DNA of 64,000 nt, from contig JAUWCL010000002.1 of assembly GCA_030609325.1 (NCBI GenBank), positions 69,451 to 133,450 of the forward strand. Reading direction: 5' to 3'. This document shows, one piece after another, positions 1 to 64,000 of this stretch. The notes beneath the pieces were generated by a model. The model did no database searches. It was given only the letters and a program-made list of their open reading frames with translations, and was not told the DNA's origin. Numbering within the stretch: the first letter of the stretch is position 1; every line of letters begins with the position of its first letter. The position numbers and the translations under genes are program-made. This DNA comes from Candidatus Krumholzibacteriota bacterium (GTDB lineage Bacteria > Krumholzibacteriota > Krumholzibacteriia > Krumholzibacteriales > Krumholzibacteriaceae).

Positions 1-591
1 GTCCTCGCGGATGATCATCTCGGCTGCGCTCTTGTAATCCTTGATCCTGTGGAGGTTCGGCTTGATCTTGAGCTTCTCGAGCGTCCCCTTCATATGTTCG
101 GTCGTGACCGAGAAACCCAGGAATGTCATGTAGGCAGTCGACGGCATGAAGAGCGAATCGCAGGCGCCGGCGAGGTAGTATGTGTGTCTGTTCATGTAGT
201 CGGAGTATCCGTAGACCTTCCTGCCCGACGCCTGGACTTTCTTTACCGCGTCTCGCATCTCCTCGAGCATGGCGCGCCCGGCGCCGTTGCTCGCCGACAT
301 CTTGAAGATCACGCCCTCGATCCGGTCGTCGACGCAGACCTTGTCGAGGTTGCAGAGGACCCTCGTGAGGGTCTCCCCCTCGCCGCCTATGATCTCGCCG
401 ATGAAGTTCGACGGCGGGCAGTACTCCGTTATTCCGCCGTACAGGTCGATGACGAGCCAGGTGCCGTCCTCGATCTTGGGCTTGTCTAATGTCCTGGAAG
501 CGATCACGCCGACTATGACGAAGATCACCACCGCTATGGCCAGAACCATGGCCAGAAAGGAAGTAAAAAAGGACTTGAGGAACGATTTCAC
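1..591 (-). CDS. sppA: signal peptide peptidase SppA (protease IV), N-terminal part; gene runs off the window start
   Basis: Reverse-strand translation from GTG at 589-591 (GGAGGTG Shine-Dalgarno 5 nt upstream) gives VKSFLKSFFTSFLAMVLAIAVVIFVIVGV..., a membrane anchor followed by SppA-like sequence. No stop inside the window, so it is absent from the ORF track. The 49-489 plus ORF is its antisense shadow. Confidence 0.65.
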   Translation of the reverse strand, partial: MKSFLKSFFTSFLAMVLAIAVVIFVIVGVIASRTLDKPKIEDGTWLVIDLYGGITEYCPPSNFIGEIIGGEGETLTRVLCNLDKVCVDDRIEGVIFKMSASNGAGRAMLEEMRDAVKKVQASGRKVYGYSDYMNRHTYYLAGACDSLFMPSTAYMTFLGFSVTTEHMKGTLEKLKIKPNLHRIKDYKSAAEMIIRED

Positions 592-625
592 GTCTCACCT
601 CCAGGGATGATAATGGTAAATGGCT

Positions 626-946
626 TTATGCCTGCAGCTTCTTCTTCATCTCGAAGAGCTGGAGCATATGCTGCTGCTCCTCGGAAATAAGCTCCTGGAT
701 GACTTCTCTCGCCTTGGGATCGACGAAGTTGGCCAGCCCGCCGAAGAAGAGTATCGCGTCCTTCTCGAACCCGATGCCCGCCTCGAGGGCCTCCTCCGGA
801 GTCTTCACAGTGAGGGCGAATGACTCCGCGTCAAGATTCTCGTACAGGTCGCTCTCAACCACGGCGGCCAGCGCGTAGAAGTCGCGGCGCTTGATCTCTT
901 TTTCGATTCCGACGTCGACGATATCGGAAGGCTGAAGAACGGACAT
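626..946 (-). CDS. hypothetical small acidic protein (106 aa)
   Basis: ORF with ordinary amino-acid composition on the same strand as its neighbours; no recognisable motif. Confidence 0.3.
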   Translation of the reverse strand: MSVLQPSDIVDVGIEKEIKRRDFYALAAVVESDLYENLDAESFALTVKTPEEALEAGIGFEKDAILFFGGLANFVDPKAREVIQELISEEQQHMLQLFEMKKKLQA

Positions 947-1150
947 CCGGCATCCTCCCTCTCAAAGTTACAGTACCGTTGATATTGACGGTTCCGCCGC
1001 TGGTTCGAGTACCGTAGGAATATAGTACTATACCCTAAAACGCCGAGACAAATCCACCGGTAAACCGGAAAGCCCCGTCCGTGTCGTTATACGTGCCCTC
1101 TGCCGCGACTATCCCCCTCTTTATGGGATGTCCGTACTTCGGGTACGCCG

Positions 1151-1414
1151 TCATTCCTCTTCGCCGACCCTCTCGATTATCCATTTCTTCGCCTCGTCGA
1201 AATCGCGGAATGCCCGCACGTCGACCGTGGTCTCCCCGGAAAAGACCTCGAACATCCGGGACATGCCGTATGCCCTGTCGCTCCCCACGACCATCGCGTA
1301 TCTCGATGGACCTATCCTTTCGCTGTTTTCGATTATGAACCGGATGATCCTTCGAAGATCTTCCGGGTCGGACTCCCATTTCGAAGCCATGAAGTCAAAT
1401 ATACCGCCACCCAT
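1151..1414 (-). CDS. small STAS-like domain protein (87 aa)
   Basis: Pattern YAMVVGSDRAYGMSRMFEVFSGETTVDVRAFRDFDEAKKWI resembles the C-terminal half of STAS / anti-sigma-antagonist-like folds; weak. Confidence 0.35.
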   Translation of the reverse strand: MGGGIFDFMASKWESDPEDLRRIIRFIIENSERIGPSRYAMVVGSDRAYGMSRMFEVFSGETTVDVRAFRDFDEAKKWIIERVGEEE

Positions 1415-1537
1415 TTCTCCTCCCCTAACGGGGGAGAATCAGTGTTCTGATCTGTCTACCGGCGTTCCCTACATCGCGCGGCGATACCGTCGAAATCCGT
1501 CAGCGGTCATTCGGATTCCCGGACGACCGCGGCGAAA

Positions 1538-2452
1538 TCAGAATCTCTTCTTCTCGAACGCCTCGCCGAAGATCACGGCGTGCGGAAGGTCCTCGCGGTT
1601 TCTTTCCAGTTCCTCGACGACGGAGTCGCGGTTCCAGCGGTTCCAGTGCATCAGCACGACCGATCTCGGCGCTATCCGCCTGTTGATCAGGTCGACGCCT
1701 CCCGACTGAAGGAGGAACCAGTAGGGGATGAAGGCGATGTCTATCTCGAGACCGGGAAGCCACGGAAAACGGTCGAACTCCTCCGCGGCGAGCTTCGCGT
1801 CGCCGAGATGAAGGATCCTGCATCCGTCCGTCTCTACAAGCCAGGCGATATGATCGATACACTGTGATCTCTCGGGCGTGCCGTCCGTCACCACGCCTGT
1901 TCCACTCCCGCAGCCCGTGTGCCTGATTCCCAGGGCGTATATGGTGAGTCCGTCGACAATCAGTGTATCGACCTCTCCGGCGGAGACGTCGACCGTGACG
2001 AGCCTCTCTCCCTTCTCACCCGCAAGCCACGGATACTCCGCGAGCGATTCGATTACTGCCGGTGTGCCGGCGAGCACGGCCCAACCGTTCGCGCGCATGT
2101 ATCGGGCAGCGCATCCGGCGGTGAAGTGATCGTCATGCCTGTGCGTGACGAGCACCGCATCGACCTTGTCGAACGGTTTCGACGCGCCCTCGAGCCGTGC
2201 GACCCCGTCGGGAGGCAGGTGGCCGTGGGCCCTCGGCGGTGTACCCTCGGGAACGTTGAGATCGAAAAGAGCGTCGATCAGCACTTTCGAGTGGCCGCAG
2301 CTGATCATGAATCCCTCGCCGGCGAGGAATACGACCTCGATGCCGCAGGCGGCGCTATCGCCCCCTGCGACCGGACCGGATCCTGACCCGGTGACAGATA
2401 TAACCACCAGGACAACCGCGATCGATACAATAGCCACGGCAGAACGCCTCAC
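1538..2452 (-). CDS. secreted metallo-beta-lactamase-fold hydrolase
   Basis: N-terminal signal peptide (MRRSAVAIVSIAVVLVVISVTG). HRHDDH metal-binding motif (VLVTHRHDDHFTAG) typical of the MBL fold. Confidence 0.7.
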   Translation of the reverse strand: MRRSAVAIVSIAVVLVVISVTGSGSGPVAGGDSAACGIEVVFLAGEGFMISCGHSKVLIDALFDLNVPEGTPPRAHGHLPPDGVARLEGASKPFDKVDAVLVTHRHDDHFTAGCAARYMRANGWAVLAGTPAVIESLAEYPWLAGEKGERLVTVDVSAGEVDTLIVDGLTIYALGIRHTGCGSGTGVVTDGTPERSQCIDHIAWLVETDGCRILHLGDAKLAAEEFDRFPWLPGLEIDIAFIPYWFLLQSGGVDLINRRIAPRSVVLMHWNRWNRDSVVEELERNREDLPHAVIFGEAFEKKRF

Positions 2453-2576
2453 CCGCTGTCACCTTTCATTGAATTATCGATACCCCTTCCATTACAGTCA
2501 TGATGTACCCTGTAGGGGAAGTGAATCAATCTTTTTGAGCATCAGGCTCTCGAGCGGGACCGGAACGGACGGGAAG

Positions 2577-3002
2577 ATGATAAGGATAAACTCGAGGCTC
2601 TCGATACCGGACGACGAGATCTCGTTCACATTCTCGCGCTCGAGCGGACCGGGCGGGCAGAACGTGAACAAGCTAAATACACGGGTCACATTGCTGTTCG
2701 ACATCGCGCGTTCGCAGACCCTGACCGGAGCGCGGCGCGAGAGGATCCTCGACAGGCTTGCGACGAGGATCTCGCGCGAGGGGATCCTCCGCGTAGTATC
2801 CCAGAAACACCGTACGCAGAGGACAAACCGCGAGGCGGCGGTCGAAAGGTTCGCCGGTCTGCTACGCGAGGCGCTCACGATAAAACGCCCCCGGAAGAAA
2901 ACGGGCGTTCCGAGGGCGGTAAAGCGGAAACGTCTGGAGTACAAGCGGCAGCGCAGCCGGCTCAAGACGGGCAGGGCCAGGCCATCCGAAACGGACGATT
3001 GA
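2577..3002 (+). CDS. arfB: alternative ribosome-rescue factor ArfB (peptidyl-tRNA hydrolase, YaeJ family)
   Basis: GGQ motif (SGPGGQNVNK) plus a basic C-terminal tail (KRPRKKTGVPRAVKRKRLEYKRQR) characteristic of ArfB. The true start is an internal ATG of the longer 2145-3002 ORF, which otherwise overlaps the MBL gene on the other strand. Confidence 0.8.
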   Translation: MIRINSRLSIPDDEISFTFSRSSGPGGQNVNKLNTRVTLLFDIARSQTLTGARRERILDRLATRISREGILRVVSQKHRTQRTNREAAVERFAGLLREALTIKRPRKKTGVPRAVKRKRLEYKRQRSRLKTGRARPSETDD

Positions 3003-3143
3003 TCGTTACCGCGACTTTCACAGAGAATTCTCTCCGCTCTCGAGGAGTTCCAGCCTCGCTTCATTTTTCTCCATGATATACTCTTCCCGGGACAATAAGA
3101 GAAAGATTCCTGACAGGATCCGGCCCTCTCACTCGTCCTGTGT

Positions 3144-3461
3144 GTGAGAAAGGGAACTCCCGTGAACGAAAGAACGGACGAGTATCTGGTCACAGCAAGC
3201 CGCAACGGAGACAGGCCGGCGTATGCCGACCTGGTCCGGAGGCATTCGAGGAGGGTCTACGCCGTGTGCATGGGTATTCTCGGTGACGCCGCCGACAGGG
3301 TGGCCACTCCCTGGGACAGCATGGAGATGGTCGCCTATTACTCGGAGAAGTACGGAAGGCCTCGGGCATCGAGGTCAGCGACCCGGCGATGTGGGCCGGA
3401 CAGTACGAGGAGGGCTCCGTCCGCCCCTGGGTCGATGCGTCGACCCACTGGCCCGTGCTGA
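3144..3461 (+). pseudogene. ECF sigma-70 factor N-terminal remnant (region 2.1 only), then out-of-family sequence
   Basis: Residues TDEYLVTASRNGDRPAYADLVRRHSRRVYAVCMGILGDAAD match the start of ECF sigma region 2. No frame continues with region 2.2/2.4 or region 4. The ORF overlaps the start of the unrelated 3389-3958 gene. Confidence 0.4.
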
Positions 3462-3958
3462 TCGAGAAAGAGTTCAAATCGGACGAGGGAAAGGTGCCTG
3501 TCCGCGAGACGATGAGGGATTTCCAGTGGAACCCCTCGCTGGCGAAGGAGGATTTCGAATTCGAGGTTCCGGAGGATTACGGCACTCTCGATTTCGGGAA
3601 GGCCCATGTCGACGAGGAAGGGGCGATAGCGGGACTCCGCGCCTACGCCAGGCTGGCGGGCGGAAGATACCCGAGCGATCCCGCCTTCGACACTGCGGCG
3701 AGCGAGCTCCGCATGGACCGCAACAGTCTGATGAAAGAGGGACTCTGGGGAGCGGAAGCCGTCAAGGAGTTCTTCAAGACCCGCAATTTCAGCGCCTTCT
3801 ACGCCGGGCTCGTGGAAAACGGCGTAGAGGTAGAATACCACGGCGACTCGGTAGGCACCCTCGACCACGACAAGGTGCAGATGCGCTGGAGGCTCGATGA
3901 CGGCCGGTGGAGGGTCATCTACGGCGATCTCCGGGCTGCGACCGTCGAGAGAGACTGA
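3389..3958 (+). CDS. hypothetical protein (189 aa)
   Basis: Normal-composition ORF on the plus strand; the opposite-strand 3338-4030 ORF is R/E/L-rich antisense junk. Confidence 0.4.
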   Translation: MWAGQYEEGSVRPWVDASTHWPVLIEKEFKSDEGKVPVRETMRDFQWNPSLAKEDFEFEVPEDYGTLDFGKAHVDEEGAIAGLRAYARLAGGRYPSDPAFDTAASELRMDRNSLMKEGLWGAEAVKEFFKTRNFSAFYAGLVENGVEVEYHGDSVGTLDHDKVQMRWRLDDGRWRVIYGDLRAATVERD

Positions 3959-4140
3959 CCGGGAGGCCTGCAGTAGAAGTTGACCGTCCCGGTCTTCTTC
4001 CTCTCGAGGAATCCATTCCTCTCCTGCCATTGCCTCTCCCCTGTTACTGCCGTCTGTCTACTATATCTATGGCAGACTATGGCAGACAGACTTTTCGCAT
4101 CGTTAACTGTCAATTTTTAATGCCATATTTCCGCAAACCC

Positions 4141-4170
4141 TTGATTCAGGTGACCTTCTTGGTATAGAAT
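4141..4170 (+). promoter_or_regulatory. sigma70-like promoter candidate upstream of the Lon-like operon
   Basis: TTGATT, 17 nt, ATAGAAT about 70 nt upstream of the 4240 start. A tandem TATGGCAGAC x2 direct repeat sits just upstream (about 4066-4090). Confidence 0.3.
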
Positions 4171-4239
4171 GATGTTGATTTACCGGAACGGACCGCTGCG
4201 GAGGGGATACCACGGGATGCTCAACCAGGCGGAACGCAA

Positions 4240-6528
4240 TTGACGAACGACATCGACCTGTCCATCAGGGAAATCGACGACCTTCTTCAGCATCTCTATC
4301 TGAAGGTCAAGGGAAAGAAAGAAGGTCTTTCGCTCGTCGAGCCGGCGGCGATCCTGCTCGCCCGGCTCAAGAGCGCCAATCCGTCGTTCTACGCGCCGCA
4401 GCTCGCCCGCTTTACCCCCATCATCATGGACGCCCTGATCTCCGAGGCGTACGTTTCCTTCGGATACGAGGGCCTCGAGTCGATCACCGATGTCGCGGGA
4501 GACATTGCACTGGCGACGGGAGATTACATCCCCGTCGGCGTCGAAGAGGGCCTGTCCAGGATCCGCGGGGAGATCGACTCGATCTCGGCGATCCTGAACG
4601 GTGACAGCACGGAAGCCGAGACTTCGGCGGACGCCTTCGGGAAAAGCGAGACCGGCACGGGAGGATTCTTCAGGGAGCGCGCCTGGGGCACGGCAGGACT
4701 CCCCCTCGTCTCGACATACAACACGGGAAGGACCCCTTTCAGTACGGGCCGTGTGGTCAAGGCACGCGTGGAGATCAGGATCACCGGCGAGTGGAGCGTC
4801 AGGACGAGGCGCGACCCCGTCATCAACTTCGAGCATATATCCTCCGAACCGAACAGCCCGTTCGAACGGCAGATCCACACGGCCGTCAGGGTCGCGGAAG
4901 AATTCGCCGCTGCCAGAATGGGCATAAAGGGCATCTTCAGGGTTCCAAGGGAATACAGGATATCCCTGCCCGAGATCGCCTCCTTCCCCGCTTCGGCGAT
5001 CCAGAGGCTGTCCGGGGGCTCAGCGGGCCTTGCTATAGCGGCGCTGCTCGTATCCGTTCTCGGCAGACTCGACCTCTACAGATACAGGCTCAGGATAAAT
5101 CCCGCTATCGCATTCACCGGCAAGGTCGACGAGACCGGGAATACCCTGGCGGTAGAAGACTCCCATATATCCGACAAGGTGCAGGCCGTCTTCTTCTCCA
5201 GGTTTTCAAAGCTTATCCTCCCGGCCGGCAATCTCGATACGGCGGAAAGAGAGCTCGCCGTCCTTTCGAGGAAGCATCCGGCCAGGAAACTCGACCTCGT
5301 GCCTGCCTCAAACATCGCCGGGATATTCGGCGATTCCGAAGTGACGACAAGGCGCATGTCCCCGGCAGGCAAGCCTGTGCTTCAGCGGCTGTTCTTCTGG
5401 CGCAAGCATCTGCTGACAGCCGCGTCACTGGCAGCATTGATCATTATTTCACTCTTTATCGGCCGCCCTTACTACAGACGGGACATCGCCAAGATCGCCG
5501 TCAAAGGAAACATGATCGCGATCACCAACAAATTCGGCCGCACTATCACGGAGCACGAACTCGAATTCGACAGCTATAAAGAAGGCGGCATGAAGGCCTA
5601 TGTCAGGTCGATCATAAATGATTTCGACGGCAACGGAGAAAATGAAGCTGTATGCATACTCTCCGAATCGAGGCATCTGAAGTCTTCATCTCCTTACAAT
5701 CGACTGCATTTCATCATATTCGATAACAAGGGCCGATTCCGGTTCAAATATTTATACGATAACGAGAAGTTGCTGGGAGACGAGATCGATCCGAATGGCC
5801 GGTCCTTTGCTATTGCGACAACACACCACACCACGGTCTTCAGGGATGACCGGGGGGTCAGCAAGCTCCTTGCCCTCGCGCATCACCTCAGCCGGAATCC
5901 CGGGTCTGTGATCAGTCTTTCGCTGGAGGATTTCTCGAGCCAGGTATTTGTGCACCAGGGATTTCTCTTCCAGATGGCACTCAAGGACATCGATCTCGAC
6001 GGCATCCTGGATATCGTTCTCTCCGGATATAACGACATGCTGAAATCCTGCGTTGTCGTTGTCCTCGATCCGAGATACATGCACGGATCCTCCCCGGAGG
6101 GGTCGGATTACGATGTCCCCGGTTTCGAGGAGGATATCGCCAAGTATTACCTGCGCCTGCCGGATTTCTACCGTTACGCGCATTACCCGAAGAACGACTA
6201 CTTCCCCTTCACCGCAAAGATAAAGAACAGCCCTGAAGAGCTGATCGTGTCGATCAGAACCCGTGGAGATAACACAAGGTTCTTCCTGGTCGACTCCATG
6301 AAGTGCATCGGTGCGGAAGTCATCGCGGGCTTCTACAATAAGGCGGTCTCTGCTTCCGGCAGTACCGTCGCCTATGATTACCCGGAGAAGAAACAGGACG
6401 AGGAAATGCTCAGAACCGGCGTCCGCTACTGGGACGGGGAGGAATGGGTCCCGGAACCGACGGTCAACAGGTCCTACCTGAGACATGTGAAGGCGCATAA
6501 CGACACCCTGGCGGGGAAGGGCGAGTGA
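4240..6528 (+). CDS. membrane-anchored Lon-like (peptidase S16) domain protein with extracytoplasmic FG-GAP-like C-terminal domain
   Basis: Lon_C-like catalytic region: RLSGGSAGLAIAALLVSV (compare DGPSAG) and AFTGKVDETGN...SDKVQAV (compare AMTGE...GGxKEK). No Walker A, so no AAA+ module. Single TM helix LLTAASLAALIIISLFIG near residue 400. The C-terminal 350 aa carry DxDGxGE-like loops (FDGNGENE, DIDLDGILD) reminiscent of FG-GAP/VCBS repeats. No N-terminal signal peptide, so the Lon domain is predicted cytoplasmic. Confidence 0.6.
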   Translation: MTNDIDLSIREIDDLLQHLYLKVKGKKEGLSLVEPAAILLARLKSANPSFYAPQLARFTPIIMDALISEAYVSFGYEGLESITDVAGDIALATGDYIPVGVEEGLSRIRGEIDSISAILNGDSTEAETSADAFGKSETGTGGFFRERAWGTAGLPLVSTYNTGRTPFSTGRVVKARVEIRITGEWSVRTRRDPVINFEHISSEPNSPFERQIHTAVRVAEEFAAARMGIKGIFRVPREYRISLPEIASFPASAIQRLSGGSAGLAIAALLVSVLGRLDLYRYRLRINPAIAFTGKVDETGNTLAVEDSHISDKVQAVFFSRFSKLILPAGNLDTAERELAVLSRKHPARKLDLVPASNIAGIFGDSEVTTRRMSPAGKPVLQRLFFWRKHLLTAASLAALIIISLFIGRPYYRRDIAKIAVKGNMIAITNKFGRTITEHELEFDSYKEGGMKAYVRSIINDFDGNGENEAVCILSESRHLKSSSPYNRLHFIIFDNKGRFRFKYLYDNEKLLGDEIDPNGRSFAIATTHHTTVFRDDRGVSKLLALAHHLSRNPGSVISLSLEDFSSQVFVHQGFLFQMALKDIDLDGILDIVLSGYNDMLKSCVVVVLDPRYMHGSSPEGSDYDVPGFEEDIAKYYLRLPDFYRYAHYPKNDYFPFTAKIKNSPEELIVSIRTRGDNTRFFLVDSMKCIGAEVIAGFYNKAVSASGSTVAYDYPEKKQDEEMLRTGVRYWDGEEWVPEPTVNRSYLRHVKAHNDTLAGKGE

Positions 6529-7610
6529 ATGAACCGATGACCCTCGAAGGCGCCGATCTGGACCGCCTCTACGAGGCGGCCGAAAACATCCGCGACGTGT
6601 TCGCGCCGCTGGCCGGCACTTATCCCTCCGATGAGATAATCGACCGGGCCGAGAAATCCGTCAGCAGGGATATCCGGACCATCTACCTCCATCTCTTCGC
6701 GATGGCCGTCGCCGAGCTCGAGGTGAAGTCCAGATCCTCGGGATGGTTTTTCCTCAGCACGGTGTCTTACGAGTTCGAGGAGATCGCCCATATCACCGCA
6801 GAGACCCCATACTCGACGCGGGGAGAAAACAACTTCCTCGAGATCATCAACCTCATCCTGCGATTCTTCCCCGGGGACAATAGGACGGAAAAGAGGGACC
6901 TCTTCTTCTTTCTCAAGGGGATAACCGAGGTCAATCTCAGCCAGATTCTCAAGAAGATCTCCTGCTCCGAAAAGAAGGTGCTGCATTATATCTTTTCGGC
7001 CGTCACCCGGCACATCAGGACAAGCCCGAGATTCGAACGCAGGGGCAGCAACGTAATCGATTTCGAGGCGCTCGATCCGTCCCCGCGGCGGCAGGCGACC
7101 GCCGATGAGCTCGTCGCCTCGTGCGCACCCCTGCTGCAGGGCTCGGAGACCCCGGGCAGGGCCGTCGACCTGATCTTCGACAATCTCTCGGCAGGGAACA
7201 GCTATGCCAGCTACCTTCACATCTCCACACTGCGGACCGCCGCGTACGAGCTGATCAAGTCGCAGTTCATACCATCGCGCAGCGATATCACGAGAAACGA
7301 TCCGATGCAGGAGTACCTGCAGAAGGAGATGCTCCGGCTTGCCGAAGAGGCGCTGGCCGAGACGGCCGGATCGTACGGCTGGAGAAAGGGGGGCTCGGCC
7401 GAATGCCGGGAAGCTTACGAAAAGGCCGGTCGGGACATGCTCGAGGAGATAATCGTCCACGGCAGGAAGATCCCGCACCATGAGGCCCTGGGCCGGCACA
7501 TAGAGGGATGCGATACAGAGATGTACAGAAAAAGGCATATGGGCAGCTTTCAGAATTTCTGGAAAGCGCTCTGGAAAAATTTTCTGAAAAAAATTCGTGC
7601 AGATATCTGA
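6525..7610 (+). CDS. hypothetical protein (361 aa), translationally coupled to the Lon-like gene
   Basis: ATGA start/stop overlap with the upstream gene. Plausible composition; the opposite-strand 6474-7802 ORF is S/R/P-rich shadow. Confidence 0.5.
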   Translation: MNEPMTLEGADLDRLYEAAENIRDVFAPLAGTYPSDEIIDRAEKSVSRDIRTIYLHLFAMAVAELEVKSRSSGWFFLSTVSYEFEEIAHITAETPYSTRGENNFLEIINLILRFFPGDNRTEKRDLFFFLKGITEVNLSQILKKISCSEKKVLHYIFSAVTRHIRTSPRFERRGSNVIDFEALDPSPRRQATADELVASCAPLLQGSETPGRAVDLIFDNLSAGNSYASYLHISTLRTAAYELIKSQFIPSRSDITRNDPMQEYLQKEMLRLAEEALAETAGSYGWRKGGSAECREAYEKAGRDMLEEIIVHGRKIPHHEALGRHIEGCDTEMYRKRHMGSFQNFWKALWKNFLKKIRADI

Positions 7611-7628
7611 AATGTCTCCAGAGAGGGA

Positions 7629-8291
7629 GTGAGACGAGTGTGGAAGAACAAGACGCCTGAAGGATGTATCCCCAGGGGAAGGTTGGAAGCACTCGCCATT
7701 AGAGCACTTGGAGGGGCCGGAGCGGAAGGCGCTCCTGAAAGGGATCCGGCGGTACTTGTGGCGGATCTTTTTCAACCCGGAGAAGGGGATCTCAGATCCC
7801 ATCTGGAGGCATGCGAGATGTGCAGGGAAACGCTAGAGGAGTTGATTGAATTCGTCAGCTACTATCGCCAGGCGGTCAAAACTGCAGAAATCGATGAGAG
7901 ATTCGATGTCCTCATGCGGAGTATCTCGTTAAGTCCTTCTGAAGTCTCGGAATCCGTACCGGAGGGGATCGAGCTGGTTTACGAGCCGTACACACGACCT
8001 TTTGAAGAGGAGCCGTCGCTGGCAGCGGCTACCGAACAGCCTGCGAGAGAGCCCTTCAGGTTCTGCTCGGGTGACGGCAATTATGTCCTGAGGGAGTTTC
8101 CCGACATCGCCACGGGAAGGCCCTCGTATTTCCTTGTCGGTGAGAGGGGAATCAGAACAGATAGCGTCGAAGTGGTAATAGACGGCATTGTTTTGATTAC
8201 CGACGAAAACGGACTGCTCGATACGGATTCCGCGGGACTCTCGATTTCGAAGGACTCGAGGATCCACGTGAAGACGGAAACGTCGAATTAG
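7629..8291 (+). CDS. zf-HC2 (anti-sigma-factor-like zinc finger) protein
   Basis: GTG start 18 nt after the previous stop. HLEACEMCRETLEEL matches the H-x3-C-x2-C zinc-finger of ChrR/RsrA-type anti-sigma factors. No TM segment. Confidence 0.45.
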   Translation: MRRVWKNKTPEGCIPRGRLEALAIRALGGAGAEGAPERDPAVLVADLFQPGEGDLRSHLEACEMCRETLEELIEFVSYYRQAVKTAEIDERFDVLMRSISLSPSEVSESVPEGIELVYEPYTRPFEEEPSLAAATEQPAREPFRFCSGDGNYVLREFPDIATGRPSYFLVGERGIRTDSVEVVIDGIVLITDENGLLDTDSAGLSISKDSRIHVKTETSN

Positions 8292-8313
8292 TACCTCCAA
8301 GATCCGGGCCGGA

Positions 8314-8351
8314 GGAGCCGTGTCCCAATCGGGGCATGGCTCCTTTCTTTG
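8314..8351 (+). terminator. rho-independent terminator candidate closing the 4240-8291 operon
   Basis: GGAGCCGTGTCCC-AATC-GGGGCATGGCTCC hairpin followed by TTTCTTT. Confidence 0.45.
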
Positions 8352-8571
8352 CTGGCATCTCAACAGGTCACCGCAGAGAGTGTCATATAAACATCCCCTT
8401 TAACGATAGCAATCGCATTCCGAATGTGCTATCTTGTATCCGAAACCGTACGGAATCTCCGATGAAGTTCCATGCCCGCTGGTTTACTTCGGCAATTCTA
8501 CCTTCATAACACTGCCAGGCCAGTCGGAACGTGATCTATCCATCTGTGTTTCACTATGGGAGGTGGGCGAC

Positions 8572-9678
8572 GTGACCTGGGAAGATGAATTCAAAAAGAA
8601 TATCACAACCGTCGAGGATCTGGCCGAATTCGTCGACATGACAAGGGCCGAGAAAACGAGACTCCGGCGGATCGTCGGCCGGCACCCGATGAGCATCACG
8701 AGGTATTACGCATCGCTGATCGACTGGAGCGACCCGGAGGATCCGCTGAAAAAAATGACGATACCCTCGGAAGCCGAGCTCGACATTTCAGGGATATACG
8801 ACCAGAGCGGCGAGCAGCAGAGCACGAAACTCCCCGGGCTGCAGCACAAATACACACGGACCGCGCTCCTGCTGACCACCAATATGTGCACAACCTACTG
8901 CAGGTACTGTTTCAGGAAAAGACTCGTCGGGCTCCCGACGCAAGAGACCATTCACCGGTTGGGCGACGCGGTCAGTTATATCAGCGCCCATCCCGAGATC
9001 AACAACGTCCTTCTGAGCGGAGGAGATCCTCTCTGCCTGCCCACCAGGATACTGAGAAGATTTCTGGAGAAGCTCTCCGCCATCGATCATCTCGACTTCA
9101 TCCGTATCGGCACGAAGGTGCCGGTAACCATGCCGCAGCGCATCACAGAGGACAGGGAACTCTACGAACTCCTCAAGGAGACCTCGGTCAAGAAGAAACG
9201 TCTCTATGTCAGCACACAGTTCAACCATCCCGGCGAGATCACTCCGGCGGCGCGAAGGTCGATAAACATCCTTCACCGTGCGGGCGTAGTGACCAACAAC
9301 CAGACGGTGCTTCTCCGGGGGGTAAACGACAACCCCGAGATCATGTCGAAACTGCAGAGGGAACTTACCGGAATGGGAGCAGTGCCGTATTACATATTCC
9401 AGTGCCGTCCCGTAAAACGCGTAAAGAAGTTGTTCCAGGTGCCCCTCGCAAGGGGTTTCGAAATAATCGAGAAATCCAGATCGCTGCTTGACGGGTACAG
9501 CAAGAGATACCGTTACGTCATGTCACACCGGGACGGCAAGATCGCGGTAGCGGGGATGGACGGAGAATACTTCTACTTCAGGTTCCACCAGGCACGCAAT
9601 CCGAAGAACGACGGGAAGTTCTTCAAGAGAAAATTCGACCCGGCCGCCGCATGGCTGGACGATCTCCGGCCCGCCTAG
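8572..9678 (+). CDS. KamA-family radical SAM aminomutase (lysine 2,3-aminomutase-like)
   Basis: CTTYCRYC CxxxCxxC cluster and a KamA-like fold throughout. Chosen start is GTG at 8572, 6 nt after GGAGGTG; the track ORF begins at an upstream TTG. Confidence 0.75.
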   Translation: MTWEDEFKKNITTVEDLAEFVDMTRAEKTRLRRIVGRHPMSITRYYASLIDWSDPEDPLKKMTIPSEAELDISGIYDQSGEQQSTKLPGLQHKYTRTALLLTTNMCTTYCRYCFRKRLVGLPTQETIHRLGDAVSYISAHPEINNVLLSGGDPLCLPTRILRRFLEKLSAIDHLDFIRIGTKVPVTMPQRITEDRELYELLKETSVKKKRLYVSTQFNHPGEITPAARRSINILHRAGVVTNNQTVLLRGVNDNPEIMSKLQRELTGMGAVPYYIFQCRPVKRVKKLFQVPLARGFEIIEKSRSLLDGYSKRYRYVMSHRDGKIAVAGMDGEYFYFRFHQARNPKNDGKFFKRKFDPAAAWLDDLRPA

Positions 9679-9872
9679 AGTTCGTCGCCCTTGATGTCGT
9701 TGAGCCTGAACATCCCGGTGATCTTGTCCAGGTAGTGCTGCGCGTCGTCGTACGGCTCCGCATCCGTTGCACTTCTCGTCATCGATAGAGCAGAGCGGCC
9801 CCGGCTGTATAAACCGGGGGCTTTAACCGCGTAAATACTGATGTACCGGAATGGGCCGCCGGGCCCTTCAGC

Positions 9873-11099
9873 TCAGGTACAGACCGTTGTGACGATCAGC
9901 GGATCGGGCAGATCCTCGATCCTCTTCGCCACATCGAGACCGAGCTGCCTGCACCTCTCGAGGTCGTTTGCCTTCGGAACGTAGTTGATCCTGACCCCCT
10001 CCCCCACGAGTTCGATCTTCATATCCTCGAGCCAGGCGTTCAGCAAACGAACCGCTTCGCCGCTCCATCCGTACGAACCGAACGAAGCGCCGACGAGCCC
10101 CTTCGGCTTGAGCCCCTTGATGTATGTGAGGATGTCGGCGACCGTCGGGAAGATCTGGTTGTTCAGCGTCGGCGACCCGACGATCAATGCACCGGCATCT
10201 ATCAGCTCGGTGACGACCTCCGCCCGGCCGCTCGCGGTGGCATTGAGAACCTTGACGTGCACACCGCCCTCCGTCAGACCGTCCTCTATCGCCCTTGCCA
10301 TCATGCGCGTGCTGTCCCACATCGAATCGTATACGATAATCGCTTTCCTCTTCAGCTCCCTGGCCGACCATTTCTTGTACAGATCGATTATCCATGGGAT
10401 CTTCGAACGCCACACCGGCCCGTGGTCGGGAGCGATCGTCTCTATCTCGAGCCCGCTCTCCTCTATCCTCTTTATTACCTTCCCGGCGATGTGGGAATAG
10501 AGCAGAAGTATGTTGGCGAAGTACTTCGACGCCTCGTGGTAGAGCACGTAATCGTCCAGCTCGTCGTCGAACCTCTCGTTCGAGGCGAGATGCATCCCGA
10601 ACCCGTCCTGCGAGAACAGGACCTTGTCTTCCGCCAGGTACGAGACCATCGAATCGGGCCAGTGCAGGAGCCTCGTCTCGAGACAGGTGACCTTCATGTT
10701 CCCGAGGTCGATCTCGCCCCCGTCCTCGACGGCGGTGATGTCCTTCAGCCCGAAATGCGCCTCGAGCGCCTCGACGCCCTTCTTCGAGGCAAAGACCTTC
10801 TCCGGCTTGACCAGGTCTATCATGGCGGGCAGGCAGCCCGTGTGATCCATCTCGGAGTGATTGGAGATGATGTAGTCGATCTTCTCCGGCTCGATTACCG
10901 ACCTGATCCTGGCAAGCAGCTCCTCGCGGAAAGGCGCCTTGACGGCATCCACGAGAGTGACCTTCTCAGCCATTATCAGGTAGGCGTTGTACGTCGTTCC
11001 GCGGCCGGTCGAATAGCCGTGGAAGTTCCTGATGTCCCAGTCGATCGCGCCTACCCAGCAGACATTATCCGAGATCTTCACAGCCCTGCATGCCTTCAT
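9873..11099 (-). CDS. flavodiiron protein (FprA / rubredoxin:oxygen oxidoreductase type)
   Basis: N-terminal MBL-like diiron domain (YWVGAIDW..FHGY..GTTYNAYL, HSEMDHTG) plus C-terminal flavodoxin-like domain; about 400 aa. Confidence 0.8.
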   Translation of the reverse strand: MKACRAVKISDNVCWVGAIDWDIRNFHGYSTGRGTTYNAYLIMAEKVTLVDAVKAPFREELLARIRSVIEPEKIDYIISNHSEMDHTGCLPAMIDLVKPEKVFASKKGVEALEAHFGLKDITAVEDGGEIDLGNMKVTCLETRLLHWPDSMVSYLAEDKVLFSQDGFGMHLASNERFDDELDDYVLYHEASKYFANILLLYSHIAGKVIKRIEESGLEIETIAPDHGPVWRSKIPWIIDLYKKWSARELKRKAIIVYDSMWDSTRMMARAIEDGLTEGGVHVKVLNATASGRAEVVTELIDAGALIVGSPTLNNQIFPTVADILTYIKGLKPKGLVGASFGSYGWSGEAVRLLNAWLEDMKIELVGEGVRINYVPKANDLERCRQLGLDVAKRIEDLPDPLIVTTVCT

Positions 11100-11247
11100 C
11101 GTCGGGCTCCTTCCTCATCTGTATACGGTCCTTCTGTCCGGGATACTACCCCGCCGAGTTGCCGAACTCGGGAGAGAGAGGGATCTTGAATACCCTGGCG
11201 CCCATCTCCCGGTCGACCATCTTGATCCTGTCGGGAATCATCTTTCT

Positions 11248-11625
11248 CTATTCCTCCTTCCACAGCCCGTGCACGTTGCAGAACTCACGGGCCGAGACAT
11301 CGTCGAAATCGCACTTGAAGACTGCTTCCGGCGCGTCGCCGGGGTTCAGGAAGGCCCTGGCCGAAGTGTCTCCCGATATCAACTGGATCCACTCGATGTA
11401 GTGCTTCTCCTCCATCGGGTGGGGCATGCTGCCCACTACGACCTTGTATCCGCCGTCGATCTTCTCGATGACGGGCACGTGCTTCTCGGTCGAGGAATCG
11501 GCAGTCTTCTCCTCGAACACCTTCATCTCCTGGCCGCAGCAGACGAGTTTGCCGGCGCCGCCGTGGAGCACCTCGACGACGTTCCCGCACATGTCGCATT
11601 TGTAAACTTCAAGTCTCTTCGCCAT
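11248..11625 (-). CDS. dfx: desulfoferrodoxin (2Fe superoxide reductase)
   Basis: N-terminal desulforedoxin Cys cluster ([12 protein letters not shown]...LVCCGQ) plus SOR domain ([36 protein letters not shown]). Internal ATG chosen as start (125 aa). Confidence 0.8.
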
Positions 11626-11690
11626 TTCCAGCTCCTCTCGCGTCAAAAGGATCGCTTCCGTTTATATGCACCGTGTCTGCCATATCGTTA

Positions 11691-12263
11691 TTACCAGTTC
11701 TCTCCGAGCACCTCGAAGTGCGCCTTCGGATGCGCGCACGCGGGGCAGTTCTCCGGAGCCTCTTCGCCGGTGTGCAGATACCCGCAGTTGCGGCAGCGCC
11801 ATACGACCTGCTTGTCTTTCTTGAAGACGGTGCCGTTCTCTATGTTGGCCCTCAGGTCGTTGTACCTCTTCTCGTGCTGCTTCTCCGCTACGGCGAGCGC
11901 CTCTAAAACCACCGCGATCTCGTTGAAGCCCTCCTCGCGGGCGACCTCGGCGAATCCCGGATACATCTGCGTCCACTCGTAGTTCTCGCCGCCTGCGGCC
12001 TCCATCAGGTTCTTCTGTGTCGTGCCGATGACTCCCGCGGGGAACGATCCGGTGATCTCGACCTCTCCGCCTTCGAGAAGCTTGAACAGCCTCTTGGCGT
12101 GCTCCTTCTCCTGGTTCGCAGTCTCCTCGAATATGTCGGATATCTGGATGAACCCTTCCTTGCGCGCCTGCTTGGCGAAATACGTGTAGCGGTTGCGCGC
12201 CTGCGACTCGCCGGCGAAAGCGGCGAGGATGTTCTTCTCGGTCTTCGTACCCTTCAATGACAT
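11691..12263 (-). CDS. rbr: rubrerythrin
   Basis: Ferritin-like diiron motifs ([22 protein letters not shown]) and C-terminal rubredoxin-like CxxC..CxxC (WRCRNCGY...CPACAHPK). Confidence 0.85.
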
Positions 12264-12315
12264 TCTGTTACCTCCTGGAACGGGTTAATCAGCGTACTCT
12301 TCATCTATCCATCTA

Positions 12316-12939
12316 TCAAGTCCCGGAATCGTCCGTCCCGATCACCTTGTATCCGAGACTCTCTACCGCCTCCCTGAGCAGGGCCACATCGATGTCCCCG
12401 CCCGTCACGACCGCTTCTCTTTTCTTCAGATCGACCAGGGCCGATTCGACGCCCCGGCTCTCCTTCAGAGCCTTTGTCACGCTCGTGACGCAGTGCCCGC
12501 AGGTCATTCCCTCGATTTTCAGTTTTATGCCTTCGCCATTTTCTATTTCGATCTCGACCGGCCTCTCCCACGGAATGCGGAAGAACGAACCGATGACGAC
12601 CGCTGTGAGCATCTGGACAAGGTCGTCCGACGTCGCCCACCTGTGCCTGAATCGATCGAAGATCTTCGCCATGCGCTTCGGGGAAGTGTTCGTGACGAAT
12701 TCGCGGGGGGATACGCCCATCGGCGAGATGACCTTCTCGACGCTCCCCATGATCTGCCTTACCCCACCGAAAGCGAGGGACGCAGCGATCAGGCCGACGA
12801 TCTCCCTGTCCCGGACATCGGGATAATCGTAAAGAAAGACGAGAGGGTCGGGATCGACATACCTCTTCCAGCCGTATCTCTCGTAGAGATTCTCCAGGGC
12901 TCTTTCGAGTTTCTTTCTTTCGGGGGCGGTTATGCTCAA
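12316..12939 (-). CDS. uncharacterised N-terminal domain fused to a heavy-metal-associated (HMA) domain
   Basis: C-terminal GMTCGHCV... is the MxCxxC ferredoxin-like HMA fold; N-terminal 130 aa unassigned. Overlaps the regulator gene by 4 nt. Confidence 0.55.
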   Translation of the reverse strand: MSITAPERKKLERALENLYERYGWKRYVDPDPLVFLYDYPDVRDREIVGLIAASLAFGGVRQIMGSVEKVISPMGVSPREFVTNTSPKRMAKIFDRFRHRWATSDDLVQMLTAVVIGSFFRIPWERPVEIEIENGEGIKLKIEGMTCGHCVTSVTKALKESRGVESALVDLKKREAVVTGGDIDVALLREAVESLGYKVIGTDDSGT

Positions 12940-13361
12940 CTTTTCTGATTCCCCTTTTCCATTGCGTCACACTCGGGGCAGATCCCGACGTATTCGACCC
13001 TCCGCTCGACGAGCCTGTATCCCGATCCTGCCAGCAGCTCGCGGTCGCAACGGGTCGGCTCCGGCGCTCCATCGATATCCTCGATACGCCCGCATGAGAT
13101 GCATCTGATATGCTGATGGCCGTGCAGGTCCCCGTCGAACCGCATCTGGGAGCCCGGGTAATCGAGCTTTCTGATCATACCGGAACCGGCGAGTTTTTCG
13201 AGGTTCCTGTAGACCGTCCCGAGACTGATCCGCGGAAGCCTGCCGCGGACCCGCTCGTAGAGCTCATCGGCTGTGGGATGGCTGCGCATCATTCGCAGCT
13301 CCTCGAGGATCACCTGCCTCTGCTTCGTCATTCTCGGCCTGGATTCCATAACAATCCTCAC
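12936..13361 (-). CDS. Fur-family transcriptional regulator, probably PerR-type given the operon
   Basis: Fur DNA-binding helix (TKQRQVILEEL...HPTADELY) and C-terminal HxH / CxxC...CxxC metal sites. First gene of the rbr/dfx/FDP operon. Confidence 0.7.
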   Translation of the reverse strand: MRIVMESRPRMTKQRQVILEELRMMRSHPTADELYERVRGRLPRISLGTVYRNLEKLAGSGMIRKLDYPGSQMRFDGDLHGHQHIRCISCGRIEDIDGAPEPTRCDRELLAGSGYRLVERRVEYVGICPECDAMEKGNQKS

Positions 13362-13363
13362 TT

Positions 13364-13398
13364 AATAATAGTAACGATTACCAATATTAATATTAAAA
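13364..13398. promoter_or_regulatory. AT-rich imperfect inverted repeat (Fur/PerR-box-like) immediately upstream of the regulator gene
   Basis: TTAATAATAGTAA-CGA-TTACCAATATTAA in an otherwise GC-rich region, abutting the regulator start codon. Confidence 0.35.
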
Positions 13399-13462
13399 AG
13401 CCCGAATGTCAAGCGCCGCAGGCAGATTTGCCCGCATTTTCTGTAACTCATTTGTTTGCAGG

Positions 13463-13497
13463 ATAAAAGGGGCCGGACGCCTGGTCCGGCCCCTTTC
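13463..13497 (-). terminator. rho-independent terminator of the giant subtilase gene
   Basis: GGGGCCGGAC-gcct-GGTCCGGCCCC hairpin; on the minus strand it is followed by TTTTATCC. Confidence 0.55.
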
Positions 13498-13509
13498 GGT
13501 CGAAACAGA

Positions 13510-16500
13510 CTATCTCAGAAGGATCATCTTTCGGGTCTGATGAATATCACCAGCGACGAACCGGCAGAAATAGATGCCGGAACCGACCTGGCTTCCCCTG
13601 TTGTTCCGCCCGTTCCACTCGAACTCGTGGATCCCGGGCTTGCGGGTACCTTCGAAGACCGTCTTCACCAGCTGACCCTTCACGTTGTAGATGCGCAGCT
13701 CAACCGGACCCTCGTACCCGCTCGGGATACCGAACTGTATCCTCGTAACGGGGTTGAACGGGTTCGGATAGTTCTGCCAGAGGGTGAGCCGGTCGGGGAT
13801 CTGAGGCGCTTCCTCCGCCACGGCACCTCTGCTGCCGGTGTCTGTCGACAGACCGCCGGCTGTGCCGAGCCACGCAAGTACGCGCCCGAGGATCTCCGCT
13901 CTCCTCGTATCCTCCTGGATGTATTTGAAGTTGAACGAGAAGTATACGGAATTGTGGACCGGTCCGGTGAACCTCACTCCGGCGGCGGCATCATCGCTGT
14001 CCGGAGCCATCGGCCACAGTCTCGGATCCCACGGCTTCCCTGCCTTCTCGTAGAACTCCTTCGTCTCGGATTCGGTACCGAAAGCATCGAGAGAGCTCCC
14101 TATACCGCTGTAGTAGTACACTACATCTCCGCCGGTCCAGGTGGCCGAGAGCTCAAGCTCGTCCGGGTAGCTTCCCGAGATGACGAAGGTCTCGTCATTG
14201 CCGATCGGGTCGCCGGCCGTCGAGGTCAGCTCACGCCAGCCCGGATCGTCCCTGACGTAGGCAGCGCCCGTGTACTGCTCCATCCACGGCCGGGCCGAGG
14301 AGCCGTACGACATATCCCTGCCGAGCAGGAATATCTGCCTGCGCGTGCCGTCGTCGGTGTCGAGATAACCGGCCAGGAGTGTCTGCTGCGCCGTATCGAG
14401 GTACCAGCTCTCGTCGACTATCACGCCTGTGTACAAGAGCAGGAAATCGAGGGTCGGCAGACCGAGATCGTCCCAGTCCCAGATGTCGGCCGTCTCGCCG
14501 ATCGCGGAGAAGGCCGCCTGGAATGTAGCGGGAAGCGTGTGAGAGCTCCCGCCGAGAAGGACGATGTAGTCGCCGGACGGCATGATGCCGAACTCGTACC
14601 AGGCGCCCGGCGCACCGGCCGGATCGACCGAGCCGTTGGCGTTGCCGTCTTCGGCAGCGAGGTAGAACCTGATCCTCGTGCCTGAGCTCTGCCCGGGGAT
14701 CTCCCCGGCCCAGTCGTCGCCTGTCGCGGCCGCCATCGGCACGTCGTTCCAGGTCATGCCTTCGTCGACGCTGTAGTAGATGGTGGCCGAAGCCACGACG
14801 CTCATAGCGTCGATGATCGTGCTCGTGACCGTGTACGGACCGATCGTGTCGAACGTCGACTCGGGCACGTCGGTAGAGACGAATACGGGACCCTCGGTGT
14901 CTGTGACACCCTCGATCCTCACGTCGTCTATGTACCATCCGGCCCTGTTGACGCTCGAGTCGCTGCCGAAGTGGAACCTCACCATCACAGCCTGTCCGAT
15001 GTACGGGGTCAGATCGACGGTGACCTTCTCCCACTCGTCATGGCCGTAGCCGGTGAAGCATTCCTCCCCGGGGATGCCGGCGTTTCCGCTGCGCGCCGTG
15101 CCGGTGTACCCTATGTCGGGCTGCAGGATACTCCACGTGGCGCCCCCGTCGGTCGAGATCTTGACGTTCCCGCCGTCGTAGTTCGTCTCGATGTAGTACC
15201 ACTGCCACCATGTCAGCGCCGCGTTCAGCTGCGACGTGGGTACCACGATCTCGGGCAGGTCGAGCATCGAGTTGGAGCTCGACGAATAGTTGCCGCCAAT
15301 CCTGGTCGCCCAGACGTTCACGCCCGAGTGCGCCGCGTCGGGACCGTAGGTCGGCTCGCCCCATTCCCAGTCGGGCCCGCCTGCCGCGAAGCCGCCGTCG
15401 TTACCCTCGAAATCCCACGCGTAGTAGTCAACGATCTCGAAGGAATGATACCCGTCGGCCGGGTCTCTCGCGGTGTTCGGGAGCGTTGCGATGTCGCGCG
15501 CCGTGATGAAGTAGTTGAGCACGTCGCCGAGCGAAGCCGGACCGGTGATCTGCGCCTCGTAGAAATCTCCCGAGACGTTTGTCATCGAAACGGCCGTGTT
15601 CGCCCCATCGTTCACATTGAAGGTCAGCAGCACGCTTGCCGGATCGACTCCGACGTTGTCGGTGATCTCCGCGCTCACCGTCCACGGCCCGGCCGAATCG
15701 GCCGTGTTGGACAGCGGCACGTGCACTATCACCGGCGGCGTCATGTCGCCGGTCACCTCGAAGGTGTGCTGAACACCGGGTGCCCCGTGCGGGTGATACG
15801 ATGTGTTTCCATCTGTGTTCGAGGCGCCGATGTAGTAGTTGACCATCGTCCCGTAACCCTGCGGCGGAATGTCCGCCGACCATGTGCTGGGAGGTCCGGC
15901 TGGCGCCATCGTCAGCGTGACCGGGCCGGCGCCGACGTCGTAGACGAGGTTGATCCGTGCCGGATCGAGCGTCTCGGAATATACCTCGGCAAGCACCGTG
16001 TAGGCGTTGAGGGTATCTTCCGAGTCGTGAAGCGCCTCGTGAACGATATCCGGCGCCGAGAGCCATCCGAGGACCCTCTCGACGATACCGCTCCTTCGTT
16101 CGGGCTCCTGCACATAGTAGAGGTTGAAGGAGAAGTAGACGGAACGGTACGCCTCGGAGTTGTACTTGATGCCGGCGCCCGCGTCGAGGCTCTTCGGCGC
16201 GTACGGCATGACGCCGTCCCATTCCTTCTCATCCTTTTCGTACTCGCCGGCGAGCTCCTCGCGCGTCAGCGCGGTCGTGCCTTCCCCGGTGTACTGGTAG
16301 ACCAGCTCGCCGCCGGGATATGCCGTAGAGCGCTGTATCTCGTCCGGATAGGAGCCGGAGATCACAAACGTCTCCTCGGCGCCTATCGGCTCGCCGGGAT
16401 ATCCGGTCAGTTCGCGGTAACCCGGATTGTCCTGGACGTAGGCGGCCCTCATGAACTCCTCGATCCACGGCCTGGTCGAATAGCTCCATCCGAGATCGCG

Positions 16501-19500
16501 GCCCATTATCCAGAACTTGCGCTTCGCTTCCTGCGTACCGGTCTCGAGCCACTCGGTCAGGTCGCCGCGCTGCTCGGTGGTCAGGCCGATCGACTCGTCG
16601 AGGACGATGACCTTGTAGAGAGCGAGCTTCTCCGACTCGAGCCATCCCTGGCTGTATCTGTACCAGAAATCGGCCTCGATACCGGCGCCCGCGAACGCCT
16701 CCTTGAACATGTCGAGCGGGGTGCTCGAACTCGTTCCCTGCACGACGAGTACCGGAGCCGACGGAAGGATGGAGAACTCGTAGTACGTCCCGGCCGTGGC
16801 GGGATCGATCGCCTCGTTGCCGGATGTGTCCTCCGCCCTCACGTACAGCCTGATCCTCGAGCCGTGAGGCTGTCCGGGCATCTCTCCGTCGTAATCGTCG
16901 CCGGTCCCTGCGGTCATCGGGACCTCGATCCACGTGCCTTCGTCAACGCTGTAGAGCAGTGAGACGAGGGCGACGTCGCCGAGGAAATCGGTGACCGTCG
17001 TCGTGACCGGGTACGGCCCGATATTATCGAACGAGCTCTCCGGTACGATCGTGTTGCTGATCGCCGGAGGAACGTCGTCGACGTCGGTGCTTCTCACCAT
17101 GACGTCGTCGAGATACCATCCCGAGTAGTTGACGCTCCCGTCGCTGCCGAAGTGGAACCTGATCGTCACTTCGTTGCCGGTGTAGGCCGACAGATCGAAG
17201 ATCTCCTCCTGCCAGAACTTGTTGTAGGTCCCCCCGAAGCAGGGTTCGCCTGCAATTCCGGCATTGCCCGAGCTCGCCGTTCCGTCGTACCCGCCGACGG
17301 GAGTCACGACCGTCCAGGTCGCTCCGCCGTCGGTGGAAACCTTCACGTTGCCGGCGTCGTAACGGGTGTAGTTCCCCTCGAATTCGTACCAGTGCCAGAA
17401 CGAGAGCATCGCGTACGGCTTGCTCGCCGCAAGCGTTATGATCGGCACATCGAGCGTGGCGTCGGAGTTGCTGGGATAGCTGCCGCCGAGGACGGTGGCC
17501 CAGAGATTGGAGCCGCTGTTGGCTCCGCCGGGGCCGCTCGTCGGGGCGCCCCATTCCCAGACATCGCCGATGGCGACGAATCCGCCGTCGTCATACTCGA
17601 AATCCCAGAGGAAATACTCGACGATCTCGAATTCGAACGTACCCATGGCCGGAACGCGCGTGACGTTCCCGCGGTACGACTCGTCCATCGCGAGGAGGTG
17701 GTATTCATAGACATCGCCGACTTCCGAAGGCCCGGTTATGGCTCCGTGGAAGGAACCGTCCTCGAGCATCTCCATCAACTGGCGGTGAACCAGCATCCCG
17801 TTCTTCGAGTACATGAGCCATACAGTCTCGACGCCTATGTTGTCGGTCACGTCGGCGTAGATGTGATAAGGCCCGTCGAGATCGTTCGTGTCGTAGTGCC
17901 TGCGGTGAGACACGACGGGAGGCTCGGTATCCCAGCCGGCCCTGAACACGTGCCTCGTACCGGGCGCGGTGAGCGGATCGGTGCTGGTATGCCCCTCTGC
18001 GTCGCTCGCCGTTATGTAGTAGGCGATCTCGGTGTCGACCGGCTGGGCCGGTATGAACGCCTCGTACTCGTCGGCGACTCCGGTGGCTGCCATCGGGACG
18101 ACATCGTCGCCGCCGCCCGCGTCGTAGACCACCGCGAAAGACGCCGGATCGAGCGTGAAGTAATCCGACGTAATGAATGCTGCGACCCTGTAGGGATGCT
18201 CGGTGTTCTCCGTGTCGCCCAGCGTCACGTGGACGATCTTCGGATAGCCGAGCATCCAGTCGAGGACGCGCGCCATGACAGTGGCACGGTCGCTCTCTCC
18301 CGCTATCGCCTCGAAGCCGAAAGCGAAGTAGACGAGCTTGTAGACACCGTTATCCACCGTCAGTCCGGCCGTACCGGAGCTGCTTATTGCTCCCGCCTCG
18401 ACCTGCCCCTTGTCCATGTCGTTATTGACCAGACCCGAAGGCAGGACCGCCTCGTCGTAGGCGAATGCGGGCAGCGCAGGATACAGCGGATCGACCTCGG
18501 ACGGATAGCCCTGATTCGACGCTCCGCTGCCTCCCTGGATATCGAACGCGAATCCCGCGCCTACGGGGCTCGTGTCGACTCCAAGGCAGCCGCGCAGTCC
18601 GACGTCGTCCTGGACGTATGCGGCGTGCAGGTAGTCGGCGTAAAAGGCATCCGTCTTGATGTCATAGCCGATGTCCTGTCCCGATATGAACAGGCGCCCG
18701 CCGGCGTCGAGATACGCGGCGAGCCCGGCCTGGTCGGCGGCCGACAGGGTGTTCTGGTAATCGTTACCGGTAAGCCAGATGACCGATTCGAAAAGGGTCA
18801 TCTCGGCGGCGGTCGGCGGCGAGGTCACCGTCAGGTACGACCGCCCGGCAGCCACTACTGCCGCCTCGAAGTACGTCTCGAATCCGGCCCCCGCGTCGTC
18901 GTCCACGATCAGCACCTGGGCACCGTCGAGAGCGACGTCGAGAGGCGTGGTCGCCGCCTCGTATATATCCACTCCCCCGTGAAGGGTCACGGGATAGGGG
19001 AATACGGGCGAGAAGACCAGATCGTACGTCCCGACCGGAAGCGCGATATCGTACGCGCCTGTAGAAGGATCGGTCGAGCTCCACACCACCGCTTCGCCCG
19101 CGAGCCTCACGGTGATGTCGCAGGCGACCCCGTCGCCCGTGCCGGAATCGGTCACGTATCCGGCCACGTTGCCCGAGGGCAGCATGTTGAGCGTGAAGTC
19201 CTGCGGCGTGGTCGCGTCGGCGACGACCGTGACCATCGCGGAGTATGTCTCGTATCCGAACCTCGATACCTCCACGTCATGGTCGCCGGCAACGAGCTGC
19301 ATCGAGTAGGCGCCCGAGGCGTCGGAGTAGATTCTCTGTCCCGTATCGACGATGAGGATCTTCGCGTTGTCGACCGTCCCTCCGCCCGAGCTGTAGACGA
19401 TACCCTCGAGGGTGCCGACGCCCGCCAGGGCGGCGGATACCGCCTGGAACGCGTCGAGACGTCCCCAGCCGTAAGTGTTGTCCCTGCCCGGATCGCCGAG

Positions 19501-20877
19501 ATCGATCGCCGTCTGGGCGAGGAGCTGCTTCATCACCTCGATGTTCATCGAGGGATTCGCCTGGCGCATCAGCGCGGCGGCTCCAGCGACATGGGGCGCC
19601 GACATCGATGTGCCGCTCCAGTCCCATCCACTACCGTGCCACTGCCATTCCCCTCCGGGGATAGACGAGTAGATCTTTACGCCCGGCGCCGCGATGTCGG
19701 GCTTGATGAAGGTGCCGACATAAGGCGGGGTGTTCCATGTGACGGGACCGCGGCTCGAGAAGCCCGCGATCACGTCCAGACTGTCGGTCGCGCCGACGCC
19801 GAAGGCGCTCGGCACGTTGCCCGGACTGCCGGTCGTACCGGACGAGGGCCCGGAGTTACCGATCGAGATCGCCGGGAAAACATCCGCGGCGGCAACATTA
19901 TCGACGGCCGGGACCATCGCGTCGTGGGTGCCCGTGGCACCGAGGGACATGTTGATCACGTCGGCGCCGTCGTCGGTCGAGGGATCGCCGTCGGGATCTA
20001 TGATCCACTCCATCCCGGCGATTACCTGGGCGAACGAACCGCTTCCGCCCGGCAGGACCAGCGCGTGCATGAACTGCGCGCCGGGAGCCACCCCGATATC
20101 CCACCCGGAAGCGTTCCCGCCGACCGACGTGCCGGTCGTGTGGGTACCGTGCTGATCGGTATCATGAGGCACGGAGCCGGTGATCATATCGCCGCTCGAG
20201 TTGAACTCGGCCCATCCGCCGGGATAGGTCGGATCGGTCGGATCGGTCGTGACCATCTTACCGGCTAGGTCGGGATGCTCGGTCTCGACACCAGTGTCGA
20301 TGCCACCGATCACTATGCCCGATCCATTGAATCCGAAGGATGTCCAGACCTGCCTGGCCCCGATCTTCTCGACCGAGTCCCAGAGCTGCGCCTGGCTCTG
20401 TCCGAGCATATCCCTCGAATCGCTCTCCTGCTTCGGCGGCAGGGTGAGCGTGAAGTTCTCGAACACCTCGATAACATTAGGCATGGCGGCGATCTCCAGG
20501 ATCACATCGGGAGTCGCTTCGATCAGCATGATGTTATCGAGCCAGAATCCTTTCTTTTTATTTACTTTCGAGTTCAGTGAGGGTCTGGCGAGGTACGTGC
20601 CTGCGGCGAGCTGCGACCGTCTGGCCACATTCCGCAGTTCGCTTATATAACTCTGCCTGGACCCGCCGTAGAGTCTCCTGTCCGGTGTGCCGTGAAAACG
20701 GACTACGGCCGTCACGTACTCACCTGGAGCTGCGGCTCTCAGCCTGCTTGCCATCCTTGGTTCGACCTTCGCCAGCCGGTCTTCCTCTGCGTCGACCGAA
20801 TGAAGCGAAGGAACCAGGACAAGCAGGACCAGAAGAACCGCCGCACCCTTGAAAAGATTTTTCTTTGACATCGTCAA
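13510..20877 (-). CDS. giant secreted multidomain subtilisin-like (S8) protease with T9SS C-terminal sorting domain (2455 aa)
   Basis: Signal peptide. S8 catalytic triad motifs (GIDTGV..D, HGTHTTGT, GTSMSAPHVAG) at residues 170-480. Two about 730-aa tandem repeat units (residues 881-1610 and 1611-2340), each containing a WDFE..DGGF..WEWG..GNVK(V/I)STDGGATW..GWY(L/I)DDV jelly-roll-like module and an AAYV(Q/R)DdPG module. C-terminal YPNPFNP...T9SS type-A sorting domain. Confidence 0.85.
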   Translation of the reverse strand: MTMSKKNLFKGAAVLLVLLVLVPSLHSVDAEEDRLAKVEPRMASRLRAAAPGEYVTAVVRFHGTPDRRLYGGSRQSYISELRNVARRSQLAAGTYLARPSLNSKVNKKKGFWLDNIMLIEATPDVILEIAAMPNVIEVFENFTLTLPPKQESDSRDMLGQSQAQLWDSVEKIGARQVWTSFGFNGSGIVIGGIDTGVETEHPDLAGKMVTTDPTDPTYPGGWAEFNSSGDMITGSVPHDTDQHGTHTTGTSVGGNASGWDIGVAPGAQFMHALVLPGGSGSFAQVIAGMEWIIDPDGDPSTDDGADVINMSLGATGTHDAMVPAVDNVAAADVFPAISIGNSGPSSGTTGSPGNVPSAFGVGATDSLDVIAGFSSRGPVTWNTPPYVGTFIKPDIAAPGVKIYSSIPGGEWQWHGSGWDWSGTSMSAPHVAGAAALMRQANPSMNIEVMKQLLAQTAIDLGDPGRDNTYGWGRLDAFQAVSAALAGVGTLEGIVYSSGGGTVDNAKILIVDTGQRIYSDASGAYSMQLVAGDHDVEVSRFGYETYSAMVTVVADATTPQDFTLNMLPSGNVAGYVTDSGTGDGVACDITVRLAGEAVVWSSTDPSTGAYDIALPVGTYDLVFSPVFPYPVTLHGGVDIYEAATTPLDVALDGAQVLIVDDDAGAGFETYFEAAVVAAGRSYLTVTSPPTAAEMTLFESVIWLTGNDYQNTLSAADQAGLAAYLDAGGRLFISGQDIGYDIKTDAFYADYLHAAYVQDDVGLRGCLGVDTSPVGAGFAFDIQGGSGASNQGYPSEVDPLYPALPAFAYDEAVLPSGLVNNDMDKGQVEAGAISSSGTAGLTVDNGVYKLVYFAFGFEAIAGESDRATVMARVLDWMLGYPKIVHVTLGDTENTEHPYRVAAFITSDYFTLDPASFAVVYDAGGGDDVVPMAATGVADEYEAFIPAQPVDTEIAYYITASDAEGHTSTDPLTAPGTRHVFRAGWDTEPPVVSHRRHYDTNDLDGPYHIYADVTDNIGVETVWLMYSKNGMLVHRQLMEMLEDGSFHGAITGPSEVGDVYEYHLLAMDESYRGNVTRVPAMGTFEFEIVEYFLWDFEYDDGGFVAIGDVWEWGAPTSGPGGANSGSNLWATVLGGSYPSNSDATLDVPIITLAASKPYAMLSFWHWYEFEGNYTRYDAGNVKVSTDGGATWTVVTPVGGYDGTASSGNAGIAGEPCFGGTYNKFWQEEIFDLSAYTGNEVTIRFHFGSDGSVNYSGWYLDDVMVRSTDVDDVPPAISNTIVPESSFDNIGPYPVTTTVTDFLGDVALVSLLYSVDEGTWIEVPMTAGTGDDYDGEMPGQPHGSRIRLYVRAEDTSGNEAIDPATAGTYYEFSILPSAPVLVVQGTSSSTPLDMFKEAFAGAGIEADFWYRYSQGWLESEKLALYKVIVLDESIGLTTEQRGDLTEWLETGTQEAKRKFWIMGRDLGWSYSTRPWIEEFMRAAYVQDNPGYRELTGYPGEPIGAEETFVISGSYPDEIQRSTAYPGGELVYQYTGEGTTALTREELAGEYEKDEKEWDGVMPYAPKSLDAGAGIKYNSEAYRSVYFSFNLYYVQEPERRSGIVERVLGWLSAPDIVHEALHDSEDTLNAYTVLAEVYSETLDPARINLVYDVGAGPVTLTMAPAGPPSTWSADIPPQGYGTMVNYYIGASNTDGNTSYHPHGAPGVQHTFEVTGDMTPPVIVHVPLSNTADSAGPWTVSAEITDNVGVDPASVLLTFNVNDGANTAVSMTNVSGDFYEAQITGPASLGDVLNYFITARDIATLPNTARDPADGYHSFEIVDYYAWDFEGNDGGFAAGGPDWEWGEPTYGPDAAHSGVNVWATRIGGNYSSSSNSMLDLPEIVVPTSQLNAALTWWQWYYIETNYDGGNVKISTDGGATWSILQPDIGYTGTARSGNAGIPGEECFTGYGHDEWEKVTVDLTPYIGQAVMVRFHFGSDSSVNRAGWYIDDVRIEGVTDTEGPVFVSTDVPESTFDTIGPYTVTSTIIDAMSVVASATIYYSVDEGMTWNDVPMAAATGDDWAGEIPGQSSGTRIRFYLAAEDGNANGSVDPAGAPGAWYEFGIMPSGDYIVLLGGSSHTLPATFQAAFSAIGETADIWDWDDLGLPTLDFLLLYTGVIVDESWYLDTAQQTLLAGYLDTDDGTRRQIFLLGRDMSYGSSARPWMEQYTGAAYVRDDPGWRELTSTAGDPIGNDETFVISGSYPDELELSATWTGGDVVYYYSGIGSSLDAFGTESETKEFYEKAGKPWDPRLWPMAPDSDDAAAGVRFTGPVHNSVYFSFNFKYIQEDTRRAEILGRVLAWLGTAGGLSTDTGSRGAVAEEAPQIPDRLTLWQNYPNPFNPVTRIQFGIPSGYEGPVELRIYNVKGQLVKTVFEGTRKPGIHEFEWNGRNNRGSQVGSGIYFCRFVAGDIHQTRKMILLR

Positions 20878-20929
20878 TCCTTTCAGTGCAGGCCGGCCGG
20901 TCGGCCGGCCTCCGGTTTCTTCAAGCCGC

Positions 20930-21688
20930 CTATTCCTTCAGCTTGTCCTTGATATAAACTACTTCAAAGTAGCAGACCTGATAATCCTCTACCTCTCCAA
21001 ACATGCTTTCCCCGTTGGGGCTCGCATCGGCGTCGCAGAACGAGAGAACGCCCCTCGTCCAGAGTTTCTCCTTGAAAAACTCTATGCCGCCGCAGTGAGC
21101 CGTGAACACCGAAACATCGGGAGCCCTGAAATAAGTCAGGAACTCGATGTCCAGATACGAGTATTCGTTCGGGAAATGCTCCTGGATGTTAAGACTGGCC
21201 CTGATCACCTCTTCGTTCTTTTCCCAGTCCTCGCTCAGGTTCCAGTCGACCCAGAGAGTCACATTGAGGTCCTGCTCGAATTCGGATGCGAGCCTCGCCG
21301 AGGCGTTCGGTATCCTGATCCTCCAGATCACGAAGATCTTCTTGTTGGGGACCCAGATATTCCCGGTCTGGAAATAGATACCGTCGCATTCGGCGTGGGA
21401 GATCCCGAGCTGCTCGATTCTCTTTTCCCAGACATGCACGTGGGGATACGGCTCAGGGGCCGGTCCCGGCGTGACCCTGGGAGGAGAGAAGCCCAGGCCG
21501 TCGGCGAGCTGGAACTCGCCGCCGCCGAGCCATTGATCAGCATCGAATTCGGGCGGAATGCCCTCCTGGACGATTCGGATCACCTTTCCGTTGTCCTTCT
21601 GCAGGGCCAGGTCCTGCGCCGCGGCAGCGGAAAAGCAAACAGCGAGGCAAAGGAGAAGAACGAGGAAAGAAATCCTCTTCCCTGTCAT
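20930..21688 (-). CDS. secreted GEVED-motif domain protein
   Basis: Signal peptide (MTGKRISFLVLLLCLAVCFSAAAAQ) from an internal ATG. C-terminal GEVEDYQV motif, as in GEVED domains usually attached to FCB-group secreted proteases. Confidence 0.45.
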   Translation of the reverse strand: MTGKRISFLVLLLCLAVCFSAAAAQDLALQKDNGKVIRIVQEGIPPEFDADQWLGGGEFQLADGLGFSPPRVTPGPAPEPYPHVHVWEKRIEQLGISHAECDGIYFQTGNIWVPNKKIFVIWRIRIPNASARLASEFEQDLNVTLWVDWNLSEDWEKNEEVIRASLNIQEHFPNEYSYLDIEFLTYFRAPDVSVFTAHCGGIEFFKEKLWTRGVLSFCDADASPNGESMFGEVEDYQVCYFEVVYIKDKLKE

Positions 21689-22246
21689 GATTTTCCCCCT
21701 CTTGCGCAATGAACCCTCACGCATGCGTTGAAGGTCCGTCATTTGGATTTATGGCCCTGTTGTTCGTCTCACCCCCTCGATGCACAGCACGACAGGCCGG
21801 AGTGCGCACTGCATCCGCGTTATTGATCGTTGAAGAAATGCCAATGGTTCCGGACCGCTCATAGTCTGCGGCTGCAAGACCCTTTCAACCCCGCGGCCAT
21901 ACGGCCGCCATCCATTGCAGACTGATTTAGAAAGCAAAGGGCCGAAAGCAGTTCCGCCGCAGACAGATACCGAATACGAAACGGTTACCGATTGCGGCAA
22001 AGAGGCAGATACTCAGATGCTGAAGCAACTGTTCCTGACCCTGGAAATTTCAGATTGATACCGTGGAGATTTTATCATCCGTACGCGGCAATGTCAAGTA
22101 AAGTCGGGCTGCTGACAGGGCTGCTGACATAAGTATGGAGGACCGGTTCCGTTACGGAGTTTTCCCTTGACCATAAACGTCCAGATGTGGGATTTTTGCC
22201 CTGTTAGCGGTTGAACCCACATGGGAAATTCAGACAGGAGGTCTCG

Positions 22247-23047
22247 ATGAGAGAGATGAGACGGGCTTTGCTCGCTCTGATCCCCCTGATCGTGCTATGC
22301 CCTGTCGTCGTATCGGCCCAGCACATGGTGCCGCACGACGTTCAGGGCAGCAGCGGGGGAACTGCGAGCGGGAGTCACAATGTATGGTTCACCGCGGGCG
22401 AGATGCATGTACGCTACAAGACCGGCCCGGACAATACGGTGAATCCGGGTTTCTGGCAGATCGCCTCCATATCCTCGTCGGTCGAAGTCGCCATAGTGTC
22501 GTTCTCCGGGATCATGAACAACGGCGCGGTGGAGCTGAGGTGGACCTCCTCGGCGGCAGGCTCGCTAGACGGCTTCAACGTCTACAGGGGCGAGGGTGAA
22601 AACCCCGACCGTTTCGAGAAACTCAACGACGAGCCTTTCGGAACTGCGGGCACGAACATCTACCTCGATGAGTCGGCACTGCCCGGCAGGATATATACCT
22701 ACCAGGTCGGGGGCGTGCAGGGCGACAGGGAATTCCTCTCCTTCACCCTTGCCGTCTCAGTGCCCTCGATACCGCTGACTCTCTACCAGAACTATCCGAA
22801 TCCGTTCAACCCTTCGACCTCGATCTCGTTCTACATGCCCGGCCCCGACAGGGTCCACCTGGAGATATTCGACGTTCAGGGAAGAAGGATCAGGACGCTT
22901 GCCGACAGCCAGATGGAAGGCGGCAGACACACCATCCACTGGGACGGAAGCAACGACGCCGGGCGAAGGGTCTCATCCGGCATCTATCTCTACCGTCTCG
23001 TATGCGGGAAACGGACTCTCACGCGCAAGCTCGCGATGATGAGATGA
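22247..23047 (+). CDS. secreted Fn3-like protein with T9SS C-terminal sorting domain
   Basis: AGGAGG Shine-Dalgarno 6 nt before ATG 22247. Signal peptide. VELRWTSS...GFNVYRGEG...YTYQVGGV Fn3-like domain. C-terminal LYQNYPNPFNPSTSISF...GIYLYRL T9SS sorting motif. Confidence 0.6.
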   Translation: MREMRRALLALIPLIVLCPVVVSAQHMVPHDVQGSSGGTASGSHNVWFTAGEMHVRYKTGPDNTVNPGFWQIASISSSVEVAIVSFSGIMNNGAVELRWTSSAAGSLDGFNVYRGEGENPDRFEKLNDEPFGTAGTNIYLDESALPGRIYTYQVGGVQGDREFLSFTLAVSVPSIPLTLYQNYPNPFNPSTSISFYMPGPDRVHLEIFDVQGRRIRTLADSQMEGGRHTIHWDGSNDAGRRVSSGIYLYRLVCGKRTLTRKLAMMR

Positions 23048-23100
23048 GCGGGGGGTCACGCCTGATGAACTCGACGATCAAGGACGAAAGGAAAACGGAG

Positions 23101-25257
23101 ATGAAAAAGATACTGATGATACTCGCGATCGCCATGCTGGCCGCCCTCCCGGTCTCCGCCCAGATCCCGAATCTCATGACGTACCAGGGAGTGCTGACCG
23201 ACGACATGGGCGTCGTCGTCTCGGACGGCTCGTACAACATGACCTTCAGGATCTATGACGTCCCTTCGGGGGGATCGCCCCTGTGGGAAGAGACATTCGG
23301 CGTCAACGTCAGCAAAGGCATTTTCAATACGATTCTCGGCTACACCACGCCGCTCGATCTCGCTTTCAACGAACCGGTATACCTCGGACTCGCTATCGAC
23401 GGCGGGGCGGAGCTCACGCCGAGGCGTCTGTTCACCTCGAACGCCCATGCGTTCAGCGCCCTCTCGGTCTTCGGGGTTGAGAACATCTTCCCCTCGAGCG
23501 GCCATGTCGGCATCGGGACTCTCACTCCCGCCGCTCCTCTCACCATACGTATAAACAATACTGACTCGTCCTGGCCCGCGCTGCTGATCGAGAATACGGG
23601 CAACCAGAGCCTGATCGACTTCAAGATGGCAACGGTGACCGAGGCGAGGATCAGGAAGGCCGCAGGCGGCGACCTATTTCTCGGCACGGTGACGGGGCAG
23701 GGCATAACGTTCTCGCTGAGCAATACGTCCACACACCGCATGATGCCCGACGGCAGCTTCGGGATAGACAATCTCTCTCCCGTGGAGAAACTCGACGTCA
23801 ACGGCGCGATCAGGCTCGGCACGACGGCGAATACAAACGCCGGTACGATCCGCTGGACCGGATCGGATTTCGAGGGGTACGACGGCTCGCTGTGGAACTC
23901 GCTCACTTCGGGCGGCGGAAGCGGCCTGCCCTCGGGGACCTCGGGCCAGACGCTGAGGCACGACGGCGCCGACTGGGTCGCCAACACGACACTGACCAAC
24001 ACGGGCACCAATGTCGGCATCGGAACCGCTTCGCCGAGCGCTGAGCTGCATGTATACGGCACCGAGATCGAGGAGACAAGGGTCCAATCGACCTCCCCGA
24101 CCGGCGCCGCGGCCGTAGAGCTCCTGACCAGCGGCGGCTCGCTCGACTACCTCAGGCTCGAGAAGTCGGGGCCGAGCAGAAGCGGCACGACGGCGGGGAG
24201 CATCCCGCTCGCCAATCTCTCGCGGATCACCGCCGGCACCCAGGCCGGCGCCCTGATGCTGCAGACGGTGCCTGCCGAGCCTATCCACTTCGTCACCAGC
24301 AACCTCGAACGTTTCAGGATAACCGAAACAGGCAGATTCGAGGGATACTATAATGGGGCAATGACCTCCCGGTTGTACGGCGGGACTGACGGCGGTTGCT
24401 ACTACCAGTACGACGACGAGGGACACATCTTCTACGGCATAGAGCCCGACTTCAGCACCGGCGGCGGCGGCTATCTCTACTTGCGAAGAAACAATTCCTC
24501 GACAGGTTTCATAGTCGACGGCAACTGCGGCGCTACCGAGGGAACGAGGGTCTCGGTCTTTGGCGCGACATCCTCCATCGTCCTTGATGCCAGCGCCTCC
24601 GGTAACAGTACGGTGGTATTGCCCACGGGCGCCGTCTCATCGGCGGAGATACTCAACGAGCCCGGCGTCGCCAGTTCCACCGAAGGCGTCTATTCTGTAC
24701 CCATCCTCGACGCCCCGACTGTCATCAGAGCGCGTACGATCACGGCTCCCGCGAGCGGATACGTCCTCGTCATCGCGACAGGCCAGGGAGAGATGTCCCA
24801 TACAGCCGGGGTTTCGTCGTACATCAACTTCGGTGTCTCCGACATATACACCTCCCTGCCTGTGAACCAGGATGTCGCATGGGGTATATCATCAGGAGCC
24901 GGGTCGGGAACATACTCAGCGCCGGTGACATGCCATGGCCTCTTCGAGGTCTCGGCGGGCTCGAACACCTTCTACTTCCTGGGCGATAAGGGAGCCTCGA
25001 CCGGAGAGTCGTACTGCTACGACGTCCAGCTCACCGTCCTGTACATCCCCACATCCTACGGCACCGTGAATCCCACGATGGCCGGAGGCGTCGGTATACC
25101 CGATACTGACGCACCTGTCTCCAGCATATCGGCGTCGGACATCTCCAGCGAGCGCGCGGCCTCCATCGAGGCTGACAACGCCCGCATCGAGAAGGAGCTG
25201 GCCGAGATGCGCAGGCTGGTCGAGGAGCTCAAGCGGGAGGTCGAGAACTCGGAGTAA
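23101..25257 (+). CDS. secreted tail-fibre-like repeat protein with C-terminal coiled coil
   Basis: Signal peptide (MKKILMILAIAMLAALPVSAQ). N-terminal YQGVLTD..G..V.DGSY.MTFRIYD...GG.PLWEE motif and repeated NVGIGT.SP...LHV elements seen in FCB tail-fibre-domain proteins. C-terminus ARIEKELAEMRRLVEELKREVE is coiled coil. Confidence 0.5.
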   Translation: MKKILMILAIAMLAALPVSAQIPNLMTYQGVLTDDMGVVVSDGSYNMTFRIYDVPSGGSPLWEETFGVNVSKGIFNTILGYTTPLDLAFNEPVYLGLAIDGGAELTPRRLFTSNAHAFSALSVFGVENIFPSSGHVGIGTLTPAAPLTIRINNTDSSWPALLIENTGNQSLIDFKMATVTEARIRKAAGGDLFLGTVTGQGITFSLSNTSTHRMMPDGSFGIDNLSPVEKLDVNGAIRLGTTANTNAGTIRWTGSDFEGYDGSLWNSLTSGGGSGLPSGTSGQTLRHDGADWVANTTLTNTGTNVGIGTASPSAELHVYGTEIEETRVQSTSPTGAAAVELLTSGGSLDYLRLEKSGPSRSGTTAGSIPLANLSRITAGTQAGALMLQTVPAEPIHFVTSNLERFRITETGRFEGYYNGAMTSRLYGGTDGGCYYQYDDEGHIFYGIEPDFSTGGGGYLYLRRNNSSTGFIVDGNCGATEGTRVSVFGATSSIVLDASASGNSTVVLPTGAVSSAEILNEPGVASSTEGVYSVPILDAPTVIRARTITAPASGYVLVIATGQGEMSHTAGVSSYINFGVSDIYTSLPVNQDVAWGISSGAGSGTYSAPVTCHGLFEVSAGSNTFYFLGDKGASTGESYCYDVQLTVLYIPTSYGTVNPTMAGGVGIPDTDAPVSSISASDISSERAASIEADNARIEKELAEMRRLVEELKREVENSE

Positions 25258-25300
25258 GATTCATACACCGATCGCATCCGCTTTCAAATCGCGGATGTTT

Positions 25301-25337
25301 AAAAAAAAGGGGCGGGCCTCATGGCCCGCCCCTTTCG
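25301..25337. terminator. bidirectional rho-independent terminator between the tail-fibre-like gene and gdhA
   Basis: AAAAAAAA-GGGGCGGGCC-tcat-GGCCCGCCCC-TTTCG: perfect 10-bp GC stem with an A8 run on one side and a T-rich run on the other, between convergent genes. Confidence 0.7.
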
Positions 25338-25361
25338 TCTGCATAATACAGAGGATCGTCT

Positions 25362-26732
<1,371 letters not shown>

Positions 26733-26973
26733 TCACACACTACGCCCCGGAGGGGCACTTCTTGAACGGTATGATCCCGGCGACCGGAAGCGGCCGGGAC
26801 AAGAACGGTACAAGGATACCGAGGCCCTTGTCAACCCCCTGAAAAATTATTTTTCTATATCTTAACCGGGGTGTTTTGGAGGACTGAATATGCCCGAATG
26901 GCAATGAGTTACGACGATAGTAATAATAGAGTCGAAACGGTTGTGAATGATCGCGCGGGATACGACAGGAATA

Positions 26974-27369
26974 TCAGGAAGACACCCTCGGGACGAGTAC
27001 CCTTCTGAGCCCCTCGCGCAGCTCGTCGGAGGTGTAGGGCTTGGGTATCACGCCGCGGAATCCGTACTCGTGATAGTCCTGCAGTACCGGATCGCCGACG
27101 AAACCGCTCGAGACGAGCGCGATGACGTCCGGGTCGTACTCGATCAGCTTCGCAGCCGCATCCCTGCCACCCATGCCCCTCTGCACGCTCAGGTCGAGGA
27201 TGACCGCATCGAACTTCGAGCCGCTCTCCGCCGCCTCGATATAGAGCCGCACCGCTTCCTCTCCGTCGGCTGCGGCCACGACATCGTAGCCCATGATCTC
27301 CAGCATCCTGGAGACGACGCTGCGCAACATCTCCTCGTCGTCCATGAAAAGGATTCGTTTACGCCTCAT
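26974..27369 (-). CDS. single-domain response regulator (CheY-like receiver)
   Basis: KRILFMDDEEMLR...DAVILDLSVQRGMGG...VSSGF receiver-domain motifs including the phospho-acceptor Asp; internal ATG start chosen. Confidence 0.7.
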   Translation of the reverse strand: MRRKRILFMDDEEMLRSVVSRMLEIMGYDVVAAADGEEAVRLYIEAAESGSKFDAVILDLSVQRGMGGRDAAAKLIEYDPDVIALVSSGFVGDPVLQDYHEYGFRGVIPKPYTSDELREGLRRVLVPRVSS

Positions 27370-27619
27370 GGTGATTTCACCCGGACCGGCCATGTTAATG
27401 CCTCCCAGTTATCCGGAAAGTCTCGATTGTCCCTGGACCAGTCAACCCGCTTAATACCCCTGCTTATTTTATATCATATATTTCGGTGGATGTCCACCCT
27501 CGATCGACTTCCCCTCAATCGACTTCCCCGTGAACCCGCATTACAGGACATCTTTCGAACTATTGTCTGTTTTTCGTTGACTCGCCCTCAAGGCCCACTA
27601 TATATTGGGCCTTGCTGTC

Positions 27620-27790
27620 GGAAAAAACTCCATATATGGGAGTCGAAGGGAATCCGGTGAGATTCCGGAACTGCCCCGCAGCGGTGAGCAGTAACGAAAG
27701 CCGCACGATCTCGCGGATATATGGGCCGAAGCCTTCGAGGGAGGGACCGGCCTGACAGGCAGAAGATAAGGCACATATACTTCAGGGAAT
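27620..27790 (+). promoter_or_regulatory. candidate cobalamin (B12) riboswitch in the nrdDG leader
   Basis: GGGAATCCGGTGAGATTCCGGAACTGCCCCGCAGCGGTGA matches the conserved core GGGAA..GGTG.A.TCC....CCCGC.AC.GT.A. It lies in a 450-nt untranslated leader directly upstream of nrdD. The 3-prime B12-box match is weak. Confidence 0.45.
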
Positions 27791-27873
27791 GACTCGAAGC
27801 CCGCTCTGCCGCTATCAGACGCCCGGAACGCCTGCGGGGGGGGGCTTGCCCATTGCCTGCGCGGGACGAAAGG

Positions 27874-30024
27874 ATGCTTATGCAGTCCACTTCTACCAGG
27901 GGAAAGAAGGAGACCGTCCGCCAGGGACCTCCCGCGACATTCACATCGATCCGCAAGAGAGACGGGCGCTTTGTCGACTTCGACGCGGACAAGATCACGA
28001 GGGCGATCCTCAAGGCGGGCCGCGCCACCGGAGAGTTCTCCGAGGACATCGCTCGCAAGCTTGCCATCCGCGTGCTCGGCCTCACCCAGGTGATGGCCCG
28101 GGGCGACGTGCCGACCGTCGAGGAGATCCAGAACGTCGTCGAAGACGTGCTGCTGACCTCCCCTTTCAAAAAGACCGCGAAGGCGTACATTCTCTACCGC
28201 GACCAGCACGCGAGGATCAGGGAGATGATCAGCAAGGCAGACGTCGACCTGATCGATAACTACCTTGAGAAGCTCGACTGGAAGGTCCGCGAGAACAGCA
28301 ACATGGCCTACTCCCTCCAGGGCCTGAACAACTACATCTCCAGCGAGGTGAGCAAGACATACTGGCTCAACAAGATCTACACGGCCGAGGTCCGCGAGGC
28401 ACACTCCTCGGGCGCGCTCCACATACACGACCTCGGCCTCCTGTCGGTCTACTGCGTCGGTTGGGACCTTCACGACCTCCTGCGCAGTGGCTTCCGCGGA
28501 GCGGCGGGCAAGGCGGAGAGCAATCCTGCGAAACATTTCCAAACCGCGCTCGGGCAGATCGTAAACTTCTTCTATACGCTGCAGGGAGAGGCGGCCGGCG
28601 CGCAGGCGTTCTCGAACTTCGACACGCTGCTCGCCCCGTTCATCCGCTACGACGGTCTCTCGTACAGGGAAGTCAAGCAGGCCCTGCAGGCGTTCGTCTT
28701 CAACGTGAACGTCCCTACGAGGGTCGGGTTCCAGACCCCGTTCACCAACCTCACCCTGGATCTCCAGCCGCCTGCGGCCCTCGCGAGCGAGCCGGTCATA
28801 ATCGGCGGCAAACCGATGAAGGAGAACTACGGGGAGTTCAGCGAGGAAATGGTGATGCTCAACAGGGCGTTCCTCGAGGTACTCGCTGAGGGAGACGCCC
28901 GCGGCAGGGTATTCACCTTCCCCATCCCGACATACAACATATCTCCCGATTTCGACTGGGACGCCCCCGGCCTCGAACGCCTCTGGGAGGTGACTGCGAA
29001 GTACGGGATCCCCTACTTCGCCAACTTCGTCAATTCCGACCTCTCGCCCGACGACGCCCGGTCGATGTGCTGCAGGCTGAGGCTCGACCTCAGGTCGCTC
29101 GAAAAGAGGGGCGGCGGGCTGTTCGGCGCCAATCCCCTCACCGGCTCGATCGGCGTTGTGACGATCAACATGCCCCGCATCGGCCATCTCTCCGAGACGG
29201 AGGATGAGTTCATCGGCCGCCTCGGCCACCTCATGGAAATCGCGCGGACGAGCCTCGAGACGAAGCGCAAGGTCCTGGAGGGATTCACGGAGAAGAACCT
29301 CTATCCCTACACGAAATACTACCTGCGCAACATGCGCGAGAAACACGACTGCTACTGGTTCAACCACTTCTCGACGATCGGGCTCGTCGGCCTCAACGAG
29401 GCGTGCCTCAACTTCTACGGCGTGACGATCGGCGATCCGAAGGGTGCGGAGTTCGCCGGCCGGACCCTGGACTTCATGAGGGAAAAGCTCAGGGTCTTCC
29501 AGGAGGAGACGGGCAACTTCTACAACCTCGAGGCGACCCCGGCCGAGGGCACGGCCTACCGCCTCGCGAGGATCGACCGAGAGAAGTTCCCGGGCATCAG
29601 GTGCGCGAATGACGACCAGGCGGCCGGGGGTGCCGAGCCGTTCTACACCAACTCAAGCCAGCTCCCCGTCGACTTCACCGACGACGTATTCGAGATGTTC
29701 GACCTCCAGGACGAGATCCAGGCAAAATATACCGGCGGCACTGTCCTTCATGTCTTTCTCGGCGAGGCAGTTGCCGATTCCGGAGCAATAAAGAACTTCG
29801 TCCGCAAGGTGTGCAACAACTACCGGCTCCCCTATTTCACCATCTCGCCGACCTTCTCCGTCTGCCCCGAGCACGGGTATATCCGGGGAGAGATCACCCG
29901 ATGTCCCGACTGCAAGCGGGAGACAGAAGTCTACTCACGCGTTGTCGGCTACCTCAGGCCCGTAGATCAGTGGAACGCGGGCAAGCAGGCCGAGTTCGAG
30001 ATCAGGAAGAGGTATTCGATCTGA
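27874..30024 (+). CDS. nrdD: anaerobic ribonucleoside-triphosphate reductase (class III)
   Basis: ATP-cone N-terminus, glycyl-radical C-terminus (...RVVGYLRPV) and C-terminal CPDC zinc site; about 717 aa. Confidence 0.9.
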   Translation: MLMQSTSTRGKKETVRQGPPATFTSIRKRDGRFVDFDADKITRAILKAGRATGEFSEDIARKLAIRVLGLTQVMARGDVPTVEEIQNVVEDVLLTSPFKKTAKAYILYRDQHARIREMISKADVDLIDNYLEKLDWKVRENSNMAYSLQGLNNYISSEVSKTYWLNKIYTAEVREAHSSGALHIHDLGLLSVYCVGWDLHDLLRSGFRGAAGKAESNPAKHFQTALGQIVNFFYTLQGEAAGAQAFSNFDTLLAPFIRYDGLSYREVKQALQAFVFNVNVPTRVGFQTPFTNLTLDLQPPAALASEPVIIGGKPMKENYGEFSEEMVMLNRAFLEVLAEGDARGRVFTFPIPTYNISPDFDWDAPGLERLWEVTAKYGIPYFANFVNSDLSPDDARSMCCRLRLDLRSLEKRGGGLFGANPLTGSIGVVTINMPRIGHLSETEDEFIGRLGHLMEIARTSLETKRKVLEGFTEKNLYPYTKYYLRNMREKHDCYWFNHFSTIGLVGLNEACLNFYGVTIGDPKGAEFAGRTLDFMREKLRVFQEETGNFYNLEATPAEGTAYRLARIDREKFPGIRCANDDQAAGGAEPFYTNSSQLPVDFTDDVFEMFDLQDEIQAKYTGGTVLHVFLGEAVADSGAIKNFVRKVCNNYRLPYFTISPTFSVCPEHGYIRGEITRCPDCKRETEVYSRVVGYLRPVDQWNAGKQAEFEIRKRYSI

Positions 30025-30653
30025 TGAGGATCGGCGGATTCCAGAAATTCAGCCTCAGCGACTTTCCCGGCCGCATAGCCGCGATCGTATTCACGCAGGG
30101 CTGCAACTTCCGGTGCCCCTTCTGCCACAACGGCGGCCTCATCCCCGAGGACCCGGAGGAGGGCCTTCTCATTCCCGAGGAATATGTGCTATCCTACCTC
30201 CGTTCGCGCACGGGAAAGCTCGACGGCCTGGTCGTCACCGGCGGCGAGCCCACCGTGCAGGAGGACCTTGCCGCTTTTCTGCGTAAGGTCCGGGAGATCG
30301 GATACGGGATCAAAATCGACACAAACGGCAGCAGACCGGAAGTGCTCGAGCGCCTGATATCCGAGGGTCTCGTCGATTTTGTCTCGATGGACGTGAAGGC
30401 GCCTCCCTGGTCGTACGACAGGCTGGCCGGCGTGCCGGCTCCCATCGACGAGATCACCAGGTCGATCGACCTGCTCTCCCGTTGCGGGATAGAGCATGAG
30501 TTCAGGACGACACGGGTATCCACCCTCCTCTCCGATACCGACATGGACGGGGTGGCGGAGATGATACCGGACGGGTCGACGTTCAAGCTTCAGACATTCA
30601 ACCCTTCGCGGGCTTTCGACAGGTCGCTGCGGGCGGCCGCAGCGCAGCACTAG
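30024..30653 (+). CDS. nrdG: anaerobic ribonucleotide reductase activating protein (radical SAM)
   Basis: CNFRCPFC CxxxCxxC motif. TGATG overlap with the nrdD stop. The 29811 track start is an upstream in-frame extension. Confidence 0.85.
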   Translation: MRIGGFQKFSLSDFPGRIAAIVFTQGCNFRCPFCHNGGLIPEDPEEGLLIPEEYVLSYLRSRTGKLDGLVVTGGEPTVQEDLAAFLRKVREIGYGIKIDTNGSRPEVLERLISEGLVDFVSMDVKAPPWSYDRLAGVPAPIDEITRSIDLLSRCGIEHEFRTTRVSTLLSDTDMDGVAEMIPDGSTFKLQTFNPSRAFDRSLRAAAAQH

Positions 30654-30690
30654 ACGGAACGAATAACCATAAAACTAACGGAGACTTGCC

Positions 30691-33225
30691 ATGCCGATGA
30701 GCAGGAATGAGATGTTCGATAAGTGGGGGGTCTTTCACAAATCGTACGACGCAACCGGCATCCTCAATGATTTCGCCAATCACATCGAGTATTCCCGTTC
30801 GAAGGACCGGTACACCGCGACGCTGAAAGACCTCTATTTCTCCCTGGCGCTGACCGCCCGCGACAGACTCGTCGAGCAGTGGATCAAGACGCAGCAGCTC
30901 TATCACCAGAAAGACATCAAGCGCGTCTACTACCTCTCCGCCGAATATCTGATGGGCAGGGCGCTGTTGAACAACATGATCAATCTCGATATATACGACC
31001 AGACCCTCGAGGCGATGGGGAAGATCGATCTCGATCTCGAGAAAATTATCGACCAGGAACCCGACGCCGGGCTGGGCAACGGAGGCCTCGGACGCCTGGC
31101 GGCCTGTTTTCTCGACTCGATGGCGACGCTCATGATCCCGGCCGTCGGTTACGGCATACGGTACGAGTTCGGAATCTTCGAGCAGGAAATAAAGGACATG
31201 GCCCAGCGCGAATGCCCCGACGAATGGCTCAAGTACGGCAATCCCTGGGAGATCGAAAGGCCCGAGTATTCATTCATCGTCAAGTTCTACGGAAAGGTCA
31301 CCGAGGATTGGGGGCCGGACGGAACGACGATACGAGAATGGACCGATACGAAGGACATCGTCGGTGTCGCCTACGACACTCCGATCGCCGGGTACGGCAA
31401 TATCACGGTCAACACCCTCAGGCTCTGGTCGGCACACGCAACGCGGGAGTTCAATCTCGATTTCTTCCAGAACGGCGACTACCTCAAGGCCGTCGAGCAG
31501 AAGAACCTCTCGGAGAACATCTCCAAGGTACTCTACCCCAACGACAGTACCTTCGAGGGGCGCGAGCTGCGCCTGATGCAGCAGTACTTCTTCGTCTCCT
31601 GCTCGATACAGGACATCATAAGAAGGTACCTGATCGATCACAAAACATTCGACGAATTCCCCGACAAGGCGGCGATCCAGCTCAACGACACCCATCCCTC
31701 GCTTGCGATCCCCGAGCTGATGAGGCTGCTGATCGACGATCACGACGTCAAGTGGGACAAGGCATGGGAGATCACCCGGAAAACGTGCGCTTACACGAAT
31801 CACACCCTCCTTCCCGAGGCGCTCGAGGAGTGGCCCGTGACGATGTTCGAAAAGCTGCTCCCGAGGCACATGCAGATAATCCACAGGATAGACCTGATGT
31901 TCCGCAAAAAAGTGTCGCTGAGATATCCGGGCGATACGGACAGGCTCACGCGTGTCTCGATCGTGACGGGCGATCCCGGAGCGAAGGTGAGGATGGCCCA
32001 TCTCGCCATGGTCGGTTCTCATTCCACCAACGGCGTTGCCGCCCTTCACACAAGGCTGCTGAAGAAATTCATCCTCAAGGACTTCGACGAGATCTTCCCC
32101 GAGAGGATCAACAACAAGACGAACGGAATCACGCCGAGACGATGGCTCCTCGCGGCCAATCCCGGGCTCGCATCGCTTATCACTGAGAAGATCGGCAGCG
32201 ATTGGGTCACCGATCTCAAGCAGCTGCGCCGCCTCGAGGAATTCTCCGGCGACGGGGAATTCATGGAGAGGTACACCGGGGTCAAGAAGGCGAACAAGGA
32301 GCGGCTGGCGAAACTTGCCGTCAGCCTTACCGATTTCGCCATCGACCCCTCGTCGATCTTCGATGTCCAGATCAAGCGTTTCCACGAGTACAAGCGGCAG
32401 TTGCTGAACATTCTCCACGTGATGTACTCCTGGCTGCGGCTCAAGGAAGACCCGGATTACAAGCCCTGCCCGCGGACTTTTATATTCGCCGGCAAGGCCG
32501 CGCCCGACTACCTCATATCGAAGCTCGTCATCAGTCTGGTCAACCACGTGGCCGCCATGATCAACGACGACAGTGAGACCGGCGACATTCTCAAGGTCAT
32601 CTTCCTGCCGAACTACGGGGTGACCCTCGCCGAGGCGATCATACCGGCGGCCGACGTCTCGGAGCAGATCTCGACGGCGGGTTACGAGGCGTCCGGTACG
32701 GGAAACATGAAGCTGACCCTCAACGGCGCCCTTACGGTCGGGACGCTCGACGGAGCGAACATAGAGATCATGGAAGAGGTCGGCGAGGAAAACATCTTCA
32801 TATTCGGCCTGAGCGCTTCGGAGGCGAGACAGCTCGCCGCCGAGTACGACGCCCGTAAATTCCTCGCTGCCGACCCGATTCTGAAGAAAACGGTCGAGCT
32901 GCTTCGCAGCGGGTTCTTCTCACCGCGGCAGAAGGACCTGTTCCGGCCGCTCGTCGACGCAATCCTGGGAAATGACAGGTTCCTCGTGCTGGCCGATTTC
33001 GACTCTTACCGGCAGGCGCAGGAAAGGGCCTGCAGGGAATACGTGGACCGTGATTTATGGAACAGGAAATCCCTTCTCAACGTGGCCCGCTCGGGTAAGT
33101 TCTCATCCGACAGGACGATCCTCGAATACAACAGGGAGATCTGGCACGCCGACCGTCTCATCATCCCCGCCGAAAAGATGAATATCGCGTCGGCCGACCC
33201 GGCGTTCATCGACCGGGAAGATTGA
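30691..33225 (+). CDS. glgP: glycogen/alpha-glucan phosphorylase
   Basis: EASGTGNMKLTLNG pyridoxal-phosphate site and full GT35 architecture, 844 aa. Confidence 0.9.
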   Translation: MPMSRNEMFDKWGVFHKSYDATGILNDFANHIEYSRSKDRYTATLKDLYFSLALTARDRLVEQWIKTQQLYHQKDIKRVYYLSAEYLMGRALLNNMINLDIYDQTLEAMGKIDLDLEKIIDQEPDAGLGNGGLGRLAACFLDSMATLMIPAVGYGIRYEFGIFEQEIKDMAQRECPDEWLKYGNPWEIERPEYSFIVKFYGKVTEDWGPDGTTIREWTDTKDIVGVAYDTPIAGYGNITVNTLRLWSAHATREFNLDFFQNGDYLKAVEQKNLSENISKVLYPNDSTFEGRELRLMQQYFFVSCSIQDIIRRYLIDHKTFDEFPDKAAIQLNDTHPSLAIPELMRLLIDDHDVKWDKAWEITRKTCAYTNHTLLPEALEEWPVTMFEKLLPRHMQIIHRIDLMFRKKVSLRYPGDTDRLTRVSIVTGDPGAKVRMAHLAMVGSHSTNGVAALHTRLLKKFILKDFDEIFPERINNKTNGITPRRWLLAANPGLASLITEKIGSDWVTDLKQLRRLEEFSGDGEFMERYTGVKKANKERLAKLAVSLTDFAIDPSSIFDVQIKRFHEYKRQLLNILHVMYSWLRLKEDPDYKPCPRTFIFAGKAAPDYLISKLVISLVNHVAAMINDDSETGDILKVIFLPNYGVTLAEAIIPAADVSEQISTAGYEASGTGNMKLTLNGALTVGTLDGANIEIMEEVGEENIFIFGLSASEARQLAAEYDARKFLAADPILKKTVELLRSGFFSPRQKDLFRPLVDAILGNDRFLVLADFDSYRQAQERACREYVDRDLWNRKSLLNVARSGKFSSDRTILEYNREIWHADRLIIPAEKMNIASADPAFIDRED

Positions 33226-33316
33226 CAAAGAGCCGGACCTCCGGATCGTCTCCGGAACCCCGGCCCGTTCATTGGCAAAAAAATACGCTCATCGCTACCC
33301 CGCCGTGCGGGGCGGC

Positions 33317-34345
33317 TTACATAGCCGGAGCGAAGGCCGAATCGGCGTACTCGACCTCGGCTCTCTCCCGCAGGGAGGTCATGTAGCTGTTCATCTCATC
33401 CTGCTTCTTCATCTCGGCGAGATAATCGATGATGCTGTCCCTGGCGTCCTCGAATGATGTGACGCTCGATTCTTCCTTCTCTGTAACCTCGATGACGTGA
33501 TATCCGAACTTCGTCTCGACGACGGGGCTGATCTCACCCGGCTCGAGGGCGAACGCGGCGTCCTCGAACGGCCTGACCATCTGGCCCTTTCCGAAGAAAC
33601 CCAGGTCCCCGCCCTTGCTCGCACTCGGGCAGTCCGAATTCTCCGTGGCGAGCGTTGCGATGTCTTCGCCGGCGACGAGCCTGGCGTGGAGCTCCTCGAT
33701 TTTCGTCTTCTTCTGCTCGCGCACTAACTCCGAGTCTGTCTCCTCGACCTTTATCAGGATATGGGAGGTGCGGATTCTCTCGGGCGTCGAGAATCTCTGC
33801 GTGTTCGAATCGTAGAACTTCCTGGCCTCTTTTTCCGTAGGCGCAGCGACGCCGGCGGTCTTGAGCCCGACCAGTTCCTCCAGCCTGATACCCCGGTCGA
33901 CTTCCACGCGGAACTCCTCGGGGGTCATGTTGCTCCTGCCCAGCTGGGCGACGAAGGCCTCCTCGTCGGGGAAGTTGGCCCTGATTTCCTCATATTTCGC
34001 ATCGACCTGCTCGGCCGTCACGGTGATATTCTCCCTGTCGGCGGCCTGCGCGAGAAGTGCCCTGTTCACGAGGTTGGCGACAGCCTGCTGCTTCAGCATC
34101 GGCTCCATCGAGTCGAGCTGCTGCGCACTGACCCTGCCAACCATCTGCTGACTGAGCATCGCGAGTTCCTGTGAGACTTCCTTGTCTCCGATTACGACGC
34201 CGTTTACCCTTGCTACGAAATCCGCCTTGTCCGTCACAGGGGTGTCCATGCTTTCACCGCTTTCTTTCTTCCCGTCTCCCCCACATCCGGCAATGGCAGC
34301 CACCATGATAAAAAGCAGGATAAACGCGATCTTCGTTCTGAACAT
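33317..34345 (-). CDS. PpiC-type peptidyl-prolyl cis-trans isomerase lipoprotein (SurA/PrsA-like)
   Basis: Lipobox IAGC after a signal peptide (internal ATG start). Parvulin domain (SHILIKVEE..., GGDLGFFGKGQMVRPFEDAAFAL). Confidence 0.7.
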   Translation of the reverse strand: MFRTKIAFILLFIMVAAIAGCGGDGKKESGESMDTPVTDKADFVARVNGVVIGDKEVSQELAMLSQQMVGRVSAQQLDSMEPMLKQQAVANLVNRALLAQAADRENITVTAEQVDAKYEEIRANFPDEEAFVAQLGRSNMTPEEFRVEVDRGIRLEELVGLKTAGVAAPTEKEARKFYDSNTQRFSTPERIRTSHILIKVEETDSELVREQKKTKIEELHARLVAGEDIATLATENSDCPSASKGGDLGFFGKGQMVRPFEDAAFALEPGEISPVVETKFGYHVIEVTEKEESSVTSFEDARDSIIDYLAEMKKQDEMNSYMTSLRERAEVEYADSAFAPAM

Positions 34346-34578
34346 CGGATGGTTCCTCCCTCCGATAGAATAAATACGGCGGCCCCTGTCCGGCATAAAG
34401 GCCAGCTGCTCGACTCGAGAGCTCAACAGCCTTTACTGGGATTTTACCCGGTGACCGCCCGGCGCCCGCCCCCGCCGTTCTCGATGCGGAGCGGGCAAGC
34501 CCATATAAAGTAGCACCGGGGCAACTAAAAATCAATCACGGTGATTGATTTTCGGCCCGATTATACGAATATTGCAGT

Positions 34579-34866
34579 ATGGAAAATGAATTCGGACCGG
34601 TGGAACTGCCGATCGACGGGGCCCTGGACCTTCACACGTTCGACCCGTCGGAGGCGAAGGAGCTCGTGACGCACTATCTTGAGGAGTGCCGCGCGAAGGG
34701 AATCCTGGAAGTCAGGATAATCCATGGAAAGGGGACCGGAGCGATGCGGGAGACCGTTCACGCCCTCCTCGCCTCCCTCCCGTTCGTCGAATCGTACCGT
34801 CTCGCCGGTGAGGATGCGGGCGGCTGGGGAGCGACGATCGCCGTCCTGGAAATCCCGGACGATTGA
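34579..34866 (+). CDS. Smr-domain protein
   Basis: LDLHTFD...RIIHGKGTGAMRETV matches the Smr / MutS2 C-terminal domain. Confidence 0.7.
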   Translation: MENEFGPVELPIDGALDLHTFDPSEAKELVTHYLEECRAKGILEVRIIHGKGTGAMRETVHALLASLPFVESYRLAGEDAGGWGATIAVLEIPDD

Positions 34867-34874
34867 GAGCCCTG

Positions 34875-35369
34875 TCAGCGCCTGAAGCCCCCGGCTCCCT
34901 CCAGGTCGAGCAGTCGCTTCTTCTTTCCGAGCCCCCCACCAAAGCCCGTCAGCCACCCGTCGGCCCCTATCACCCTGTGGCACGGAACGATAATCGATAT
35001 CGGATTCTCCCCGTTCGCCGCCCCGACGGCCCTGGCGGCCTTCGGATTACCCATCCTCCTCGCCTGCTCGCCGTACGATATCGTCTTCCCGTAGGGTATC
35101 CTGCGCAGCTGGCGCCATGCGGCGAGCTGGAACGGCGTGCCCTCGGGGGCGAGCTTCAGGTCGAACTTCCTTCTCTCTCCCCTGAAGTACTCGGCGAGCT
35201 GTTTCCTGACCTCGGCGAAAGGCCTGTCGGACTTCTCCCACATCGGTCCGGGAAATCCCTTCCACGGCCTGCGGAAAAGTACATCGGTCAGCTTCCCGTC
35301 GCGGCCCGCTATGAAGATCTCGCCGACGTGGGTCTTCATTGTAGTCCAGCATTTCTTCTTCCCTGCCAT
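34875..35369 (-). CDS. ogt: methylated-DNA-protein-cysteine S-methyltransferase
   Basis: PCHRVIG active-site motif with preceding HTH (RRIPYGKTISYGEQAR). Confidence 0.8.
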   Translation of the reverse strand: MAGKKKCWTTMKTHVGEIFIAGRDGKLTDVLFRRPWKGFPGPMWEKSDRPFAEVRKQLAEYFRGERRKFDLKLAPEGTPFQLAAWRQLRRIPYGKTISYGEQARRMGNPKAARAVGAANGENPISIIVPCHRVIGADGWLTGFGGGLGKKKRLLDLEGAGGFRR

Positions 35370-35523
35370 TACATGCTCCGTTCGCAGAAGACAGGTAGTT
35401 CATCAGCATGATATCAGGATACTCACCGGATATTCCAGACATAGCGGGACGATATATCAAGCCGCCACTATTATTTAAAATCCCTTTTTCAGCTGCCGGC
35501 GGGCCGCTACAATCTGGCTTGAT

Positions 35524-37374
35524 ATGAAACGGGCAGCGGGCATCAATACGATTCTCATGCTGACGTTCCTTCTCGGAGCGCCTTCAGGCGCTTTCCCCTC
35601 CGCCGCAGACGGTCCTTACGCAGACCAGGTGTACGACACGATATCCGCGAAAAGCGAAGAGAAGATGGACTCTCTCCAGGTTCAGATGGAGAGAAACTCC
35701 CTCGGCGGGCTCCTCTCCGATTACATCTTCACAACGAGACTCGATCCCGCCAGCGTAGGGACCGGGGCCGTGAAGAGCGAGGATCCATATCTTCCGTACC
35801 TCGGGAAATTCATCCGCCATATCGAGATCTTCAGGTACAACATACTCAGTGACACCGAGGTCGGAACCGCGTATCCCGACGGGCCCGGCCTCGTCCGCGC
35901 GATAGACCGGATTCACATAGACACCAGGGAGAGCAAGATCGCCGCCTTCCTCCTCTTCGAGGAAGGCGACCCCGTAAATCCCTACGCCCTGTCCGACACG
36001 GAGCGTCTCCTCAGGGAGACCGCCTTTATCCAGGACGCTATGGTCAGATTGGTCCCGGTCGAGGGAATCGCCGATTCGGTCGACGTCCAGATACTTACGA
36101 GGGACGTCTGGTCGCTGGGAGTCAACGCCCGCGCGATAACGGTCGATCGCTACAAGCTGAAGTTCTACGAGAGAAACCTCATCGGATACGGCCATACGAT
36201 CGAGTGGGAGGCGTCGCTCGATTTCAGCCGGGACAGGCTCGCAGACCACACGATCTTCTACAGGGCGCCCAATATCTACGGGACGTTCGTCGACGGTGAG
36301 GTGCGGCTTGTCGACGCCGTCGCGTACAAGCATAACAAATGGGGCCTGAGCCGCGGGTACGTTTCCCCCGAGATAAAATGGACCGGCGCCGTATTCATCG
36401 AGGGCATGGACGATCTCGATGAGGATCCGGCCAGGATAAGGAAATGGGACCGCGAGAATTTCTGGCTCGGCCGGTCGATCCGACTGGGCAGGGGGTATAC
36501 CGAAGAGGGAAGCAGGAGGAGGGTCATACTCTCGGCGAGAAGCACGAGGACCGATTATCATGTCCGTCCCCCGGTCGGGGCGGACCTGAACCGCGGGTAT
36601 CACGACAGATCTGTTTTTCTCGGCAGCGCGGCCCTGACCGAGAGAAGCTTCAGGAAGATGAGGATGGTCTTCAGCTTCGGCCGTACCGAGGATATCCCCT
36701 ACGGGTTCCTCGCCACGGTCACTGGCGGCACCGGCGTGTCCGAGTTCTTCACGAGGCCGTACACGTCTATCGACCTCGCCTATGCCGGTTTCTGCGGGAG
36801 TTCGGGATATTTCTCTGCAAGGGCCGCCATCGGCAGCTATTACCGGAACGATCATGTCGAGGACGGGACATTCTCCCTGACGCTGGGAGGGTTCAGCAGC
36901 CTCCTGCCATTCTGGCGCTCGGTGGCGAGGCATTTCTTCATAGTGGACTACATCTACGGGTACAACAGGCTCCCGAACGACAATGTCGATCTGGAGGAGC
37001 CGAGGGGCGGCCTGAGGGGACTGTCCAACACTGGCATCGAGGGCAAGGAGCGCCTCACGCTCTCATGGGAGGGCATACTGTTCGCCGACTGGGACTTGTA
37101 CGGATTCCGTTTCGCCTCGTTCGGATATGCCGAGGCGGGCCAGGCCGGACCCGAATGGAATTCCTTCCTCGACGGAAAATACTACTGCAGCCTCGGCGGC
37201 GGGTTCAGGGCACACAACGAGAGGCTGATCTTCGACGCGTACGAGGCGAGGTTCATGTTTCATCCCGTCGTGCCCGAGGGAGCGGATACGGCATTGTTCA
37301 GGTTCGAGGCGGTCAGAAACCTCAGGATCCCCTTCCTCTCGCCGGGCGCGCCGAGGGTCCTCAAGTACGAGTGA
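35524..37374 (+). CDS. outer-membrane beta-barrel protein, Omp85/TpsB-like with one POTRA-like domain
   Basis: Signal peptide. POTRA-like segment (IHIDTRESKIAAFLLFEEG...VDVQI). Long C-terminal region with alternating aromatic/hydrophobic beta-strand pattern. Confidence 0.4.
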   Translation: MKRAAGINTILMLTFLLGAPSGAFPSAADGPYADQVYDTISAKSEEKMDSLQVQMERNSLGGLLSDYIFTTRLDPASVGTGAVKSEDPYLPYLGKFIRHIEIFRYNILSDTEVGTAYPDGPGLVRAIDRIHIDTRESKIAAFLLFEEGDPVNPYALSDTERLLRETAFIQDAMVRLVPVEGIADSVDVQILTRDVWSLGVNARAITVDRYKLKFYERNLIGYGHTIEWEASLDFSRDRLADHTIFYRAPNIYGTFVDGEVRLVDAVAYKHNKWGLSRGYVSPEIKWTGAVFIEGMDDLDEDPARIRKWDRENFWLGRSIRLGRGYTEEGSRRRVILSARSTRTDYHVRPPVGADLNRGYHDRSVFLGSAALTERSFRKMRMVFSFGRTEDIPYGFLATVTGGTGVSEFFTRPYTSIDLAYAGFCGSSGYFSARAAIGSYYRNDHVEDGTFSLTLGGFSSLLPFWRSVARHFFIVDYIYGYNRLPNDNVDLEEPRGGLRGLSNTGIEGKERLTLSWEGILFADWDLYGFRFASFGYAEAGQAGPEWNSFLDGKYYCSLGGGFRAHNERLIFDAYEARFMFHPVVPEGADTALFRFEAVRNLRIPFLSPGAPRVLKYE

Positions 37375-37422
37375 TCCCCACCCCAGCCCGGATGTGGTAT
37401 AATCCGGACAGGTGATGGCCCG

Positions 37423-38445
37423 ATGAAACGGACGAGAAGAAGATTTCTGCAGGAGTTCGGCTCTCTGATCGTCGTCAGCGCCGGGGCGGGCATGGCCGAA
37501 GCGGCCGGCGGCGACGAAAGACCGGCCAGGCGTTCCCACCTCAAGATGCACCGCGACGGAGAGCTTCGGGAGCGGGGCCGGAAGCTCTGGGATATGATGG
37601 AAGAGTGCGAGCTCTGCCCGCGCATGTGCGGGGCGAAGAGGCTCGAGGGCGAACGCGGATTCTGCGGCGCTTCGGCTCAGCTCGAGATATCCTCTTACCA
37701 CCCCCATTTCGGCGAGGAGAGGCCGCTTGTCGGCAGGGGCGGCTCGGGGACGATATTCCTGACGCACTGCGGCCTGCGCTGCGTCTTCTGTATAAACTGG
37801 GACATCAGCCATCGCGGCGATGGCGCAGAGAGGGAGATAGAGGATATGGCCGCGATGATGATCGAGCTCGAGGGAATGGGCTGCGCCAACATCAACGTCG
37901 TCACCCCGACCCACTACGCGCCGCACATCGTGCTCGCCCTGGACATCGCAATCGGCAGGGGACTCGACCTGCCCCTCGTATGGAACACCTGCGGATGGGA
38001 AAGGCTCGAGACCTTGAGGCTCCTCGACGGTATCGTCGACATATACCTCCCCGACTTCAAGTACTCGAGCGGGGAGATGGCCGCGAAGTATTCCGCCGGA
38101 GCGAGGGACTACCCGAAGGTGGCGCAGAAGGCGCTGCTCGAGATGCAGCGGCAGGTCGGCACGGCGTACACGGCCCCGGACGGGCTCGTGCACCGGGGCC
38201 TGATGATACGCCATCTGGTCATGCCTAACGGCGTATCCGGCACCGGAAAGGTCATCCACTGGATCGCGAAAAACCTTCCGAGGGACACCTACCTCAACCT
38301 CATGTCGCAGTACACCCCCGCCTACATGGCCTCCCGCTACCCCGACATATCGAGAAGGCTCACGAGGGAAGAGTTCGAGGAGGCGGTAGAGCTGGCCCGG
38401 CGGGCCGGACTGATCAATCTCGACATCCAGCCGATGCCGCGCTAG
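37423..38445 (+). CDS. PflX-like radical SAM protein (COG1313; pyruvate formate-lyase activating enzyme homolog) with Tat-like N-terminus
   Basis: CGLRCVFC CxxxCxxC. N-terminus MKRTRRRFLQEFGSLIVVSAGAGMAEA resembles a twin-arginine signal. Confidence 0.7.
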   Translation: MKRTRRRFLQEFGSLIVVSAGAGMAEAAGGDERPARRSHLKMHRDGELRERGRKLWDMMEECELCPRMCGAKRLEGERGFCGASAQLEISSYHPHFGEERPLVGRGGSGTIFLTHCGLRCVFCINWDISHRGDGAEREIEDMAAMMIELEGMGCANINVVTPTHYAPHIVLALDIAIGRGLDLPLVWNTCGWERLETLRLLDGIVDIYLPDFKYSSGEMAAKYSAGARDYPKVAQKALLEMQRQVGTAYTAPDGLVHRGLMIRHLVMPNGVSGTGKVIHWIAKNLPRDTYLNLMSQYTPAYMASRYPDISRRLTREEFEEAVELARRAGLINLDIQPMPR

Positions 38446-38566
38446 AGTCCCGGCCCGAAACAGGTAGATTTCGGAGCCGTTTTCGCTTAATATTCTGCGG
38501 TGAAGGGGCCCTGCCGGTTCCCTGCGGCGACGGTCCCTTCGGCATTTACAGCAGGAGAGCTCGAAG

Positions 38567-40291
38567 ATGAACGAGACCAGAAATAAAACGCCCGAAGGCG
38601 GAAACGACAGCGAGGGCTCGCGCCCCGTAGATTTCATCAGGGCGATAATCGAGGAAGACATAAGGACCGGCAAGCACGACGGACGGGTCCACACAAGGTT
38701 CCCTCCCGAGCCGAACGGGTATCTCCATATAGGCCACGCGAAATCGATATGCCTCAACTTCGGCATCGCCGGGCAGTATAGCGGCCTCTGCAATCTCAGA
38801 TTCGACGACACGAACCCGAGCAGGGAGGACGTCGAGTACGTCGACTCGATCAGGGAAGACGTCCGCTGGCTCGGCTTCTCCTGGGACGACCGCGAATATT
38901 ACGCATCGGACTATTTCGAGCAGCTCTATGAGTTCGCCATTCAGCTTATCAAGGCCGGCAAGGCGTTCGTCTGTGACCTCACCGCCGAGCAGGTCAGGGA
39001 ATACCGCGGCACTCTGACCGAGCCGGGCAGAGAGAGCCCGTACCGCGACAGGAACATAGAGGAGAACCTCGACCTCTTCACCCGCATGCGCGCCGGCGAG
39101 TTCGAGGACGGATCCAGGACTCTGCGCGCGAAGATCGACCTGGCATCGGGGAACATCAACATGCGCGACCCAGTCATGTACCGCGTCCTGCGCGCCACGC
39201 ATCACCGCACCGACGACGAATGGTGCATCTACCCGATGTACGACTGGGCACACGGCTGCAGCGACTCGATCGAGGAGATCACCTATTCGATCTGCACCCT
39301 CGAGTTCGAGGCTCACCGCCCCCTCTACGACTGGTACCTCAGGGAGCTGGGGATCTTCCCGTCGCGGCAGATAGAATTCGCAAGGCTCAACCTCACGTAC
39401 ACGATAATGAGCAAGCGCAAGCTCCTCCAGCTCGTCGAGCAGGGGAAGGTCTCCGGCTGGGACGACCCGTTGATGCCGACGATCTCGGGGCTTCGACGGC
39501 GCGGCTACACCCCCGAGTCGATCAGGAACTTCGCCGCGACGATCGGTGTGGCGAAGAAGGACAACAGGGTCTCCATCGACCTGCTGGACCACTGCCTGTG
39601 CGAGGACCTCAATAAAAAAGCTTCGAGATTCATGGGAGTTCTGCACCCGCTGAAGGTCGTCATAGAGAACTATCCGGAAGACAAGACCGAGGAACTCGAG
39701 GCAGTCAACAATCCCGAGGATCCGGGGATGGGTACGAGGATGCTCCCCTTCTCGCGCGAAATATTTATAGAGCGTGAGGATTTCATGGAGGATCCGCCCC
39801 GAAAGTTCTTCCGCCTCGCTCCGGGGCGCGAGGTGAGGCTCAAGCACGCCTACTTCATCAAGTGCGAGAGCATAGTAAAGGACGAGAAGACGGGCGAGCT
39901 CGTCGAACTCCGATGCACCTACGACCATGAGACGAAGGGCGGCGATGCACCCGACGGCAGGAAGGTCAGGGGGACGCTTCACTGGGTCTCGGCCCGCCAT
40001 GCCGTCGATGCGACAATCCGCCTCTACGCCAGGCTCTTCACGAGGGAGAATCCCGACAACGCCGAGGAGGGAAAAACGTTCCTCGACTATATCAATCCCG
40101 ATGCCCTCGAGGAGCTGACCCACTGCAAGGTCGAGCCCTCATTGAAGGAATCGGATCCCGGCAGGCACTTCCAGTTCCTCAGGCACGGCTACTTCTGCGA
40201 GGACACCGATTCGACGGCGGATGCCCTCGTCTTCAACAGGACCGTCCCGCTGCGGGACACCTGGGCGAAGATAAAGAAGAAGCAAGGGTGA
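38567..40291 (+). CDS. glnS: glutaminyl-tRNA synthetase
   Basis: HIGH ([14 protein letters not shown]) and KMSKS-type (IMSKRKL) motifs; class I GlnRS length and architecture. Confidence 0.9.
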
Positions 40292-41707
40292 TTAATGCGC
40301 TGACAGCCATCCTTTTTTCTCGAACTCTCTTCTGGTAAGCCCGAACAGGATTTTTGGCATCTTTGTGAATGCGTACATTAAATCGAACGCAGAGAATATC
40401 CGTGCCGTGTAAGCCTTTTTGAGTATCTGACAAAACTGCCCGAAATTATAAAAATCGCTTCGTATCCTGTCACGTATCTGCCTCAGGTCCTTCAGGCTAT
40501 GCATGTCCGAGTACACCGGTCCCCCAACAGAATCACAATAATATCCGGGTGTGCTCTCGACCACCTCTTTCAACGGGGAAAACTTTTCTACTCTTAGCTT
40601 CTGGAAAGTTATTGAATCCAGCTTCATTTCTTTCGCAAATTGAGCGATGTAGACCATCTCTTCTTCCGTCTCCCCGATATTGCCGTAAATGAAATAGCCG
40701 TGAATATAGAAACTGTGTTTATTTAGAATCTTAAACGCTTCTCTTACCTGCTGCTGGGTAAAACCCTTACTGAGTTGCTCTAAAATCCTGTCATGGGGCG
40801 ATTCAATACCGATGAGCAATATCTTGAACCCGGCCTTCTCCGCCTTCTCCAGAAGCCCTGGATGCCTGGCGATTTCGATCCGGGTCTGGACAATGAATGT
40901 TTTCTTGATTCCGTTTTCTATGATCAGCTTGCATAGTTTTTCGCCTCTCTGGGGATTCGTGAAGAAGTTATCGTCACTGAACAAGACGACATCGGCAGTA
41001 ATGCTCTTGAGCTCTTCGATAACCGATTCAAGTGACCTCTCCGCATATTTTCTTTTATGTCCGAGGGGGTTCATGCTGAATGTACAAAACTTGCAGTTAT
41101 ATGGACACCCTCTGGAAGTGAGCACCGTATCGAAGGTGAATCTGGCTATCCTGGCCCCGTTTTGTACCCAATGGTAATCGTGTCTTCTCAGTGATCTGTC
41201 CGGAAAAGCAGCGTCCAGAACATCCGGAAGTGATCTGTTCTTGTTGTGTGTAAATATTCCGTTCTCACGATACGAGAGCCCAAGAATATCTCTGTGGGGA
41301 ACACCCTTGAGGATCTCTCTGATTGTCTCTTCCCCCTCACCCCTCACGATGAGATCGATATTCGGGCATCTCGCGAGCAGGACTTCAACCTCTTCTGTCG
41401 CCTTATGTCCTCCGACCACAGTGGTAACTTCATCCGGCAATGCGCAGATAAGATCGCAAATTTCGTTAAACTGTGAATCCCAGGTAATGCTTATGCATAA
41501 AAGGTCTATCTCATTTTTAATAAAATCGGATAATACTTTGACATCCCGGTATTCCTTGTCGTATCTCAAATCAAGGATGGTCACTTTTTCAACAAGATCT
41601 TTCATGTTCGTCGCGATGTATTCCAGTCCCGTGGGAGGAAAAACTCCCATCGTTGCCGTGGAATCCCTGAAATAAGGGTACAGGGCAAGTGCATGCTTAT
41701 ATGTCAC
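40292..41707 (-). CDS. B12-binding domain radical SAM protein (class B)
   Basis: N-terminal cobalamin-binding Rossmann-like domain and CPYNCKFC radical SAM cluster. The gene is markedly AT-richer (about 45% GC) than its surroundings. Confidence 0.8.
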   Translation of the reverse strand: MTYKHALALYPYFRDSTATMGVFPPTGLEYIATNMKDLVEKVTILDLRYDKEYRDVKVLSDFIKNEIDLLCISITWDSQFNEICDLICALPDEVTTVVGGHKATEEVEVLLARCPNIDLIVRGEGEETIREILKGVPHRDILGLSYRENGIFTHNKNRSLPDVLDAAFPDRSLRRHDYHWVQNGARIARFTFDTVLTSRGCPYNCKFCTFSMNPLGHKRKYAERSLESVIEELKSITADVVLFSDDNFFTNPQRGEKLCKLIIENGIKKTFIVQTRIEIARHPGLLEKAEKAGFKILLIGIESPHDRILEQLSKGFTQQQVREAFKILNKHSFYIHGYFIYGNIGETEEEMVYIAQFAKEMKLDSITFQKLRVEKFSPLKEVVESTPGYYCDSVGGPVYSDMHSLKDLRQIRDRIRSDFYNFGQFCQILKKAYTARIFSAFDLMYAFTKMPKILFGLTRREFEKKGWLSAH

Positions 41708-41970
41708 TCTTTCAGATCCTTCTTTTTGACGTGCGGGGTTGTGGAATCCTTCACTGATCGGATTCTATTAGATACCGTTGGAACTGTCAATATTGAGGAA
41801 TCAGACACAAGAATCACTGAGTATTTATCGGATGCTTTTTTAGGCACAGGATCTTCGTAATCTTCGGCTCCGGCAAGGAGATAGAGATCGACTGGGACGA
41901 TTTCAACTGCGTCGAATTCAAATAACCGATACCGCCGCCATATGTCTTGACATAACGCGGACACTTCCAT
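41704..41970 (-). CDS. small ORF (88 aa) translationally coupled to the B12-radical SAM gene
   Basis: Its TGA overlaps the GTG start of the radical SAM gene (GTGA); it shares the low GC of that gene. No recognisable motif. Confidence 0.35.
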   Translation of the reverse strand: MEVSALCQDIWRRYRLFEFDAVEIVPVDLYLLAGAEDYEDPVPKKASDKYSVILVSDSSILTVPTVSNRIRSVKDSTTPHVKKKDLKE

Positions 41971-42032
41971 TACGAATGGAATACCGATTAGGGAGGGACA
42001 GAATCCAGGGCTGAACGAAAGGCAGAGATGTC

Positions 42033-42578
42033 ATGAGCAGAACGCGTTGTCTTGCGGTTTTCGGATTGATTCTCATTATGGTCTTTATGAGCGTTCCCGG
42101 CGGCGCCCAGGAGCCGGACACCGGCAACGACTCTCACAGGCACCTGCTCACGACCAATCCCTTCCTCTTCCTCTTCAACTGGTACAACATCGAATACGAA
42201 CTCAAGGTCGCAAGACACAGCACAGTAGGATTCGCTGGATCGTATGTCACATTCGACGACGGCAGGGAGACCTACGCCGGCGGCAGCCTGCTCTACAGAT
42301 ACTACGCCTCGGGAAAGGCGCCCGGAGGGTTTTATCTCGGCGGCAGGCTGGGTATGTTCGGCGTGGAGATTGAGAATTCGATCACGCATGACTCTGAAAA
42401 GGAAAACACCTACGGATTCGGCATCGACGTGGGTTATACGTGGCTGCTCGGCGATACGCGCAGTTTTGCCATCAGCATGGGAGCCGGGGCGATCCGGTAC
42501 TTCGGCGGCGACCTCGCTGATGACGCCAAGGCCGGCATGCCGATCATACGGCTCGTGAATATCGGCTTCAGGTTCTAG
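42033..42578 (+). CDS. small outer-membrane beta-barrel protein
   Basis: Signal peptide, alternating beta-strand pattern and C-terminal aromatic (GFRF) terminus typical of OmpW/OmpA-like barrels. Confidence 0.5.
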   Translation: MSRTRCLAVFGLILIMVFMSVPGGAQEPDTGNDSHRHLLTTNPFLFLFNWYNIEYELKVARHSTVGFAGSYVTFDDGRETYAGGSLLYRYYASGKAPGGFYLGGRLGMFGVEIENSITHDSEKENTYGFGIDVGYTWLLGDTRSFAISMGAGAIRYFGGDLADDAKAGMPIIRLVNIGFRF

Positions 42579-42723
42579 CCGACCGCCGCCCTACAGGCGG
42601 ACACATTCGGGGAAATCACACTACCGGGGAGCCCCCCACCAGACGATACCGGGGCTGAGAACCTGGAGGAGATCCGGGGACCCGTCGAACCTGATCAGGT
42701 CAGGACCTGCGGAGGGAGCAAGC

Positions 42724-43764
42724 ATGAACCAGGAAAAACTTCCCGAACTCGGCAAGATCCACCCCCAGTTCTTCGATCGCGTGATCTACCCGCGCCTCGG
42801 AGTCACTGACGATGACATCATTATCGGCCCGCGCCATGGTGTCGATTACGGAGTGATCCGGGTCGGCGGGCAGGCAATCGCCATATCGACCGATCCTTTC
42901 TTCATCGTTCCGTCGTTCGGATTCGACAGGGCCGCATGGTTCGCATTCCATATTATCTTCTGCGATGTAGCGGTCTCGGGGCTTCCCCCGAAGCACCTCG
43001 CCATCGACCTCAACCTTCCGCCGGAGATGACCGAGGAGCAGATCGAGGAGATGTGGAACGCCGTGCACGAGGAGTCGGTCAAGTACGGGATAAGCGTCGT
43101 CACGGGGCATACTGCGCGGTATACCGGGTGCGCTTACCCAATGGTCGGCGGCGCGACCGCCATAGCTATCGGCGACGAGTCCGACCTGAGGGGGCCCCAC
43201 AGGGCCGCCGTCGGGGACAGGATCGTTATCACGAAGGGCCCGGCGATCGAGACCACGGGACTTCTCGCCGTACTCTTCCCCGAGAGGTTCATATCGGCCG
43301 GCGGCGAGGATTTCCAGAGAGACGCCGCGGACGTCTTCGACCAGATGTCGGTCCTCGACGATTGCATCATAGCGAGAGAGTTTCCCGGAGTACATGTCAT
43401 GCACGACGCGACCGAGTGCGGGATACTCGGCGGGCTGTACGAGATGGCCAGGGCAGGATCCTACGGCCTGCGAATCGAGCAGGACCTCATACCGGTCCAG
43501 CCCGTTTTGCAGAAGACTGCGGATCTATTCAAATTCGATATGTTCAGCGCTATAAGCGAGGGGACCCTCATAGCGGTCGTCGCCGCGGATGAGGCGGACG
43601 AGCTGGTGACGGCTCTCAAAGAAAACGGCATACCGGGAGCGGTCTGCGGGGAGATAGTCCCCGAAAGCGACGGCCTAAAGATTGTCCGGGACGGCGAAGA
43701 ATCGGCCCTCGAGCACCCGGTGACCGACCCCTACTGGGCACTCGCTGCGGAGTTCTCGAAATAG
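42724..43764 (+). CDS. AIR synthase-related (PurM-like fold) protein
   Basis: PurM-like N- and C-domains (IAISTDPFFIVP..., GISVVTGHTA, ATECGILGGLYEMA). Confidence 0.6.
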   Translation: MNQEKLPELGKIHPQFFDRVIYPRLGVTDDDIIIGPRHGVDYGVIRVGGQAIAISTDPFFIVPSFGFDRAAWFAFHIIFCDVAVSGLPPKHLAIDLNLPPEMTEEQIEEMWNAVHEESVKYGISVVTGHTARYTGCAYPMVGGATAIAIGDESDLRGPHRAAVGDRIVITKGPAIETTGLLAVLFPERFISAGGEDFQRDAADVFDQMSVLDDCIIAREFPGVHVMHDATECGILGGLYEMARAGSYGLRIEQDLIPVQPVLQKTADLFKFDMFSAISEGTLIAVVAADEADELVTALKENGIPGAVCGEIVPESDGLKIVRDGEESALEHPVTDPYWALAAEFSK

Positions 43765-44004
43765 CCCGTCCCCGGCGCGTGACGGTTAAAGCTCTACACG
43801 TATGAGAATGCCGAACGTGATGCCGCCGGCCAGGACCAGCATGCGCTTCAATTGCCTGCACGCAGCATCCCACTCGTCCTGACCCCTGGATATTCCATCA
43901 GGAAGCATTATATGCCGAATCTTGCATATATGACTCACGTTTCCTATATGGTAGTACTATGATATACTGTTTGTGTGATGTGAAATGTATCTTCAGGGAG
44001 TATC

Positions 44005-46626
44005 GTGATGTTCTTGATTCAAAACAGGACAGGAACCGGTCGGCACATCCTGTATGAAAAGCACCGAAAAGCGTTACTCATGATAATCCTCATCCTTATC
44101 TGCGAAGCCGCGAATTACTATTCGCACTTCGTGCTGCACAGCGAGCTTCTTTTCTCTCACACCTTCTATATCCCTATCGTCCTGGCCTGTTTCTGGTGGA
44201 CCAAACGGGGCGTCTGGGTGGCAATATTTTTGGCGGCTTCCTACATAGCCTTTAATATTCTTTCCGGCCTCAATACCGCGCTCGCTCTTATCATTTTTCG
44301 GTCCGCGATGTTTATCGGGGCAGGCATCACGGTGGGAATTCTCAGGGAACATGCATTGCGCTCGGAGAAAAACCTGTATGTGATGTGTGATTATCTGGAT
44401 AACCTGATGAAATTCGCCAATTCGCCCATCATAATCTGGGACCCGGCATCCAGGATCACACACTTCAATCGCGCTTTCGAAAACCTCACCGGTTATTCGG
44501 CCGACGAAGTAATTGGCGAAACATTTGACATCCTCTTTCCCGAATCAAATCGCGAAAAATCTCTGAGAAAAATAGACCGAGCCCGGAGCGGCGAATTCTG
44601 GGAATCCGTGGAAATCACCATTCAATGCAAAGACGGGGAATCGCGCTCGATAATCTGGAATTCGGCAAACATCTATGATGATAAAGGCGATGTTCTTGTT
44701 GCGATTATCGCCCAGGGACAAGATATCACCGAGCGAATTATCGCATACGATGCCCTGCGGACAAGCGAGGAACTGTACCGCACCATGGTCGAGCAATCCA
44801 ACGATATGATCTGGACCCTGGACACGAAGGGAAACTTCATCTTTTTCAACAAGCGATCCGAGGAAATCAGCGGTCACAAGCTTGAAGAATGGCTCGGCAG
44901 GTCCTTTGCCCCACTGATCGAGGAGAAGGATCTGTCTCTTGTTACAGATGTCTTTAATAAAACCCTCAACGGAGAGCCTCAGCACTACGATGTGCGGGTG
45001 AAAAAAGGCACCGGTGATATCATCACCCTTTCAGTCAATACCGCACCCATAATGAAAGAAGGCAAAGTCACCGGCACCGTGAGTTTCGGGCGCGACATCA
45101 CCGAACGGGGAAAAGCGATCGAGGCATTGAAGGAATCAGAGGAAAAGTATCGTGTTTTATTCGAAGCCGCCAAGGATGCAATCTTTTTGTGCGACGAATC
45201 GGGGCGATTCGTCGATGTGAACCTGGCAGCCTGTAACTCGCTTGGTTACAGCAGAGAAGAATTACTGAAGATGAGCAACCGCGATATTGACGCCAATTCC
45301 ACGGGGCTTGACGCTTTCCGTAATGTACGAGATGGAAAATCGAAGGAAGCTTTATTCGAGGTCGATCAACGCAGAAAGGACGGAACGCTCTTACCGAGAG
45401 AAATCACCGGAAGCGTATACTATAGCGGCGGAAGTCGCATCTTTCTTGCGATTGCGCGCGATATCAGCGAGCGAAAGAGGCTTGAAGAACAACTCCGGCA
45501 GTCCCACAAAATGGAGGCAATAGGAACAATGGCCGGTGGTGTGGCTCATGATTTCAATAACCTCCTGGTACCGATCCTTGGATTTACCGAGATCGTGATA
45601 TCAGATCTGCCGAAGGACAGTCGAGCGGGCGAGGATCTTATTCACGTACTGGATGCGGGGAGGAGAGCCAGGCAACTGGTGAACCAGATCCTTACTTTCA
45701 GCCGGAAGGGCGAAATTCAGCTGAAACCGGTCAACATGGCGCTTGTCGTCGAGGAAGCTCTCGTGTTGATAGGCCATACGCTGCCGACTACGATAGAGAT
45801 AAGTCGACATATCGAGTCAAACATAAATACGGTCAACGCCGATCCCACACAGATACACCAGATATTAATGAATCTCTGTACAAATGCGGGACATGCCATG
45901 CCGAAAGGCGGCATTCTGGAAATCTCACTGGCCAATGTAGAACTCGACGAAGAGCTCAAAGACGAATTCGATGAACTGCCCGCCGGTTCCTATGTCAAGC
46001 TTTCCGTCAAGGACTCGGGGATCGGCATGAGCGAGAAAACACTGAAACGCATCTTCGATCCTTTTTTCACGACCAAGGCCAAGGATCTGGGCACAGGAAT
46101 GGGTCTGTCCGTTGTCCAGGGTATAGTAAAAAGCCATAACGGCAGCATAACCGTTCAGAGCGAGATAGGCTCGGGGTCAAACTTTATAATTTTACTTCCA
46201 ACAGTTCAGAACGTTTCTGAGGTTTCGACAGCAAGCGACGCGCCTGTCCCGAGAGGAACGGAATCCATTCTCTTTGTTGACAACGAACCCGCAATAGCGA
46301 AAATGGGCGGGAGAACGCTCGAGCGCCTGGGTTACAGTGTTGTAACAAGGACGAGTAGTAAAGAAGCGCTCGAGTTAATCCTCCTCGATCCCGGGAAGTT
46401 CGATCTCGTTATCACGGATCAAACAATGCCGCACATGACCGGAGTCGACCTTGCGACCGAGATCCTGAAAGTCCGGCCCAACCTTCCGATCATCCTTTGT
46501 ACCGGATACAGCCAGAATATGACTTCGAAGAAAGCCCGTGCGTCCGGTATCCGTAAGCTGATAATGAAACCCCTTGTCGGAGCTGAGCTTGGCCATACCG
46601 TCCGAGAAGTCCTGGATGAATCATAA
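44005..46626 (+). CDS. hybrid sensor histidine kinase (TM sensor, multiple PAS, HisKA, HATPase, receiver)
   Basis: N-terminal multi-TM region, several PAS domains, H-box (VAHDFNNLL), ATPase G-boxes (DSGIGM, GTGMGLSVV) and C-terminal receiver domain (ILFVDNEP...ITDQTMPHMTG). Lower GC than flanks. Confidence 0.8.
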   Translation: MMFLIQNRTGTGRHILYEKHRKALLMIILILICEAANYYSHFVLHSELLFSHTFYIPIVLACFWWTKRGVWVAIFLAASYIAFNILSGLNTALALIIFRSAMFIGAGITVGILREHALRSEKNLYVMCDYLDNLMKFANSPIIIWDPASRITHFNRAFENLTGYSADEVIGETFDILFPESNREKSLRKIDRARSGEFWESVEITIQCKDGESRSIIWNSANIYDDKGDVLVAIIAQGQDITERIIAYDALRTSEELYRTMVEQSNDMIWTLDTKGNFIFFNKRSEEISGHKLEEWLGRSFAPLIEEKDLSLVTDVFNKTLNGEPQHYDVRVKKGTGDIITLSVNTAPIMKEGKVTGTVSFGRDITERGKAIEALKESEEKYRVLFEAAKDAIFLCDESGRFVDVNLAACNSLGYSREELLKMSNRDIDANSTGLDAFRNVRDGKSKEALFEVDQRRKDGTLLPREITGSVYYSGGSRIFLAIARDISERKRLEEQLRQSHKMEAIGTMAGGVAHDFNNLLVPILGFTEIVISDLPKDSRAGEDLIHVLDAGRRARQLVNQILTFSRKGEIQLKPVNMALVVEEALVLIGHTLPTTIEISRHIESNINTVNADPTQIHQILMNLCTNAGHAMPKGGILEISLANVELDEELKDEFDELPAGSYVKLSVKDSGIGMSEKTLKRIFDPFFTTKAKDLGTGMGLSVVQGIVKSHNGSITVQSEIGSGSNFIILLPTVQNVSEVSTASDAPVPRGTESILFVDNEPAIAKMGGRTLERLGYSVVTRTSSKEALELILLDPGKFDLVITDQTMPHMTGVDLATEILKVRPNLPIILCTGYSQNMTSKKARASGIRKLIMKPLVGAELGHTVREVLDES

Positions 46627-46766
46627 TGAAATGAAGAAGAACTGACGCTATGGCTGCCGCTTGCCTCATTACTCCCCGAAAGTGTCCCTTTAGATTCAAA
46701 GCCGGACAGGTTATAATCCTTGCTGATCTACTTCCAGCCCCCATCCCTGCACGAGGAGGAATCGAC

Positions 46767-47729
46767 ATGGTTTCCGAGATTACCGTTCGTGATTTGAACA
46801 CAGAAGAGTTCATCGATCAGAAAATCGAAGAAATCAGGTCCGCTGTCGGGGACGGCCTGGCAATCAACGCCCTTTCTGGAGGTGTCGATTCGTCGGTAGT
46901 GACAATGATCGGCCATCGAGCGCTCGGCGACAGGCTCAGAACGGTCTTTGTCGAAAACGGGTTGATGCGCGAGGGCGAGCCGGAATGGGTGGTCGACCTC
47001 TTCGGCAAGCTGGGAGTCAAGGTCGAGCTGGTAGATGCACGAAAGGAATTTTTCTCGGCCCTGGAAGGTATCACCGATCCGGAAGAGAAGCGCGAGGGTA
47101 TTACGCAGACATTCTACAAGGGCGTGTTCGGACGCATAGTCAGGGAAAGCGGTGCGAAACATCTTCTCCAGGGAACAATCCTGACCGATGTCGACGAGAC
47201 GGTCGCCGGCATCAAGCGCCAGCATAACGTCTTCAAGCAGCTCGGCATCGATCCGCAGGAGACATTCGGCTACAAGATCATCGAGCCTCTCATCCAGCTG
47301 CGCAAGGACGGCGTCCGCAAGATCGGCGAGGCGCTCGGCCTTCCGGAGGAGATCTTCAACCGCATCCCTTTCCCGGGACCGGCGCTCGCCGCGCGCGTGA
47401 TCGGAACGGTCACGCCGGAGCGCATCGATCTGGTCCGCAAGGCAACCACGATAGTCGAACGTCTGCTGAAGGACACGAATGCCTTTCAATATATGGCGAT
47501 CCTTCACGAGGACCGCGTCACCGGCATGCGCGACGGCAATCGCGACTTCGGCCTTCAGATCGAGGTCCGGTGCTGGGACAGCGTCGATGCACGGACCGCG
47601 TCTCCGACGAGACTTCCCTTCGATATGCTCGAAAAACTCGCCGACGAGATCATTCGCGGCGTACCGGGCGTAGTGAGCGTTACATACAACATCGCCACGA
47701 AACCGCCCTCGACGATCGAAGTGGTGTAA
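46767..47729 (+). CDS. guaA: GMP synthase ATP-pyrophosphatase subunit (GuaA C-terminal half as a separate protein)
   Basis: PP-loop SGGVDSSV, GMP-synthase dimerisation C-terminus (...NIATKPPSTIEVV). No glutamine amidotransferase domain in the ORF or adjacent. Confidence 0.75.
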   Translation: MVSEITVRDLNTEEFIDQKIEEIRSAVGDGLAINALSGGVDSSVVTMIGHRALGDRLRTVFVENGLMREGEPEWVVDLFGKLGVKVELVDARKEFFSALEGITDPEEKREGITQTFYKGVFGRIVRESGAKHLLQGTILTDVDETVAGIKRQHNVFKQLGIDPQETFGYKIIEPLIQLRKDGVRKIGEALGLPEEIFNRIPFPGPALAARVIGTVTPERIDLVRKATTIVERLLKDTNAFQYMAILHEDRVTGMRDGNRDFGLQIEVRCWDSVDARTASPTRLPFDMLEKLADEIIRGVPGVVSVTYNIATKPPSTIEVV

Positions 47730-47740
47730 AGGTGATTATC

Positions 47741-48180
47741 TCAGCTTCCGAAAACCCGCTTCAATAAATCGGTCGTGCGGGCCGCCGGATCCTGCCTGAT
47801 CTTCTGCTCCTCCTGGGCCAGAACGTTGAACAGCCCCGCTGCCTCGTCGGTCGCGTATTCATCGAGATCGACGAGCCGGGGTGTCCCAGCAAACGGGAGA
47901 CTGTTGCAGGCATCGGCTGCCTGGCCGTAAACGCGCATAAGCCCGATCTCCTCGATCTTACACTCGATTATCGGATGGAACCGGCCTCCAGCTCGTCGCC
48001 ATAACTGCCGAGGCCGGCCTGGCGCAGGGTCGAGGTCACCGGCTCCAGCTGCTCGGGAAGGACGATCCGGATCAGTTCATTGCCGAGATATCCGTCCAAC
48101 CGGGATGTGGAAAGCACCGTGCAGCTTTTTCCCGATCAATCCCTCGATTTCCGAGCCAGTTATCTCGGAACCAACCTTCT
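47741..48180 (-). pseudogene. frameshifted remnant of an unidentified gene
   Basis: Two protein-like reverse-strand reading frames abut around 47990 (...VLPEQLEPVTSTLRQAGLGSYGDELEAGSI / ...HPIIECKIEEIGLMRVYGQAADACNSL...LLKRVFGS). Only a 65-aa ATG ORF survives. Confidence 0.25.
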
Positions 48181-48248
48181 TTGTGGATGAAGCTGCTGTT
48201 TCCCCTTCCCTGCTTTAACAACAATATGATCGGACTCGGTGAAAGACG

Positions 48249-49163
48249 TCATCTCCAGAGATCGGTGCTCAGATACCTTTCCCCCCTGTCCGGAAGGATC
48301 ACTACGATGTGTTTCCCCGTATTCTCCTTTCGCCGAGCAACCTCAAGCGCAACCGCCGTCGCCGCGCCCGATGATATTCCGACAAATATTCCCTCCCGCC
48401 GCGCCAAGAGCCTCGTCATCCCTTTCGCCGCCTCATCGGTAACGGTGACTACCTCATCGATAATCTCTCTATTTAGAACCTCCGGCACAAAACCGGCTCC
48501 GATACCCTCGATTGAATGAGGTCCCGCTTTGCCGCCGCTTAGTACCGCAGAGTGGCCCGGCTCGACGGCAATAACTTTTATTTGTTTTCGTTTCGACTTT
48601 AAAAACGCTCCAACACCGGTGATGGTTCCCCCCGTGCCAACGCCGCATACGATATAATCTATCCTGCCCTTTGTCGCTTCCCAGATTTCCGGCCCTGTCG
48701 TCTTTTTATGCACTTCGGGATTGGCCGGATTGGAAAATTGGCGGGGCATATACCAATTTCTGTTCTGTGACACCAACAGCTCGGCTTCTTCCACTGCTCC
48801 GCGCATCCCTCTTGCAGCCGGAGTTAAAACGATATTCGCCCCGTATGAAGACAGGATCTTTCTGCGCTCGACACTCATCGATTCCGGCATTGTAACAACC
48901 AAAGAATATCCCCTGACGGCGGCGATGAGGGCAAGACCAATGCCGGTATTCCCGCTCGTCGGTTCGATAATCGTATCGCCGGGCTCGAGATACCCGTTTG
49001 CTTCCGCGCTATCGATCATGGAAAGAGCAATCCGGTCCTTCACGCTACCACCTGGATTCCGGCCCTCGAGTTTCACCGAAACTGTTCCAGTGAAATCCTC
49101 TATCAGAGTCCGGAGCGGGACGAGCGGGGTGTTCCCGATTAAAGAGATAAGATCACGCACCAT
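48249..49163 (-). CDS. cysK: cysteine synthase (O-acetylserine sulfhydrylase)
   Basis: PLP-lysine motif (NPGGSVKDR) and GTGGTITG loop; internal ATG start. Confidence 0.85.
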   Translation of the reverse strand: MVRDLISLIGNTPLVPLRTLIEDFTGTVSVKLEGRNPGGSVKDRIALSMIDSAEANGYLEPGDTIIEPTSGNTGIGLALIAAVRGYSLVVTMPESMSVERRKILSSYGANIVLTPAARGMRGAVEEAELLVSQNRNWYMPRQFSNPANPEVHKKTTGPEIWEATKGRIDYIVCGVGTGGTITGVGAFLKSKRKQIKVIAVEPGHSAVLSGGKAGPHSIEGIGAGFVPEVLNREIIDEVVTVTDEAAKGMTRLLARREGIFVGISSGAATAVALEVARRKENTGKHIVVILPDRGERYLSTDLWR

Positions 49164-49164
49164 A

Positions 49165-49845
49165 TTAAAATCCTGTTGCCTTTTCTGCGTCCTTCTTTCC
49201 ATCCTCGAACACTATCTTCTCAAGACAGTAAACCCGCTCTTCCAGGTGTTTTATGACACCGATGAGCGGATCACTGATACGGTCATGTCTGAGGGAAATC
49301 TCATGAACATTGATGCGTCTCCTCGATATTACCTTTGCCGGTACACCTGCCGCAATACTACCCTCGGGGAGATCTTTAACGACTACCGAACCCGCACCCA
49401 CCATTGAACCTGCACCGACATGCACGGGACCGAGAATCTTGGCTCCGGCACCTATGACCACCTCATTGTCGATTGTTGGATGCCTTTTCCCCTTGCTGAG
49501 ACTCACACCGCCGAGTGTCACACCCTGGTAGAGAACCACATCGTCACCAATCTCCGATGTTTCGCCGATAACAACACCGGCACCGTGATCGATGAAAAAA
49601 CGGCTCCCGATCACAGCTCCCGGATGAATCTCAATCCCGGTCAGCAGCCGCGAGACATGAGAGATAAAACGGGCCGGGAATTTCAAACCGCGCCGCCAGA
49701 GGTAACAGGTCACTCTGTGCGAGAGCAGTGCATGCAGCCCGGGATAACAAAAGAGCACCTCCATCCAGCTTCGAGCCGCGGGGTCACGTTTGAACACGAC
49801 GGAGAAATCATCTTTTATCTTCTCATACTTTTGAGCAAGATTCAC
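49165..49845 (-). CDS. cysE: serine O-acetyltransferase
   Basis: SATase N-terminal domain plus hexapeptide repeats ([41 protein letters not shown]). Confidence 0.85.
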
Positions 49846-50082
49846 TTGGCATCACTTCCTTCGCCTTCACGTCGCTTTAAATACAAAAACGCCACGGTTT
49901 CTCATTGGTCTTTGAGAATCCGTAGCGTCTCACTATGTTGAATAAAATGAATCAGACGATCGAGAACCCGGATCTAGACCATGCTCATGCTATTTAGGCA
50001 TGGTACAACAGCAACTTCTATGTCCATTTCGTCTCTTCATTTCGCAGAATAGTATAGCGCAAATCTTCCCTCTTGTCAATAC

Positions 50083-50114
50083 CAATGGGAAGCGCAACTA
50101 ATGGGAAGCGCAAC
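50083..50114. repeat. tandem direct repeat (CAATGGGAAGCGCAAC / TAATGGGAAGCGCAAC) in the cysE / spermidine-synthase-like divergent intergenic region
   Basis: Two adjacent 16-nt copies differing at one base, in an AT-rich intergenic region. Confidence 0.4.
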
Positions 50115-50255
50115 CCGCTGAGGTATAAATAAATCGTCTTTCTTGAATAAAATCAATGCCATTGGTATCATCAACGACGCATTAAAGCTGTGCTTGAACA
50201 GCTTGTCCGTGGATCCAGGTTTAATATTACAAAAACAGGAGGTATAAGTATAATT

Positions 50256-51779
50256 ATGGTCAACTTCTTTATATATATGGTCATCATTGTCAGCGGCGCA
50301 TCAGTTCTAGCGATTGAGCTGATCGGCACACGAATAATTGCTCCTTTCTATGGAGCAAGTCTCTATCTTTGGTCCGCACTGATCAGCGTCACGCTCGCCG
50401 CTCTAAGCTGCGGCTACGCAATCGGCGGATGGTGGGCCGACCGCGGAACGAGGCTGGGCCGTTTTTGCATTATTATCGGCATGGCGGGGCTGTGGATCGC
50501 CGCCATCCCCTGGTTGCGGGTGCCCGTGTTTGCAGCCGCCGAAACAATGGGACTTCGGGTAGCCGTTCTCGCTGCCGCGACCGTTTTGTTTTTCCCACCG
50601 CTTGCGCTTTTGGGCATGGTGAGTCCTTATGCGATTCGATTGAAGGCATCGAGTCTTGACGTTGTAGGACGGACCGCCGGCAACCTCTACGCGGTTTCCA
50701 CAATTGCGAGCGTTGTCGCCGCCATCACCACCGGTTTTTTTCTGATCCCCAATATAGGGGTACACCGATTGGTCTTCTTAATCGGCATACTGCTTCTTGC
50801 GACTGCCTTAGTCGGGCTCGCAATCCGGCACAAGCTGACAGGAATAATAGCGCTACTACTCGTATTGGCGGTTGCATGCAAGCCGGGGTTCCAGGCAGCG
50901 TCCAGGCAGACTGCAGATCCTGAGAACGGTTTAATCGCCGTAAAGCAAAGCGCGTATGCAGAAATCCGTGTAGTCGATTTGAATGGCGTCCGCTACATGT
51001 TCATCGACGGGAGCATGCACACCGGGGCCGACCCGGTCACCTGGAATTCTTGTTTTCCGTATATCAACGTGCTGGATATCGCCAGGGGATTCTTCAAGCA
51101 GCCTGGAGAGATGTTGCTGGTGGGACTCGGTGGCGGATCCGTTGTCAAGAGTTATGCTCGCGCGGGATGGCTTGTGGACGTGGTAGAGATCGATCCGACT
51201 GTGACACAGGTAGCACGTGAGTATTTCGGGCTCGAAGAGGCCGAAGCACATGTCTACGATATGGATGGCCGCCAGTTCTTGATCACCCACGACAAGACCT
51301 ACGACATCATCATTATGGATGCCTTTGGAAGCAGTTCGGTTCCCTTTCACCTGGTAACCGCTGAAGCGTTCGGCCTTATCCGATCACGTCTCTCACCCGG
51401 GGGAATCCTCGCAATGAACATCCAGGCTGTTGGCTGGCGCGATGTGATCGTTGCCTCGATAGCGGCTACGGCGAACAGGCAATTTGAGCATGTCACCGTG
51501 CTCCCCATCGCCGAACCACCCAATCAACTCGGGAATCTCGTACTGCTGGCGTCGAGCCGCGAACTCAACCTCGAAAAAGAGCTGCCCCCCCCGCCAAGCC
51601 GCTTCAGCGCCGAATATGATCGGGTACATGCCTGGGACAATCGCTTCCAGGTGGATGTTGCCGGGGTTCCGGTGCTGACCGACGATCTCAACCCGATTGA
51701 TGTCTGGTCCGAACGCGTCAACCTTGCATCGAGAAAAGAACTGCACGAGTTTTTCGGCGAAGGAGGAGTCGCCTGGTAA
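50256..51779 (+). CDS. membrane-fused spermidine synthase-like protein (multi-TM N-terminal domain plus aminopropyltransferase-like domain)
   Basis: About 7 TM helices, then a SAM-dependent spermidine-synthase-like fold (LLVGLGGGS, DIIIMDAF). Confidence 0.65.
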   Translation: MVNFFIYMVIIVSGASVLAIELIGTRIIAPFYGASLYLWSALISVTLAALSCGYAIGGWWADRGTRLGRFCIIIGMAGLWIAAIPWLRVPVFAAAETMGLRVAVLAAATVLFFPPLALLGMVSPYAIRLKASSLDVVGRTAGNLYAVSTIASVVAAITTGFFLIPNIGVHRLVFLIGILLLATALVGLAIRHKLTGIIALLLVLAVACKPGFQAASRQTADPENGLIAVKQSAYAEIRVVDLNGVRYMFIDGSMHTGADPVTWNSCFPYINVLDIARGFFKQPGEMLLVGLGGGSVVKSYARAGWLVDVVEIDPTVTQVAREYFGLEEAEAHVYDMDGRQFLITHDKTYDIIIMDAFGSSSVPFHLVTAEAFGLIRSRLSPGGILAMNIQAVGWRDVIVASIAATANRQFEHVTVLPIAEPPNQLGNLVLLASSRELNLEKELPPPPSRFSAEYDRVHAWDNRFQVDVAGVPVLTDDLNPIDVWSERVNLASRKELHEFFGEGGVAW

Positions 51780-51786
51780 GTGCTGG

Positions 51787-52134
51787 TCAGTCGCCCCGCA
51801 TCGGCCTGATTTCGCCGCTCTCCAGGATGCGGACCGGGTGCCCCTCCAGTACTTCTGGAACTCTGCGGTTGATCTCGTCTGTTTCCTCAACGACCAGAAC
51901 CAGGATACACGGAGTTTTGTCCTCCATCTCACCAATGGCAACGCCCGTCACGCCGGGGATTGCCATCAGGCCGTTGACGTGAACCTCCATCACAGTATTG
52001 ATATCACGTTGCGGCACGGCATTCCTGCTTTCATTGGGAGGATGGCAGGCACTGGTGCCGGAAAGCATCAGGGCCAGAATTGCTGTGATGATCAGCCGCC
52101 TGGTGCCAAAAAGTCCGTGTCGATAGTTCTCCAT
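51787..52134 (-). CDS. small lipoprotein homologous to the pro-domain of the adjacent S1 protease
   Basis: Lipobox (MLSGTSAC). LMAIPGVTGVAIGEMEDKTPCILVLV...PEVLEGHPVRI aligns with LMAEPDIIGTATTLDDNGQPAIMLLV...PMTIDGVPVKV of the protease N-terminal region. Confidence 0.5.
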   Translation of the reverse strand: MENYRHGLFGTRRLIITAILALMLSGTSACHPPNESRNAVPQRDINTVMEVHVNGLMAIPGVTGVAIGEMEDKTPCILVLVVEETDEINRRVPEVLEGHPVRILESGEIRPMRGD

Positions 52135-52272
52135 CGCGTCACCATTCCTGCACAGTATACGGACGATAGCGGCTCTTCGACTCGAACTCGTCCGAAAGAA
52201 ACCCGCCCCGGCACGAGACCCGGGCGGGTTCCACGATATCGACTATTGCAAAAAACCGGATCACATGCCCGG

Positions 52273-53385
52273 CTAGTTTCCAACCATCGTGGCATTGAGG
52301 AAGCCCAACACCTCATCGATCGGATTTGCCACCGCGACAGATCTGCTGCCCGCAAACAGCAGACCGACCGCATGCGGGTTGGAGTCTACGTCTTCGACCA
52401 TCAAAGATCCCGAGTCGCCACCGTTAAGGAACTTGCTGGCCCTGTTCTTGATGAGGATCTGGCCGGTGAAGGTCACAGTGAATGCGCTGCCGCCTGCGCA
52501 CTCGTTCTCGTAACTGACTCTGACGGTCGCGTTGAGTCCGTCGACAGTACTGCGCGAGAGCCCGGTCGTGCGTCCGCTTTTCTTGACCGCCTGGTTGATA
52601 AACGCGTCTACGGTCGCCGCCGAGAGAGTGCCGATCTCGAGGATCGCACCATCGGGATCTACCATTCCGTTTATCACGTTCGCGCTTGAACAATCGACGT
52701 TGTTATCAGGAAGCGAGCTTGTCACTACCAGCGTCGCCACATTCTGCGCGTCTTCAGCGTTACAACCAACGTCTATCAGTCCGGGCTGAATGATGTAATC
52801 GCCTGTGGTTGCCACTAATCCATTCCCACCGGGAACGATGTCGGCCTCAAACACGTGATAGTTGCTGAGGATTCTCTTGTTGCCGCCTACCTGGATCAAC
52901 GATCCGAGCGTTCCTCCGCAGCAGTAGCCGTTGGCAAGATCATAGCGCCAGCCGCCCGATGTGCCGAGCTGAATCGGCGCGGTCTGTTTGGCTTTGTGAT
53001 TGACGCCGGTACCGGGCTTGCCCATAGCGACGATCCGATCGGTGAAAACAACCTTGACGGGAACGCCATCGATAGTCATAGGGGCCGTCCTCATGGCCTT
53101 CTGTGAGGTTACCAGGAGCATGATGGCCGGCTGTCCATTGTCATCGAGCGTCGTGGCGGTACCGATTATGTCCGGCTCCGCCATGAGTCGAGCGGTGTGA
53201 AGATCCTGAATGGCCATCACGTCCTGCAGATGGTGATTAGCCGAATTTACAAGCTCAGTGGCAGGCACGCCCGGTTCGGTGATAGAGTTGCCTGTTTCGG
53301 AACATCCCCAGATTCCGATGAGAACCAGAACTACTCCGACCAGGCCCAGCGCTTGCCACCGCGGTTGAGCAAATGAGAACTTCAC
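52273..53385 (-). CDS. secreted trypsin/chymotrypsin-like (S1) serine protease lipoprotein
   Basis: Catalytic-serine motif NGGDSGSLMV, His (SNYHV) and S1 fold length; lipoprotein signal (IGIWGCS). Confidence 0.7.
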   Translation of the reverse strand: MKFSFAQPRWQALGLVGVVLVLIGIWGCSETGNSITEPGVPATELVNSANHHLQDVMAIQDLHTARLMAEPDIIGTATTLDDNGQPAIMLLVTSQKAMRTAPMTIDGVPVKVVFTDRIVAMGKPGTGVNHKAKQTAPIQLGTSGGWRYDLANGYCCGGTLGSLIQVGGNKRILSNYHVFEADIVPGGNGLVATTGDYIIQPGLIDVGCNAEDAQNVATLVVTSSLPDNNVDCSSANVINGMVDPDGAILEIGTLSAATVDAFINQAVKKSGRTTGLSRSTVDGLNATVRVSYENECAGGSAFTVTFTGQILIKNRASKFLNGGDSGSLMVEDVDSNPHAVGLLFAGSRSVAVANPIDEVLGFLNATMVGN

Positions 53386-53595
53386 TAAGCCCTCCTTGTT
53401 ATGCTGTTGCGGCGAGAGACTCCTGGAGGCTCGTGGTGCAGGCGGGGTGAGAGAATCGGAGACTCTTAGAGACTCTATGTGGATTTATGTAAAAGTATGC
53501 TAGACCATCCAAAATTAGCTGTCAAGCCATTTATCAATTTTTAGACTTCCCCCATTTTCCCAGGTCTGAACAAACCAGCCTGAACAGTCTTTGTC

Positions 53596-54372
53596 TTAGC
53601 CCTCCGCCTCCGACTTCCGCTCCTCGGCCTTCGCAAAGAACGCCTTGATCATATCCATCGGCACGGGGAACACGATGGTAGAGCTTTGTCCTGCCGCGAT
53701 CTCCGTGAGCGTCTGCAAATACCGCAATTGGAGCGCACCTGGTTCATGAGCAATCACTTCGGCGGCCTGGGTCAACTTCTCAGCGGCCTGAAACTCCCCC
53801 TCCGCATGGATCACCTTGGCCCGCCGTTCACGTTCCGCCTCAGCCTGCCGGGCAATAGCGCGCCGCATCTCCTGGGGCAGATCCACGTTCTTGACCTCCA
53901 CCGCTGACACCTTGATTCCCCACGGATCGGTCCGCTCGTCAATGACACTCTGCAATTGCTGATTGATCCGTTCCCGTTCGGTCAGCAGGGAGTCTAAGTC
54001 ATGCTCGCCTAACACACTTCGCAAAGTCGTCTGAGCGATCTGAGACGTGGCGTACAGATAGTTCTCCACCTTCACTACCGCATCCGCCGCCGTCATTACC
54101 CGGAAATAGAGCACTGCATCCACTTTGATGCTCACATTGTCCTTCGTGATGACGTCCTGAGGCTCCACATCCATCGCAACCACACGAAGTGAAATGCGCA
54201 CCATCCGATCCACGATGGGGATCAACAGGATCAATCCCGGCCCTTTCTCTCCGACCAACCTTCCCAACCTGAAGATCACGCCCCGTTCATACTCCCGTAA
54301 AATACGGATAGCCGCGCTCAGGATTATCATCGCCACGATGACTACGAGCGTTATCATTATCATAAGTCCCAC
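53596..54372 (-). CDS. SPFH/band-7 (stomatin-like) protein
   Basis: N-terminal TM, SPFH domain, C-terminal coiled-coil ([20 protein letters not shown]). Confidence 0.85.
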
Positions 54373-54466
54373 TCCCTTCTCTGGTGACTAGTTATAGGGA
54401 AGGTGTGTTGCGTGTTGCGGGGTCATTTTAATTCGTAATTCGTCCGTACTCATTGCTCATTACGCC

Positions 54467-55852
54467 TTACGCTTTGTCTTTGACCACCTTCACTACCAAA
54501 TGATCCATACCCACGACACGCACGCGCTCTCCTGCCTTGATGGGTTCGTCCGAGACGGCGCGCCAGTGTTCGCCGGAAATAAATACCGTCCCTTTTTCGA
54601 CGATATCCGTCCTCGCCTCGCCCACCCGGCCGATCAGGTCCGGGATTCCGGTGGAAGATTTTCGCCGCTGGGCTTTCAATCCCATCCCGACCGCAAACAG
54701 GAAAAAGAGCGCCGTAGCTGCCACGGCCGGCAGAATCACCGTCCAGGACACTTTCAGAAACGGCGCGGAGGCATCGAACAACATCGTTGAACCGAGCACC
54801 ATAGCGATCACGCCTCCTGTGGCCAGCACTCCGTACGTGGGTGTCAAAACCTCGGCGATAAACAGAATAGCAGCAAACATGATCAGTAATACCCCGGCAT
54901 AATTGACCGACAGGGTCTGAAACGCAAAGAACGCCAAAATCAAACAGATGCCTCCGACCACGCCCGGGAGATATGCACCGGGATGCGACAGTTCAAAGAT
55001 AAGCCCGTACATCCCGAGGATCATCAGAATGTATGCGATGTTTGGATCCGATATGGCCGAAAGCACCCGCTCCCGAAGCCCCATCGAAATCTCCTTTACC
55101 ACAGCCCCCCTGGTCTGGAGAACCCGCTCCCCGGAGGGAAGCGACACTCGCCGACCGTCCAACGAATCCAGCAGCGCGGGCATGTCCCGACACACTAAAT
55201 CAATCACGCCCGACTCTAATGCCTCCTTTTCCGTAGCCGACACGCTTTTCCGTACGGCCTCCTCAGCCCAATCTGTATTTCTCCCTCGCTTTTCCGCGAT
55301 CGTCTTGATGTAAGCCGCCGCATCGTTGGTGATCTTCTCCACCATCGTACTGTCTATCTTTCCTCCACCAAACGCCACCGGATGCGCGGCCCCGATGTTT
55401 GTTCCCGGAGCCATCGCGGCCACGTGCGCCGCCAACGTCACAAATACTCCCGCCGAAGCGGCACGCGATCCACTCGGGGACACGTACACCACCACCGGTA
55501 CCTCCGAAGCCATAAGCTCCTTGACAATATCCCGCATTGAAGTATCCAGTCCTCCCGGCGTGTCCAACTCGATGATCAGACATACCGCACTGTCCGCCAC
55601 CGCTTGGTGAACCGCCTCCACAATGAACTCCGAGCACACCGGCCCGATCACACCCTCTACCTTGCACACATCCACCTGACCGCCGAAAGCCAGGCCCCGA
55701 ATCGCCCAGAGACCTCCAAGCAACGCCATCAGGACCATCATCACAGAGACTGCCCTGAGCCTCGAAGGGACACGTAGAATGCGGAGTACTTCAAAACCCC
55801 GCGTATGTACTCCGTATCTCCAAGGTGTGGAGATACGACCTTTCATTCTCAT
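54467..55852 (-). CDS. NfeD-family membrane protease (ClpP-class serine protease partner of stomatin)
   Basis: ClpP-like periplasmic domain (GSRAASAGVFV), multi-TM core and C-terminal OB-fold; immediately upstream of the SPFH gene. Confidence 0.8.
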   Translation of the reverse strand: MRMKGRISTPWRYGVHTRGFEVLRILRVPSRLRAVSVMMVLMALLGGLWAIRGLAFGGQVDVCKVEGVIGPVCSEFIVEAVHQAVADSAVCLIIELDTPGGLDTSMRDIVKELMASEVPVVVYVSPSGSRAASAGVFVTLAAHVAAMAPGTNIGAAHPVAFGGGKIDSTMVEKITNDAAAYIKTIAEKRGRNTDWAEEAVRKSVSATEKEALESGVIDLVCRDMPALLDSLDGRRVSLPSGERVLQTRGAVVKEISMGLRERVLSAISDPNIAYILMILGMYGLIFELSHPGAYLPGVVGGICLILAFFAFQTLSVNYAGVLLIMFAAILFIAEVLTPTYGVLATGGVIAMVLGSTMLFDASAPFLKVSWTVILPAVAATALFFLFAVGMGLKAQRRKSSTGIPDLIGRVGEARTDIVEKGTVFISGEHWRAVSDEPIKAGERVRVVGMDHLVVKVVKDKA

Positions 55853-56193
55853 CTCCGATCACCCGTCCATTCCATTAATTCCGTTCGCATTGCAATACTC
55901 GACCTTCCCCTGATTCAAATATAGCATAATTTTCATACTTTTCATCTTCCACGCACCTTCATTTCATCGCTGAGGAGATTATGGACAGACAGATTCAGTG
56001 TCCTCCACAGAATACGGGTCGCGAAAAACCCTTGAGCATCAAGCCAGGGATGTGTGCCAAACCCCATTATAGGGTCGATTTCCGTCTTCTTGCGGGAAGC
56101 GTGGCAGACAGGGAAGACAACCTTCCTGGTTGCCATAACTCTTGTTACATCAGGCACTTACCTTGTATTGCGCTCTCGTTTCATCGATCTATC

Positions 56194-56358
56194 AATAATC
56201 CTTTTTCTTCATGGGTCCTTATTTGCAATCATTTTTCCTGCCCAGTAATCGTTTTTCTTGTGGGGTTGAGTAGATTACCTGCATCTTGCTGTAAACATTT
56301 TTCTTGACATGGCATTGCTGATAACGATAATTCTTGCATAGTAATCATTTTCCCGGGG
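56194..56358 (+). repeat. array of 5-6 imperfect direct repeats (consensus AATCaTTTTTCTTG) in the Fic leader
   Basis: Copies near 56194, 56225, 56246, 56292, 56326 and 56341 at roughly 20-45 nt spacing, overlapping the promoter candidate. Confidence 0.45.
56303..56331 (+). promoter_or_regulatory. sigma70-like promoter candidate for the Fic gene
   Basis: TTGACA, 17 nt, ATAATT, about 35 nt upstream of ATG 56365. Confidence 0.4.
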
Positions 56359-56364
56359 GATGCC

Positions 56365-57897
56365 ATGGCTGAACATAATCAGGATAAATCGATACACAGA
56401 CTCGCAGGATATTCGGCACTCATCGAGCGGTACAATCTCGATGTTATCCCGAACTGGCACAGGTCTTTTGTCGCGCCCGGTGGTACCCAACGGATCGACT
56501 CGACTGGAGGCGTAATCGGGGAGATCTACCCGTCCAAATACTGGCCTGGGGGCACGCTGGGCGATCATCTTGAATTTGCACTCAAGTATGACGGTACGAA
56601 TCTCGCGATACTTGCCAGCCTGTTTCAGGAGACAGCAGAGGAGGATTTACTGGACTATGTCCAGTCCAAACCGACCGGCAAGTACGCCAGGCGGCTGTGG
56701 TTCCTGTACGAGTTCCTGACCGGCAAAACGCTTCCACTTGATGACGTGAAGCGGGGAAACTACATCGATCTGCTTGAGCCTGACAAATACTACACGGTTA
56801 TTCCTGCCCGCCAGGTTCGTCGTCAGCGAATCAACGATAATCTGACGGGCGATCGCCGATTCTGCCCGACGATTCGCCGCACCGATACCCTTCGCGACTT
56901 CGAAACGACCGACCTTCCCGAACGGTGCCGGCAAGTCGTGTCCGCCTATTCGCCGGAATTGCTGAGGCGGGCACTGAGCTACCTCTACACCAAGGAGACG
57001 AAATCGTCCTTCGAGATCGAACACATCAAGCCCACATCGACCCGGACCGAGCGCTTCGTGGCGCTGCTTCAACTGGCTAAGCAAGAGGACTTTTACGAAA
57101 AATCGCGATTAATCGAGCTTCATAATCGAATTGTTGATCCACGGTTTCGCGATTCCAACTACCGATTGAGCCAAAATTATGTCGGTGAGACAGTCACCTG
57201 GCAGAAAGAAAAGATACACTTCGCAAGTCCGAAGCCTGAAGACCTGGCCGACCTGATGGAAGGCCTGGTAGCCGCCCACAAGCGCATGGACGCTGGCAAC
57301 GTGTCCGCCGTGATTCACGCCGCCGCCATCGCTTATGGATTCGTTTTTCTGCACCCGTTCGAAGACGGCAATGGTCGAATCCACCGCTTCCTGATCCACA
57401 ACATTCTTGCCCGTCGAGGCTTCACGCCCGAAGGAGTCATGTTTCCCATATCGGCATCCATGCTGAAGAACCCTGCCGACTATGACGTCTCTCTGGAGGC
57501 GTTCTCCTGGCATCTTATGGCCTTGGTGGAATACTCGCTCGACGAAGAAGGCCGCATGACCGTTCATAATGATACGGCCCGGTGGTACCGCTATATCGAT
57601 ATGACGCCCCAGGCGGAGGCGCTCTTCCGTTTCATCGAGCAGACCATCGATACGGAACTCTCCTGCGAATTGGCGTTCCTGGCCAACTACGATGAGACTA
57701 AGAAAACCATCCAGGAGATAGTGGACATGCCCGACCGCCGGATCGACCTATTCATCCGGTTCTGCCTTCAGAACAACGGCCGACTCTCCGCGCGGAAACG
57801 CGTAAGTCACTTCGATTTCCTGTCGGATGAAGAAATCGCTCACATGGAACGGACCGTTCAGTCTGCCTACGGAAGCAAAGCATCGAACGATGAATGA
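56365..57897 (+). CDS. Fic family protein (510 aa)
   Basis: Canonical Fic motif HPFEDGNGRIHR near residue 320; long N-terminal extension. Confidence 0.85.
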   Translation: MAEHNQDKSIHRLAGYSALIERYNLDVIPNWHRSFVAPGGTQRIDSTGGVIGEIYPSKYWPGGTLGDHLEFALKYDGTNLAILASLFQETAEEDLLDYVQSKPTGKYARRLWFLYEFLTGKTLPLDDVKRGNYIDLLEPDKYYTVIPARQVRRQRINDNLTGDRRFCPTIRRTDTLRDFETTDLPERCRQVVSAYSPELLRRALSYLYTKETKSSFEIEHIKPTSTRTERFVALLQLAKQEDFYEKSRLIELHNRIVDPRFRDSNYRLSQNYVGETVTWQKEKIHFASPKPEDLADLMEGLVAAHKRMDAGNVSAVIHAAAIAYGFVFLHPFEDGNGRIHRFLIHNILARRGFTPEGVMFPISASMLKNPADYDVSLEAFSWHLMALVEYSLDEEGRMTVHNDTARWYRYIDMTPQAEALFRFIEQTIDTELSCELAFLANYDETKKTIQEIVDMPDRRIDLFIRFCLQNNGRLSARKRVSHFDFLSDEEIAHMERTVQSAYGSKASNDE

Positions 57898-58187
57898 CGA
57901 GTATGCGCATGCGATTTCTGCTGATCACTGTTCACTGATCATCACTTCCCCTTCAACACCTCTACCAAATGTATGCCATGACCCGCGATCACATGGACAT
58001 GGCCGGATCGCTTGAGGTGATAGTTGTTGCGGATCGTCATGTTCACCGGTGTCGGGCAAAGGACCTTTTCGGCAGACCAGTTCGGGTCACGGCTCCTATC
58101 ATACCGGGAATCTTGATGATTTCTTCCGCCACCGCCGCTTCAACCTCGGCAACGCTGTATTTGGTTTATGAATCACCTCATCAATCA

Positions 58188-58672
58188 GGCTCTGTTTCCT
58201 GAAAAATGGCCAGATAGGCTCCCTCCGAATTTTTTGTTCTGATGATGGTAATCCGCAAGTTGAGTTTTGGATCATGGGCAGTTCTGAATGAAGCAGGATA
58301 TGTTGTCGGAACATCATGGTCGCCATGGTCTCTTCTTCTCATGAAATCGCGAATCATCTCAATAGAATCTTCATGGCAGATTTCCACTATCGGCAAATCC
58401 TTGCATTCATCCGGATCCCTTTCAAACAGAGCTGCGAAAAGCCTGTTTGCCAGCATAATATTCTACCCTCTGTAGAATACGGCCGCCTCTCCACAATCTG
58501 CCAGAGCATCAAGTAAATTCTCCATGCAAATCATAATAATCCACCTCTTTGTTATTTCCTCGGATCGTGCCGGCCATCAATACTCAGACACCTGATCATA
58601 TCTGCCTCTTACAAACTGAAATCAACCAGTTTTTCGTGCTTCCAGCCATTTTCATATTAATTGATGATCGAT
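58188..58672 (+). repeat. about 200-nt non-coding repeat element, copy A, interrupted by a 286-bp insertion (about 58279-58564)
   Basis: 58188-58278 and 58565-58672 are about 95% identical to the contiguous copy at 61161-61362; the junction maps to ...CAGTTCTGA | TCGTGCCGGCC. Confidence 0.55.
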
Positions 58673-58690
58673 CTCGCCCGCACATTGAAA

Positions 58691-59488
58691 TCAGTGGTCG
58701 TGTTCCTTCTTCTCTTTGATTTCACGAGCATAGATAAAGACATAGGCAGCGTTTTCTTTACCTTCGTTCCGGATCTCATGATCGATCGCAGGTGGTATGA
58801 AAGCCATTTCTCCTGAATTCAGTGTAATCGGCTCCGCCCCATGTTTGTATACGGTGACCGACCCTTCGAGGCAGACGATCATCTCCCGCGCCTTGCTCTT
58901 GCCGTGCCGCTGTTTGACGGCTCCTGGTTCCATCTGTTTTTTGCCAATCCCAAATCCCTCATCCTCGAACTCCATGACGTCAAGATCGATCCTGTATGGC
59001 GAGGTTTCTTTGATTTCAGATGGTATCGGTATCGCCACACTTCTTCCACCGATCTTTACAGCCTCTGCCTCCATTCTCATTATCAGTGCGTATTCCGGAA
59101 CCTTCCTGCCCATCCTGAAGGAGTGGTGCTGCCAGTGGGAAACCCGGACCGAGGGATAGATTTTCTGGAAGAATATACCTTCGACTACAGCTTCCTGTCC
59201 CGCACAGTCCAGGGGAAATGTGTGCTTCAGTCCCGGAAAGTTGACAACAATCCCTTCGCTGTTACCGTCCTTTGGAATCACCTCGATAAAGCAACCATCC
59301 TCATTACAAACCGAGGCGATTATCCCGCTGATTTTAACGGTCCTGTTTTGATATTTTTCAGGGTGTTCGACAAATTTCGGAATCGGGGTTTCTTCTTCGA
59401 GAGTGAAATTCTCACCCAGATGAACCCATTCGTTCTTTCCCGGCGCAGCAGCTATCAATAAAAGAGAAATGATGGCGAGTACTTTCAT
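58691..59488 (-). CDS. secreted two-domain protein: DUF4920-like N-terminal domain plus C-terminal cupin
   Basis: Signal peptide. VCNEDGCFIEV Cys motif. C-terminal cupin_2-like region (GAVKQRHGKSKAREMIVCLEGSVTVYKHG...). Confidence 0.55.
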   Translation of the reverse strand: MKVLAIISLLLIAAAPGKNEWVHLGENFTLEEETPIPKFVEHPEKYQNRTVKISGIIASVCNEDGCFIEVIPKDGNSEGIVVNFPGLKHTFPLDCAGQEAVVEGIFFQKIYPSVRVSHWQHHSFRMGRKVPEYALIMRMEAEAVKIGGRSVAIPIPSEIKETSPYRIDLDVMEFEDEGFGIGKKQMEPGAVKQRHGKSKAREMIVCLEGSVTVYKHGAEPITLNSGEMAFIPPAIDHEIRNEGKENAAYVFIYAREIKEKKEHDH

Positions 59489-59523
59489 GATTTCCTCCTT
59501 TATTTGAAATCGTGTTTCAGGGA

Positions 59524-59958
59524 CTAATTCCCGTCACCCAGCCAGCCCTGGTTGGCATCCTCAACCCCATCGAATTGCGGGATGTACGGCTTGAGGTCGA
59601 TCACGGGAGATCCATCGAAGGCGTCCAGGCCCTGTACGTGCAGGGTGGACCCCGATCGCCGAACCAGCTTCACCACGGTCATCCCGATAGGGTTCGGCCG
59701 TCTGGGTGACCGCGTGGCGAAGACCCCATGACGTTCCTGTTCCCACGGTGTTTGAACTAATGGATTCCAGCCGGACGAACGATCGAAGACGTAAAAGACC
59801 ATAATGTGTGAGAAAGTCTCGATATCCTTCAGCCCCGCTTCATATTCCGGGTTCATCACAATCAAAGACTCCACGTTAGGCGCCAATTTTCCCTGCCGTG
59901 GCGCCGACTTCTCAGCTGAATATGGTGAGCGAATGACACCTATCTTATTGAAAACCAT
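59524..59958 (-). CDS. tsaA: tRNA (adenine37-N6)-methyltransferase TsaA/YaeB family
   Basis: IGVIRSPY...GVFATRSPRRPNPIG...VIDLKPY signature. The track ORF extends 50 codons upstream (Cys-rich, hydrophobic); internal ATG chosen by homology. Confidence 0.65.
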   Translation of the reverse strand: MVFNKIGVIRSPYSAEKSAPRQGKLAPNVESLIVMNPEYEAGLKDIETFSHIMVFYVFDRSSGWNPLVQTPWEQERHGVFATRSPRRPNPIGMTVVKLVRRSGSTLHVQGLDAFDGSPVIDLKPYIPQFDGVEDANQGWLGDGN

Positions 59959-60743
59959 GCCGAAATCCTCTGTCCTTTCCTTGCGCACGGAGTCCACCTC
60001 CTGGCAATCCCCACAACATGATACCGCCTGGGCCGCGATAACCACGCAGAGTACTGCGTGTACCACGAATCCGGGGAGGCGTCGAAGCCTCTGTTTTAGA
60101 TGATTCATGAGCCCGCTCCCTTGTCCCTGTCAAAATCTGTGCCCAAAGATACCATGAAAATGCTCGGAATATCCAACAAAGTTCGCAAACCATGACACAG
60201 CGAGAGGCTGTATGAGTTGTGGGGGGGATACTAAGAACGGGGGCACATCCCTCTGAATCCTTGCAGTACGGCAGTAGCTAACGGAGAGAAGCGCTCCGCG
60301 CCCAGTGTCTATTCCATTGCCAGGGAGATCATTCCAGCAATGGTGGAAAGGGAGGTCATCATGATGGGTCGAAAACGTGTTGACACCGATTCGATGATCG
60401 CTTCCCGTGCAAATAGTTGGCTCCCCGGTCTGGACGTTTCGCGAACCTTTCGGGTTACATTTTCAAGGATTCGCTATATCGTTTGGAGTGGTCCCGTGTC
60501 TCGATGCATTATGAGCTTCTCGAGACTTACTGTTTACGCGATGATATGAGTTAACGCCCTTTTAATATTTGAGTTATGCAAGTTTATTCCTGAAATCGGA
60601 CCTAGTGACAGACTTGGCTTAATCCTTGCGGAAATTTAACAACATGCAGCCATTCGTTGATCAGGGAATGTTGACTAAAATACAGGCCTTATCAAAAAGT
60701 CTTGGTTTGCATTAGTTACATGACTATCAGCAGGAGGCAAGTT

Positions 60744-61127
60744 ATGACCAGGACAAAGATTTGTCTTATCGTGGCTCTTTTGATCTCGATAGGTATTGCG
60801 ATTTCCGCATGCAGGGGTTCTGTTCATTATACCCAACCAGTCAATCCAGAAATCAAAGAAAAGCATACTGGACCACCGCCACACGCACCAGCCCATGGTT
60901 ATCGGCATAAGCATCCCGACGGAGTGGAACTGGTGTATAAATCAAATATCGGCGTATATGTCGTCGTTGGGTATCCGGAACATTATTTCCTCAAGGATAA
61001 ATATTATCGCTTGAACAATGGTTCATGGGAAGTAAGCTTCAATATTAAAAGGGAGTGGGCTCCAGTGTCTGACAAGAAACTTCCCTCCGGGCTCCGTAAT
61101 AAGAATGTACGCAAAAAGAAGAAATAA
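60744..61127 (+). CDS. small lipoprotein (about 127 aa), function unknown
   Basis: Signal peptide with lipobox (IAISAC), Lys-rich C-terminus, followed by a clean terminator. Confidence 0.5.
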   Translation: MTRTKICLIVALLISIGIAISACRGSVHYTQPVNPEIKEKHTGPPPHAPAHGYRHKHPDGVELVYKSNIGVYVVVGYPEHYFLKDKYYRLNNGSWEVSFNIKREWAPVSDKKLPSGLRNKNVRKKKK

Positions 61128-61160
61128 CATTTCACGTTCGTAAACTCCGAATTATCACAA

Positions 61161-61362
61161 TCTCTCTGTTTCTTGATAAAACGGAGCGCTCCGTATTTTT
61201 TGTTCTGATGACAGTAATCCGCAGGTTGAGTTTTGGATCATGGGCAGTTCTGATCGTGCCGGCCATCAATACTCAGACACCTGATCATATCTGCCTCTTG
61301 CAAACTGAAATCAACCAGTTTTTCGGGTTTCCCGTCATTATCATATTGTGCTGTATCAGGAT
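61161..61362 (+). repeat. about 200-nt non-coding repeat element, copy B (uninterrupted), beginning with the lipoprotein terminator
   Basis: About 95% identical to 58188-58278 plus 58565-58672. Contains the ACGGAGCGCTCCGT-T6 terminator hairpin (61177-61202) and a second internal stem AAACTG-aaatcaacc-CAGTTT-TTTC. Confidence 0.55.
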
Positions 61363-61711
61363 AGAGTATTTGGAAACAACAGCCGGGGTATTGACATCCT
61401 ATTTATCGTATGATAATATATGCTGGTTGATGATAAGGTAAGGCTACTCGGGGGAAAGTTAGCATCAGTATGTCAATAATCAAGCCTCTTTGAGGGCCTC
61501 AGTGAGGAGGTTGAAGAAGGTTCGGGGGCACTGATTTCGTGAGAGACGAAGTATGTGGGTGCTGTTGGGCTTATCTATATCTCACAGCAGGTGGTCTTTC
61601 GTTATGGGTTTGGAAGTTGGCTTAACAAATATTTCGTCCCACAGTGGAGGGCCTTATTACAAGTATGAACTTCGTAAATCATCAGAATTTATAACACATT
61701 GAGGCTAGTTC

Positions 61712-62671
61712 TTGAAAAACTCAGCTGAGCTTTCCATTGTCATCCCTGTTTACAACAGCAGCGGCACCCTCCGTGCAGTTGTAGAACGCATTCACGAGGT
61801 TTTCGCGGACATCGATTTCGAGGTCGTGCTCGTAAACGACGGGTCTGTTGACGATAGCGAAGAAACCTGTCAGGCCCTTCACGACACCCACTCTGATACG
61901 GTCACCTTTCTCAACCTGGCGCGCAATTTCGGGGAGCACAACGCCGTTTTGGCCGGCCTGAGCCACGCTACGGGCGCCTACGCCGCACTCCTTGACGACG
62001 ACGGGCAGACCCCCCCCGAGGAATTGCTCAGAATGTACAACGAAATCAAAGAGAAAAAATACGATGTGGTGTTCGGGCAGTACCGGATAAAGTATCACAG
62101 CAGGTGGCGCAACCTGGGGAGTCGTCTCAATCATCACGTCGCCAACGTATTGCTCAAAAAGCCGCGGGACCTCTACTTATCGAGTTTCAAAATCATGAAC
62201 CGATTTGTTGTGGATGAGATCACGGCGTACCACGGTCCGTTTCCTTACATCGATGGTTTGATAGTGCGATCGACTCAAAACCTGGGTCAAATCGATGTCG
62301 AGCACCGGCGGCGAGAAACGGCGCATTCCAATTACACACTGTCGAAGCTATTCTGCCTGTGGCTAAACTCATTCTTGGGTTTTTCCGTTGCGCCGTTGCG
62401 TATTGCCACGCTGGTCGGTCTCTTGACCTCGGTCCTCAGTCTTTTCTTGTTCACTGCCATCGCTATCGACAAGCTGTACATCAATCCCGGTGTGACGGTC
62501 GGCATACCGACCGTCCTTACCACCATTGTGTTCTTCGCCGGACTGCAGCTTCTAATTCTGGGCATAATTGGCGAATATCTGGGCCGCCTTTTCCTCGATC
62601 ATTCTAAAAACCCCCAGTACGTGATACGTTACGCCAGAATGAGAAAGAACAACCGCGATGGAGTTCTATAA
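61712..62671 (+). CDS. family-2 glycosyltransferase, ArnC/GtrB-like polyprenyl-phosphate sugar transferase
   Basis: LSIVIPVYNSSGTL...VVLVNDGSVDDS GT2 motifs, DDDGQ, and two C-terminal TM helices. TTG start assumed. Confidence 0.75.
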   Translation: MKNSAELSIVIPVYNSSGTLRAVVERIHEVFADIDFEVVLVNDGSVDDSEETCQALHDTHSDTVTFLNLARNFGEHNAVLAGLSHATGAYAALLDDDGQTPPEELLRMYNEIKEKKYDVVFGQYRIKYHSRWRNLGSRLNHHVANVLLKKPRDLYLSSFKIMNRFVVDEITAYHGPFPYIDGLIVRSTQNLGQIDVEHRRRETAHSNYTLSKLFCLWLNSFLGFSVAPLRIATLVGLLTSVLSLFLFTAIAIDKLYINPGVTVGIPTVLTTIVFFAGLQLLILGIIGEYLGRLFLDHSKNPQYVIRYARMRKNNRDGVL

Positions 62672-63638
62672 AGATAAACGCGTATTGATTACCGGCGGTA
62701 TAGGCTTCATTGGGAGCAACCTTGCCCTGCGCCTCGTTGAACTTGGAGCACAAGTGACACTGGTAGACTCAATGCTGCCGGCCTACGGCGCGACGCTCCG
62801 GAACATCGAACCTATAAAAGACAAGGTGCACGTGAATTTCTCCGACGTTCGGGACGCTGCCAGCTTGAGTTACATCGTTCAGGGGCAGGACTTGATCTTC
62901 AGCCTTGCCGGTCAGATCAGCCACATCGATAGCATGTGCGACCCGCTAACCGACATGGAGATCAATTGCCGCAGCCAACTGTCGCTGCTGGAATGCTGCC
63001 GACTCAAGAATCCGAAAGTGGTGATTGTCTTTGCCAGCACACGCCAAGTGTATGGCCGGCCGCAGTATTTACCGGTCAATGAGGAGCATCCGCTCTTACC
63101 GGTGGACATCAACGGGATCAACAATCTGGCCGCAGAAATGTACTATGCCCTCTACCATAAGGTCTACGGCATGCGTGCGGTCAGTCTCCGCCTGACCAAC
63201 ACCTATGGGCCTCGCATGGATCTGATGAGCGATACTAAGGGTTTCGTGGGCATCTTTGTCCGCAAGGCGTTAAAGGGAGAAACGATTAAGATCTACGGAA
63301 CCGGTGAGCAGCTCCGGGATTTCAACTACGTGGACGACGTAGTGGCTGCTCTCATCGTTGCCGGCGCCACCAAGGAAACTGCCGGCAAGGCGTTGAATAT
63401 CGGTTACCCGGAGCCGAAGAGTCTTCTCGAGTTCGTGGAGACACTGCGGATGTTTGCCGAGTTCAGTTACGAACTAGTCCCGTTCCCGCCGGAAGTCGGC
63501 ATCATCGACATCGGCGACTACTACAGTGACTTTCAAAAGTTTCATGAAGTGACAGGCTGGAGCCCCAAGGTTGACCTGGCTACCGGCCTCGAGAAAACCG
63601 TGACGTATTACCGGGAAATGGGTGATCCCGTCGCATAG
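62658..63638 (+). CDS. NAD-dependent epimerase/dehydratase (UDP-sugar decarboxylase/epimerase family)
   Basis: GGIGFIGSNL Rossmann motif and YxxxK (YALYHKVYG); overlaps the GT2 gene by 14 nt. Confidence 0.85.
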   Translation: MEFYKDKRVLITGGIGFIGSNLALRLVELGAQVTLVDSMLPAYGATLRNIEPIKDKVHVNFSDVRDAASLSYIVQGQDLIFSLAGQISHIDSMCDPLTDMEINCRSQLSLLECCRLKNPKVVIVFASTRQVYGRPQYLPVNEEHPLLPVDINGINNLAAEMYYALYHKVYGMRAVSLRLTNTYGPRMDLMSDTKGFVGIFVRKALKGETIKIYGTGEQLRDFNYVDDVVAALIVAGATKETAGKALNIGYPEPKSLLEFVETLRMFAEFSYELVPFPPEVGIIDIGDYYSDFQKFHEVTGWSPKVDLATGLEKTVTYYREMGDPVA

Positions 63639-63642
63639 TCCC

Positions 63643-64000
63643 ATGATACACTACTTCGACTACCGCCCCGGCTACCTTCAGATCAAGGATGAGATCGAGA
63701 AAGCAATTCACCTGGTGCTCGCCTCGGGTCAGCTGATCCTCGGTCCCGAAGTAAGTGCTTTTGAGCAGGAGTTTGCCAATTACGTGGGCGTTCATGGGGC
63801 GGTGGGCGTGGGCTCCGGCACCGACGCGCTGATCCTTGCGATGCGAGCCCTCGGGATCGGCCCCGGCGACGAGGTTATCACAGTGGCGAACGGAGGGGTG
63901 CCGCCGGTCGCCGCAGTTCGGGCGGTCGGGGCCGTGCCACGGTTCGTCGATGTCGATCCCGCGACCTTGCTTGTGGACCCCGCGCAGCTGGAGGCGGCGC
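63643..64000 (+). CDS. DegT/DnrJ/EryC1/StrS-family aminotransferase (ArnB-like), 5-prime part; runs off the window end
   Basis: MIHYFDYRPGYLQIKDEIEKAIHLVLASGQLILGPEVSAFEQEFANYVG... is the typical N-terminus of sugar aminotransferases. ATG 4 nt after the epimerase stop. Confidence 0.75.
   Translation, partial: MIHYFDYRPGYLQIKDEIEKAIHLVLASGQLILGPEVSAFEQEFANYVGVHGAVGVGSGTDALILAMRALGIGPGDEVITVANGGVPPVAAVRAVGAVPRFVDVDPATLLVDPAQLEAA

Follow-up and report, generated by a model that had tools for sequence, protein, structure and literature searches.

What does a Lon-like protease do when it has no ATPase module and spans the membrane below an extracytoplasmic domain, and what are the two proteins encoded beside it? 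These questions are raised by a locus in 64,000 nucleotides of a Candidatus Krumholzibacteriota genome (hereafter the window), in which three genes, g1, g2 and g3, make up an operon that starts from a conserved promoter and closes with a strong terminator (Table 1). An original prediction had described a membrane-anchored protease, a partner and an anti-sigma-like protein, and all three open reading frames were found at the coordinates it gave.

Table 1. Features of the operon and its control regions (window positions; all on the + strand)
Feature	Position	Detail or basis
Candidate operator/activator site	4108..4125	Imperfect palindrome TGTCAA-N-TGCCA, ~30 nt upstream of the -35 box
Sigma-70-type promoter-like site	4141..4170	TTGATT-N18-TAGAAT, from consensus scan
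g1, membrane-anchored ATPase-less Lon-like protease	4240..6528	762 aa
g1 N-terminal helical domain	4240..4599	aa 1-120; AF2 secondary structure
g1 Lon (S16) proteolytic-domain fold	4678..5358	aa 147-373
g1 single transmembrane helix, N-in/C-out	5407..5463	aa 390-408; hydropathy and positive-inside statistics
g1 extracytoplasmic beta-propeller-like FG-GAP/VCBS module	5485..6525	aa 416-762
g2, all-helical cytoplasmic partner, candidate output factor	6525..7610	361 aa
g3, soluble anti-sigma-like protein, candidate substrate	7629..8291	217-220 aa
g3 H58-x3-C62-x2-C65 motif	7800-7823	Invariant wherever the N-terminus is called
g3 L131-A-A-A-T135	8019-8033	In Pro/Glu/Ser-rich linker
Intrinsic terminator hairpin, then U-rich tract	8311..8346	Folding and scan

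Fold and topology of the g1 protease

The residues Ser261 (codon 5020-5022) and Lys313 (codon 5176-5178) of g1 both align with the Lon catalytic dyad. The original prediction had spoken of a clear Lon_C region; the dyad and the matches of the g1 family profile to Lon protease domains in the PDB (A. fulgidus LonB, 5e-5; LonC (MtaLonC), 1.4e-3) bear this out, but the Pfam Lon_C match stays below threshold (E 0.034; 14.2 bits, with the cut-off at 21.1). As predicted, g1 has no Walker A motif, and neither Pfam nor NCBIfam gave an AAA+ match. On alignment the Ser-Lys dyad is retained, the sole exception being a tandem duplicate, the paralogue P0019, which is catalytically dead and adjoins an intact copy, and over the family it is conserved in >90% of members; such a dead/live tandem fits binding in one subunit and cutting by its neighbour. 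Judged by sequence and structural model, g1 is shown to be an ATP-independent Lon-fold Ser-Lys protease. Its N-terminal helical domain is clade-specific, with matches in the wider family beginning only at profile position ~254; within the clade its conservation equals that of the Lon domain, and by analogy with the N-domain of CalpL it may be a substrate-docking domain.

A hydrophobicity scan of g1 picked out two segments, ~390-408 and 257-275, the latter of which was rejected as transmembrane, being the GGSAGLAIAALLVSVLG catalytic-region helix within the Lon fold, while the former falls inside a long model helix (378-412). All 151 family members lack a hydrophobic segment at the N-terminus, in agreement with the predicted lack of a signal peptide, and over 142 members the transmembrane flanks carry 4.5 Lys + Arg residues on the N-side vs 1.8 on the C-side, which places the Lon domain inside and the C-terminal domain outside. 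The propeller-like module terminates in a YWDGxxW...NRSY motif; its identity is only 30-36%, compared with 83-89% for the cytoplasmic domains. Sequence, hydropathy and model thus agree on the architecture originally put forward, and g1 is shown to consist of cytoplasmic catalytic and N-terminal helical domains, one transmembrane helix and a fast-evolving FG-GAP/beta-propeller ectodomain.

Operon layout, conservation and the partner genes

In six loci, the distant L002 among them, the promoter elements CCTTGA(T/A)T and TAGA(A/C)T do not vary; they look housekeeping-type rather than ECF-type, so nothing points to g2 regulating its own operon. The palindrome upstream of them takes the consensus TGTCA-N8-TGACR in relatives, is kept, despite different upstream genes, in five of the six Krumholzibacteria loci that were aligned, and occurs only once within the 64-kb window. 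The g1 start codon is TTG, kept as CAATTG in 5 loci, and the overlap of g1 with g2, predicted as ATGA, proved to be GTGA (g2 begins with a GTG at 6525 that overlaps the TGA stop of g1), the 4-nt overlap being kept in three further loci. The predicted operon structure was confirmed, and the strong terminator is borne out by a hairpin of -30.4 kcal/mol (z -3.3), which 0 of 200 shuffles equalled; the ECF sigma remnant reported upstream is real but is an unrelated deletion relic. Radical SAM and oxidative-stress genes downstream are syntenic between the window and L001, which indicates a stable core-genome position and not a variable island.

The system is not rare: the g1 family is large and widespread across the FCB group (Bacteroidota-related): it comprises at least 536 clusters of 50% identity at E<=1e-30 and 2,383 representative clusters at E<=1e-3, with members in Krumholzibacteriota, Ignavibacteria, Balneolaceae, Rhodothermales and Zhuqueibacter. 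Among the matches listed, nearly all full-length ones cover the Lon core, transmembrane segment and ectodomain, and a few matches are fragments or the transmembrane-ectodomain part alone. The predicted association of the three genes holds in all seven Krumholzibacteria loci inspected (the window, L001, L002, L009, L010, L011 and L019) and, as a g2-like and g3-like pair upstream of the protease, in 11 of 11 more distant loci having an upstream flank; a twelfth, L008, has fragments of both partner genes at its cut end. The order A (~340 aa)-B (~250 aa)-Lon is found in Zhuqueibacter, Rhodothermales, Balneolaceae, Ignavibacteria and a Bacteroidetes MAG. A corresponds to g2 (hhalign probability 95.8%, E 7e-9, 308 columns), and an A-only HMM recovers g2 at up to 1.7e-12. 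The homology of B to g3 is weak: a collinear hhalign alignment (E 1.2e-3, probability only 19%) spans the HLxxCxxC position, the LAAxS motif and the C-domain, and an HMM-to-sequence match between the two was not found. Among B proteins the HLxxCxxC cysteines are present in L003 only; an LAA[ADM][ST] motif is common to g3 and gene B of the wider family, and most of the 12 B proteins in the alignment keep [LYF]AA[DAMEQ][ST].

Both g2 and g3 are soluble proteins of the cytoplasm. Far from being a mere passenger, g2 is the partner of the protease that can be traced most widely. No match to it was found in Pfam, NCBIfam or PDB profile searches, and hhalign against six ECF sigmas gave probabilities <1%, no better than a control. 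Sigma factors are strongly over-represented among its best structural matches, small sigma-2 targets being covered nearly in full, and on structure alone g2 may be called weakly sigma-like. With 361 aa it has ~2x the size of an ECF sigma, and it ends in an amphipathic tail (GSFQNFWK.LW.NFLKKIRAD) of extreme conservation, which may serve as a degron or as a helix docking on the membrane or the protease.

The g3 gene probably starts at the GTG at 7638 (217 aa), matching most of its 49 homologues (75-89% identity). Among PDB profiles the anti-sigma factor RsiW matches it best, over the zinc motif, but at an E of only 0.017. Upstream of that motif C13 is substituted by His alone; the zinc cysteines are missing in L002, L019 and most B proteins. 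Of the zf-HC2 anti-sigma-type protein originally predicted, the H-x3-C-x2-C motif is present but a Pfam zf-HC2 match is not. No transmembrane segment was found in g3, which runs from an anti-sigma-type N-region through a Pro/Glu/Ser-rich linker, disordered if its composition is a guide, to a small beta-rich C-domain. The linker carries LAAAT in 49 of 49 homologues; the LAA|A motif, present in g3 and not in g2, is a candidate cleavage site by analogy with CalpT.

A proposed proteolytic cascade and its alternatives

The closest known system is the CRISPR-associated CalpL-CalpT-CalpS, in which CalpL, an ATPase-less SAVED-Lon protease of type III CRISPR loci, cuts the anti-sigma factor CalpT at LAA|A, so exposing an LAA degron and releasing CalpS, an ECF-like sigma factor. 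We consider it moderately likely that the operon is a transmembrane, non-CRISPR analogue of this cascade, signalling via regulated proteolysis. At rest g2 would be sequestered by g3. Sensing of a ligand or of a cue from the envelope by the propeller would alter the oligomeric or conformational state of g1, whose Lon domain would then cut g3 between Ala133 and Ala134, perhaps with one subunit acting in trans for its neighbour, as CalpL does in filaments. The new ...LAA C-terminus would act as an ssrA-like degron for ClpXP-type proteases, whose removal of the N-terminal fragment of g3 would free g2. As the output of the cascade, g2 would most likely redirect RNA polymerase in the manner of a sigma-like factor that has diverged strongly; this last is the weakest step. 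The sense-and-cleave reading of the original prediction has gained a precedent and a candidate site, while both g3 cleavage and the sigma identity of g2 are steps that we infer.

The same sensor-protease logic could run with a g2 that is not a sigma factor but another regulator, adaptor or enzyme kept inactive by g3, or with g2 as a pro-protein substrate and g3 as an adaptor or inhibitor of the protease. We hold this to be unlikely: the lack of any trace of sigma regions 2 or 4 in the sequence of g2, its size and its conserved tail would suit such a reading, but the sigma factors among its structural matches do not, a sigma/anti-sigma pair is what the order of the genes and the H-x3-C-x2-C protein beside g2 would fit, and the position of LAA|A in g3 speaks against g2 as the substrate. 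The operon might instead be an envelope-triggered anti-phage or abortive-infection module, a membrane version of CalpL-T-S defence in which the ectodomain would detect phage at the cell surface, Lon would cleave g3 and released g2 would be a growth-arresting or defence effector. The closest mechanistic precedent is indeed a defence system, and freed CalpS arrests growth in E. coli; BrxL and SAVED-Lon are among the structural relatives of g1, the divergence of the ectodomain is compatible with an arms race, and module duplication and tandem paralogues are seen in the family. However, PADLOC gives no match for any of the three proteins, plasmid or phage relatives were not found, there is no CRISPR-like array within the 64-kb window and no cas or defence gene in the annotated flanks, the core-genome position is stable, the module is found throughout whole FCB lineages, and diversified sensor domains are equally typical of ordinary signalling receptors. 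We favour this defence reading, also offered originally, less, and regard it as quite unlikely.

It is very improbable that g1 is a general membrane quality-control or processing protease (LonB- or FtsH-like), or a pseudo-protease scaffold, with unrelated neighbours. Lon proteases are classically quality-control enzymes, and the sub-threshold Pfam score and the dyad lost in one paralogue would agree with such a role, but g1 has no unfoldase module, which makes processive degradation of folded proteins unlikely. Moreover, the three-gene linkage persists through a change of gene order across several phyla, the translational-coupling overlap is kept, and the dyad is widely retained, with the dead copy paired with a live one.

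Comparison with known systems

LonB and LonC have the Lon P-domain fold and dyad in common with g1, and LonB, like g1, is membrane-anchored. LonC is reported to lack ATP-powered unfolding (PMC3391209). Both keep an AAA+ or AAA-like module, whereas g1 is entirely without AAA+. The transmembrane segments of LonB are inserted in that module, while in g1 the helix lies behind the protease domain, with a large ectodomain beyond it. In YlbL/SdrC-type proteases an N-terminal transmembrane segment is followed by PDZ and Lon_C, and BREX BrxL differs in its AAA+/MCM-like module; neither is known to have a propeller ectodomain or g2/g3 partners. Birnavirus VP4, also an ATPase-less Lon-like Ser-Lys protease, processes a viral polyprotein; a membrane anchor, a sensor domain and partner genes are all absent.

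In the DegS/RseP-RseA-sigmaE and PrsW/RasP-RsiW-sigmaW pathways an extracytoplasmic signal leads to anti-sigma proteolysis and sigma release, with alanine-ending degrons (VAA in RseA) exposed for ClpXP. RsiW supplies the likeness to g3, but in these pathways a membrane-spanning anti-sigma factor is cleaved by separate site-1 and site-2 proteases, one after the other, whereas g3 is soluble and the membrane-spanning sensor g1 is itself the Lon-fold protease. Type III-E TPR-CHAT (Csx29)-Csx30-CASP-sigma has the same tripartite protease/anti-sigma-like/sigma logic, but its protease is caspase-like, not Lon, and is activated by a CRISPR effector complex.

No comparable system was found in the curated family libraries and literature searched. 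CalpL-T-S differs in its gene order and CRISPR/cas context, in a cytoplasmic cA4-binding SAVED sensor where g1 has an extracytoplasmic beta-propeller behind a transmembrane helix, in the MazF-like and DUF2080 make-up of CalpT where g3 has an H-x3-C-x2-C (ZAS-type) N-domain, and in CalpS being ECF-like whereas g2 is unrecognisable as ECF from sequence. Both are nonetheless three-gene cassettes in which a protease runs from an N-terminal helical domain through an ATPase-less Lon Ser-Lys domain to a C-terminal sensor, beside a soluble, two-domain anti-sigma(-like) protein with an Ala-rich linker, unstructured and cut in CalpT (LAA|A in CCaCalpT, LAAAT in g3), and in both the outcome, by extension for our operon, would be an exposed LAA degron and a released sigma(-like) partner.

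Operon layout and genomic setting

The genes for a membrane Lon-like protease (g1), its 361-aa all-helical partner (g2) and an anti-sigma-like candidate substrate (g3) all lie on one strand and together span positions 4240-8291. The original prediction described them as a three-gene unit that ends in a strong terminator, and this operon is confirmed by the ORFs, the conserved promoter, the terminator and the recurring overlap of g1 and g2; the sole slip concerned the overlap itself, which was given as ATGA and is GTGA. The hexamers of the g1 promoter are invariant across six related loci with differing upstream genes, the terminator hairpin is followed by a U-rich run, and the 4-nt overlap of g1 and g2 recurs in three loci from other genomes (L001, L002 and L019). 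Most g3 homologues have the 217-aa form that begins at the alternative start. An Rfam scan of 3900-8500 gave no match.

Upstream of g1, a palindrome lies approximately 30 nt 5' of the -35 box, and a 5' leader of approximately 60 nt (GGACCGCTGCGGAGGGGA...CCAGGCGGAACGCAATTG) is well conserved. Since both are common to Krumholzibacteria loci with unlike upstream genes, the palindrome suggests a candidate site for a dimeric regulator and the leader perhaps forms a structure.

Features of the window and of related loci in other genomes (L001, L002, L010, L019); the assignments of the KamA-like to Fur-family genes are read partly from sequence
Feature	Locus	Position	Strand	Details
GGQ-motif ORF	window	2145-3002		SGPGGQNVNK; basic C-terminal tail
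ECF sigma/anti-sigma relic	window	3144-3958		
Palindrome	window	4108-4125		TGTCA-N8-TGACR type
Sigma-70-like promoter	window	4141-4170	+	TTGATT-N18-TAGAAT, 5' of g1
5' leader	window	4171-4239		
g1	window	4240-6528	+	762 aa, TTG start
g2	window	6525-7610	+	361 aa, GTG start overlapping g1 stop
g2 C-terminal tail	window	~7545-7607		GSFQNFWK.LW.NFLKKIRAD
g3	window	7629-8291	+	220 aa; alternative in-frame GTG at 7638 gives 217 aa
Terminator hairpin	window	8311-8346	+	16 bp; dG -30.4 kcal/mol, z -3.3
KamA-like radical SAM	window	8434-9678	+	
Flavodiiron/FprA-like protein	window	9873-11099	-	
Desulfoferrodoxin-like protein	window	11248-11646	-	
Rubrerythrin	window	11691-12263	-	
Fur-family regulator	window	12936-13361	-	
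Subtilisin-type protein	window	13510-20877	-	2,455 aa; HGTHTTGT, GTSMSAPHVAG
Intact ECF sigma/anti-sigma pair	L001	165-1987		5' of g1
Long form of g1, broken	L001	8001-11274		843 + 227 aa
g3, degenerate zinc motif	L002	11340-12039		H..RVVN with stop and frameshift
ECF sigma ORF	L010	5137-5715		5' of g1
Tandem Lon-like paralogues	L019	6001-10570		
g3, degenerate zinc motif	L019	11731-12330		H-x3-Y-x2-C

In the sigma-factor remnant upstream of the operon, the N-terminal 45 aa of an ECF sigma, which share 80% identity with the sigma of L001, are fused to anti-sigma-derived sequence. The final 187 aa of the partner zf-HC2 anti-sigma factor, a protein of 433 aa, follow in another, frameshifted ORF at 72% identity. 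We considered this remnant as part of the system and rejected it, because the intact pair of L001 is situated approximately 6 kb 5' of g1, with other genes between, and no such pair is found 5' of g1 in L002, L009 or L019; an ECF sigma ORF is present in L010. It is a deletion relic that lies outside the operon. On the other side, within 8434-13361, four genes are syntenic between the window and L001, namely those for the radical SAM protein, the flavodiiron protein, the desulfoferrodoxin-like protein and rubrerythrin. Their synteny points to a stable position in the core genome of an anaerobe.

Two other ORFs of the window may be recorded here. The 2,455-aa protein combines His and Ser motifs of the subtilisin type with internally duplicated halves, and its C-terminal tail appears similar to a T9SS sorting domain. 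The GGQ-motif ORF resembles ArfB-type peptidyl-tRNA hydrolases; as listed, it is extended to an unusual length at the N-terminus.

Fold, topology and ectodomain of the protease

It had been proposed that g1 carries a Lon_C catalytic region and no Walker A motif. The Lon fold, the Ser-Lys dyad and the absence of Walker A all hold, but the Pfam Lon_C model (PF05362) remains below threshold for the protein of the window (E 0.034; 14.2 bits, where 21.1 are required) and is matched by 3 of 35 relatives at E<=0.001 (best 8.4e-6). The NCBIfam lon model (TIGR00763), with a cut-off of 608 bits, reaches 15.6 bits. A PDB search with the single sequence returned AfLonB at E 0.06, and a profile of 12 homologues matched solely Lon proteases, namely AfLonB (5e-5), LonC (1.4e-3) and M. 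jannaschii Lon. The protein has the fold of the Lon proteolytic domain of peptidase family S16, with Ser261 (GGSAG) and Lys313 (SDK) in register with the catalytic positions of AfLonB, and both residues are kept in >90% of family members. Whereas canonical Lon (LonA/LonB) possesses an AAA+ module with Walker A and B motifs, g1 has no such module; a search for Walker A found none, and no AAA or AAA+ domain of Pfam or NCBIfam was matched. Judged from sequence comparison, g1 is a true protease of the Lon fold that lacks an ATPase.

One close homologue, P0019, is the only one missing both dyad residues, with DDPAG and SEN in their place. We reject this as an argument against protease function, because in L019 P0019 is followed in tandem by a second Lon-like paralogue, which is intact. 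The L019 pair looks like a pseudo-protease partnered with a putatively active protease. Tandem pairs also occur in L004, L006, L007 and L016, and they are found in Balneolaceae, Rhodothermales and Ignavibacteria; such pairs, including the active/inactive pair of L019, fit hetero-oligomers in which one subunit binds and the next cuts.

A hydrophobicity scan of g1 gave two segments, a TM helix at residues ~390-408 and a stretch at 257-275 that is a helix of the catalytic region within the Lon fold and is not read as TM. All 151 relatives lack a hydrophobic segment at the N-terminus, and across 142 relatives the TM flanks carry 4.5 Lys+Arg and 0.3 Asp+Glu on the cytoplasmic side against 1.8 and 2.3 on the other. 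These two observations place the Lon domain in the cytoplasm and the last 350 aa beyond the membrane, in agreement with the predicted topology of a cytoplasmic protease and an external propeller-like domain. The external module (ectodomain) has FG-GAP-type repeats and the propeller fold of FG-GAP/VCBS beta-propellers. It is duplicated in tandem in about half of the close homologues, giving proteins of ~1,089 aa, and these long forms (P0002, P0004-P0011, P0013 and P0014) contain two 340-aa copies, each ending in YWDGxxW. The possibility that g1 and g2 are a split version of the ~1,089-aa protein was rejected, since the extra 330 aa is a second ectodomain copy and has no similarity to g2. In L001 the long form is broken by a frameshift or an assembly error. 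Divergence is much more rapid in the ectodomain than in the cytoplasmic domains; P0005, for example, is 86% identical to g1 in the N-domain and Lon domain and 35% identical in the ectodomain.

The partner genes and their linkage to the protease

A profile search with the g1 family, which covered 1.84 billion representatives, gave 2,383 clusters at E<=1e-3, of which 536 remain at E<=1e-30. Among the matches listed, nearly all that are full-length are 700-800 aa and extend from the catalytic region through the TM helix to the C-terminus, and those in genomes come from Krumholzibacteriota, Zhuqueibacter, Rhodothermales, Balneolaceae, Melioribacter, Ignavibacteria and one Bacteroidetes MAG. By the names of its g2 and g3 homologues, the window belongs to Candidatus Krumholzibacteria. 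The order g1-g2-g3 is found in 7/7 Krumholzibacteria loci, and all 11 distant loci with an upstream flank have a g2-like gene A (331-357 aa) and a g3-like gene B (207-292 aa) followed by one or two Lon-like genes; pieces of both A and B are also present where L008 is cut off. The three genes therefore do co-occur in other genomes, as the original prediction required. Gene A is homologous to g2 (hhalign probability 95.8%, E 7e-9, 308 columns), and an HMM built on gene A alone detects g2 at up to 1.7e-12. Gene B was not detected as g3 by HMM-to-sequence search of the distant loci, profile-profile comparison alone giving a collinear but weak match (E 1.2e-3, probability 19%). The two have in common an N-terminal helix pattern, H-x3-C-x2-C in Zhuqueibacter and, as their chief likeness, the motif [LYF]-A-A-[DAMEQ]-[ST]. 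No Pfam, NCBIfam or PADLOC family was found for gene A, gene B, g2 or g3.

The protein g3, in which no TM segment was found, had been described as a zf-HC2 protein of the anti-sigma type. It does have H-x3-C-x2-C and the upstream Cys/His ligand of zf-HC2/ZAS anti-sigma factors, but Pfam zf-HC2 (PF13490) gave no match at E<=1. Wherever the N-terminus of a homologue is called, H58, C62 and C65 are invariant; C13, the candidate fourth ligand, is nearly so, with His the only substitute, and the best PDB profile match is the zinc-binding anti-sigma factor RsiW (E 0.017, on HLExCExCR). A Pro/Glu/Ser-rich stretch (...YEPYTRPFEEEPSLAAATEQP...) separates the N-terminal region from a beta-rich C-terminal domain and contains LAAAT in 49/49 homologues. 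What the loci show for an anti-sigma role is the adjacency of g3 to g2, and overall g3 looks like a soluble anti-sigma factor carrying a putative cleavage site and degron. In L002 and L019, which belong to a more distant Krumholzibacteria clade, the zinc motif is degenerate, but both the C-domain and the linker motif, here AAA(T/K), are retained. Zinc binding is thus dispensable for the family.

For g2, all sequence-level tests as a sigma factor were negative. Pfam and NCBIfam gave no Sigma70_r2 or r4 match for g2 and 10 gene-A relatives, hhalign against four and then six ECF sigmas gave a probability of <1%, and PDB profile searches with two alignments (A4, and A9, which merges g2 and gene A) gave no sigma match. 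The canonical gene order is sigma, then anti-sigma, and the order of g2 and g3, or A and B, is the same. The most likely reading, which we hold tentatively and not as a result, is that g2 is a sigma-like output factor. The amphipathic tail that closes g2 at its C-terminus is almost invariant and recurs, less strongly, in gene A from distant phyla; docking helix and degron are candidate roles for it.

A proposed mechanism and its relation to known systems

The architecture, the topology, the conserved dyad, the conserved three-gene linkage and the motifs are the established parts of the following model. We propose that g3 would keep g2 inactive and that a cue at the propeller would change the assembly of g1, upon which a Lon domain may cut g3 between A133 and A134; the resulting LAA end could recruit ClpXP-type degradation, and freed g2 would alter transcription. 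This hypothesis is directly testable because it names the catalytic serine, the scissile bond and the degron.

A role of the cassette in defence is possible, having a precedent in CalpL-CalpT-CalpS (CalpLTS), the type III CRISPR-associated SAVED-Lon protease, anti-sigma factor and ECF-like sigma, and in keeping with the rapid evolution of the ectodomain. We disfavour it, since there are no PADLOC, plasmid or phage matches, the window has no CRISPR array, and in both the window and L001 the site is stable and syntenic beside radical-SAM and oxidative-stress genes. It is also unlikely that g1 is a general quality-control protease, as it is without an unfoldase and has conserved partner genes. 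Alternatively, g2 may be an output other than a sigma factor, with the rest of the cascade as proposed.

A further-reaching reading, to which we give somewhat less than even odds, is a previously unrecognised class of cell-surface signalling across the FCB group. In it, an ATP-independent Lon-fold receptor protease would convert ligand binding at the extracytoplasmic propeller directly into an LAA/A cut in the soluble anti-sigma protein. The family of g2 would be a new kind of sigma-like factor that current sequence models miss, and CalpLTS would be a CRISPR-coopted soluble branch of a much older and broader principle. That a protease cuts an anti-sigma factor at an Ala-rich site and so frees a sigma is a known principle; the implementation is new, in that the receptor is at once a protease of the Lon fold, that the putative anti-sigma factor is soluble, and that the system extends across the FCB group. 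We found no description in the literature of a protease combining Lon, TM and FG-GAP or of a transmembrane CalpL-like system, and no curated family covers g1, g2 or g3. If correct, the model would add a mode of transmembrane signalling to two-component systems, Ser/Thr kinases and RIP-controlled ECF sigmas, one in which the receptor doubles as the protease and the anti-sigma factor is never membrane-bound. It would also provide a function for two partner families and for 50%-identity protein clusters numbering at least several hundred, all from Ignavibacteria, Balneolaceae, Rhodothermales, Krumholzibacteriota and relatives. For these clusters and families no Pfam, NCBIfam or PADLOC model was above threshold in the scans run.

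The closest comparison is with CalpLTS. CalpL senses through a cA4-binding SAVED domain, for which g1 gave no match, whereas in g1 a TM helix and an FG-GAP/propeller module follow the Lon domain. CalpLTS is tied to type III CRISPR-Cas, in contrast to the g1 operon, which has no CRISPR-Cas association, the annotated flanks of L001, L002 and L019 being free of cas genes. A possible likeness lies in the substrate, as CalpT has its LAA/A cleavage and degron motif in an interdomain linker and g3 has LAAAT as a candidate cleavage site. If the model is correct, the Lon/anti-sigma/sigma cascade recently discovered in CRISPR defence would be one case of a wider principle.
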